NCBI RefSeq assembly: GCF_044704955.1
Contig: NW_027254113.1
Span: 434,001-498,000 of the forward strand
DNA: 64,000 nucleotides
Direction: 5' to 3'
From: Pristiophorus japonicus
Lineage: Eukaryota
Positions within the stretch are counted from its first letter, which is position 1, and each line of letters begins with the position of its first letter. Below the pieces are notes generated by a model. It saw nothing but the letters and a program-made list of their open reading frames with translations. It was not told where the DNA came from and searched no databases. Positions 1 through 64,000 of this stretch are shown here, piece after piece. A program made the translations under genes and the position numbers.

Positions 1-424
1 AAGTAGTGTAAAGTGCAGTGAATTGCTCACCTTCAGTCCTGTCCCTCAATCCCAGTCCATCTCTGGGAGATTGTTATAAGATTCACCCCATCCTCTCAAC
101 ACAAATATTATCCATAAAATACCAGATCAATACGACATTACACAAAACTATTGATAGCTATTAACGAAATTAAACTGATGTTCCAACCAAAAAAAAGTAT
201 TGCATCCTCCTACCGACACACATAAATATCTTTATTTATAGTAATATCTATCCACCGTCTATATAGCTTCTGTCTCTCTAACAGACGCATGGCAAAAATA
301 ACTATCTGTTGTACAATAAATAGATATATAGTCCCTGGAGAGGGAGTTCATCCCAAAACTATCTGAGACCGCGGAGAAAGTGAGACACCCTGAGCCTCAG
401 TCTTATGAAGTCAATGGATACATG

Positions 425-790
425 GCCCAGTTTAACATAAAGGCAGACAGGGTCTAGTGTAACAGAAAGAGAGACAGGATCTAGTGTAATATAAAGAGAG
501 ACAGGGTCGAGTGTAATATAAAGAGAGACAGGGTCTAGTGTAAGATAAAGAGATACAGGGTCGAGTGTATATAAAGAGAGACAGGGTCTAGTGTAATATA
601 AAGAGAGACAGGGTCTAGTGCAAAAGAAACAGAGACACGGTCTCGTGTAATACAAACAGAGACAGGGTCTAGTGTAATATAAACAGAAACAGGGTCTAGT
701 GTAATTTAAATAGTGACAGCGTCTAGTGTAATATGAACAGAGACAGCGTCTAGTGTAATTTAAGAGAGACAGTGCCAAGTGTAATGTAAG
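425..790. repeat. 27-bp minisatellite (aaacagagacagggtctagtgtaatat)n
   Basis: Direct tandem repeats; source of the spurious YITLDPVSV/YYTRPCLCL ORFs. Confidence 0.95.
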
Positions 791-792
791 CA

Positions 793-3700
793 AAAGAACA
801 TTAGAAATCTGAACAGGAGTGGGCCACCTCGAGCCTGCTCGCCATTGAATAAGATCATGGCTGATCTGATCATGGACTCAGGTGCACTTCCCTGCCCGAT
901 CCCAATAACCCTTTATTCTCTTAGAAACGTAGAAACATAGAAAATAGGTGCAGGAGTAGGCCATTCGGCCCTTCTAGCATGCACCGCCATTCAATGAGTT
1001 CATGGCTGAACATTCAACTTCAGTACCCCATTCCTGCTTTCTCGCCATACCCCTTGATCCCCCTAGTAGTAAGGACCTAATCTAACTCATTTTTGAATAT
1101 ATTTAGTGAATTGGCCTCAACAACTTTCTGTGGTAGAGAATTCCACAGGTTCACCACTCTCTGGGTGAAGAAGTTCCTCCGCATCTCGGTCCTAAATGGC
1201 TTACCCCTTATCCTTAGACTGTGACCTCTGGTTTTGGACTTCCCCAACATTGGGAACATTCTTCCTGCATCTAACCTGTCTAACCCCGTCAGAATTTTAA
1301 ATGTTTCTATGAGGTCCCCTCTCATTCTTCTGAACTCCAGTGAATACAAGCCCAGTTGATCCAGTCTTTCTTGATAGGTCAGTCCCGCCATCCCGGGAAT
1401 CAGTCTGGTGAACCTTCGCTGCACTCCCTCAATAGCAAGAATGTCCTTCCTCAGGTTAGGAGAACAAAACTGTACACACTACTCCAGGTGTGGCCTCACC
1501 AATGCCCTGTACAACTGTAGCAACACCTCCCTGCCCCTGTACTCAAATCCCCTTGCTATGAAGGCCAACATGCCATTTGCTTTCTTAACCACCTGCTGCA
1601 CCTGCATGCCAACCTTCAATGACTGATGTACCATGCCACTCAGGTCTCTTTGCACCTCCCCTTTTCCTAATCTGTCACCATTCAGATAATAGTCTGTCTC
1701 TCTGTTTTTACCACCAAAGTGGATAACCTCACATTTATCCACATTATATTTCATCTGCCATGCATTTGCCCACTCAGCTAACCTATCCAAGTCGCTCTGC
1801 AGCCTCACAGCATCCTCCTCGCAGCTCACACTGCCACCCAACTTAGTGTCATCCGCAAATTTGGAGATACTACATTTAATCCCCTCATCTAAATCATTAA
1901 TGTACAGTGTAAACAGCTGGGGCCCCAGCACAGAACATTGCGGTACCCCACTAGTCACTGCCTGCCATTCTGAAAAGTATCGCTCAAAGATCTTTCTATC
2001 TCCGCCTTAAATATATTCAATGACCTAGTCTGCACTACTCTCTGGGGCTGAAAATTCCATAGATGTACATACCTCTGAGCTAAGAAATTCCACGTTAGTT
2101 CAGTTTCAAAAGTGCAGCTTGTTTTTCTGAGACTATGTCCCCTAGTTTTATTTTCCCCTATGAGTGGAAGTATCCTTTCTGCATCCACAATGTCGAGTGC
2201 CCTCATTATCTTATAATTTGCAATAAGATCACCTCTCATTCTTCTGATCTCCAATTTTTATTGGCCCAACCTACTCACACTATCTTCATAATTCAACACC
2301 CTCATCTCCGGAATCAACCTTCAACGGAAAGCCTCCAATGCAGGTATATCCTTCCTTAAATACAGAGGCTAATACTGGACGCAGTACTCTAGATGTGGCT
2401 TCACCAATATCCTGTCGAGTTTTGCCCATTCACTTAGTCTGTCCATATCCCGTTACAGGTTATTGGTGTCCTCCTCACAATTTCCTTTCCCACCCTTCTT
2501 TTTATCATCTGAAAACTTGGCTATATTACACTGGGTCCCTTCATCCAAGTCATTACTATCGATTGTAAATAGTTGAGATTCCACCACCGATCCCTGCGGC
2601 ATACCACGAGATACTGTTTGCCAATCGGAAATTGACCCATTTATCCCGACCCTCCGATCTGTTAGTGAGCCAATCCTCTATCCATGCCAATATATTGCCT
2701 TCAAACCCGAGAACTTTTATCTTGTGCAGTAACCTTTTATGTGGCACCATATCGAATACCTTCTGGAAATCCAAATACGCTATATCCACTGGATCCCCCT
2801 AATTCACCCTGCTCGTTTCATCCTCAAAGATCTCCAGCAAAGTTGTCAATCATGTCGTCCCGTTCATGAAACCATGCTGATTCTGCTTGATTGTATTTTG
2901 CTTTTCCAAATGTCCCGCTACTGCTTCCTTAATGGATTTCAGCATTGTCCCAATGACAGATGTTCCGCTCACTGGTCTATAGTTTCTTGCTTTTTGTCTG
3001 CCTATTTTTTTAAAATAGGGGCACTACATTTGCAGTGTTCCAATCCGCTGGGACCGCCCCAGAATTCAAGGAATTTTGGTAGATTACAACCAAAGCATCC
3101 ACTATCTCTGCAGCCACTTCTTTTAGGGCCATAGGATGTAACCCATCAGGCCTTGGGGACTTGTCCGTCTTTAGTCCCATTATGTTACCGAGTACAACTT
3201 CATTAGTGATAGTGATTGTAATAAATTCCTCCCTCCATATAGCCCCTTGATTTTCCACAATTTGGATGTTTTTAGTGTCTGCTACCATGAACACCGATAC
3301 AAAATATTTGTTCAACGTCTCTGTCATTTCCCTGTTCTCCATTATTAGTTCCCCAGTCTCATCCGATTGATAACCAACATTTACCTTAACCTCTCTTTTG
3401 CTTGTTATGTACCGGTAGAAACTCTTACTATCTGTTTTTATATTTCGCGCTAGTTTACTTTCATAATCTATCTTCCCTCTCTTCATCATTTGTTTCGTTG
3501 TTCATTGCTGGCTTTTAAAAGTTTCCCAGTCCTTTGGCCTCCCACTAGTCTTGGCCACACTGTATGCCTTTATTTCCAATTTGAAACCATCCTTATTTCC
3601 TTAGTTAGCCACGAATGGTTATCCCCTCTCTTACAGTCTTGCCTTCTCATTGGGATGTATTTTTGTTGCGAGTTAAGAATTATCTACTTAAATGTCTGCC

Positions 3701-3866
3701 ACTGCTCATCAACCATCCCATACTTTTATCTATTTTCCTAGTCCGCTTTAGCCACAACTGCCCTCATACCTTTGTAGGCTCCTTTATTGAAGCTTTGGAC
3801 AGTGGTCTGAAAATCAACTCTCGTGCTCTCCAACTGAATTTGAAATTCAACCGTGTTATGGTCATT
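793..3866 (-). mobile_element. Decayed, internally deleted CR1-type LINE, interrupted by a younger CR1 at about 924-1978
   Basis: RT-region peptides (YLDFQKVFD, PADWNTANVVPLF, TRGHSLR). The paralog at 12985-14998 is uninterrupted at 'tcccttatcgctcaaaga'. Confidence 0.88.
924..1978 (-). mobile_element. Young 5'-truncated CR1-type LINE (3' end of ORF2 and tail)
   Basis: TSGVPQCSVLGP...YINDLD...KFADDTKL...ALVRPHLE and RRNFFTQRVVNLWNSLP; tttctatg-type tail; same subfamily as 23373-26243. Confidence 0.93.
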
Positions 3867-4296
3867 CATAGATTAGTATGGCACAGAAGGTGATAATTCA
3901 GCCCACAGAGTCTGCGCCGGCTCTTTCGAAGAACAATCCAGTTAGTCCCACTCCCGTGCACTTTCCCTATATCACTGCATTTTTTCCTCCTTGTAGTATT
4001 TGTACAATTTCTTTTTGAAGGAAACTATTGAATCTATATCTACCACCCTACCAGGCAGTACAATACAAATCTTAACCAGTGGTTGCATAGAAAATTGCGT
4101 CCAAATATCGCCTCTGGTTCTTTTGTTAATCACCTTACATCTGAAACAGTTTCTATTTATTTACTCTATCTAAACCGTTGATGAATTTAAACAGATCTAT
4201 CAAATCTCCTCTTAGACTTTTCCCCTCCAAGGAGAACAATCCCATATTCTCCACTTTCTACATATTAACTGAAGTCCCTCATGCCTGGTAATAATA

Positions 4297-5674
4297 TTGG
4301 TTGGGAAAATGTCGGAGTCCATTATTAATGAAGCAGTAGCAGGACATTTGGAAAAGCAAAATTCGGTCAGGCAAAGTCAGCATGGATTTATGAAGGGGAA
4401 GTCATGTTTGACAAATTTGCTGGAGTTCCTTGAGTATGTAGCGAACAGGGTGGATAAAGGGGAACCATTGGATAGGGTGCTTTGGACTTCCAGAAGACAT
4501 TTGACAAGTTGCCACATAAAAGGTTACTGCACAAGATATAAGTTCACGGGGCTGGGGTTAATATATTAACATGGATAGAGGATTGGAGCAAAGAACAGAG
4601 AATCAGGATAAATGGTCCATTCTCTGATTGGCAACCAGTAACTAATGGCATGCCGCAGGGATCAGTGCTGCGACCCCAACTAATTACAATCTACATTAAC
4701 TACTTGGAGAAGGGACTGAGTGTAACGTAGCCAGGTTTGCTGGCGATAAAAAGATGGGAGTAAAAGTAGTGTGTGAGGAGGACACAAGAAATCTGCAAAA
4801 AGACATAGACAGGCTAAGTAAGTGAGAAAAAAATTGGCAGATGGAGTATAATGTTGTAAAGTGTGAGGGCATGCACTTTGGCCGAAAAAAATCCAAGAGC
4901 ATTATTATTTAAATGGAGAAAGATTGCAAAGTGCCGCAGTACAGCGGGACCTGGGGGTATTGTGCATGAAAAACAAAAGGACAGTACGCAGGTACAGCAA
5001 GTGATTAGGAAGGCCAATGGTATTTTGGTCTTCACTGCAAAGGGGATGGAGTATAAAAGCAGGTAAGCCTTGCTACAACTATATAAGGTATTGCTGAGGC
5101 CACATCTGGAATACTGCATGCAGTTTTGGAGTCCATATTTACAAAAGGATATACGTGCTTTGGAGGCAGTTCAGAGAAGAATCACTAGGTTGATTCATGG
5201 GATGAAGGGTTTGACTTATGAGGAAAGGATGAGTAGTTTGGGCCTCTACTCATTGGAATTCAGAAGAATGAGAGGTGATCTTATCGAAACTTATTAGATT
5301 ATGAAGGGGCTTGACAAGGTGGATGAAGAGAGGATGTTTCCACTGATGGTTGAGACTAGAACTCGAGGGCACGATCTTAGAAGAAGGGGCCACCCATTTA
5401 AAACTGAGATGTGGAGAGACTTCTCCTCTCAGAGGTTGTACATCTGTGGAATTCGCTGCCTCAGAGAGCTGTGGAAGGTGGGATATTGAATAAATTTAAG
5501 ACAGAGATAGACCGTTTCTTAAACGATAAGGGGATAAGGGTCTATGGGGAGCGGACGTGGAAGTGGAGCTGAGTCCATTGTCAGATCAGCCATGATCACA
5601 CTGAATGGCGCAGTAGGCTCGAGGGGTCGTATGGCCCACTCCTGCTCCTCTTTATTATGTTCTTATGTTCTTAT
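4297..5674 (+). mobile_element. 5'-truncated CR1-type LINE
   Basis: [31 protein letters not shown], (ttatgttc)n tail; frameshifted. Confidence 0.92.
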
Positions 5675-6404
5675 AATTTACTAAATCTCCTCTTAACCTT
5701 TTCTAATCTAAGGAGAACAGCTCTAGTTTCTCCAGTCTCTCCACATAATTTCAATCCCCCATCCCTGATACATTTCCAGTAAATCTCTTCTGTACTCGAT
5801 CGAAAGTCTTCACGTCCTTCCTAAAGTGTGGTGCCCAGAATTAGATACAATACTCCAGCTGGGGCTGAACTAATGTTTCTAGTCATTCATCCCTGGTACC
5901 AATCTGGTAAATACCCCCTCACCATTCTCTGCTGTAAGGAGAACAGCCCCAGCTTCTCCAAGTCTGGCCACGTAGTGAGAGCTTCAATCCTACCGTCCCG
6001 TACACACAATGAAGCGAGCTCCAGGCGGGCACAGGCCCGTCCTCAACCGCGAGAAGGCGGAGGAAAAAAGAGCAGCTGAAAGCCGACGATGTCTTGAAAT
6101 TTTTTTAAAATTTTTATCTTATTTTTTTTATTCAAAAAAGGAAGGATATCGCGACTGCCCCAACCAGAATTTCTACCCAGTGCCGGTTCCCCAGCCAACT
6201 CCCTCTCCTGAAAGGTAAGCATTTCATTTCTTGTCAGTTTTATTTAGCGTGGGGGCTTCAATATATATATTTGCCATCGCGCTCTCTCTTACTTATTAAT
6301 ACATATGAAACCCCGCTGAAGGAATTGGGTGCAGAAAATTCCAGCTGAGGAATCGTCATCGATGAAGCTGAAACATTGCAAAGGGAACAATAATAATCGT
6401 TTGG

Positions 6405-6628
6405 GCTGAGGGAGGAAAGAGTGGAGGGTGGAGTGGAACAAGGGAGGGATGAAGTATGGTGGAGTATGGAGGAATGGTGGAGGGATGGACAGAGGGAGGG
6501 AGGGATAGCTGCAGGGAGGGAGCGATTGATGGAGGGAGGGATGGAGGTATGAACGGAGGTAAGAATGAAGGGAGAGAAGTAAGGAGAGACGGGTGGAGGG
6601 TGAGAGGGATGGTGGGGGGAGTGATGGA
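6405..6628. repeat. Purine-rich GGA/GGAG low-complexity tract (paralogs near 16.0-16.8, 22.64-22.88, 27.25-27.49, 31.85-32.09 kb)
   Basis: Visible G/A strand bias; gives spurious Pro/Ser-rich ORFs. Confidence 0.85.
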
Positions 6629-6996
6629 GTATCTCCCAATTTACCCGATCAAAACTCTTCATGATTTGGAAAACCTCTATTAAGTGGCCCATAACGCGCT
6701 CGGCTCTAAGGAGAACAATCCCAGCTTTCAGCTGCTTTGATGGTGCAGCTCACACAGTGTAAAACTCAAGTTCCGTGAGCCCTTCTGCCTAGGGCACATC
6801 CAGATGTTCCTTGCGGAGTCGGCGTCACTTTTATATGGATCCAGTGAAAATACCAGTGTGGAAATGACATCCCGGGCAAGATAAGAGAACTCGCCCTGAT
6901 AATAAATCGATCAGTGTAAGACTGGGCGCAGGCACTGAACGTCAGACACGATGAGCTGAATGTGAACATTTTAATGTACAAGCTGTGATATGTTCA

Positions 6997-7446
6997 AGCC
7001 TCGGCTCAGTGGGATGACTCTCGCCTGTGATTCAGAAGGTCACAGATACTAAACCACATTCCAGAGACCTGAGCCAATAATCTATGCCGACATGCCCGGT
7101 GCCAGTTCTGAGGGAGTGCTGCACGGTCCGAGATACCGTCTTTCAGGGCAGACAATAAGATGAGGCCTCATCTTTCTGCTCAGTTGGATTTAAGGGATTC
7201 ATGGCACTATATTGAAGAGCAGATGAGTTCTCCAGGGTTTCCAGCGCAAATATTTATACTTCAACCAACATCTGAAAAACAAATTATTTGATCAATATGT
7301 CATGCTCTTTGTGGGAGCTTTCTGTGCACACATTGGCTGCCACGTTTCCGACATTACAACAGTGAGCACACTTCCAAAGTAATTCATTGGCTGTAAAGCA
7401 CTTTGGGACATCATGAGGTCAAGAAAGGCACCATATAAATGCAGGG
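6997..7446 (+). mobile_element. tRNA-derived SINE (SacSINE1/DeuSINE-like)
   Basis: A-box-like ggctcagtggg head and tail ...tgtaaagcactttgggaca...atataaatgca; dispersed copies at 17157, 23254, 43518 and (minus) 60057. Family name is from recall. Confidence 0.75.
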
Positions 7447-8274
7447 TATTTCTAAATGTCAACATTTGTAAATACAAGTTGATATATGTGAAAAGCTCAG
7501 ATATTAATGTGATTGTAGGACACTCCTCTGTTCACTGGTTTTACTTGTTTAGTTTCAATGGGTTAAATCTTACACTAAGTGGAGATCCAGTGGAATAGCA
7601 GCCTGTTCAGAGATGTTGCATTAATTTCGGCAGTAGATCTTTCAAAACTGAATTATTAATTTTACTATGTATTTATTTGATATAAATGACATCTGTTCTA
7701 ATTGAACAAAACTGAAGCAAACCTCACTGTTGTGGATTTTTCTATTAATGTTGTACCAACATTCAATATTTTTAAAACAAACAATTGTTGTGAGAGAAGA
7801 CGAATCAATAAGTGACTCTGTTGATCTGATTTTGCTGCCATGAACACTTCATGGGAACCAGTGAGGCGGTTATGTAAATAAACACAGAAATAGAAGTCCC
7901 AGATTAGAGTATTGAGTGACAGAAACAATTTAAATGTTTCCCCACCAATACAGCATAGAAATAAACCGAGAAAGAAATGAAATTTCTCAACGGATTCCAG
8001 TAGCAATTTTTGGGGGGACATTCCTTAAATTATAGGAGAATAAAGTAAAGATGATACCCAAGGACAGAATGGTGAAAGATTCGATTCACCGTCTATAGTA
8101 ACATTACAAATGTGTCAGTGGAGATTCCCTGTATCCTCTCCATCTCCTATTTCCACTTTTTGTATTGTCTCTCACGAATGGATAATTGGCCATCTCCCAC
8201 AACTAGATATTAAAATCTAACAAAAGTTTTCCTTGAACCCTAATGATACGCCTCGAACCAACTTGATTGGAATG

Positions 8275-8592
8275 CGCAGAGGGAGATTTAATCCAGGATG
8301 TGACCTGTGCATTTAACGATCTGGGAGCGTTTGATAGGACAGTGTAGGGAGAGCTTTACTCTGTATTTAAACTGTGCTCTACCTGCGGTGGGAGTGTTTG
8401 ATGGGACACTGTAGAGGTCGCTTTACTCTGGATCTGGCACATTCTGCACCTGTCATGGGAGTGTTTGATGGGACAGAGTCGAGGGAGCTTTAAACTGTAT
8501 CTAACCCGTACTGTACCTGTCCTGGGAATGTTTGATTAAAATGTAGAGGTCGGTTTACTCTTTATCTGACGCATGCTGTACCTGACCCGTGA
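8275..8592. repeat. About 65-bp minisatellite (ctgtacctgccctgggagtgtttgatgggacagtgtagagggagctttactctgtatctaacccgtg)n
   Basis: Tandem copies; also at about 18270-18560, 36620-36870, 44830-45185, 55725-56520. Confidence 0.88.
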
Positions 8593-8899
8593 GTTACAGT
8601 GTTTAGTGCATTAATAACGGTGACAGGGTCTAAATTAACATAAACAGAGACATTGTCTCGTTTAGTAAAGTGAAATGATGGGGCTAGAGTAATATAAACA
8701 GTGTCCTTGTCTAGTTTAATATAAACAGAGACAGGGACTTGTGTAACAGGAATAAAGGCATTGCCTATTCCAGTAATATATGAGACAGGGCCTAGTACAA
8801 AATTAATAGTTCTATTACTGTAATGACTGAGGTAGGGCCTAGTGCAGTAAGTACTGATACAGGGACATTGTTTTATTCGTTCCTGTCATGCAGTTGTGA

Positions 8900-10015
8900 G
8901 AGTCATTCGGCCCATATAGACCATGCCGCTCTCTGCAAGAGTATTTCAGCTAGTCCACTCCCCCGCCCTTTTCCGTAGCCCTGTGATTGTTCTTCCTTCA
9001 GGAACTTATCCAATTCCATGCCATGATTGAATCTGTCTCCACCACTCTTTCAGGCAGTGCATTCCAGATCCTAAGTTTTCCTCGTGTCGATTTAGGTTGT
9101 TCTGCCAATGCGACAAATCTGTATCCTTTGTTCTCGACCCTTCCGCCAATGGGAACAGTTTCTCTCCAGTTGCTCTGTCTCGAACCCTTATGATTCTGAA
9201 CACCTCTATCAAGTCTCATCTCAAACTTCTCTGCTCTAAGGAGAACAACCCCAGCTACTCCAGTCAATCCACATAACTGAAGTACCTTATCCCTGGAACC
9301 ACAGGGAAATCTTTTCTGCACCCTCTCTAAGACGTTCACATCCTTCCTAAAGTACGGTGCCCAGAATTTGACACAGTAATAGCTTGAGGCCGAAACCGTG
9401 TTTTACACAGGTTCATCATAATTTCTTTGCTTATATATTATATGCCTCTATTTATGAAGCCCAGGATCCCATATGTTTTTTAAAACACTTTCTCAACCAG
9501 CCCTGCCACCTTCAAATACTTTTGCATATATACCCCCAGGTCCCTGAGTTCATCACAGCTTTTAGTACTGTACCCTTTAGTTAATTTTAATCTCCTCGTT
9601 CTTCCGACCAAAATGTATAACTTCACACTTTTCTGCGTTCCATTTGCCACGTGTCCGTCTATTCCACCAGCATGTTGCTGTCCTCTTGAAGTCATCACTA
9701 TCCTCCTCTCCTCACTGTTCACTAAATTTCCAAGCTTTGAATCGTTTGAAAATGTTGAAATTGTACCGAGTACACCCGAATCTAGATCATGAATATAAAT
9801 CAAGAAAAGCAGTGTTCCTAGTACCAACCGCTGCGAAACACCAATGTATACCTTCCTCCAGACCAAACAAAACCACAGCTCTCTGATTCCTGTCACTCAG
9901 CCAATTTCATATCCATGATGCCACTGTCCCTTTTATTCTATGGGATTTAACTTTTCTGGCAAGGATATTATCAAAGCACTTTATCAAATGCCTTTTGGAA
10001 GCCCATCACATCAAC
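8900..10015 (-). mobile_element. Old decayed CR1-type LINE (paralogs about 19885-20795 and 37625-38765)
   Basis: LERVQKRF, LVLGTLLFLIYIHDLD, EKLFPLAEGSRT peptides. Confidence 0.8.
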
Positions 10016-10501
10016 TATATAAACTGAGACTGGGTCTACTGCAGTAAAAACTGCGATGGGATCTAGTGTAATGAGAGAGACAATAAGTCAGATAATTACA
10101 GATTTATTAACCTCATGCCAGGTACAGGTGCAGTTTCATGTTTACCATCACTTGCACCAATAATCATACACTTGAGGTGTATATCTGCGGATTCTGTGTG
10201 ATGGTGAGGTGATCACTGGACAATAAAGCGCAGAGACTGGTGCCTGGCTGCTCATTATTCTCGGTGTGATTTAATCCACTTTCCCACTGAATACTGCGGA
10301 CAGACATGGTCACCTTGGTAATGGAATGGTCAGTGTGACATCACTTTCTAAAGAAGAGCACTAAAGACAATGTGTTATCAATAAATGTTAAAGGTATTAA
10401 ACGATCTGCAATTAGCTGTTGAATAAAATAAAATGCTGAAAAATAATGGTTGGAGCTAATAATTTATCTTTGTGAAATGCACTTGCACACATTATGAATG
10501 A

Positions 10502-10703
10502 NNNNNNNNNNNNNNNNNNNNNNNNNNNNNNNNNNNNNNNNNNNNNNNNNNNNNNNNNNNNNNNNNNNNNNNNNNNNNNNNNNNNNNNNNNNNNNNNNNN
10601 NNNNNNNNNNNNNNNNNNNNNNNNNNNNNNNNNNNNNNNNNNNNNNNNNNNNNNNNNNNNNNNNNNNNNNNNNNNNNNNNNNNNNNNNNNNNNNNNNNNN
10701 NNN
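10502..10703. other. Assembly gap (N run)
   Basis: 202 N; sits where paralogous units carry a (CA)n microsatellite. Confidence 0.99.
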
Positions 10704-10728
10704 TGTGTGCTCTTTTCAGTTGTTCGTC

Positions 10729-11019
10729 TTAAGCAGATGAGTTGTTCTTCCGGTGGATGTTTGGACCCTGCGGCCGCCCATCCGGCGGTGATGTGAGGTC
10801 ACGGTTCCAGGCTCTGTCTGTCACAATCAGTGTGCCATGTGAAAGCTCAATAGAAAATACTGCAGGAAAAACAATCCTTAACATTAAAGAACTGGAAGCA
10901 ATTGGCACAGTACAACACAAGTGTGAATTAGTAACCGTTAACACACAGAGTGCCACTAAGTATTGCAAAGTGCAGTGAATTGCTCACCTTCAGTCCTGTC
11001 CCTCAATCCCAGTCCATCT
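10729..11019 (-). other. Candidate two 3' exons of an unidentified gene: 32-nt exon 10988-11019 and terminal exon 10729-10859
   Basis: ctcccag|...|gtgagc, 128-nt intron, ttttcctgcag|; spliced frame DGLGLRDRTE-VFSIELSHGTLIVTDRAWNRDLTSPPDGRPQGPNIHRKNNSSA*; differences among paralogs are enriched at third positions. Confidence 0.45.
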
Positions 11020-11384
11020 CTGGGAGATTGTTACAAGATTCACCCCATCCTCTCAACACAAATATTACCGACACAATGCCAGATCATTTCGACATTGCCC
11101 ACAACTCTTGTTACCTATTAGTGAAACTAAACATATGTTTTAACCAAAAAGGTATTGAATATTCCCACCCACACACATATATATCTTTATTTTTATTAAT
11201 ATCTATCCACCGTCTATATATCTTCTGCCTATCTAACAGACGCAGAAATAACGGAGACAGGGTATGTTGTGCAATAAATAGAGATATATTCATTGGAGTG
11301 GGAGTTTATCCCAAAACCATCTGAGACCGGAGCGAAGTGAGACACGCTGAGCCTCGGCTGACACAAACAGACATTGTAACATTA

Positions 11385-12845
11385 GAAGACCATAAGAATA
11401 TAAGAAATAGAAGCAGGAGTAGACCATACGGCCCCTCGAGCCTGCTCAGCCATACAATACGAAGATGGCTGATTCGATCATGGACTCAGATCCACTTCCT
11501 TGCACGCTCGCCGTAACACATTAATCCCTTATCGCATAAGAAACTGTCTATCTCTGTCTTAAAGTTATTCAATTTCCCGGCATCCACAGCTCTCGTAGGC
11601 AGTGCATTCCACAGATGTACAACCCTATGAGAAAATAAGTTCCTCCTCATTCCAGTGTTAAATGGACGGTCCCTTATTCTAAGATTATGCCCCTAGTTTT
11701 AGTCTACCCTATCAGTGGAAACATCCTTTCTGCATCCACCTTTTCGATAAGATCACCTCTCATTCTTCTGAATTCCAATGAGTAGATGCCCAACCTCCTC
11801 AACCCTTCCTCGTAAGTCAAGCCCCTCATCTCCGCAATCAACCTAGTGAACATTCTCTGGACTTCCTACAAAGGAAGTATAACCTTTCGTAAATGTGGAA
11901 AGCAAAGCTGTACGCAGTTTTCCAGGTGTGGCCTCACCAATACTCTGTATAACTGTAGCAAGACCAACCTGCTTTTATACTCCATCCCCTTTGCAATAAA
12001 GGCCAAAATTCCATTGGCCTTCATGATCACTTCCGTTCCCTGCATATTAACCTTATGTGTTTCATGCACAAGTACCCCTAGGTCCCGGTGTACTGCAGCA
12101 CTTTGCAATTTTTCTCCATTTAATTAAAAACTTGCTCTTTGATTTGTTCTGCCAAAGTGCATGATCTCACACTTTCTTACATTATACTCCATGTGTCAAT
12201 TTTTCCCCACTCACATGGCCTGTCTGCGTCCTTTTGCAGATTTTTTGTGTCTTCCTTACACATTGCTTTTCCTCACATCTTTGTATTTTGTATCGTCAAC
12301 AAACTTCTCTGTGTTATACTCGGTCCATTCATTCAATTTGTTAGTATAGATTGTAAATAGCTGGGGCCCCAGCACTGATCCCTGCGGCACGCCACCATTT
12401 ACTGATTGCCAAACCGAGAATGAACAATTTAGCCCAACTCTCTGTTTTCTGTTAATTAGACAATCCTCTATCAATGCTAATATATTACCCCAACCCCGTG
12501 AAGGTTTATCTTGTGAAGTTATCTTTAATGTGGCACGATGTCAAATGCCTTCTTGAAGTCGAAATACACCACATTCACTGGTTCCCCTTTATCCACGCTG
12601 TTCGTGACATCCTCAAAGATTTCCACCAAATTTGGCAAACAAGACTTCCTCTCCATAAATCTATGCTGAGTCTGCCTGACCGAATTATGATTTTCCAAAT
12701 ATCATGCTACAGCTTCTTTAAAATGAACTCCAACAATTTCCCAAACACAGATTTTAGGCTATCTGATCTATGGTTACCTGCTTTCTGGCTATCTCCTTTT
12801 TTTAAATAGGGGCCTTACATTTGCAGTTTTCCAATCTGCTGGGTT
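11385..12845 (-). mobile_element. 5'-truncated CR1-type LINE
   Basis: GVPQGSVLGPQLFTIY, KFVDDTK, VLVRPHLENCVQ; absent from the paralogous position in other units. Confidence 0.9.
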
Positions 12846-12984
12846 TTCTTGTGAAGTGCAATGATACATGACCTAGTCCAACATAAAGGGAGACCGGGTC
12901 TAGTGTAATATAAACAGAGGCAGGGCCTAGTGTAATATAAATAGCTACAGTGCCCAGTGCAATATAAATATAAAAATATAAGTA

Positions 12985-14998
12985 CATAAGAACTAGGAGC
13001 AGGAGTAGGCCAACTGGCCGCTCGAATCTGCTCAGTCATATAGTAAGGTCATGGCTGAACTGATCATGGAGTCAGCCCCACTTCCCTACCCGCTCCCAAT
13101 AATTTTTTATTCCCTTATCGCTCAAAGATCTGTCTGTCTCCGCCTTAAATATATTGAATGTCTAGCTTCCACAGCTCTCTGGGGCATAGAGTTCCATAGA
13201 TATGCAATCCTCGCAGAGAAGAAATTCCTCCTCATTTCAGTTTTAAATGTACTGCCCCTTATTCTGAGACTATGTCCCCTAGTTTCTTTCTCCCCTTTGA
13301 GTGGAAATATCCTCTCTGAATTCATCTTGTTGAGCCCCATCGTTTTCCAATCTTTCAGTAAAATCAGCTCTCATTCTTCTGAACTCCAATCTGTATAGGC
13401 CCAACCGACTCAACCTATCTTCATAAGTCAACTACCTCCCCTCCAGACTCATGCTAGTAAACCTTCTCTGGACAGCCTCCAATGTAAGTATATCCTTCCT
13501 TAAATAGGGAGACCAAAACCTTATTGCAGTACTCTAGTACAATATCGTGTACAGTTCTGCCCACTCACTTAGCCTGTCTATATCCCTTTGCAGATTTTTT
13601 GTGTCCTCACAATTTTCTCACCCATCTTTATATCATCAGCAACCTAGGCTACATTACACTCAGTGCCTTCATCCAAAGTCATGATTATAGATTGTAAATA
13701 GTTGGGGACCAAGCACCGATCCCTGCGGCACCCCACTAGTCACTGTTTGCCAACCGGAAAATGACCCAACTATCCCGACTCGCCGATCTGCTAGTTAGCC
13801 AACACTCTACCCATGCTAGTATATTAACACCAATCCTGTGAACTTTTATCTTGTGCAGTAACCTTTTATGTGGCACCTTATCGAATGCATTCTAGAAATC
13901 CAAATACACCACATTCACTGGTCACCCACTATCCACCCTGCTTGTTACATCTTCAAATAACTCCAGCAAATTTGTCAAACATGATTTCCCTTTCATTAAA
14001 CCATGCTGACTCTGCTTGATGCTTTTCTTAATGTCCCTCTACTGCTTACTGAATGGAATCCAGCTTTTTTCCAATGGCTGACGTTCGGCTTATTGACCTA
14101 TAGTTCCTTGCTTTTTGTCCGTCTTCTTTTTTAAATAGGGGGCGTTATATTTGCAGTTTTCCAATCTGCTGGGTCCGCCCCAGAATCCAGGGAATTTTGG
14201 TAGATTATAGCCAAAGCATCCACTATCTCTGCAGCCACTTATTTTAGGACCCTAGGATATAAGCCGTCAGGTCCAGGGGACTTGTCCGTCTTGAGTCCCA
14301 TTATTTTACCGAGCACTACTTCATTAGTGATCGTGATTGTAATACGCTCCTCCCTCCCTATAGCCCCTTGATGTTCCAATATATTAATGTTTTTAAATGT
14401 ATTCTACCGTGAAGACAAATACAAAATATTTCTTCAACGACTTTGCCATTTCTTTGGTCTCCATTATTAATTGCCCAGTCTCATCCTCTCGGTGACCAAT
14501 ATTTACTTTAGCCAATCTTTTCCTTTTTATGCACCTGTAGAAACTTTTACTACCTGTTTTTATATTTCGGGCTAGTTTACTTTCATAATCTATCTTCCCT
14601 CTCTTTATGTTTCATTATTTCTTTGCTAGGTTTTTAAAGTTTCCCAATCCTCTGACCTCCCACTCGTCTTGGCCAAATTGTATGCATTTGTTTGCAATTT
14701 GATACCTTCCCTTATTTCCTTAGTTAACCCCGGATGGTTATCCCTTCTCATGCAATGTTGCCTTCTCATTGGGATATATTTTTGTTTCGAGTTATGAAAT
14801 ATCTCCTTAAATGTCGGCCACGGCTCATCAGCTGTCCCATCCTTTTATTTATTTTCCCAGTCCATTTTAGCCAACTTTGCCATCATAGTGTCCTTCATTT
14901 AAACTTAGGACACTGGTTTGTGAATCGATTCTCACCGACCACCGCCCCCCCCCCTTCCCCCCGCCGCAACTGAATTTGAAATTCAACCATGTTATGGT
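12985..14998 (-). mobile_element. Decayed CR1-type LINE, paralog of 793-3866
   Basis: Same internal deletion pattern and flanks as the first-unit copy. Confidence 0.88.
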
Positions 14999-16077
14999 CA
15001 CTCATAGATTAGTACGGCACACAGGGTGGCATTCAGCCCATAGAGTCTGTGCCAGCTCTTTCGAAGAGCAATCCCATTAATGTCAATCCCCCGCTCCTTC
15101 CCTATATCCCTGCATTTTTTCTCCTTCAAATACTTACACAATTTTCTTTTGAAGACTACTGTTGAATCTGCATCTACCACCATATCATTCAGTACACTCT
15201 AAATCCTAACCAGTGGTTGCATAGAGAATTTCGTCTACATATCGCTTCTTGTCCTTTTGTCAATCACCATCCATCTGAAACAGTTTCTGTTTATTTACTC
15301 TGTCGAATGATTGATATTTTCAAAAAAGTCTATCAAATCTTCTCTTCGACTTCTCTCCTCTAAAGAACAGAATCCCATCTTCTCCTGTCTCTTCACATTA
15401 ACTGAAGTCCCTCATCCCTTGTACCATTCTATTACACATGCCCTCAACCGTGCCCCCTCCAAGGTGAGCAATCACATCTTCTCCAATCTCCACTTTAACT
15501 GAAGTCCCTCATGCAGGTACCAATCTACTGAATCACCCCTCACCCTTCTCTGCTGTATGGAGAACAGCCCCAGCCTCTCCAAGTCTGTCCGTGTAGCGAG
15601 AGCTTGCGAGCTACCGTACCGTACACACAATGGCAACAAGCTCCAGGCGGGCACTGGCCCATTCTCAACAGCGAGAATGGGGAGTGAAAACGAGAAGCTG
15701 AAAGTCGGCGATGATTTAAAACAATTTTAAAGATGTTACCCGTCTATTTTTTATTTATGAAAAGGAAAAATATCCCGACTGACCCAACGAGAATTTCTAC
15801 CCAGTGCCAGTTCCCCAGCCAACTCCCTCTCCGGAAAGGTCACCATTTTATTTCTCATCAGTTTGTTTTTAGGCAGGTGGATGAAATATATCCATTTGCT
15901 GTGGCTTTCTCTCTTATTTGTTAATATAAGGAATTGGGTGCAGAAAATTCAAGCTGAGGAATCCTCATCGATGGGAGCAGAAAATCTGCAAAGGGAAAAT
16001 AAGAAACGGCTGAGCTGAGAGAAGGATGGAGGTAGGGAGGAGTGGAGCAAGGAAGGGGTGGTGTGATGGAGGGGTGA

Positions 16078-16525
16078 ACATAAGAACATAACAATTAGGA
16101 ACAGGAGTAGGCCATCTAGCCCTTCGAGCCTGCTCCGCTATTCAATAAGATAATGGCTGCTCTGGCCGTGGACTCAGCTCCACTTACCCGCCCGCTCCCC
16201 ATAACCCTTAATTCCCTTATTGGTTAAAAATCTATCTATCTGTGACTTGAATACATTCAATGAGCTAGCCTCAACTGCTTCCTTAGGTAGAGAATTCCAC
16301 AGACTCACAACCCTCTGGGAGAACAAATTCCTTCTCAACTCGGTTTTAAATGGGCTCCCACTTATTTTGAGGCTGTGCCCCCTAGTTCTAGTCTCCCCGA
16401 CCAGTGGAAACAACCTCTCCGCCTCTATCTTGTCTATCCCTTTCATTATTTTAAATGTTTCTAGAAGATCACCCCTCATCCTTCTGAACTCCAATGAGTA
16501 AATACCCAGTGTACTCAATCTATCA
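16078..16525 (-). mobile_element. CR1 3'-end fragment inserted in the GGA tract
   Basis: YSLEFRRMRGDLLETFKIMKG...RGHSLKI...LWNSLP; ttatgttc tail. Confidence 0.9.
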
Positions 16526-17156
16526 TCATAACGTAATGAGGTGGAGGGATGGTCGGAGAGTGGGAGGGATGGGTGCGGGGAGGGAGAGATTGATGGAGGG
16601 AGGGATGGAGGTATGGAGGGCTGGAAATGGAAGGAGCGTGACACGGATGGTGGGAGGGAGTGATGAAGGGAGGGTGGGAAGGTGAGACGGTGGAGGGTGG
16701 GAGGGATGGAGGGAGGGAGGGATGATGGATGGGAGGGAAGGAGAGACGTGTGGTGGGAGGGAAGTATATTGGGAGGGAGTGATGGAGTATCTCCCATTTT
16801 ACCCGATCAAAACTCTTCATATTCTTGAGCACCTCTGATAAGTGGCCCATAACCTGCTCGGCTCTAAGGAGAACAATCCTAGCTTCCAGCTGCCATGATG
16901 GTGCAGCTCACACAGTGTAAAACTCAAGTTCCGTGACTCCTTCTGCCTCGGGCACTTCCAGATGTTCCTTGTGGAATCGCTGTCACTTTTATATCGACCC
17001 GGTGGAAACCCCAGTGTGGGAATGACATCCCAGGCAAGATCAGAGAACTCGCCCGTGATAATAAGCGGATCGAAGTAAGACTAGGCTCAGGCCCTGAACT
17101 TCAGGCAGGATGAACTGAATGACAACACTTTAAAATGCAAGCTGTGATATGTTCAA

Positions 17157-17595
17157 GCCTTGGCTCAGTGGGATCACTCTCGCCTCCGACTCAGAATGTC
17201 ACAGATGCTAAACCACACTCCAGAGAACTGAGCCCATAATCTATGCCGACATGACCGCTGCAAGTACTGAGGGAGTGCTGCACGGACAGAGCTGCCGTCT
17301 TTCGGGGCAAACATTAAACTACGGCCCCATTTTCCCACTCAGGTGGATTTAAAGGATTCATTGCACTATCTTAAACAGCTGAGGAGTTCTTCAGGGTTTC
17401 CACGGAAAACATTTGTCCCTCAAACAATTTCTGCAAAACAGATTATCTGATTATTATTTCATTGCTGTGTATGGGATCCTGCTCTGCACAAATTGGCTGC
17501 CACATTTCCTACATTACAACACTTCCAAAGTAATTAATTGGATTTAAAGCATTTGGGACATTATGAGGTCACGAAGGGCGCAATATAAATGCTAG
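17157..17595 (+). mobile_element. tRNA-derived SINE, paralog of 6997-7446
   Basis: Colinear similarity with the first copy. Confidence 0.75.
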
Positions 17596-18839
17596 TTTTT
17601 TCTAAATGTTAATATTTTTAAATACAAGGTGCGATATGTGAAACGCTCAGATATTACTGATGGTCACTGGTTGAACTTGTTTAGTTTCAATGGGTTAAAT
17701 CTTCCACGAAATGGAGATCCAGTGAAATAGCAGCATGTTCAGAGATGTTCCACTGATTTCAGCTGCAGAACTTTCAGAACTGAATTATTCATTTTAATAT
17801 TTATTTCCTTTGATATAAATCACATCTGTTCTAATTGAACAAAACTGAAGCCAACGTCACTGTTCGACATATTGCTACTTCTGTGTACCCACTGTCAATA
17901 TTCTTCAAATAAGCCATTGTTGTGAGTTGAGACTAATCAATAAGTGACTCTGTTGTCATGATTTTGCTGCCATGAACACTTCGTAGGAACCATTGAGGCC
18001 GTTATGCAAATAATCACAGAAATAGATGTCCCAGATTAGAGTATTGAGCATCAGAGACACCATGAATGTTTCTTCACCAACACAGCATTGAAATAAAGAT
18101 AGACAGAAATGCAAATCTCTCAACAGACTCCAGCAACAATTGTGTTTTGGTATATTTCACTAAATTTTATTAGAATAAAGGAAAGATGATACCCACGGAC
18201 AGAATGGGGAAATACTCCTTCTCGTCAGCATGTACAGCAAAATCACTAATGTGATAGAGGAGGTTTATGCTTAAAGTTGTACCTGCCCTGGGAGTGTGTG
18301 ATGGGACATTGTAGAGGGAGTTTTACTCTGTATCTGACATATGATGTACCTGCCCTGGGAGTGTTTGATGGGGTAGTGTTGAGGGAGTTTTTCGCTGTAT
18401 CTAACCCATACTCTACCTGCCCTGGGTGTATGTGATGGGGTAGTATAGAGGGCACTTTACTCTGTACCTGACACATGCTGTACCTGGCATGAGAATGTTT
18501 GATGGTGCGGTGTAGAGAGCGCTTTACTCTGTATCTAACACATGCTGAACCTGGCCTGGAAGTTACAGAGTTTAGTGCAGTAATAACTGAGACCGGGTCC
18601 AGTGTAATATAAACAGAGAAATGGTCTAGTTTAGAAATGGAAAACGTTGGGGCTAGTGTAACATAATCCATGTCCTGGTCTAGTTTAATATAAACAGAGA
18701 CAGGGTCTTGTGTAATAGGAACAAAGGCATGCCATATTGCATTAATATCTGATATCGGGCCTAGTACAATATTAATAGTTCTAGTGCAGTAATAACTGAG
18801 ATAGGGCCTCGTGCAGTAATTACTGATGCAGGGACATTT

Positions 18840-19260
18840 CTTTATTCGCTTCTGGCATATGGGTGTGGGTGTCGCTGGCAAGGCAAACATTGATGGTCTA
18901 TTCCTAATTGGCCTTGATAAGCAAATGGTAAGCTGCCCCTTGAACCGCTGCAGTCCATGTTATGAAGGGACCTCCACGTTGTTTGGTAGCGGGTTCCAAA
19001 ATTTGACCCAGCGACTATGAAGGAACGGTAATAAGTTCCTAAGTCAGGATGATGTGTGATTTGGAGGGATACACGGAGGTGATGGTGTTCCCATGAGCAC
19101 GCTGCCCTTGTTCTTCTTGGTGGAAGAGGTCGCAGGTGTGGAAAGGGCTGTCGAGGATATCTTGGCGAGTTGCTGCAAAGCATCTTGGGGGTTTTAATCA
19201 CTGCAGACATGGTGCGCCGTTGGGGGTGGGAGGGATTATTTAATGTGGTGGATGGAGTAA
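18840..19260 (-). mobile_element. 3' end of a second LINE family, clade unassigned (paralog about 37150-37565)
   Basis: Minus-strand YRSFIVAGS-like ORF end followed by ...gccagcgacacccaca...gaataaaa tail; present in two units. Confidence 0.55.
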
Positions 19261-19289
19261 AATAAACTTGAATGGGTCTACTGTAGTGT

Positions 19290-19885
19290 AGTGGAGTCTT
19301 TTTGTGTCCTCGTCACACATTGCTTTTTCTCCCATCTTTGTATCATCAGAAAACCTGGCTATGTTGCTCTCGATGCATTCTTCAACGTCGGTAGATTGTA
19401 CATAGAGGGGTTCCCAGCACTAATCCCTGCAGCATCCCACTAGTTACTGAATGCCAACCCGAGAATGAACCTTTGATCCTGACTCTCGGTTTTCTGTTAG
19501 TCAGCTAATCCTCTATCCATGCTGATATATCAGCCCCAACCCCGTGAATGTTTATCTTGTGCAGTAACCTTTTATGTGGCACCTTATCAAATGCCTTCTA
19601 GAAGCCCAAATACATCACAGCCACTGGTTCCGTTTTACCCACCCTGTTTGTTACCTCCTCAAAGAATTCCTGAAAATTTGTCAAACATGACTTCCCCTTC
19701 ATAAATCCACGCTGACTCTGCCTGACCGAATTTTGCTTTTCCAAATATCCTGCCACTGCTTCTTTAATAATGGACTCCAACATTTTCCCAAGCGCAGATG
19801 TTAGACTAACTGGTTTATAGTTTCCTGCTTTTTGCCTGCATCCTTTTGCAAATAGGAGCATTAAATTTGTAGTTTTCCAATCAGC
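19290..19885 (-). mobile_element. Internal CR1 RT fragment
   Basis: GNYKPVSLTSALGKMLE...[11 protein letters not shown]. Confidence 0.85.
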
Positions 19886-20927
19886 TAATCACCTTAACTC
19901 TGTGTCCTTTGTTCTCGATCTTCCCACCAATGGGAACAGTTTCTCTCTACCTACTCTATCTAGACCCCTTATGATTCTGAACACTTCTTTGAAATCTCAT
20001 CTCTACCTTTCAGCTCTAAGGAGAAAAATTCCAACTTCTCCAGGCTATCCACATAACCAGAGTACCGTATCCTTGGAACCATAATTGCAAATATTTTCTG
20101 AATCCTCTCTAAGGCCTCACATCCTTGCTAAAGAATTGGACACAATATTCCAGGTGAGGCTTAACCAGTGTTTTATAAACGTTCATCATAACTTCCTTTC
20201 TTTTGTACTCTATGCGTGTATTTACGAAGCCCAGCATCATGTAAGCTATTGACCATTGTCTCAACCGGCCCTGCCACCTTCAATGATTTGTGCACATATA
20301 CCATCAGGTCACTGTGTTCATGCACCTCCTTTAACATTGTACACTTTAGTTTATTTTTCCTCTCCTCATTCGTCTTATCAAAGTGATTCATTTCACACTT
20401 TTCTCCGTTTCATTTGCCACGAGTGTGCCCATTCTACTAGCATGTCTATGTCATCTTGAAGTCATCACTATCTCCTCACTGTTCACATCTACTTCCAAAT
20501 TTTGTATCATCTACAGATTTCGAAATTTTACCCTGTACTCCTCAGTCTAAGTCATGAATATAAATGAAGAAACGCAGTGTTCCTAGTACCAATCGCTGCA
20601 GAATACCACAGTATTCCTTCCCCCAGTCCAACACAAAATAACTGGTCACCACTACTCTGTGGTTCCTGTCACTCCGCCAATTATGTACACCATGCTGCCA
20701 CTGTTCTCTTAATTCTGTGGGTTTAAATTTTTATGGCAAGGATATTATTAAGGCACATTATCAAACAACTTTTAGAAGTCCACCACATCAACCTTATAAA
20801 CTACGACTGGGTAAATACTGCGACGGGGTCTGGTGTAGTGAAAGAAATAATGCCAGATAATTAGAGATTTATTAACCTCCTGCCAGGTACAAGTGCAGTT
20901 TCATTTTTACCATCATGGGCACTAATC

Positions 20928-21430
20928 ATAGAAACATAGAAAATATGTGCAGGAGCAGGCAATTCGGCCCTTCGAGCCTGCAGCACCATTCAATATGATC
21001 ATGGCTGATCATACAACTTCAGTACCCCACTCCTGTCTTCTCTCGATACCCCCTGATCCCTTTAGCCGTAAAGTTCACATCTAACTCCCTTTTGAATATA
21101 TGCAACGAACTGGACTCAACAACCTTCTGTAGTAGATAATTCCACAGGTTCACACTTCTCTGGGTGAAGAAGTTTCTCCTCATCTCTGTCGTAAATGACT
21201 TACCCCTTATCCTTAGACTGTGACTCCTGGTTCTGGACTTCCCCAACATCAGGAACATTCTTCCAAGATCTAACCTGTCCAATCCCGTCAGAATTTCATA
21301 TGCTTCTCTGAGATCCTCTCATTCTTCTAAATTTCAGCGAATATAAGGCTAGTCAATCCAATATTTCTGCATATGTCAGTCCTGCCATCCCGCGATTCAG
21401 TCTGGTGAACTTTGGCTGCACTCCCTCAAG
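20928..21430 (-). mobile_element. CR1 3'-end fragment
   Basis: RSHSLRIRGKSFTTEMRRNFFTQRSVNLWN plus tail. Confidence 0.88.
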
Positions 21431-21766
21431 GTGTATATCAGAGTTTTCTGGGTGATGCTGAGGTGATCACTAGACGATAAAGCGCAGAGACTGGCGTTTG
21501 GTTGCTCATTATCCTCGGTGTGATTTAATCCCGTTTCACACTGAATACTGCGGACAGAAATGGCCACCTTGGTAACAGAATGGCCAGAGTGACATCATTC
21601 TAAACAAGAGCACGCAAGAGAATGGGTTATCAATAAATGTTAAAGCTATTAAACGACCTGCAATTGCATTTTGAATGAAGTAAAATTCTGAAAAATATTG
21701 GCTGAAGCTAATCATTTGTCTTTGTGGAGTGCACTTGCAGACATTATGAATGTGTGCAAGTGTTTT

Positions 21767-21768
<2 letters not shown>

Positions 21769-21823
<55 letters not shown>

Positions 21824-21880
21824 AACACACACACACACACACATAAACACACAAACGGACAGACACACAAACACACATAA
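21769..21880. repeat. (CA)n microsatellite (also about 26379-26490 and 30978-31092)
   Basis: Direct observation. Confidence 0.97.
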
Positions 21881-23372
21881 ACATATACCAAACACTTTTG
21901 TGTTCTCTTTTCAGTTGTTCATTTCACAAGGTGAGAACATATTTTCCGGTCGATATTAGGACACTGTGGCCGCCCATCCGGCGGTGCTCTGAGATCACGG
22001 TTCCAGGCTCTGTCCTACATAATCAGTGGGTCACGTCAAATACTGGATGAAAAACAATCCTTAACGTTAAAGAACTTGGAGAAATAGGCACAGGACAACA
22101 CAAGTGTGAATTAGTAACCTCAAACCCACAGATTTTGCCAGTAGTTCAAAGTGCAGTGAATTGCTCACCTTCCGTCCTGTCCCTCAACCCCAGTCCATTA
22201 CTGGAAGATTGTTACAAGATTCACTCATCCTTTCAACACAATTATTACCGTCATAATAACAGATCAATTAGAGATTGCACACACGTGCTGATAGCTGTTA
22301 ACAAATCTAAGCATATACTTCCAAACAAAAAAGTATTGCATCCTCACACCCACACATATATACATCTTTATTTATATTAATATCTGTCAATCCCTCTTTA
22401 TATCTCCTGCCTATGTAACAGACGCATGTGCAAGTGCTGAAATAACTGAGCAGGGTCGATAGTATAAGAAATACAGACAGCGTCCAGCGCACTAATAGTT
22501 TAGACAAGATCTAATGTAATATGAAGAGAGACAGGCAAATTATTATAATATATTTCAGCCTAGGTCTATGGCAGGAATAACTGATGCAGTGCCTAGTGTA
22601 ATATAAACAGAGACATGGTCGAGTTTAATATAAACTGAGACGGAGGTAGGGATGGGTGCACGGAGTGAGCGATTGATGGAGGGAGCGATGGAGGAATGGA
22701 GGAGTGGAGCAAGGGAGGTGTAGTGTATTGGACGGGTGGAGTGCGGACGGAGGGAGGGAGAGGTGTGTCCAAGGAGGGAGCGATTGATGGAGGCAGGTAT
22801 GGAGGGCGAGGGGGATAGAGAAATGGAGTGATGAAGGAATGGAGAGAAGGAGAGGCGGGTGGTCAGAGGGAATGATGAATTATCTCCCAATTTACCCGAT
22901 CAAAACTTTTCCTGATTTTGAACACCTCTATTAAATGGCCCATAACTTGCTCGGCTCTGAGGAGAACAGTCCCAGCTTCCAGCTGCTCTGATGGTGCAGC
23001 TCACACAATATAAATCTCTTAAGTCTGTGAGTCGTTCTGCCTGGGGCACTTCGAGATGTTCCCTGTGGAATCACTGACACTTTTATATGAACCCAGTGAA
23101 AATCACAGTGTGGTAATGATATCTCAGGCAAGATGAGAGAACTCGCTCCTGATGATAAATGGAGCGGTGTAAGACTGGGCTCAGACCCTGGACTTCAGAC
23201 ATGATGAGCTGAATGGCAGCATTTTAAAATACAAGCTGTGATATGTTCAAGATTCGGCTCAGTGGGATCACTCTCGCCTCTGATTCAGAAGGTCACAGAT
23301 ACTAAACCCCGCTCGAGAGAGCTGAGCCGATAATCGAAACCGACACGCCTGGTGCCAGTACTGTGGAAGTGC

Positions 23373-26243
23373 AGGATGAATAAGGTGGATGAATTAACTG
23401 TGCAAATAGATGTTAACGGATATGATATGATTGTGATTACGGAGACGTGGCTCCAGGATGATCAGGGCTGGGAACTCAACATCCATGGCTATTCAACATT
23501 CAGGAAGGAAAGAATAAAAGGAAAAGGAGCTGGGGTAGCATTGCTGGTTAAAGAGGAGATTAATGCAATAGTTCGGAAGGACATCAGCTTGGATGATGTG
23601 GAATATATATGGGTAGAGCTGCAGAACATCAAAGGGCAAAAAACGTTAGTGCGAGTTGTGTACAGACCTCCAAACAGTAGCAGTGATGTTGGGGAACGCA
23701 TCAAACAGGAAATTAGGGGTGCATGCAATAAAGGTGCAGCATTTATCATGGGTGACTTTAATATGCATATAGATTGGACTAACCAAACTGGAAGTAATAC
23801 GGTGGAGAAGGATTTCCTGGAGTGCATAAGGGATGGTTTTCGATAGCAATATGTCGAGGAACCAACTAGGGGGGGAGGCCATCTTAGACTAGGTCTTGTG
23901 TAATGAGAGAGGATTAATTAGCAATCTCGTTGTGCGAAGCCCCTTGGGGAAGAGTGACCATAATATGATGGAATTCTACGTTAGGATGGAGAATGAAACA
24001 GTTAATTCAGAGACCATGGTCCAGGACTTAAAGAAGGGTAACTTTGAAGGTATGAGGGTGAATTGGCTAGGATGGATTTGCGAATAATACTTAAGGGGTA
24101 GACTGTGGATGGGCAATGGCAGACATTTAGAGACCGCATGGATGAACTACAACAATTGTACATCCCTGTCTGGTGTAAAAATAAAAAAGGGAAGGTTGAT
24201 GAACCGTAGCTATCAGGGAAATCAGGGATAGTATTAAAGCCAAGGAAGTGGCATACAAATTGGCCAGAAATAGCAGTGAACCTGGGAACTGGGAGAAATT
24301 TAGAACTCAGCAGAGGAGGACAAAGGATTTGATTAGGGCAGGGAAAATAGAGTACGAAAGGAAGCTTGCAGGGAACATTATGACGGACTACAAAGGTTTC
24401 TATAGATATGTAAAGAGAAAAAGATTAGTAAAGACAAACGTAGGTCCCCTGCAGTCAGAATCAGGGGAGGTCATAACGGGGAACAAAGAAATGGCAGACC
24501 AATTGAATATGTACTTTGGTTCGGTATTCACTAAGGAGGACACAAACAACCTTCCGGATATAAAAGGGGTCAGAGGGTCTAGTAAGAAGGAGGAAACGAG
24601 GGAAATCCTTATTAGTCGGGAAATTGTGTTGGGGAAATTGATGGGATTGAAGGCCGATAAATCCCAGGGCCTGATGGACTGCATCCCAGAGGACCTACGA
24701 CGGTGGCCTTGGAAATAGCGGATGCATTGACAGTCATTTACCAACATTCCATAGACTCTGGATCAGTTCCTATCGAGTGGAGTGTAGCCAATGTAACCCC
24801 ACTTTTTAAAAAAGGAGGGAGAGAGAAAACAGGGAATTATAGACCGGTCAGCCTGACCTCAGTAGTGGGTAAAATGATGGAATAAATTATTAAGGATGTC
24901 ATAGCAGCGCATTTGGAAATAGGTGACATGATAGGTCCAGGTTAGCATGGATTTATGAAAGGGAAATCATGCTTGACAAATCTTCTCGAATTTTTTGAGG
25001 ATGTTTCCAGTAGAGTGGACGATGGAGAACCAGTTGATGTGGTATATTTCGAGTTTCAGAAGGCTTTCGACAAGGTCCTACACAAGAGATTAATGTGCAA
25101 AGTTCAAGCACATGGGATTGGGGGTAGTGTGCTGACATGGATTGAGAACTGGTTGTCAGACAGGAAGCAAAGAGTAGGAGTAAATGGGTACTTTTCAGAA
25201 TGGCAGGCAGTGACTAGTGGGGAACCGCAAGGTTCTGTGCTGGGGTCCCAGCTGTTTACATTGTACATTAATGATTTGGACGAGGGGATTAAATGAAGTA
25301 TCTCCAAATTTGCGGATGTCACTAAGTTGGGTGGCAGTGTGAGTTGCGAGGAGGATGCTATGAGACTGCAGAGGGACTTGGATAGGTTAGGTGAGTGGGC
25401 AAATACTTGGCAGATGAAGTATAATATGGATAAATGTGAGGTTATCCACTTTGGTGGTAAAAACAGATAGACAGACTATTATCTGAATGTTGACAGATTA
25501 GGAAAAGGGGAGGTGTAACGAGACCTGGGTGTCATGGTACAACAGTCATTGAAGGTTGACATGCAGGTACAGCAGGCGGTTAAGAAAGCAAATGGCATGT
25601 TGGCCTTCATAGCGAGGGGATTTGAGTACTGGGGCAGTTGCTACAGTTGTACAGGGCCTTGGTGAGGCCACACCTGGAGTATTGTGTACAGTTTTGGTCT
25701 CCTAACTTGAGGAAGGACATTCTTGCTATTGAGGGAGTGGAGCGAATGTTCACCAGACTGATTCCTGGGATGGTGGGACTGACCTATCAAGAAAGAGTGG
25801 ATCAACTGGGCTTGTATTCACTGGAGTTCAGATGAATGAGGGGGGGATCTCATGGAAACTTTTAAAATTCTGATGGGTTTCGACAGGTTAGATGCAGGAA
25901 GAATGTTCCCAATGTTGGAAAAGTCCAGAACCAGGGGTCACAGTCTAAGGATAAGGGGTAAGCCATTTAGGACCGAGATGAGGAGAAACTTCTTCACCCA
26001 GAGAGTGGTAAACCTGTGGAATTCTCTACCACAGAAAGTTGTTGAGGCCAATTCAGTAAATATATTCAAAAAGGAGTTAGATATAGTCCTTACTATTAGG
26101 GGTATCAAGGGGTATGGCGAGAAAGCAGGAATGGGGTACTGTAGTTGCATGTTCAGCCATGAACTCATTGAATGGTGTTGCAGGCTCGAAGGGCGGAATG
26201 GCCTACTCCTGCACCTATTTTCAATGCTTCTATCTTTCTATCT
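23373..26243 (+). mobile_element. CR1-type LINE ORF2 (APE endonuclease plus RT), disabled; copy 1
   Basis: ITETWL, VYRPP, GDFN, SDH, NYRPVSLTS, YINDLD; catalytic FADD reads FADV; stops and frameshifts. Confidence 0.95.
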
Positions 26244-26397
26244 TAAATGTTACAGCTATTAAACGACCTGCAATTGCATTTTGAATGAAGTAAAATGCTG
26301 AAAAATATTGGCTGAAGCTAATCATTTGTCTTTGTGGAGTGCACTTGCAGACATTATGAATGTGTGCAAGTGTTGTGTACACACACACACACATACA

Positions 26398-26435
<38 letters not shown>

Positions 26436-27981
26436 AACACACACACACACACATAAACACACAAACGGACAGACACATAAACACACATAAACATATACCA
26501 AACACTTTTGTGTTCTCTTTTCAGTTGTTCATTTCACAAGGTGAGAACATATTTTCCGGTCGATATTAGGACACTGTGGCCGCCCATCCGGCGGTGCTCT
26601 GAGATCACGGTTCCAGGCTCTGTCCTACATAATCAGTGGGTCACGTCAAATACTGGATGAAAAACAATCCTTAACGTTAAAGAACTTGGAGAAATAGGCA
26701 CAGGACAACACAAGTGTGAATTAGTAACCTCAAGCCCACAGATTTTGCCAGTAGTTCAAAGTGCAGTGAATTGCTCACCTTCCGTCCTGTCCCTCAATCC
26801 CAGTCCATTACTGGAAGATTGTTACAAGATTCACTCATCCTTTCAACACAATTATTACCGTCATAATAACAGATCAATTAGAGATTGCACACACGTGCTG
26901 ATAGCTGTTAACAAATCTAAGCATATACTTCCAAACAAAAAAGTATTGCATCCTCACACCCACACATATATACATCTTTATTTATATTAATATCTGTCAA
27001 TCCCTCTTTATATCTCCTGCCTATGTAACAGACGCATGTGCAAGTGCTGAAATAACTGAGCAGGGTCGATAGTATAAGAAATACAGACAGCGTCCTGCGC
27101 ACTAATAGTTTAGACAAGATCTAATGTAATATGAAGAGAGACAGGCATTTATTATAATATATTTCAGCCATGGTCTATGGCAGGAATAACTGATGCAGTG
27201 CCTAGTGTAATATAAACAGAGACATGGTCGAGTTTAATATAAACTGAGACGGAGGTAGGGATGGGTGCACGGAGTGAGCGATTGATGGAGGGAGCGATGG
27301 AGGAATGGAGGAGTGGAGCAAGGGAGGTGTAGTGTATTGGACGGGTGGAGTGCGGAAAGAGGGAGGGAGAGGTGTGTCCAAGGAGGGAGCGATTGATGGA
27401 GGCAGGTATGGAGGGCGAGGGGGATAGAGAAATGGAGTGATGAAGGAATGGAGAGAAGTAGAGGCGGGTGGTCAGAGGGAATGATGAATTATCTCCCAAT
27501 TTACCCGATCAAAACTTTTCCTGATTTTGAATACCTCTATTAACTGGCCCATAACTTGCTCGGTTCTGAGGAGAACAGTCCAAGCTTCCAGCTGCTCTGA
27601 TGGTGCAGCTCACACAATATAAATCTCTTAAGTCTGTGAGTCGTTCTGCCTGGGGCACTTCGAGATGTTCCCTGTGGAATCACTGACACTTTTATATGAA
27701 CCCAGTGAAAATCACAGTGTGGTAATGATATCTCAGGCAAGATGAGAGAACTCGCTCCTGATGATAAATGGAGCGGTGTAAGACTGGGCTCAGACCCTGG
27801 ACTTCAGACATGATGAGCTGAATGGCAGCATTTTAAAATACAAGCTGTGATATGTTCAAGATTCGGCTCAGTGGGATCACTCTCGCCTCTGATTCAGAAA
27901 GTCACAGATACTAAACCCCGCTCGAGAGAGCTGAGCCGATAATGGAAACCGAAACGCCTGGTCCCAGTACTGTGGCAGTGC

Positions 27982-30842
27982 AGGATGAATAAGGTGGATG
28001 AATTAACTGTGCAAATAGATGTTAACGGATATGATATGATTGTGATTACGGAGACGTGGCTCCAGGATGATCAGGGCTGGGAACTCAACATCCATGGGTA
28101 TTCAACATTCAGGAAGGAAAGAATAAAAGGAAAAGGAGCTGGAGTAGCATTGCTGGTTAAAGAGGAGATTAATGCAATAGTTAGGAAGGACATCAGCTTG
28201 GATGATGTGGAATATATATGGGTAGAGCTGCAGAACATCAAAGGGCAAAAAACGTTAGTGCGAGTTGTGTACAGACCTCCAAACAGTAGCAGTGATGTTG
28301 GGGAACGCATCAAACAGGAAATTAGGGGTGCATGCAATAAAGGTGCAGCATTTATCATGGGTGACTTTAATATGCATATAGAATGGGCTAACCAAACTGG
28401 AAGCAGTACGGTGGAGAAGGATTTCCTGGAGTGCATAATGGATGGTTTTCGAGAGCAATATGTCGAGGAACCAACTAGGGGGGGAGGCCATCTTAGACTG
28501 GGTTTTGTGTAATGAGAGAGGATTAATTAGCAATCTCGTTGTGCGAAGCCCCTTGGGGAAGAGTGACCATAATATGATGGAACTCTACGTTAGGTAGGAG
28601 AATGAAACAATTAATTCAGAGACCATGGTCCAGGACTTAAAGAAGGGTAACTTTGAAGGTATGAGTGTGAATTGGCTAGGATGGATTTGCGAATAATACT
28701 TAAGGGGTAGACTGTGGATGGGCAATGGCAGACATTTAGAGACCGCATGGATGTACTACGACAATTGTACATCCCTGTCTGGTGTAAAAATAAAAAAGGG
28801 AAGGTTGATGAACCGTGGCTATCAGGGAAATCAGGGATAGTATTAAAGCCAAGGAAGTGGCATACAAATTGGCCAGAAATAGCAGTGAACCTGGGGACTG
28901 GGAGAAATTTAGAACTCAGCAGAGGAGGACAAAGAATTTGATTAGGGCAGGGAAAATAGAGTACGAAAGGAAGCTTGCAGGGAACATTATGACGGACTAC
29001 AAAAGTTTCTATAGATATGTAAAGAGAAAAAGATTAGTAAAGACAAACGTAGGTCCCCTGCAGTCAGAATCAGGGGAGGTCATAACGGGGAACAAAGAAA
29101 TGGCAGACCAATTGAATATGTACTTTGGTTCGGTATTCACTAAGGAGGACACAAACAACCTTCCGGATATAAAAGGGGTCAGAGGGTCTAGTAAGAAGGA
29201 GGAAACGAGGGAAATCCTTATTAGTCGGGAAATTGTGTTGGGGAAATTGATGGGATTGAAGGCCGATAAATCCCAGGGCCTGATGGACTGCATCCCAGAG
29301 GACCTACAACGGTGGCCTTGGAAATAGCGGATGCATTGACAGTCATTTACCAACATTCCATAGATTCTGGATCAGTTCCTATCGAGTGGAGTGTAGCCAA
29401 TGTAACCCCACTTTTTAAAAAAGGAGGGAGAGAGAAAACAGGGAATTATAGACCGGTCAGCCTGACCTCAGTAGTGGGTAAAATGATGGAATAAATTATT
29501 AAGGATGTCATAGCAGCGCATGTGGAAATAGGTGACATGTTAGGTCCAAGTTGGCATGGATTTATGAAAGGGAAATCATGCTTGACAAATCTTCTCGAAT
29601 TTTTTGAGGATGTTTCCAGTTGAGTGGACGAGGGAGAACCAGTTGATGTGGTATATTTCGACTTTCAGAAGGCTTTCGACAAGGTCCCACACAAGAGATT
29701 AATGTGCAAAGTTAAAGCACATGGGATTGGGGGTAGTGTGCTGACATGGATTGAGAACTGGTTGTCAGACAGGAAGCAAAGAGTAGGAGTAAATGGGTAC
29801 TTTTCAGAATGTGACTAGTGGGGTACCGCAAGGTTCTGTGCTGGGGTCCAGCTGTTTACATTGTACATTAATGATTTGCACGAGGGGATTAAATGAAGTA
29901 TCTCCAAATTTGCGGATGTCACTAAGTTGGGTGCAGTGTGAGTTGCGAGGAGGATGCTATGAGACTGCAGAGGGACTTGGATAGGTTCGGTGAGTGGGCA
30001 AATACATGGCAGATGAAGTATAATATGGATAAATATGAGGTTATCCACTTTGGTGGTAAAAACAGAGAGACAGACTATTATCTGAATGTTGACAGATTAG
30101 GAAAAGGGGAGGTGTAACGAGACCTGGGTGTCATGGTACATCAGTCATTGAAGGTTGGCATGCAGGTACAGCAGGCGGTTAAGAAAGCAAATGGCATGTT
30201 GGCCTTCATAGCGAGGGGATTTGTGTACTGGGGCAGTTGCTACAGTTGTACAGGGCCTTGGTGAGGCCACACCTGGAGTATTGTGTACAGTTTTGGTCTC
30301 CTAACTTGAGGAAGGACATTCTTGCTATTGAGGGAGTGGAGCGAATGTTCAGCAGACTGATTCCTGGGATGGTGGGACTGACCTATCAAGAAAGAGTGGA
30401 TCAACTGGGCTTGTATTCACTGGAGTTCAGATGAATGAGGGGGGGATCTCATGGAAACTTTTAAAATTCTGATGGGTTTCGACAGGTTAGATGCAGGAAG
30501 AATGTTCCCAATGTTGGAAAAGTCCAGAACCAGGGGTCACAGTCTAAGGATAAGGGGTAAGCCATTTAGGACCGAGATGAGGAGAAACTTCTTCACCCAG
30601 AGAGTGGTCAACCTGTGGAATTCTCTACCACAGAAAGTTGTTGAGGCCAATTCAGTAAATATATTCAAAAAGGAGTTAGATGTAGTCCTTACTATTAGGG
30701 GTATCAAGGGGTATGGCGAGAATGCAGGAATGGGGTACTGTAGTTGCATGTTCAGCCATGAACTCATTGAATGGTGTTGCAGGCTCGAAGGGCGGAATGG
30801 CCTACTCCTGCACCTATTTTCTATGCTTCTATCTTTCTATCT
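27982..30842 (+). mobile_element. CR1-type LINE ORF2, disabled; copy 2
   Basis: Same motifs and shared lesions as copy 1. Confidence 0.95.
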
Positions 30843-30996
30843 TAAATGTTAAAGCTATTAAACGACCTGCAATTGCATTTTGAATGAAGTAAAATGCTGA
30901 AAAATATTGGCTGAAGCTAATCATTTGTCTTTGTGGAGTGCACTTGCAGACATTATGAATGTGTGCAAGTGTTTTGTACACACACACACATATACA

Positions 30997-31034
<38 letters not shown>

Positions 31035-32582
31035 AACACACACACACACACACATAAACACACAAACGGACAGACACACAAACACACATAAACATATACC
31101 AAACACTTTTGTGTTCTCTTTTCAGTTGTTCATTTCACAAGGTGAGAACATATTTTCCGGTCGATATTAGGACACTGTGGCCGCCCATCCGGCGGTGCTC
31201 TGAGATCACGGTTCCAGGCTCTGTCCTACATAATCAGTGGGTCACGTCAAATACTGGATGAAAAACAACCCTTAACGTTAAAGAACTTGGAGAAATAGGC
31301 ACAGGACAACACAAGTGTGAATTAGTAACCTCAAACCCACAGATTTTGCCAGTAGTTCAAAGTGCAGTGAATTGCTCACCTTCCGTCCTGTCCCTCAATC
31401 CCAGTCCATTACTGGAAGATTGTTACAAGATTCACTCATCCTTTCAACACAATTATTACCGTCATAATAAAAGATCAATTAGAGATTGCACACACGTGCT
31501 GATAGCTGTTAACAAATCTAAGCATATACTTCCAAACAAAAAAGTATTGCATCCTCACACCCACACATATATACATCTTTATTTATATTAATATCTGTCA
31601 ATCCCTCTTTATATCTCCTGCCTATGTAACAGACGCATGTGCAAGTGCTGAAATAACTGAGCAGGGTCGATAGTATAAGAAATACAGACAGCGTCCAGCG
31701 CACTAATAGTTTAGACAAGATCAAATGTAATATGAAGAGAGACAGGCATTTATTATAATATATTTCAGCCATGGTCTATGGCAGGAATAACTGATGCAGT
31801 GCCTAGTGTAATATAAACAGAGACATGATCGAGTTTAATATAAACTGAGACGGAGGTAGGGATGGGTGCACGGAGTGAGCGATTGATGGAGGGAGCGATG
31901 GAGGAATGGAGGAGTGGAGCAAGGGAGGTGTAGTGTATTGGATGGGTGGAGTGCGGACGGAGGGAGGGAGAGGTGTGTCCAAGGAGGGAGCGATTGATGG
32001 AGGCAGGTATGGAGGGCGAGGGGGATAGAGAAATGGAGTGATGAAGGAATGGAGAGAAGGAGAGGCGGGTGGTCAGAGGGAATGATGAATTATCTCCCAA
32101 TTTACCCGATCAAAACTTTTCCTGATTTTGAATACCTCTATTAAATGGCCCATAACTTGCTCGGCTCTGAGGAGAACAGTCCCAGCTTCCAGCTGCTCTG
32201 ATGGTGCAGCTCACACAATATAAATCTCTTAAGTCTGTGAGGCGTTCTGCCTGGGGCACTTCGAGATGTTCCCTGTGGAATCACTGACACTTTTATATGA
32301 ACCCAGTGAAAATCACAGTGTGGTAATGATATTTCAGGCAAGGTGAGAGAACTCGCTCTTGATGATAAATGGAGCGGTGTAAGACTGGGCTCAGACCCTG
32401 GACTTCAGACATGATGAGCTGAATGGCAGCATTTTAAAATACAAGCTGTGATATGTTCAAGATTCAGCTCAGTGGGATCACTCTCGCCTCTGATTCAGAA
32501 GGTCACAGATACTAAACCCCGCTCGAGAGAGCTGAGCCGATAATGGAAACCGACACGCCTGGTGCCAGTACTCTGGCAGTGC

Positions 32583-35460
32583 AGGATGAATAAGGTGGAT
32601 GAATTAACTGTGCAAATAGATGTTAACGGATATGATATGATTGTGATTACGGAGACGTGGCTCCAGGATGATCAGGGCTGGGAACTCAACATCCATGGGT
32701 ATTCAACATTCAGGAAGGAAAGAATAAAAGGAAAAGGAGCTGGGGTAGCATTGCTGGTTAAAGAGGAGATTAATGCAATAGTTAGGAAGGACATCAGCTT
32801 GGATGATGTGGAATATATATGGGTAGAGCTGCAGAACATCAAAGGGCAAAAAACGTTAGTGCGAGTTGTGTACAGACCTCCAAACAGTAGCAGTGATGTT
32901 GGGGAACGCATCAAACAGGAAATTAGGGGTGCATGCAATAAAGGTGCAGCATTTATCATGGGTGACTTTAATATGCATATAGATTGGGCTAACCAAACTG
33001 GAAGCAATACGGTGGAGAAGGATTTCCTGGAGTGCATAATGGATGGTTTTCGAGAGCAATATGTCGAGGAACCAACTAGGGGGGGAGGCCATCTTAGACT
33101 GGGTCTTATGCAATGAGAGAGGATTAATTAGCAATCTCGTTGTGCGAAGCCCCTTGGGGAAGAGTGACCATAATATGATGGAACTCTACGTTAGGATGGA
33201 GAATGAAACAATTAATTCAGAGACCATGATCCAGGACTTAAAGAAGGGTAACTTTGAAGGTATGAGGGTGAATTGGCTAGGATGGATTTGCGAATAATAC
33301 TTAAGGGGTAGACTGTGGATGGGCAATGGCAGACATTTAGAGACCGCATGGATGAACTACGACAATTGTACATCCCTGTCTGGTGTAAAAATAAAAAAGG
33401 GAAGGTTGATGAACCGTGGCTATCAGGGAAATCAGGGATAGTATTAAAGCCAAGGAAGTGGCATACAAATTGGCCAGAAATAGCAGTGAACCTGGGGACT
33501 GGGAGAAATTTTGAACTCAGCAGAGGAGGACAAAGGATTTGATTAGGGCAGGGAAAATAGAGTACGAAAGGAAGCTTGCAGTGAACATTATGACGGACTA
33601 CAAAAGTTTCTATAGATATGTAAAGAGAAAAAGATTAGTAAAGACAAACGTAGGTCCCCTGCAGTCAGAATCAGGGGAGGTCATAACGGGGAACAAAGAA
33701 ATGGCAGACCAATTGAATATGTACTTTGGTTCGGTATTCACTAAGGAAGACACAAACAACCTTCCGGATATAAAAGGGGTCAGAGGGTCCAGTAAGAAGG
33801 AGGAAACGAGGGAAATCCTTATTAGTCGGGAAATTGTGTTGGGGAAATTGATGGGATTGGAGGCCGATAAATCCCAGGGCCTGATGGACTGCATCCCAGA
33901 GGACCTACGACGGTGGCCTTGGAAATAGCGGATGCATTGACAGTCATTTACCAACATTCCATAGAGTCTGGATCAGTTCCTATCGAGTGGAGTGTAGCCA
34001 ATGTAACCCCACTTTTTAAAAAAGGAGGGAGAGAGAAAACAGGGAATTATAGATCGGTCAGCCTGACCTCAGTAGTGGGTAAAATGATGGAATAAATTAT
34101 TAAGGATGTCATAGCAGCGCATGTGGAAATAGGTGATATGATAGGTCCAAGTTGGCATGGATTTATGAAAGGGAAATCATGCTTGACAAATCTTCTCGAA
34201 TTTTTTGAGGATGTTTCCAGTAGAGTGGACGAGGGAGAACCAGTTGATGTGGTATATTTCGACTTTCAGAAGGCTTTCGACAAGGTCCCACACAAGAGAT
34301 TAATGTGCAAAGTTAAAGCACATGGTATTGGGGGTAGTGTGCTGACATGGATTCAGAACTGGTTGTCAGACAGGAAGCAAAGAGTAGGAGTAAATGGGTA
34401 CTTTTCGGAATGGCAGGCAGTGACTAGTGGGGTACCGAAAGGTTCTGTGCTGGGGTCCCAGCTGTTTACATTGTACATTAATGATTTGGACGAGGGGATT
34501 AAATGAAGTATCTCCAAATTTGCGGATGTCACTAAGTTGGGTGGCAGTGTGAGTTGCGAGGAGGATGCCATGAGACTGCAGAGGGACTTGGATAGGTTAG
34601 GTGAGTGGGCAAATACATGGCAGATGAAGTATAATATGGATAAATGTGAGGTTATCCACTTTGGTGGTAAAAACAGAGAGACAGACTATTATCTGAATGT
34701 TGACAGATTAGGAAAAGGGGAGGTGTAACGAGACCTGGGTGTCATGGTACATCAGTCATTGAAGGTTGGCATGCAGGTACAGCAGGCGGTTAAGAAAGCA
34801 AATGGCATGTTGGCCTTCATAGCGAGGGGATTTGAGTACTGGGGCAGTTGCTACATTTGTACAGGGCCTTGGTGAGGCCACACCTCGAGTATTGTGTACA
34901 GTTTTGGTCTCCTAACTTGAGGAAGGACATTCTTGCTATTGAGGGAGTGGAGCGAATGTTCACCAGACTGATTCCTGGGATGGTGGGACTGACCTATCAA
35001 GAAAGAGTGGATCAACTGGGCTTGTATTCACTGGAGTTCAGATGAATGAGGGGGGGATCTCAGGGAAACTTTTAAAATTCTGATGGGTTTCGACAGGTTA
35101 GATGCAGGAAGAATGTTCCCAATGTTGGAAAAGTCCAGAACTAGAGGTCACAGTCTAAGGATAAGGGGTAAGCCATTTAGGACCGAGATGAGGAGAAACT
35201 TCTTCACCCAGAGAGTGGTCAACCTGTGGAATTCTCTACCACAGAAAGTTGTTGAGGCCAATTCAGTAAATATATTCAAAAAGGAGTTAGATGTAGTCCT
35301 TACTATTAGGGGTATCAAGGGGTATGGCGAGAAAGCAGGAATGGGGTACTGTAGTTGCATGTTCAGCCATGAACTCATTGAATGGTGTTGCAGTCTCGAA
35401 GGGCCGAATGGCCTACTCCTGCACCTATTTTCTATGCTTTTATCTTTCTATCTTTCTATG
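32583..35460 (+). mobile_element. CR1-type LINE ORF2, disabled; copy 3
   Basis: Same motifs and lesions; followed by the remainder of the interrupted SINE (about 35460-35790). Confidence 0.95.
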
Positions 35461-38400
35461 CTGCACGATTAGAGGTGCTGTCTTTTGGGGCAGACATTAA
35501 ACTGAGGCCCCGTTTTACCACTCAGGTGGATTTAAAGGATTCATGGCACTATCTTAAAGAGCAGAGGAGTTCTCCAGAGTTTCCAAGGGAAACATGTATC
35601 CATCAACCAACATCTGAAAAATTGATTATCTGATCATTATTTCATTGCTGTTTATGGGATCTTGCTGTGCACAAATTGGCTGCCACGTTTCCTAAATTAC
35701 AACCGTGACCTCATTTCCGAAATAATTCATTGGCTTTTAAGGACTTTGGGACAACTTGAGGTCATGAAAGGTGCTATACAAATGCAAGGTGTTTCGAAAT
35801 GTCAACATTGGAAAATACAATTTGTGATATGTGAAAAACTCAGATATTACTCTGATTGTCTGACACTCCTCTGCTCACTGGTTTAACGTATTAAGTTTCA
35901 ATGGATTAAATATTCCACTAAATGGAGATCCAGTGGAATAGCCGCCTGTTCAGAGATGTTACACTGAGTATGGCAGCAGAACTTTCAGAACTGAATTATT
36001 CATTTTAAAATTTATTCCGTTAGATATAAATCACACCTGTTCTAATTGAACAAAAACTGAAGCCAAAGTCACTGTTCGAGATATGTATATATCTGTGTAC
36101 CAACTGTCAATATTCTTAAAATAAGCCCTTGTTGTGAGTTGAAAAGAATCAATAAGTGAGTCTATTTATCTTATTTTGCTGCCATGAACATTTCATGGGA
36201 ACCAGTAAGACGTTTATGTAAATAAGGACGGAAATAGCAGTCTCAGATTAGAGTATTGAGCGACAGAAAGACAATAAATGATTCCCAACCAACACAGCAC
36301 AGAAATAAAGATAGAGAAAAATGCAAATCTCTCAACAGATTCCAGCAACAATTGTTTTTTGGTACATTTCTCTAAATTATAGGAGAATAAGGTAAAGATG
36401 ATCCCCACGGACAGAATGGGGAAGATTCTAATCACCGTACATAGTGGCATCACAAATGTGACAGTGGAGATTTCCCGTATCCTCTCTCTCTCCTATTTCC
36501 ACTTTCCGTCTTGTCTCTCAAGAATGGATAATTGGCTTTCCCGCACAACTTGATGTCAACATCTAACAAACCTTTTTCTTGAACCCTAATGATATGCCTC
36601 GAACCAAATTGATCAGAAGGCGCAGAGGGAGCTTTAATCCAAAATGTGATATGTGCATTTAATGATCTGGCAGTTTTTGATGGGACTATGTAGAGGGATC
36701 TTTACACTGTATCTAACCCGTGCTCTACCAACTCTGGGCGTGTTTAATGGGACTGTGTAGAGACAGCTTTACTCTGTACCTAACCCGTGCTGTACCTGCC
36801 CTGGGACTTATTGATGGAATGCTGTAGAGGGAGCATTACTCTGTATCTGACACATGCTGTACCTGCCCTGTGATTGACATAGATTAGTGCAGTAATATCT
36901 TAGACAGGGTCTAGTCTAATATAAACAGAGGCATGGTCTAGTTTATTAATATGAAAGAATGGAGCTAGTGTAATGTAAAGAGTGTCATTGTCTAATTTAC
37001 TGCAAGCAGAGACAGGGTCTTCAGTTAGGAACAATGGCATGGCATACTCCAGTAATATCTGAAACAAGGCCTAGTATAATATTAGTGTTTCTAGTGCAGT
37101 AATAACGGAGGTATTGGCTCGTGCAGTAATTACTGATACTGGGACATAGTTTATTGGTTCCTGGCATGTGGGTGTGTGTGTCGCTGGCAAGGCCAACATT
37201 GATTTTCTTCCCTAATTTGCCTTGAAAAGCATGTGGTGAGTTGCCACCTTGAACCGCTGCAGCCCGTGTGGCGAAGGTACACCCACAGTGTACGGGGGGC
37301 TGTTCCACGAATTTTACCCAGCGATTATGAAGGATCGGCAATAACTTCCAAGTTAAGATAGTGTGTGATTTGGAGGGTTATGTGGAGGTGATGGTGCTCC
37401 CATGAGCCCGTTGCCCTTGTCCATCCAGGTGGAAGAGGTCGTAGGTTTGGAAAGTGCTGTCGAATAAGTCTTGACGAGTTGTTGCAATGCATCTTGTAGA
37501 TAATACTCACTGCAGACAAAGTGCGCCGGTGGTGGAGGTAGTGAATATTTAATGTGGTGGATGGGGTAATACAAACAGCAACAGGGTCTAGTATAGTAAT
37601 AACTGAGACAGGTTCTTGTATATTATAGAATCATAGAATGGTTACAGCACAGAAGAGGGCCATTTGGTGCATATAGCCCGTGCCGCTCTCTGCAAGAGTA
37701 TTTCAGCTAGTCCACTCCCCCGCCCTTTCCCATAGCCCTGTGAATTTTATTCATTGAGGTACTTATCTAATTCCCTTTGTCATGCAATGATTGACTCCGC
37801 CTCCACCGCCCTTTCAGGTAGTGCATTCCAGATCCGAACCACTAGCTGTGTAAAAACGTTTTCCTCATGTCGCCTTTGGTTCTTCTGCCAATCACCTTAA
37901 ATCTGTGTCCTCTGTATTCGACCCTTACGGCAATGGGAACAGTTTCTCTCCAGCTATTCTGTCTACACCCCTTATGATTCTGAACACCTCTCTCAAATCG
38001 GATCTCAACCTTCTCTGCTCCACGGAGAACAATCCCAGCTTCTCCAGTCTATCCACAAAACTGATGCGTCTAATCCCCGGAACAACACGTAAATCTTTTC
38101 TGCCCCCTCTCTAAGACCATCACATCCTTCCTAAAGTGCAGTGCCCAGAATTGGACACAATACTCCAGTTGAGGCCTAACCAGTGTTTTATACACGTTCA
38201 TCATAATTTCCTTGCTTTTGTATTCTAGGCCTCTATTTATGAAGCCCAGGATTCCGCATGCTTTATAAAACACTTTCTCAACCTGTCCTGCCATCTTCGA
38301 TAATTTGTGCAAACATACCCCCAGGTTTCTCTGTTCATCACGCCTTTTAGAAATGTACCCTTTCATTTATTTTCCCTCTCCGCGTTCTTCCTACAAAAAT

Positions 38401-39299
38401 GTATCACTTCAATATGTTCTCCGTTTCATTTGCCACGTGTCCACACATTCCACCAGCATAGTTATGTCCTCTTGCAGTCAGCACTATCCTCCTCACTGTT
38501 CACTATGCCTCCAAGCTTTGAATGATATGAACATTTTGAAAGTGTGTCCCGTACACCAAAATCTTCGTCATGAATATAAATCAAGATAAGCAGAGTTCCC
38601 ATTACCAAAGACAGCGGAACACCACTGTATACCTTCCTACAGTCTAAATAAGAACACTACTCTCTGATTCCTGTCACTCAGCCAATTTCATATCCATGCT
38701 GCCACTGTTCTTTTTATTTTATGGGCTTCAACTTTGCCAGCAAGGATATTATCAAGACACATCAACCATATAAACTGAGATTGTGTTTAGTGCAGTAAAA
38801 ACTGCGACGGGGTCTGGTGTAACGAGAGAATCAACACATCAGACAATTACAAATGTATTAACCTCATGCCAGGTACAGGTGCATTTTCATTTTTACGAAC
38901 ACTTACACTAATCATCCACAGTGGAGGTAAATCTCAGGAACTTCTGTGTGACGGTGAGGTGATCACTAGATAATAAAGCGGGGGGCTGCTCATTATCCTC
39001 AATGGGATTTAATCCCCTTTCCCACTGAATACAGCGACAGATATGATCACCTTGGTAACGGAATGGTCAGTGCGACATCACTTACTAAACAAGAGCATAC
39101 AGGACAATGGGTTATCAATAAATGTTAAAGTTATTAAACGACATGGAATTGCATTTTGAATATAATAAAATGCTGAAAAATAATGGTTGAAGCAAACCAT
39201 TTATCTTTGTGGAATGCACACATAATGAATGATGTGTTTTGTGCACACACACGTGCACATACACATACACATATAGCAAAAACTTTGTGTGTGCTCTTT

Positions 39300-39608
39300 T
39301 CAGCTGTTCATCTTAACGAGATGAGATAATTTTTTCAGGTGGATATTAGGACCACGCGGCCGCCCATCCGGCGGTGCTGTGAGGTCAAGTTGCCAGGCTC
39401 TGCCTGACATAATCATTGGGTCACGTGACAGCGAACTAGCACGTACTGCAGGAAAAACAATCCTTAACATTAAAGAACTCGGAGGAATTGGCACAGGACA
39501 ACACACGTGCGAATGAGTAACCTTTAACACACATATTGCCACTAAGTAGTACAAAGTGCAGTGTACTATTCCTCACCTTCACTCCTGTTCCTTAATCCCA
39601 GTCAATCT
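39300..39608 (-). pseudogene. Paralog of the candidate two-exon module (39577-39608 and 39300-39445), with an in-frame stop in the small exon
   Basis: Splice dinucleotides conserved; D*LGLRNRSE-VRASSLSRDPMIMSGRAWQLDLTAPPDGRPRGPNIHLKKLSHLVKMNS*. Confidence 0.4.
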
Positions 39609-39754
39609 CTTGGAGATTGTTACAAAAGTCACCACATCTTATCAACACAAATATTAACGAAACAATACCAAATCAAGCAGAAATTTCAGATAGCTCTTGC
39701 TAGATGTTAACAAAACAAACATATACTTCAAACCAAAAACGTATTGAATCCTCA

Positions 39755-41335
39755 CAGAGTCTAGTGTAATATAACATAGGCAGGGTCTAGTGCAATATAA
39801 AGAGAGACAAGGTATAGTATAATATAAGCAGGGACAGAGCCTAGTGTAATGTAAACAGCAGCAGGGTCTCGTGTAATATAAACAGGGACAGGGCCTTGTG
39901 TAGTTTAAACAGAGACAGTGTCTAGTGTAATATAAACAAAGACAGGGTCTAGTGTAATACGAAAATAGACAAGGTGTAGTGTAATATAAAGAAAGACAGG
40001 CCTAACATAACATAAACAGGGACAGGGTCTAGTGTAAAATAAACTGAGACAGGGTCTACTGTAAAATAAACTGAGACAGGGACTATTGTATTATAAACTG
40101 AGGCAGGGTCTAGTGTAATGTAAACAGAGACACGGTCTAGTGTAATATAAACAGCAACAGGGCCTAGTGTAATAAAAACAGAGACAGCGTCTAGTCTAAT
40201 ATAAACAGGGACATAATCTAGTGTAATATAAACAGAGACAGGGTCTAGTGTAATATAAACAGAGACAGGGTCTAGTGTAATATAAACAGGGATATAATCT
40301 AGTGTAATATAAACAGAGACACGGTCTAGTGTAATATAAACATGGACAGGGTCTAGTGTAATATAAACAGAGACACGGTCCAGGGTAAAATAAACAGGGA
40401 CATAATCTAGTGAAATATAAAGAGAGACAGGGTCTAGTGTAATATAAACAGAGACGTGGTCTAGTGTAATATAAACATGGACAGGGTCTAGTGTAATATA
40501 ATCAGAGACAGGGTCTAGTGTAATATAAAAAGAGACAGGGTCTACTGTAATATAAACAGAGACACGGTCTAGTGTAATATAAACATGGACAGGGTCTAGT
40601 GTAATATAAACAGAGACAGGGTCCAGGGTAAAATAAACAGGGACATAATCTAGTGAAATATAAACATGGACAGGGTCTAGTGTAATATAATCAGAGACAG
40701 GGTCTAGTGTGATATAAACAGAGACACGGTCTAGTGTAATATAAACATGGACAGGGTCTAGTGTAATATAATCAGAGACAGGGTCTAGTGTAATATAAAC
40801 AGAGACAGGGTCTAGTGTAATATAAACAGAGACACGGTCTAGTGTAGTATAAACATGGACAGGGTCTAGTGTAATATAAACAGAGACATGGTCCAGGGTA
40901 AAATAAACAGGGACATAATCTAGTGAAATATAAACAGAGACAGGGTCCAGGGTAATATAAACATGGACAGGGTCTAGTGTAATATAATCAGAGACAGGGT
41001 CTAGTGTAATATAAAAAGAGACAGGGCCTAGTTTAATATAAACAGAGACAGGGCCTCGTGTAATATAAACAGCGACAGAGTCTAGCGTAATATAAACAGA
41101 GACATGTCCTCGTGTAGTAGAAACAGAGACAGCGGCTAGTGTAATGTAAACAGAGACAGGGCCTAGTGCAATATAAACACAGACAGTGTCTAGTGTAATA
41201 TAAACAGAGAGAGGGTCGAGTTTATTATAAACAGAGATGGCCTAACGTAATAAATTCAGGGACAAGGTCTAGTATAATTTAAAGAGAGACAGGACCTTGT
41301 GTAATATAAACAAAGACACGGTATAGTGTAATAAA
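39755..41335. repeat. Long 27-bp minisatellite array
   Basis: Dozens of aaacagagacagggtctagtgtaatat units with recurring variants; further arrays at about 41635-41900, 42590-43175, 45420-46328. Confidence 0.97.
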
Positions 41336-41344
41336 AATAAGCAC

Positions 41345-41635
41345 ATATAAACATAAGAACTAGAAACAGGAGTAGGCCGCCTGTCCCTTCGAGCCTGCTA
41401 TGCCATTTGATAAGATCATTGCTGACCTGATCATTGACTCAGCCCCACTTCCCTGCCCGCTCCCCATACCATCTATTCCCTTATCGCTCAAAGATCGATC
41501 TATCTCCGCCTTCAATATATTCAATGACCTAGCCTCCACAGCTCTCCGTGGCAGAGAATTCCATAGATTTACAGCCCTCTGAGTGAAGAAATTTCTCCTC
41601 ATCTCAGGTTAAATGGGCAGCCCGTTATTTTGAGG
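41345..41635 (-). mobile_element. CR1 3'-tip fragment
   Basis: MRRNFFTQRAVNLWNSLP; same position relative to the satellite as the copies at 793 and 12985. Confidence 0.85.
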
Positions 41636-43517
41636 GTCTAGTATATTATATACAGAGAGAGGATCTGGTGTAGCATAAGCAGAGACAGGGTCTAGTGTAA
41701 TATAAACATAGACAGGGTATAGTGCAATATAAACAGAGACAGGGTCGAGTGTGATATAAACAGAGACAGGCTCTAGTGTAATATAAACTGAGACAGGATC
41801 TAGCATAATATAAACAGAGAGAGGGTCTAATGTAATATAAAAAGTGGCAGAGTCTAGTGTAATATAAACAGAGACATGGTGTAGTGGAGTAATAACTGAG
41901 AAACAATCTGCTGTGATTTCATAGTGTCACAGAAAATTACGGCATAAAGGAAGCTATTCGTTCCATCGCACATCTGCTGAATCTGAGTGAAAACAAATTC
42001 TGCTCTTCTCCGCTCTAGATCTTTTGCCAATGCTTTTAAATCTATGACCACTGCTTAGTGAGAGCCGACACACTATATCATAGAATCTTAGAAATTTACA
42101 ACATTGAAGGAGGCCATTTCAGTTCATTGTATCTGCTTCAGCCGACCAAGAGCTATCCTGCCTAATCCCACTTTCCAGCTCGTGTTCTGTCACCTGTAGG
42201 TTACGACATGTTAATTGAACATCCAAGTATCGTTTAAATATGGTGAGAATTCCAGCCTCTATCAATATTTCATGCATTGCGTTTCAGACCTCCACCACCC
42301 TCTCGGTGAAGACATGTCCCCTCATATCTCCTCTACATTATAAAAACAAGCTGGCATGTTGGAGAGATCTATTAGCTCGCTAATTAAACTACTCTGTTAC
42401 AAGGAGAACAGTTATAACTTTTGAACTCTCTAATTGAAGCCCCTCATCCCTGGTAACAACCCGTTAAACCTCTTCAGTCGCCTTTCTAGTGTCTGTACAT
42501 CGTTATGGAAATGTGGTGCCCAAAAATGTCCATAATATTCCATCTGAGATCTAAGGCCTAATATAAGCAGAGATGAGTTGCAATACATTAATAACTGAGC
42601 CAGCGCGTAGAGTGATTTAAATAGAGACTGGGTCAAGTGCAAGATAAACAGAGAGCGGCTCTAGTGTAATATAAGCAGAGACAGGGTCTAGTGTATTATA
42701 AACTGAGACAGGGTCTATTGTAATATAAACAGAGACAGGGTCTAGTGTAATATAAACGGAGACATTATCTAGGGTAATATAAACAGAGACAGGTTCTAGT
42801 GTAATATAAACAGAAACAGGGCCTGTTGTACTATAAACAGAGACAATGTCTAGTGTAAAATAAAGAGAGATAGGGTCTAGTGCAGAGAAGTGTCGCATGT
42901 AATGTAAACAGTGACTAGGTCTAGTGTAATATAAACAGAGACAGCGTCGATTGTAATATAAAGAGAGACAGGGTCTCGTGTAATATAAACAGAGACAGGG
43001 TCTAGTGTAATGTAAACAGGGACAGGGTCTCGTGTAATATAAACAGAGACAGGGTCTAGTGTAATGTAAGCAGGGACAGGGTCCAGTGTAATATAAACAG
43101 AGACAGGGTCTAGTATAATGTAAGCAGGGACAGGGTCTAGTGTAATCTCAGCAGAGAAATGGTCTAGTGCAGTGGTTACTGTACGTCCTACCAGTGGAAA
43201 AGATTTCTAACTATTTACTCGATTAAAACTTCTCATAATTTTGATCGCCTCTATTAAATCGCCCTTAACATTCTCTAATCTAAGGAGCATCGTCGTAGTT
43301 TCCAGCTGCTCTACTGATGCACCTGATGAACATCCAGATGCGGAGTCGCTAGATTTGATATGGAAATCCCACTTTACAACAGTGTCAGAATATCATCCCA
43401 GGCAAGATAAGAGCATTATCCCCTGGAATTAAACCGACATGTAAGACTCGTCTCAGGCACTGAACTTTGGACACTCTAAACTAAATGACAACATCTAAAA
43501 AATAAAGCAGTGGTGTG

Positions 43518-43975
43518 CTAAAGCCCCGGCACAATGGGATCACTCTCGCCTCTGAGTGAGAAGTTTGTGGGTCCAAACCCCTCTCCAGAGAATGAGCACA
43601 TAAGCTCGGCTGGCACTCTCGGTTCCAGTACCAAAGGGGAAGGGTTGGGGGCGGGGGGGAGGGCTATATTGACGGTGGTGCAGTCTTTCTGATGAGACGT
43701 TACATCTGCTGAGTCTCCCCTCACAGTTGGATGTAAGAGATTGAATGGCACTATTTTAAACAGCAGGGGATTTCACCCCGGTGTCCATTACACATATTTA
43801 TCCATTAACCAGCATCACTAAAGAACAGATTCTGTGGTTATTATCACAATACATTTGTGGGAGCTTGCTGTGCGCAATTTGACTCCACATTTCCTACATT
43901 ACAAAAGTGACTACACTTCAAACGTACTTCATTGTAAAGCGCTTTTAGACATTCCGAGGACGTGAAAGTCGTGAA
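43518..43975 (+). mobile_element. tRNA-derived SINE, diverged paralog
   Basis: Colinear with 6997-7446. Confidence 0.7.
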
Positions 43976-46477
43976 AGTTATTTCTAAATGTCAACATTTA
44001 AAATATACGTTGCAATGGGTCACTCCTCTGCTCGCTGTTGTAACTTGTTTAGTTTAAATGGCAGGAATCATACTCAAAATGGACATCCAGTGAATCACTG
44101 ATCTGTTCAGAGACGTTCCACTGACTTAAGTATCGCAATTTTCAGAAATGAATTTTTCATTTTAATATTTTCCCTTTGATATAAATCACATCTCTTCTGA
44201 TTAAACAAAAAAAACCGATGTCACTGCTGGAGATATTTCCATTTATTTGTACCAGCTAACAATATTCATAAAATAAATCCGTGCTGTGAGTTAAAACTAA
44301 TCAGTAAAACTTTGTGGATCTGCTTTTGCTTCCATGAACACTTCCTGGAAACCAGTGAGGTGTTTATGTAAATAAACACAGAAATAGAAGTCCCAGATTA
44401 GAATATTGAACGACAGAAACACAGTAAATGTTTCTTCATCAATACAGAATAGAAATAAACAGAGAGAGAAATGCTAATGTCTCAACGGATTCCAGCAACA
44501 ATTGATGTTTTGTAGATTTCTTTCAGTTATTGGTGAGCAAATCAACGATGTTATCCGCGGTCAGAATGGGGAAATATTCTAGTCACCGTATATAGTGACA
44601 GCTCAATGTATTAGTGGCAATTCCCTGTATCCACTCCCTCTCTGCCTCTCTCTAATATCCCCACCTTCTGCCTTGCCTCTAAAGAATGCCTCATTATCTT
44701 TACCTCGCAATAAGAAGTCAATGTCTAACAAAAATGTTCCCTAAGGTCTATTTCCAGGCCTCAAACCAAATTGGTGGTTGTGCGGAGAGGCAGCTTTATA
44801 ATAAAATATGTCGTGTGAACTCAAAGATCTTGGGTGTTTGATGGGACTCTGTAGAGGGAACTTTACTCTGCTTCTAACCCCGTGCTGTACCTGCCCTGGG
44901 AGTGTGATATGTGACGGTGTAGAGGGAGCTTTAGTCTGCATAGACCATTGCTGTACCTGCCCTGGGAGAGTTTGATGGGACGGTGTAGAGCAAGCTTTAC
45001 TCTCTATCTAAACCGTGCTGTACCTGCCCTGGGAGTGTTTGATGTGACGGTGTAGAGGGAGCTTTACTGTTTCTCGAATAGTGCTGTACCTGAGCTGGGA
45101 GTGTTTAATGGGACATCATCGAGGGAGCTTTTCCCTGCATAGACCCGCGCTGTACCTGCCCTGGGAATGTTTGATGGCACAGTGTGACATCTCTTTCCCA
45201 GAAAAATGTTATTATCAGTGCAACTTCCTGTATATTGCATTTCCTTTTTACCTTTTTGACATAATTACGTCATAAACACGTAAACAATGGGTGAAGTCAT
45301 TTTTCACAACAATGCAGCATCATCAACTTGACTTGGTCGCAACAGCAACATCAGTGCGACCTCTGACCTTCAGCCACACAAATTGCTCGATTTGACCGAT
45401 ATAGACACATCTATACCCCAGGGTCCAGTGCTGTAATAACCGAGACATGTCCAATTGTAACATAGATAGAGAGGATATAGTTTAATATATACATTTACAG
45501 GGTCTAGTGTAAAATAAACAGACACAGCCTCTAGTGTAATATAAACAGAGACAGTGTGTAGTGCCATATAAACAGAGACAGGGTCTAGTGTAGTAAAAAC
45601 AGAGACACTGTCTAGTGTAATATGGAAAATACAGGATCTAGTGTAGTAAAAACAGAGACAGTGTCTAGTGTAATATGGAAAATACAGGGTCTAGTGTAAC
45701 ATAAACAGAGACTGTGTCGAGTGTAATATAAAAAATACAGGGTCTACTGTAACATAAATAGAGACAGGATCTAGTGTAATATAAATAGAGACAGGGTCTA
45801 GTGTAATATAAATAGAGACAGGAGCAATCTATTATAAAGAGACAGGGGATAGTATAATATAAACAGGGTCCAACATAATATAACAAAGGAAATCGTGCTC
45901 TAATAATAACTAATACATGATCTATTGTATTAGAAACATTGACATTTCCTAGTGCAATATAAACGGAGACAGTGTCTAGTGTAATATAAAGAGAGACAGG
46001 GACTAGGGAAATATTGACAGAAACAGGGTGTACGGTAATATAAACAGAGACAGCGTCTAGTTCAATAGTAACTGAGACAGGTTCTAATGTATTATAACAG
46101 AGGGTCGAGTACTGTGATAACTGATACAGAGCTGAGCATAATATAAACAGAGACAGGTTCTAGTGCAGTATAACTGAGACAGAATTTACAGTAATAAAAT
46201 AGATCCCGATGGAGTGCAGTAATAACTGAGACAGGGCCTTGTGCAATATGAATAGAGAGAAGGTCCAGTGCAGTTATAATTATACAGAGTCTAGAGTAAT
46301 TTAAACATATCGAATATCTAGAGTAATTTGAAAGCAACATTCCAGCCATGCAAATCTTCATGTCTGTCTGACTGTCTATCTGTCTGTCTGTCTGTTGTTC
46401 GGTCGATCCGTCCGTCCATCTGTTACTTCCGTCCCTCGATTCGGACTTCTGTCCATCTATCTGTACTTCTATCTAAT

Positions 46478-47025
46478 ATTATGCTAGACCCTGCCTCTGT
46501 TTATATTACACTAGACCCTGTACCTGTTTATATTACACCAGGTCCTGTCGCTGTTTATATTACACTAGACCCTGTCTCTGTTTATATTGGACTAGACCCT
46601 GTCTCTGTTTATATTGTACTAGACCCTGTCTCTGTTTATATCACCCTGGACCCTGTCTCTATTTATATTACACTAGACCCTGTCTCTGTTTATATTGCAC
46701 TAGACCCTGTCTCTGTTTATATCACCCTGGACCCTGTCTCTATTTATATTACACTAGACCCTGTCTCTGTTTATATCACACTGGACCCTTTCTCTGTTTA
46801 TATTAAACCAGACCCTATCTCTGTTTATATTACACAAGACCCTGCCTCTGTTTATATTACACTGGACACTGTCTCTTTTTATATTCTTCCGGACACTATC
46901 CCTGTTTATATTACATTAGGCCCTGTCTCTGTTTATATTACAGTAGATCCTGTCTCAGTTTATATTACGCCAGACACTGTCTCTGTGTATATTATCCTCG
47001 ACACTGTCTCTCTTTTTATTTCACC
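46478..47025. repeat. 27-bp minisatellite in the opposite orientation
   Basis: (tattacactagaccctgtctctgttta)n, the reverse complement of all upstream arrays. Confidence 0.95.
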
Positions 47026-47595
47026 AGATCATCTTTCCTTTTCAAAAATATATTGATTTCCCTATTTGAAAGTTATAATTGAATCTGCTGCCATCACCCT
47101 TTCAGGCACTACATTCCAGGCTATTAAAACTTTCTGCATAAAAAATCTCCTTATCTCCATCGTCTGGATTTATTTTATCAATCACCTTAATCTTTGTCCT
47201 CTGGTTACCGATAGACCTGCCGATGGAAACCCTACCTTCCTATCAACTCTATGAAACCCCTTCACAATTTTGAAAACATCTGTTAATTCTCCCCTAAGCA
47301 TTCCCTGCTATAATAAGAATAATCCCATCCTCTTTCGTCTCCACATAACTAACTCCCTCATGCCTTGCAGCAATCTCCTCTGCATCCTCGGCAAGAGCCC
47401 AAAATTCTTCCTAAAATGTGGATTGAAATAAATTTATTGGCCCTTCAGATTATTTCTAAGGATACATGCTTCCTTCAAATTTGATAGACTGAGAAGCATT
47501 CATTATATTGTTTTACTTGTTTTGACAATGCAGACGGTGACTGAAATACTCAGCAACATTCGTCTCCACATGACTCATGTATCAATATGATCACT

Positions 47596-47628
47596 GTCGC
47601 CACCTGCTGATAAACGACATCTACTGCA
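47596..47628 (-). promoter_or_regulatory. Candidate extended CTCF site
   Basis: Minus strand TGCAGTAG-N10-TCAGCAGGTGGCGAC: core plus upstream TGCAG module; motif match by eye only. Confidence 0.45.
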
Positions 47629-47849
47629 AACCCCAGAGCTTACTTTAAACATGATTCATAATTCCAACCACAATAACTTGCTTGAACGTTTACCCAGAGG
47701 ATTTTTTTAGAACAAACAACAAGAGGTGCAGATGATCAGGAAGTATCAAGGGCGGAATTAGCAAAATTACTGTTGCAAATTCACCTTCAGCTCATCACAC
47801 AGAGCCGTCAGATTAGATAAACTTCCATAATGAATAAAAACCTCACAGG

Positions 47850-49273
47850 AAAAATGGTGCAACCGTGGATAACAAGGGACGTTAAAGACAGTATTAGATT
47901 AAATGAACAGGCTTAGAATGTTGACAAAAAGTGGAGTAAGCCCGACAATTGGGAAGATTTTAGAATTCTGCAAAAGATGCACACGCAACTGATAATATGG
48001 GAGAAAATATAAAATTAAATAAGCTATCAAACACATAAAAACAGATTGTTAGAGCTTCTACACGTGTATAGAAAGATGATTTAAATGAGCGTACTATGCA
48101 ATACAAAGTTATGTGGGACAGTAAACAGTGAGGAAGAAGGAAGAAGGCTGCAATGTTAAGTGAGTGGGCAAGAACATGACAGCTTGAGTATAATGTGGTG
48201 AAGTGTGAAGTTACGCACTTTGGTAGGACAAATAGAAACGCAGATTATTTTTTGAATGCTGAGAAACTGGGTAATGTTGTTATTCAGAAAGACCTGGATG
48301 GCCTTGTACACGAATCACAGAAAGCTAAAATAGAGCCAAAGTGAGCAATTAGGAAAGCAAATGGTAAGCAACATTTTATTGCAAAGGGATTGGAGTATTA
48401 GATCAAAGAAGTCTTCATGCACTTATATAGGGCCTTGCTGAGACTACACCTGGTGTATTGTATACAGTTTTGTTCTCTTACCTAAGGAAGGATACACTTG
48501 CCTTCGAGGTAGTGCATCTAAGGTTCATCAGACTGATCTGATTCCTGCGATGGCGGCGGGGTGGGGGGCGGGGAGGGAGTGCGCGGGGGGGGGGGGTGGG
48601 GGGGGATGCTGTCCTATGAGAAGAGATTGAGTATCTAATGTCCATATTTACGAGAAAATCAGAAGATAAGAACATAAGAATTGGGAGCAGAAGTAGGCCA
48701 TACGGTTCCTCGAACCTGTTCCGTCATTCAACGGGATCATGGCTGATCTTCTACCTGAATTCCACTTCCCTGCACTGTCCACATATCCGAATGAAAACAT
48801 ATGCAGGGCTTCGGGGAAAGGGCGGGGGTTGGGTCAATTATACAAAGTACTTCAAGTGTGGTCTAACCAAGTTTCGTATAACTTTTGCACTTTTCAATTC
48901 AATCCCTCTAGAAATAAACCCCGAGTACAGTTTTTATTATTTTTATGGCATTATTAACCTGCGTCGCTACTTTTAGTGATGTGTGTATTTGCACTCTCAG
49001 AGACCTTTGTTCCTCCATCCCACTTAGATTCTTATTTTAAACGTGATAAGTGACCTCCTTATTTTTCTTACCAAAATGTAATAACTCATGCTTGTCTGTG
49101 TTGGAACTAATTAGTCAATTCATGCATTCTTGTAATTCGTTGCAGTGTTCCTCAGTATTTACACACCGACCCGCCCACCCCACGTGCATTCGAAAATTTA
49201 AAAGTTGTGTTTTTGACTCCAAAATCTAAAATGTTAATATAAGTTTTGAACAATAGTGGACCCAGCACTGATC
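47850..49273. mobile_element. Mosaic of old CR1 fragments on both strands
   Basis: Degenerate gtgtgaagttacgcactttggtagg, cacctggtgtattgtatacagtttt and SVLGPLLF motifs. Confidence 0.7.
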
Positions 49274-49449
49274 NNNNNNNNNNNNNNNNNNNNNNNNNNN
49301 NNNNNNNNNNNNNNNNNNNNNNNNNNNNNNNNNNNNNNNNNNNNNNNNNNNNNNNNNNNNNNNNNNNNNNNNNNNNNNNNNNNNNNNNNNNNNNNNNNNN
49401 NNNNNNNNNNNNNNNNNNNNNNNNNNNNNNNNNNNNNNNNNNNNNNNNN
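49274..49449. other. Assembly gap (N run)
   Basis: 176 N. Confidence 0.99.
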
Positions 49450-51016
49450 CGGTACTGATACTCCAGCTGACTGCTGCTTTTGACATGGTGTCTGAGGCAT
49501 TGGATATATTTCTTTTCCTGGGATATGGGAACAGTTCCACACATTTACACAACGAAAAAATTAAATTTAACTCCAGTACCATTACTGGGTAGATGTGTAT
49601 ATTAATAGGTCTTTTGACAATGTAAAGGTTTTGAAGTTGGCTTCCAGGCATGCGGTCAGCAGTGAGAAAACAGACCTTTGATGGACTGCAAAGAATCCCA
49701 AATGCTTCCTGTAAATGACACTGGTGTTCGAGGCTCGCTGAAGGCAGTCGGTTGGGTTACTGCCAAATATTGTGTCGGTCAGAATAGCGTGAACAAGAAT
49801 GGGAGAAAGATGTTATTTAACTACTTGAACATGAAATTATTCAGTCGAACTTTTAAAATAAGAAACATTTTACATGGTATAACATCACAAGAATGATTTT
49901 CCGTAAATTCCTTGGTCACCATATTAAAAATAGGATCGGAAAATAATGAATTGATCAACACGGTATCTAATGAAAACTATTTCCAAATAAATACCATTCT
50001 GGACCATTCAGTCCCTTTATTCAGTACAGGATGAAGTTTTGGAGAGAGGTTTAATGGCCTCACCCCACACTATGATGAGATGAGTGGGATTCGCAAAGTA
50101 ACTAAAACAGGTTGAATTGCCTTGAATATTCTCACAGAGAAGTGCCAGCTGCACTTCTTTAATATTATCACAGAATTTAGAGCCAGGTCTAAACTAATGT
50201 CTCCATTATTCCTGATTAGTAGCCGCGCAGTGTGCGGTGGAATTTGATCTGATTTGGGTTCCTGAACAACCCCTCTCATAGCCCGGCTACCATTGGGTGG
50301 TGAAATGCCCAGATTGTGATCTGTTGCTGCTGGAGATGAAGCATTTATTCCTGTGAAATTCTGTAACATATCGTTATGTCCTGATACACCGTGTTCCTGT
50401 TACCCGTATCTGTTACACAGTCGGTCGCTATTAAAGTTAGCTGCAAGGATTTGGATATCGAGGTTTGCTGATCACATTATCGGTTCTGATTCACAAGCTT
50501 CTCTCATAAAACGCAGGTCTGAAGCGGGAGGGACCCACTTTCTTATGTGTCTCCGTCAACTCACTCCTTAATCATCAGTCAAGCGGACTTATTTTACAGC
50601 TAATTTTACAAACGGCTGTCGTCGGGTCACAGACTCAGGGGCAGTTAGTGAAATGCAATGAGAGACAGTTGTGTAATGTCAGGAGTATGATCTCATCTCC
50701 AGACCAAAAGTGTGTAGCTTTCGCAAGTACACCGTAAATAGAATCACATTACCCATCTCCCGCACTCGGTTACATAGAGTGATAACAATTCAGATTATAG
50801 GGGATACTTTATTGGTACAGTGCATGGATAGATAGCGGGAGATGGAGAAACACAAACTGGCAGTATCTTTAGACCCTGATTATGTAATTCAATCTCAGAG
50901 ATTCACATCCCCTTTGAAGGAGTGAGGAAATAAGGGATTTAATTTACAGTCCAGATGTGAGTCCATTCTGTTGGTGATGTGGAAGGTGTAATGTGAATCC
51001 CGAAACCGCCTCTATC

Positions 51017-51069
51017 AGTGAATCAATGGGCGGCGCCTGTAACCTCGCCCCCATCTCCCGGGTATTTAA
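51017..51069 (+). promoter_or_regulatory. VH promoter: AGTGAATCA element and TATA-like TATTTAA
   Basis: TATTTAA at 51063-51069, about 95 nt before the ATG; AGTGAATCA at 51017-51025; I saw no ATGCAAAT/ATTTGCAT octamer in the proximal region. Confidence 0.6.
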
Positions 51070-51160
51070 CTGCTGTCACTGGGACCGCAATACAACAGTC
51101 TGGGAGTGGGTTTGCTCAGTGAGTTCTTGCCGGTACCATTCACCACACATTGCCAGGAGG

Positions 51161-51206
51161 ATGAGGTCGGTGATTTCTCTCAGTCTGTTGCTGGCTTTCT
51201 TTTCCC
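51161..51206 (+). CDS. IGHV: IgM heavy chain leader exon ([15 protein letters not shown], phase 1)
   Basis: ATG at 51161, hydrophobic signal peptide, donor C|gtgagt at 51207; completed by GT GTC CAG TCG at the start of the V exon. Confidence 0.93.
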
Positions 51207-51333
51207 GTGAGTAGTTTTTATTGTCCAATGTCTCACTGTTACTGTCTCAGTGTTAGTCTCTCTCTGGAATGTTACAGAGTCAGGAATCATTTCACCAGGA
51301 TTGAATCTTCGGGTATTTTGATTATTTTTACAG

Positions 51334-51638
51334 GTGTCCAGTCGGATGTGGTGTTGACTCAGCCCGAGGCAGAGATCAGGTTTCCCGGAAGCCCCCTGAG
51401 ACTGACCTGTAAAACCAGCGGCTTCGATCTTGGTGGCAGCTACATGTACTGGATCCGCCAGATTCCCGGACAGGGGCTGGAGTGGCTGGTTCAGTATTAC
51501 AGTCCATCGAACAAGTATTACGCCGCAGGGATGGCGAGCCGATTTACTGCGTCCAAAGACATTTCAAACAACATCTTCGCGCTGGACATGAAGAATCTGA
51601 AGAGCGAAGACACCGCCATCTATTACTGTGCAAGGTAC
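51334..51638 (+). CDS. IGHV: Ig heavy-chain variable exon (shark VH), open frame
   Basis: Acceptor tttttacag|; [10 protein letters not shown]...LTCKTSGF...[13 protein letters not shown]...RFTASKD...[11 protein letters not shown] with canonical Cys, Trp and YYC. Confidence 0.97.
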
Positions 51639-51677
51639 CACAGCGAGAGGAACCAGGGCTAGACCTGTACAAGAACA
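51639..51677 (+). promoter_or_regulatory. V recombination signal sequence, 23-bp spacer
   Basis: Heptamer CACAGCG (51639-51645), 23-nt spacer, nonamer ACAAGAACA (51669-51677). Confidence 0.93.
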
Positions 51678-52084
51678 GATCGAGGGGGAATTCAACAACT
51701 TACATCATAACCTGATGGTCATTAATTGTGTCAAATGCAATGTTACCGGCAATGTACAGAACAAGACCATAAACCGCTTCTTACAAAACTAACACACTGA
51801 GAATTTAATGGTGAAAATCTAACACACTAACCCATGTACAGAGGGGAGGTTTTGATTATGCTCCTGTTTAATGTTAACAGTGTCAGCAATTGCAGAGCTG
51901 GAGGTGATGCTCGATTCACTGTGCCTGGTACATGCAGGGAGCTGGTTAGAACTGTGTTCACTTTCAATTGTGCTATGTAAACTGTTGGCTAAATTCTAAA
52001 CTTGATCAGAAGCGAATGAGTATTTGAAGTGAATGTCTATTTGACGTGAATGTTGAGAGTCAGTACTGAGCAGAGAGTGAGTGC

Positions 52085-52112
52085 AGTATGTGTGCGGGTT
52101 CCTGTCACTGTG
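52085..52112 (-). promoter_or_regulatory. Recombination signal sequence 5' of the D(D)J segment, 12-bp spacer
   Basis: Perfect heptamer CACTGTG (52106-52112). At 12-nt spacing the nonamer AGTATGTGT matches GGTTTTTGT at 6/9; at 23-nt spacing the match is only 4/9. Confidence 0.78.
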
Positions 52113-52180
52113 GGACTGCGGGAGTGGGTACATTGCCAAGGACTACTGGGGACAAGGGACCATGGTGACGGTGACTGCAG
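52113..52180 (+). CDS. IGHJ: Fused D(D)-J segment, DCGSGYIAKDYWGQGTMVTVTA
   Basis: WGQGT J motif, donor G|gtaagg at 52181; 28 nt of D-like sequence in frame with J and no internal RSS. Confidence 0.9.
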
Positions 52181-52221
52181 GTAAGGAACATTCACTCATT
52201 CAGTAACTCTTGTATTTGTGT

Positions 52222-53486
52222 CTTTATTTTATATTTCTGTTTATTTTAATAATTATTTCGTTCACTGAAACTTAGGTTCAGTGGATTTTGTTTTGAGATT
52301 TTTTGCAATTTTCAATGTGATTCTGCTGCAAAGTGATTATAGAATTCAACTGTTTCTCCACAGAAAATGTTGTTGATGTGATTTTCTGTTTATTTGCTGA
52401 CGAGACATGTGCCTGGGTTACTCTAAAAACATTATGGTTTTTACACTGTTTGATGTTTCTGCAATGTTTAATTTTGGTGACCACTAATTGCTGCAGTTTT
52501 TCTGATCGAATGCAAACATTGTGTTTAAATGTGTTTAAAAGAACATTGTAGACACAAAACAGAAAGCTTAGCGACCAGTAAATAATCTTAAGGAATTTTA
52601 AGTTTTTTAATGAAAATTGGATTGTCATCTACTGACCGAATGTTCCCGAACTCTCAGATTCAATACGTGAGCTGTTACTGTAATTAAGTACTTAAAAATT
52701 AACATATTTCACGCTGGGACACACTTAAATTAATATTATTAACATTATTATAATGTAGCAATATCATCACGTTTTATTAAATATGCTATAATATCAACAT
52801 TAATGTATTTAACATGATCTGTCTAATCACAATTCTGCTCTCATTATTTTATATTTCTGTTGAATTCAATCTTTAGTTATTTCAGTGTTAGGCGGGTTCA
52901 GTGATTTTGTAATGAGATTTTTTGCAATGATACATTTGATTCTGCTGAAAGGGTTGATGAAATGAAGGATCTGCTCCATGAAAGGTTCTGTCGAGGGATT
53001 CCGCCCCTCAGTGATGTGATTTAGTGTTGATCTGCTGAGGAGAGATGTGCCTGTGTTACTCAGAATACCTAGAATTTGTGAATCTAGGCGTTTCTACAAT
53101 GTTCAATATGGGTGTCAGCGGGCAGCAGCAGGTTTCTGCTCGAATGCAAACACGATATGTGTTTGAAACTGTTTGAAAACAGTTTATAGACAGAGAACAG
53201 GACGGGTTTCGAAATCAGAAATCATTGAAAGGTATTTTAATATAACAATTATACAAGTGATAATTATATATTCAACTATTAATTTATGTTTACGATGCTG
53301 ATATTTTATTGTGCGAAATGTAACTAATTGCCATCTGAATAATTAACGTGTTCAGGATGTAGTTGAATTAAATTAATATTAACCAACCGATTATAATGCG
53401 ATAATATCTCCCAGTGTTATTAAAATATGCTATAAGTCCAATGTTAATTTACTTAATATTATTCGCCTTCCAAAATCCTGCTCTAC
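52222..53486. repeat. Ancient tandem duplication of about 630 bp at the start of the J-C intron
   Basis: Paired anchors ttattttatatttctgtt, ggttcagtg...gagattttttgcaat, cgaatgcaaaca and atatgctataa...ctgctct in both halves. Confidence 0.8.
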
Positions 53487-55724
53487 ACTGGGCTCCATTA
53501 AAGGAAGCAGAAACTTTTAGAGGCTGGATACAGTTATTAATTATGCCTGCAATTATTTCATTAATAACATACTGATTCCACCGCTGTGTTCAGTTTGAGT
53601 CGGGAGTTCAATTATTTGCTACCTCCTGTTTACACAGATGAATGACTGAGTGCAATTAATTATAACTTAAAGCCGTGTTGCAAATTGCATTTTGTCAATT
53701 TAATATATCTGCTGGGGTATGACATTCTCACTGTGCAGCCTAAAATTGTTATTGAATCAATATTGTGTGTTGTTTGATAGAATTATTACTAAATTAATCT
53801 TGAACACTATGCAAGACCAAAAGCTGAGAGACAGGCGTCGCTGGCAGTCAAAGAATTATTCATGTAATTATATTTAAATTCAAGGCAGGTTCCGACTGTG
53901 TATGGATGGAGACAGGCAAATAATCCATTGAAATTCAAGCAGATTAATTTACTTACAAAAGGTCCATCTTCTTTTGAATTTAAAACAAAATCCTATCTCC
54001 CAAAACGCTGCTGTATGCGGAATAGAACGGTAGACAAAGCACAGATAATATCTGAGAGTTATGTTTAATTCTTATGAATGTTAAATTGATGAACAAAGTC
54101 TCACCTCATTCAGTTTCAGTGTCGCATATGGTCTGAATGATTTGTTATCCTCCAGTTTTACACTCACCATTCTGGAAACTATTTTCAAGAAGTAGCAGAA
54201 TATATTTAATCATTAATTTGCGGGCATTATGTGAATAACGGGAGTGAACTATAAAAGATTGTCTGTGTTATTAAACAGCGGAGGCTCTGCTATTGACTTT
54301 AAGCTGCACGGGTGGGTTTTAATTAATAAAACCATTTTTGGGGTTTAAGATTGAGGAGAATATTTCAGCTCGAGATTCCAGTATTAGTAAACAAGCGGTT
54401 TACAACCATCGGAGTTGTGACCTCGGCTGGACAGAGAACTATTTAAAATAGTCCTCCCCTAAATCCATCATGTGAAATGTTCTCTGCGAATAGACTCAGT
54501 TTTTGCTATATCAGAAACATGCAGAGTTTAAAAAGATGTCGGTCGAGAGCGGGACAGTGGTAGAACTGCGTGATTATTGTCAATTATTCAAATTTGATTC
54601 GATTTAAGTAAAAATAAGGTATTTTTCTGAGAATGTATGTATTAATATGCTGCTTAATATTTTAATATTCATGAATTGTTATTGTAAGTTAAGTTAATCT
54701 TAATATATCACAAGTTACCAGGCAGAAAAAGGTTTTAATATTATTATTAATTAATTGCATTAGTAAGGCATGCATTCAAGAACGTTAATTTAATTTCAAA
54801 AGTTCCAGGTACGTGTGCTTCTGAGCAGGAAGAGCCAGATAGGCACTCAGATTATTTTCAATAACCAGCTAACATGAACATTAACTTAGACAGTAACATC
54901 AGTGCTAATTCATTAAACATAAACGATCCATTACAATTGTGTTGCATACTGGTCAGTATTACAATTATTGCAAAATCTCAAGGGTTGCAGATAAAGTTTA
55001 ATTAATTCATAAGTTAATTTACAAAACAATGCATGTATAACCCGGCTGTGCTGAGTTTGATAAGGTGTCGCTGCAGATTTTAGTGAATTAACTTCTTGTT
55101 TTGCCTCGATGATTTTACAGGTTATATTTACTGATGAAAATATATAAAATCAGTGGGTGATCAGGTTTCAATGTAGATGTCCCCTGGATTGTGACATTCT
55201 GAATATGTCACCAAGTCCCGTGTGACGGGCAGCAAATTGCCGTGGAATGTGAATTATTTCCAGATACTTACTTTCAGGGAAGTTAATTTTTACACGGTTT
55301 ACAAGATAGTTGACAGAGATGGAAAAATGGCTGGATGTTGAAGTTTCTCTCAAATTAATATCAGTTTAATTTCAAAGAATCTGCAGAGTTGCGGTGGTTG
55401 GAAATTGGCAAGAAATAAATTAGAAATCAAACAACTTCATTGAAATTAATAGATTGAACTGGTCTCTCTGCCTGGAGCACCGTTTGTGTCTGTTCTGTTT
55501 ATGTGCGCCTGCTCACTGTGTGAGAATCAGGAATCCTCCTGACGGGTTGTAAAACTTCTGGATTGTGATCCTGTATTGCGGGGAGTGTCATTTAACTCAG
55601 TTATTTAAGAAACTGGAATAGGTGAGAAACGTGAAAGATTGACTTTGAGGTTGTGGAGTCTCCGCAGAAATGAGATCGTTAATCCAGATTATGATAGCCA
55701 GAAGAAGCAGTTCCGAAACACCAT

Positions 55725-56520
55725 GGGGAGACAGTAGAAGGAGCTTTAATCAGTTTCTAACCCGGTAGTACCTGCCCTGGGAGTGTTTGATGGGACAGGG
55801 CAGAAGGAGCTTTACTCTGTATCTAGCCCATGCTGTACGTGCCCTGGGAGTGTTTGATGGGACAGTGTAGAGGGAGTGTTACTCTGTATTTAGCCCATGC
55901 TCTACGTGCCCTAGGAGTGTTGATGGGACAGTGTAGATGGAGCTTTACTCTGTATCTTGACCCATGTTGTACCTGCCCTGAGAATGTTTAATGGGACACT
56001 GTAGAGGGAGCTTTACACTGTACCTGTCTTGGGAGTGTTTGATGGGACAGTGAAGAGGGAGCTTTACTCTGCAACTAACCCGTGCTTTACCTTAAATGGC
56101 AGTGCTTGATGGGACATTGCAGAGATAGTATTTAAACTTTTATTTACAAGGACGTGGAGCTTAATTGGGTCCTTCAATATAGATTGATCTTCTATTTAAT
56201 CAGAGCTCTAGGTGAGCTGGTGCGCTTTAATGGATCAGTGTATCGGAAGCTTTTATTTGTACTTGTGATAATTGTGCTTAATCTAATCGGTCAATTTGAT
56301 AACGCATTTTAAGGGAAGACATTTCGTAGCACATCTCTGCAGTACTTCAGCTGGGAATGTTTGACGGGATAGCACAGATAACGTATTACTCTGTGTGCAA
56401 CCCTTGCTATACCTGTCCTGACCCACACGGCAGCATAGCGGGAGCTTTGCTCTCTTATCCGTGCTATATCTGACCTGAGAGTGCTTGGTCAGGCAGTGTT
56501 CAAGGCACCGTTATCTGCGT
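55725..56520. repeat. About 65-bp minisatellite in the J-C intron
   Basis: Same unit as 8275-8592, decaying toward the 3' end. Confidence 0.88.
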
Positions 56521-57229
56521 CTAACAGATAGCAGATAAACTGCTCGTGCCAGATATATACAATGAATCGTCCCATTGCCCAGATTAAACAACGCACATTC
56601 ATTGATGTTTATATTCTTTCTGAAAAAAATGCCCAATTTTTAATGAGTTATTAATGTTTGAACATTTTGAGCATCAGATTACTATTGAACAAGATTGGCC
56701 TGATCCTCAGCTCACTTTCAGAACAAACCGTTTCAGGAAGTGAATAACGCTCCAGAAAGCAGCGCCTGTTCTGATCTGTTGGGAGGCTGTAAGATATTTT
56801 CACAATTTAAATGGAGAATATCGGGACTGCCGCTTCAAATGACCGTCATGAGGACCTCATGTTTAGAAACATTATGTTGTTCAATTCTTCCTGAGAAGGT
56901 TAAAGGCAGGGACAAACTATGACGAGATGCAGCTATTGGCCTGGGTCACAAGACAAGGCACACAGTCACTGAGCTGCAATTCTGTGAAACATTTAAAGAG
57001 ATAGAGTCAACCTGCAATACGTCATCATTCACAATGAACTTTAAGCCTTTATAACAGCATGCGATTGACTAATTTGCGTCAGATTTATAAGATCCTTTTC
57101 TGAAATATCCTCTTTCATTCTAATGAACAATAAAAGTAGATCTGGTAGAGGTGTCCAAAATATGAAGCGTTTCCTTCCGTTAAATCTAGAAGAACTATTC
57201 CCATGACTCGTATAGAATGATAGCATCTC

Positions 57230-58125
57230 ACAACACTGAAAAGACCATTCAGACATCGTGCCTGTGCCGGCTCTGAAAGAGCTGTCCAATTTAGTCCAAC
57301 TCCCCAGGGTTTTCATTGTAAACGTGCAAATGAATCCTCCTGACGTACAGGATGAACTGCCTGGAGCATTCCTGAAATTACCAACCCTCTGTGTGAAAAA
57401 ATTACCCCAATTTCCCCTTTCGATCTTCTGCCAATTATTTTAAATCTGTGACCTTTGGTTACGCACCTTCTTTCCAGCGAAAACTGTTTCTCCCTACTTG
57501 CTCTATCAAAACCTGTCATAATGTTGAATATCTCTCTTAGGTCTCCTCTTAACCTCTGCTCTAAGGAGAACATCCCAGCTTCTCCAATCTCTCCACATAA
57601 CTGAAGATCCCATCCCTGGCATCATCCTGGTAAAAGCCTCCCCTCTACACTCCCCAAGGGCTTGACATCCTTCCTACACTGTTGTTCCAGAATTGTGCAC
57701 AATACTCCAGCTGAGGTCTAACACGTGATCTGTAAGTTTAGCATAACCGCCTTGTTTTTGTAGTCAATGTCCCATTTACAATGTCAAGTATCCCATACGC
57801 TTTCATAATAGTCTAACCAGTTTGCCCTGCCCCCTTCAAAGATTTGTGAATATGTACATCTAGATATCTCTGTTCGTGCATCCCCTCAAAATAATACTAT
57901 TTAGATTATACTGCCTCTCCATCTTCCATCCAATGTGCATCGCTTCTCAATGATTCGCATTAAATTGCAATTGCCATGTTCCCGCCCATTTCACTGGACC
58001 ATCTGTCTCCTCATGGAGTCTGCTGCTATCATGTTCACTATTGGCTACGTTGCCAGGTTTTGCATTATCTTTTAAATTCGAAATTGCATTCCCTATACCC
58101 AAGTCCATGTCATTGTTACATAACA
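57230..58125 (-). mobile_element. Old CR1 fragment in the J-C intron
   Basis: FSLEQRLRGDLREIFNIMTGFDR...KGHRFKI; KWAGTWQLQFN. Confidence 0.8.
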
Positions 58126-58888
58126 AGAACAACAATGGGAATTGAAATGGGCCATTTAAGGAGAAACTTCCAATTAACCGGAATTTGGAATGGTATTTTA
58201 TTCGGATTATTAATTGAGTGGCAGGGAGGAGGAAACTCAAGAGACATGCATTCAATAGGATGGGATAGAGTCCAGATCACAGTGCGCTGAAGGACATCGC
58301 TCTCCCTCAAATACTGAGAAAGAAAGAGAGAGATTCAACTCAATCGCGATTCATCTACAGACTGAATCTTAGAAACTAGACTATGGAAATGCTTCCTGTT
58401 GAATTATGTGGCAGGCAAATTTAGAGGGTTTTTTGCTGACGCGCGAGGCAGGAATTCCGCTGTTACTTTGAAGTGCAGTCACTGTTGTTTTGTAGGGATA
58501 CGCCGCAGGCAATGTGCACAGAGTAAATTTCCCCAAACTGCAATAAAGGACCAAAAATGGTGCTGATTGAGAAATAAATGATGGCCGAAAAAGCAGGAAC
58601 ACGTCTCTGTTCTTCGATTGTATGATCCAATGAAGGATTCTTTATTGACGAGTTATGTAAAAGTTCTTGTTGTGTAATGTGATAGAGCTCGGGGATAGAG
58701 AGGTGTGTTCCTGACAGGGGCATCGACAGGTGCTTATGATGGAACTGACAGAAGCTCAAATGCCCGTGTAGTCTTTGATGGGGAAATGATGGAATTAGTT
58801 TATTCTGCAGTCAAATTTCGAGTTGTTTATTTCTTTTATAAGCACGGATTACAGAGTCTAACTTGTTCAATGGGCCATTCCTTCCCAG

Positions 58889-59188
58889 TAACACCGTCTC
58901 CCCCCACCCTCTACGCCCTGCTCTCCTCCTGTGAACAACCCAGCACCGATGGCTCCATCACGTACGGCTGTTTGGCAATGGACTATTCCCCCGACATCAC
59001 CAGCCTTTCCTGGAAGAAAGATAAAGAGCCGATCACCACTGGATTGAAGACCTACCCGCCACTGCTCAACAAGAAGGGAACCTACACCCAGAGCAGCCAG
59101 TTAACCATCACCGAGTCAGAGGTGGGGAGCAGCACAATCAACTGCGAGGTTCGACGTGGTGTGTCGGTCTGGGCCATCACAATGCCAG
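58889..59188 (+). CDS. IGHM: IgM constant exon CH1
   Basis: ttcccag| to |gttagt; [16 protein letters not shown]...[10 protein letters not shown]...SWKK...[12 protein letters not shown]...CEVR; retains the early Cys normally used for light-chain linkage. Confidence 0.95.
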
Positions 59189-59227
59189 GTTAGTGGTGTG
59201 GGATACAGGGAAAACTGTGATAAGATG

Positions 59228-59492
59228 AGAAATTATGTTTAACTTGCATCGGAACTTGATCAGACAACACTTAGAGTACTGTGTGCAATTCTGCTCTCTG
59301 TATCATACTTATAATGCTGTGCACAGTTCTAGTCTCCTTATCACATTTAGAATATTGTTTAAATTTCTGGTTTCCATCTCGTACTTAGAATATTATGCAT
59401 AATTCTGGTCTCCATATCACACTTAGAATATTGTGCACAGTTCCGGGCTGCATATTACACTGAGAATTCTGTGCACAGTCCTGCTCTCTGTA
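59228..59492 (+). repeat. 38-bp tandem repeat (about 6 copies) derived from a CR1 ORF2 segment
   Basis: Unit cacttagagtactgtgtgcaattctgctctctgtatca = HLEYCVQF motif; preceded by non-repeated CR1-like sequence. Confidence 0.8.
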
Positions 59493-59606
59493 ACTGCCAG
59501 GTTTGTTTTAGTCTGACAGCAAAGAACCCGTTAAAATATAAGGACACTTTGCATTTCTTAATCATTTATTTTGCAAGCAATGTCAGTAATATGTCTTCTC
59601 TTGAAG

Positions 59607-59924
59607 ATCCTGAACGGGACATCGTTCCTCCAACTGTTCTCCTCACACTGAGTTCCACTGAACAAATCACCAGCAGCAGATATGCAAGCGCCGTGTGTTC
59701 AATCATCGATTTCAGGCCAAAGTCACTGACTGTGAATTGGCTGAAGAGTGGACAACTCATGGATTCGGGCTTCCTCACCTCTCCCGTCTTTGAGGTGAAC
59801 GGGAACTTCTCGACAGCCAGTCGGCTGACAGTCCCCGCCGAGGAATGGTTAACCGGCTCGGTCTACACCTGCCAGGTCACTCATCAAGGGGTCACGCAAA
59901 ACCGTAACTTCAGCAGATCTCAGG
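59607..59924 (+). CDS. IGHM: IgM constant exon CH2
   Basis: ttgaag| to |gtaaga; PPTVLLT...[18 protein letters not shown]...[10 protein letters not shown]...YTCQVTH. Confidence 0.95.
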
Positions 59925-60056
59925 GTAAGAGGTACAATCCAGGGAGGTTCCAGACCATTCTGAGCGCTGATCTCAGTCAAGACTTTTATTGGAATTAGTA
60001 AAAAGCACAGAACTATTCCTAATTTCCAATCATGCAGTTTGTGTATTCTTGTGATA

Positions 60057-60480
60057 CAAACTTGCCTTTATACAGCGCCTTCAGCGACCACAGACTGAAC
60101 CAAAGCGCTTGCCAGCCAATGAATTAAGTTGTGAAATGTGGTCACAGTTGTAATGTACAAAGTGCGGCAGTCATTTAGTGCACAGCAAGCTCCCACAAAC
60201 AGCAGTGTGATAATGACCATTTTTTTTGTTTAGTAATATTTCTTGAGGGATAAATATTTCCAGGCCACCAGGGAGAACTCCTCTGCTTTTCATTGAAATA
60301 TTTCCAGGGGAACGTTTATGTCCACCTGAGAGGCCAGACGGATCCTCGGTTTAACACCTGATCTGAAAGCCGGAACCTCCGATAGTGCACCACGCCCCCA
60401 GTACTGCACTGGGAGACTCAGCTTACATTTTGTGATCAAGTATCTGGAGTGGGACTTCAACCCCGATCTTCTGGTTCAGG
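60057..60480 (-). mobile_element. tRNA-derived SINE in the CH2-CH3 intron
   Basis: Reverse complement of the 6997-7446 family. Confidence 0.75.
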
Positions 60481-60679
60481 ATTCCTCATTGTTCAGGATA
60501 TATTAACCTCGCCAAAGAAGATTTCTCCCTGCTCTAACTTCAGGCAGTGAGTGAAGTGTCCTTAGTCTCAGGTATATCCTGAGTTGGCTGATCATATACG
60601 GAGTGGCAGTAGGAGTCTGGAACCCTTTACCGCTAACTGTCCAGGAACCCACTGCTAGAATGGACATTTACCCTATTCA

Positions 60680-61175
60680 GAGCACTGAGCCCAATTCTGG
60701 GTTGCGCACCTCAGGAAGGATATACTGGTCGTGGAGGCGGTAAAGTGCATGTTTACCTGAATTATACCGGGACTAATTATATAAAATGAGCAGGAGACGA
60801 ATATAGAACGTTAAGAGATGATCCAATTGACATGTTTAAGTTGATAAATGGAATTGATCGAGTAGATATAGAAAAAATTATTTAGTTTGATGAAAGAATC
60901 GAGAACAAGTAGCAGAACCTTAAAATTAGAGCTAGGCCGTGCAGAGGTGATGTCAGAAAGGATTTTCTCACAGGAAGAATAGTGCAAGTCGGGATTTCCC
61001 TCCCCAAAAGGTGCTGACGCTTGCTTTCAATTGAAAAGTAGAAAAGTGAGATTGATAGATTTTTGTTCGGCAATATTATCAAGGGTTACATAACCAAGGC
61101 GTGAAGATGGTGTTGATGATCTAACTGGATGGCAGGACAGGATGGATGGGCTGAATGGCCTCCTCCTGTTCCTAT
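60680..61175 (+). mobile_element. Old CR1 3' fragment in the CH2-CH3 intron
   Basis: aggaaggatatactgg...gggctgaatggcctcctcctgttcctatgtt tail. Confidence 0.75.
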
Positions 61176-61884
61176 GTTGCTATTAATGCCCTGAGGTCAT
61201 ATTTCACCCTGAATCTCTGTCACCATACATGATAAATGTTCAGTAATTACAGAAATTGACAAACTACCTCACATCATTACAAATGACGCCCGACCATAAA
61301 GATTCCTTGGAACTCCATTCTCCCGATATTGCACTTCTCCTCTGACGGGGGATGTGACTGGTACCTGCACATTTTCACCGCAACAAAAAACGCAGCAAGA
61401 GACCATAAATTTAACTTTGTTTCCTGTTGACCTATAAATCCTGAAATTAATTTGACACTGGTTTTGAACGAGTATAATGCTGGTGTAGACCTCTTGAACT
61501 TCGGGCTATTCGGGCTTCAGCTTTTATAACCAGTGGAGATGCATTTGGGTGCAAGGATCTATAGACGGGTGTAAAGGAGCAAGGGTTTTCAGGAAGAGCG
61601 CTATTCAATGCCTAACACAATTGCACCCCAGTCTATTCCCATTTTACGCCGGGTATTTGCTTCACAGCCCATTACAGGTGGCTCTGGCTGAAAATACACA
61701 GGAAATGTTACAGATCTACCGGAATCGTTGCCAATTCATTGTCTTCCAATAATGCTGGTGTTGAGGCAACAGCAAGAGGTTGATATCTTAAAAGTGAATT
61801 ATTCCCCTTAAAGAGTTAAGGCTAAATATTGGTATCCTGATTCTGAAGCCGCAGCTTTTCTTGACTATCATTCCTGTTTTGCAG

Positions 61885-62193
61885 TGGATGTCCCATGCAG
61901 CGATTCAAAAATCACTCTTCGCTCACCATCACTGGAACAGATATTACTGGAGGCGACGGTGACCTTAACCTGCGTCGTGTCAGACGCTCCTTATGGGCTC
62001 ACTGTGACCTGGACCCGAGAAAAGGAGGCTTTGAAATCAGAGATTGCCGTCCAACCGGGAGAGGATCCCAACAGCGTGATCAGCAACTTAAACATCTCGA
62101 CACAAGACTGGCTGAGTGGGGATAAGTTCTACTGCGTGGTGAGCCATCAGGATATGCCGACACCGATCAGAGAATCCATCCACAAGGAGAAGG
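61885..62193 (+). CDS. IGHM: IgM constant exon CH3
   Basis: ttttgcag| to |gtgagc; [19 protein letters not shown]...TWT...[20 protein letters not shown]. Confidence 0.95.
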
Positions 62194-63092
62194 GTGAGCG
62201 GGAAGATTGTTGCAATAAGTGACTATTTCTGCTGCATGTGCAAGGGCCAATTCATTATTTAAAGTGTTTAATGGGCTAATCTGATCATTCAGTTTGGTAA
62301 TTCCACGAACTCAGCACTCTGGGACCTGATGTTGTGTATGTTAGGGGAAACTGGATAAGTCCATGAGTGAGAAAGGGTATGTTATTAGGGTTAGATTAAG
62401 TGAGCTAGGAGGAGGCTTGTGTGGAACATACACACCGGCATAGACCAGTTGGCCAAATCTCCTTGTTATGTGCTGTAAATTGTATGTAATTTTCCACACC
62501 AATCCTTCAAGATTTCAGAGTGAAAGGTTGTGTTCCTCTGCTGCGGGATGGAAAACCAGAGGGGCCCCAGAGGGGAAAAGGAAAAGCTTTAAAATTCAAC
62601 GCAGTGTCCATTTCTTTCACATCTAACCACCTGAAATTGGCTGAATTTTAATGAGGAAGGCGAGTTGTGGGCGGTGGTCTCACAGGCCACCCGGGAGAAT
62701 GGGAGGATTGTAAGCCGAGTGAGGAGGTCTCGGATCACGGGGGGTGGGTTAGATAAGGACCCTGGATCCAGGGAGTATGTGTAAGGGCAATTATCACCTG
62801 GTTGCAGAAGTCCCCGCCTCGCTGTAACTGCAGGGATTTACACAGTGTGTCCAACCGGACCAGCGACAGATAAACACCAAATGGTGGTTAAAAAAGAGCA
62901 TTCCAGCCTAATTTAAATACATTACTCAAATATAATATTACAACTGGGAGTGGGCTAGTTGATGTCGGGATTACGATTTTTAACAATTTATATACCTCCA
63001 CGCCCAAAACCTGCCCGCTGTATTCGTTTAAAGTTTCCCCATTGTCTCTGGAACTGTCCAGTTCATTGGTCTTTATTGTAACTGTTCGACAG

Positions 63093-63484
63093 CGAAAGAT
63101 CCACGGGAACCAGCCGTGTCTGTCCTCCTGCCCTCGGCAGAAGAAGTCTCCGCTCAGAGGTTGGTCAGCCTCACCTGCTTAGTGAGAGGTTTCTCCCCCC
63201 GAGAGATCTTCGTCAAATGGACCGTCAATGACAAGCCGGTGGATTCGGGCAACTACAAGAACACCGAGGTGATGGCGGAGAACGGCAGCAGCTCCTTCTT
63301 CATGTACAGCCTGCTATCCATTGCAGCCGAGGAGTGGGCCAGCGGCGCTTCTTACTCCTGTATGGTGGGACATGAAGCGATCCCCTTGAAGATCACCAAC
63401 AGAACCGTCAATAAATCCAGCGGTAAACCCAGTTTCGTCAACATTTCCCTTGTTCTGATGGACACCGTAAATTCTTGTCAATGA
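63093..63484 (+). CDS. IGHM: IgM constant exon CH4 plus secretory tailpiece
   Basis: gacag|; [17 protein letters not shown]...YSLLSI...YSCMVGHE...[23 protein letters not shown]. Internal donor G|GTAAA after 63422 for the TM form; tail has an NIS sequon and penultimate Cys. Confidence 0.96.
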
Positions 63485-63522
63485 GAATCTCTCGATTGCA
63501 TTTCCGTTCTTAAATTAAAAAC

Positions 63523-63528
63523 AATAAA
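63523..63528 (+). terminator. Polyadenylation signal of the secretory transcript
   Basis: AATAAA about 40 nt after the stop codon. Confidence 0.8.
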
Positions 63529-64000
63529 GGGTTTTTTTTTCCAATCGTGAGTTAAACACACAGCCGCTCAATCAACTATGTTTCCTATTTTTGCCAATGT
63601 GAGGGCTGTTTATCTGAAGTAGGGTGTTTGCGCGCCTCGGTCCCAAGGCTTGTACAGCCAGCGCTCCCAGCTCAGATACACCATGGGTTGGAGACTGCGT
63701 GAAGTTCTCTCATTACAGAATTCCTGAAAGTAACTTCAGCAGAGAGAGAGTAAAGGCTAATTCTAATTCACTGTACCTCTCTCAAGCACCAGCGAGAGGG
63801 GAATGGGAAATGTGTAATTCACGTAACCCCCCACTGCCCCTCCTGCAGGGAGATAGGAAGTGAACCACTCTCTTTTAAATGCACTAAGTTGTTATCAGTA
63901 CAATGTCACATTCTAACCCATGGTCTAAAGATTTTAAACTTGCCAGATGAGTATTATAATCTGAAATAACTGTTTATTCCACGTAATATTTTTAAATAGG

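Follow-up and report, generated by a model that had tools for sequence, protein, structure and literature searches.

We propose that the stretch of Pristiophorus japonicus DNA analysed here (the window, 64 kb in length) carries an IgM minilocus in which a D1-type D, possibly with a stub of D2, is fused to J in inherited DNA, and we regard it as likely that this fusion was made by RAG. Segments that are separate in canonical shark clusters are contiguous in this one, a D1-like end and a J core lying within a single 68-nt exon, and where the canonical V-D1-D2-J order comes with six recombination signal sequences (RSSs) we find two RSSs and one intersegment. The V is not fused to D1, as it retains a normal V end with its own 23-RSS.

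Anatomy of the IgM cluster

The window contains a single immunoglobulin cluster, of the shark IgM type and on the + strand, with the following parts:

51161-51206, + strand: leader exon, 15 residues and a split codon, donor GTGAGT at 51207
51334-51638, + strand: VH exon, open, with the canonical Cys/Trp/Cys and the 3' end TGT GCA AGG TAC
51639-51677, + strand: V 23-RSS, CACAGCG / 23-nt spacer / ACAAGAACA
51678-52084, + strand: the single V-to-DJ intersegment, 407 nt, without an RSS-flanked D in the RSS scan
52085-52112, + strand: 12-RSS in the D-5'/J orientation, AGTATGTGT / 12 nt / CACTGTG
52113-52180, + strand: DJ exon, 68 nt, open, donor G/GTAAGG at 52180/52181
52181-58888, + strand: J-Cmu1 intron, 6.7 kb
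58889-59188, + strand: Cmu1 exon, Pfam C1-set, splice phase checked
59607-59924, + strand: Cmu2 exon, Pfam C1-set
61885-62193, + strand: Cmu3 exon, Pfam C1-set
63093-63484, + strand: Cmu4 exon and secretory tail, Pfam C1-set (E 9e-23), stop at 63482-63484

For the reading-frame check the leader and V exon were joined computationally, and the homology searches were run exon by exon. The leader resembles that of Heterodontus HV01, the VH exon is recognised as a Pfam V-set domain (E 3e-14), and a protein search with the V open reading frame gave as its best match a heavy-chain V region of Heterodontus francisci at 72%, with none closer. J carries the WGxGT motif and a splice donor, and all four Cmu exons are open and splice consistently in phase 1.

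Each of the two recombination signals is the sole site at its threshold in the 64 kb on both strands, the threshold for the 12-RSS being a perfect heptamer, a nonamer matching at 6 or more of 9 letters and a 12-nt spacer. The heptamer of the 12-RSS is perfect and its nonamer, AGTATGTGT, is weak at 6/9. Measured from the V nonamer, the nonamer of the 12-RSS follows after 407 nt and its heptamer after 428 nt. A preliminary description of this DNA had claimed a V with a 23-RSS, a single 12-RSS some 410 nt downstream whose heptamer abuts an in-frame segment ending in a J core, and no further RSS-flanked D between V and J; the RSS scan, the letters and the coordinates bear this out on every point. 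The same description had set the cluster apart from the IgM1gj type on account of four intact C exons, and here too it agrees with what is found, Cmu2 being present at 59607-59924.

Several other signal-like sites were considered and rejected. The perfect heptamer at 51917-51923 lacks a nonamer and was not accepted as a second RSS. At 55482-55520, on the - strand within the J-Cmu1 intron, a perfect CACAGTG heptamer stands with a 23-nt spacer and the nonamer ACACAAACG, with no V-like coding sequence adjoining it, and this site probably arose by chance. Matches resembling a J core or FR3 at 6180, 15804, 22179 and 36297, on the minus strand, lie in repeats and have no immunoglobulin reading frames.

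Outside the Ig cluster the window consists of LINE-like repeats, satellites and two runs of N (10502-10703 and 49274-49449), which are assembly gaps or masked letters. Three tandem, nearly identical LINE-like copies of about 4.6 kb occupy 22500-36000 on the + strand and carry endonuclease and reverse-transcriptase open reading frames, and further reverse-transcriptase fragments are found on the - strand at 1000-3500 and 9000-9900. A satellite with a 27-nt unit is present at 429-789, 39754-41337, 41633-41886, 42618-43169, 45478-46102 and 46476-47028, and one with a 67-nt unit at 8322-8584, 18278-18563, 36676-36870, 44834-45185 and 55734-56022, the last of these arrays lying inside the J-Cmu1 intron.

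Composition of the DJ exon

Directly after the heptamer the exon reads GGACTGCGGGAGTGGGTACATTGCCAAG and then GACTACTGGGGACAAGGG, and its translation in the J frame, DCGSGYIAKDYWGQGTMVTVTA, is free of stops. We divide it into three parts:

52113-52129, + strand: D1-like part, GGACTGCGGGAGTGGGT, 17 nt, with an untrimmed 3' end AGTGGGT
52130-52140, + strand: middle letters, ACATTGCCAAG, 11 nt, of ambiguous origin
52141-52180, + strand: J-derived part, GACTACTGGGGACAAGGGACCATGGTGACGGTGACTGCAG (DYWGQGTMVTVTA), followed by the donor GTAAGG at 52181

The published germline segments of the nurse shark (PMC2435157 Figs S1/S11) are ATACTACAGTGGGT for D1, ACATACTGGG(A/G)TAG for D2 and ACTATTTTGATTACTGG for J. 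In a comparison that is both cross-species and post hoc, the AGTGGGT at 52123-52129 agrees with the 3' end of this D1 at 7 of 7 letters, which is also the D1 ending that the preliminary description had given. In a comparison of the same cross-species, post hoc kind the 11-mer AGTGGGTACAT is identical to a flush nurse-shark D1-D2 junction, and any such junction 11-mer occurs in 12 of 200000 random 28-mers. At the other end of the exon, the contribution of J is delimited by an ordinary J of the same species, which in DNA contigs from runs X1 and X3 (one sample) reads ...GGAATGTAA CACTGTG ACGGCAT GACTACTGG... and is 47 nt long. Its match to the DJ exon begins only at 52141, and the same boundary is seen in a second species, organism C.

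These comparisons also bear on whether the exon could be an ordinary, if unusually long, J with its own 12-RSS in a cluster that lost its Ds by plain deletion, with no recombination of D to J. With a single exception the shark J flanks compared begin with AC, as do the letters at 52130-52140, and the 5' ends of J vary widely among clusters, both of which would suit such an origin. However, the 68-nt exon exceeds the ordinary same-species J by 21 nt, its opening 17 nt close with letters identical to the 3' end of D1, and the letters before its heptamer, GGGTTCCTGT, are unlike those of the ordinary J, whose 255 nt of upstream sequence fit nowhere in this stretch. The signal and flank of the exon are thus not those of that J. 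We consider a long J improbable on these grounds, and return to the fusion of D to J as the reading that most reasonably fits the exon.

As judged from sequence comparison, we treat the contributions of D1 and J to the exon as established. The 11 letters between them could be a 5' remnant of D2 (ACAT), P or N letters, or the variable 5' end of J itself; their AC is palindromic to the preceding GT, as P letters would be. Germline-joined light-chain genes of sharks show little TdT activity (PMC2193156), which favours a templated origin for ACATTGCCAAG, of whatever source. The contribution of D2 turns on the four letters ACAT, and the fusion may have involved one D or two. The proposal that D1, D2 and J are fused, and that 52113-52140 can be split into D1, a D2 remnant and J, is upheld for the end of D1 and the start of J, the 11 nt in between being ambiguous.

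Paralogous contigs and probable inheritance of the fused layout

Contigs related to the locus come from DNA runs of the same species, of unstated tissue and possibly from the assembled individual. One of them (record 7) covers 51979-52269 at 89% identity with 5 gap letters and a depth of 19, and is colinear with the window through the spacer, the 12-RSS, the DJ and the J intron. Records 5, 6 and 13 are likewise colinear, but are 16-19 letters shorter somewhere within 51803-52191, and records 4 and 12 extend from V across the 23-RSS to within the spacer. The intersegment at 51678-52084 is covered by paralogous contigs at 86-89% identity. Of the exact 31-mers of the locus a fraction of 0.53 is present in the DNA runs, and at 50990, 51001, 51134 and 51171 the window differs from every same-species contig that covers these positions, the last of them giving leader codon 4 as Val in the window and as Ala in all of the covering contigs. 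Taken together, the 31-mer fraction and these site differences indicate that public contigs contain no more than part of the exact copy.

As record 7 has diverged from the window and yet has the same layout, it argues for a layout that is inherited and duplicated, and speaks against an origin in somatic rearrangement or in the assembly. The opposing explanation is that of an artefact, either a deletion in the assembly or the inclusion in it of a V-DDJ molecule rearranged somatically in a lymphocyte, and it draws on the frequent occurrence of V-DDJ as a somatic intermediate in the thymocytes of sharks (PMC2435157), on the unstated tissue of the DNA and on the partial presence of the exact copy in public contigs. 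Neither a somatic event nor a single assembly collapse can yield the colinear spacer, RSS and DJ of a contig at 89% identity, however, and records 5, 6 and 13 are colinear too apart from their shortfall of 16-19 letters; moreover the DNA of a somatic clone would be much too scarce to dominate an assembly consensus. An artefact is accordingly the least credible of the explanations considered here, and we judge it very improbable. From the layout shared with this diverged paralog we infer that D was fused to J in the germline, as the preliminary description had put forward.

Fully joined genes are found in the same material. Among the contigs of the same species, as among those of organism C, there are relatives in which V, D and J are completely joined (over 51629-52147), the letters in between reading, for example, ...TGGCTGGTACTCTCTTGCGGAT in the former and ...GCATACTGGGGTGGCGAA, with a D2-like core, in the latter. 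As they stand at ordinary contig depth we take these relatives to be germline-joined genes, and their occurrence in the same DNA runs indicates that joining in the germ line is common or active in the lineage. Furthermore, a contig of organism B (record 16, 1963 nt) matches the window at 51539-51695 and again at 52141-52167, and has a V end with its 23-RSS and a J core at most about 450 nt downstream, which suggests that the compact V..(D)J layout may also exist in this related species.

Proposed mode of rearrangement and place among germline-joined genes

We propose the following model for the origin and use of the cluster. In the germ line of an ancestor, recombination of the RAG type would have fused D to J, removing the inner recombination signals and the intersegments between them and keeping the 5' 12-RSS of D1, and duplication of the cluster would then have copied the fused layout. 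In lymphocytes, the 23-RSS of V and the 12-RSS of DJ, which lie in the same orientation, would satisfy the 12/23 rule, and a single deletional join would excise 51639-52112 and complete the variable exon. A flush join of V to DJ would miss the reading frame by one letter, and trimming or addition would be needed, as is usual. The predicted CDR3 is about 14 residues long, variable at its V-side junction and fixed in the remainder (...GSGYIAKDYW), and would hold one unpaired Cys provided that D1 is retained in full. The resulting heavy chain would have one diversified junction and a largely fixed C-terminal part of its CDR3. That one V-to-DJ step remains, as had been claimed beforehand, follows from the V keeping its 23-RSS, which leaves a single join compatible with the 12/23 rule.

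The model agrees with what is known of rearrangement in the nurse shark, where the IgH segments lie about 400 bp apart with J at 6.3-6.8 kb from Cmu1, where products of two rearrangements measure about 0.8 kb against 1.6 kb in the germline, and where V-DDJ is a normal RAG product of lymphocytes that is prominent in Group 5 loci (PMC2435157). With its one intersegment of about 400 nt and its J-C intron of 6.7 kb, the cluster described here has the geometry of such a two-rearrangement product. For shark light chains, RAG-mediated joining in germ cells has been argued previously (PMC2193156).

We infer that the 12-RSS is competent in spite of its weak nonamer and that the gene is used, and against this must be set the case of an inherited fusion in a cluster that has become a relic and goes unused, perhaps poorly transcribed or recombined and contributing nothing to the repertoire. 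Expression of germline-joined heavy-chain genes went undetected in the horned shark, in work cited in PMC2193156; the nonamer of the 12-RSS matches at the minimum of the threshold; none of the listed runs that hold the locus is recorded as RNA; and there is no canonical octamer near the promoter, none with one mismatch or fewer occurring in the approximately 700 nt upstream of the leader, which is not proof of a dead promoter. On the other hand all exons, all splice sites and both heptamers are intact in spite of a divergence of about 11-14% among the paralogs, and in the J frame the DJ is open throughout. We regard the relic as a serious possibility, though one with less than an even chance.

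The existence of germline-joined IgM forms in sharks, which the preliminary description had mentioned, is well documented, the forms listed being VD-J, VD-DJ, VDD-J and VDJ (PMC5192425, PMC4279169, PMC2193156, PMC7916673). The partly joined IgH clusters of the horned shark and of skates are likewise inherited fusions within an otherwise normal minilocus and are attributed to RAG in germ cells, and VD-DJ clusters already include an inherited fusion of D to J (PMC5192425, PMC4279169, PMC2193156). In VD-J, VDD-J and VD-DJ, however, V is fused to D, whereas in this cluster V stands unjoined, still bearing its 23-RSS, and the fusion is confined to the D(D)J side. A structure like the one proposed here is that of the somatic V-DDJ of the nurse shark (Malecek et al. 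2008, PMC2435157), with a free V, a retained V-D1 spacer and D1 5' signal and a fused D1-D2-J, but this is made in single lymphocytes and contains N regions, whereas the present form is found in a genome assembly and in a diverged paralogous contig. Nurse-shark IgM1gj is likewise an IgM heavy-chain gene that is joined in the germline and has its CDR3 predetermined, but it is fully VDJ-joined and without Cmu2, whereas this cluster has a free V and four Cmu exons. Similarly, the V-J clusters of shark light chains are completed by one V(23)-to-(12) join, and the DJ intermediate of mammals (mouse pro-B cells) keeps the 5' 12-RSS of D; in contrast to both, this is a heavy-chain cluster in which DJ is the inherited state and not a stage of development.

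In the open-access literature on sharks the terms V-DDJ and V-D-DJ appear only in PMC2435157, as somatic intermediates, and no genome-era description of an inherited V-D(D)J was found in that literature, although an earlier one may exist outside it.

Germline joining in sharks is the classic evidence that RAG can act in germ cells and reshape antigen-receptor loci, and its principle is not new. In one review the VD and VDD forms are read as an indication that joining in germ cells differs from the programme of lymphocytes. The forms listed in reviews all start from V, and V-D(D)J adds a modest variant to this long-known pre-joining; with an inherited V-D(D)J, J-side products known from lymphocytes would also be fixed in the germ line. 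It is possible, if unlikely in our estimation, that V-DJ clusters constitute an old, duplicated, selected and expressed subclass of IgM, perhaps an early one like IgM1gj, with a semi-invariant CDR3 made in one step like that of a light chain, and that such clusters are shared with organism B. If expressed, the cluster would provide a semi-innate subset of heavy chains in which there is a single junction and most of the CDR3 is fixed, and V-DJ clusters would offer, again if expressed, a simple natural substrate in which to study the order of rearrangement and exclusion in miniloci.
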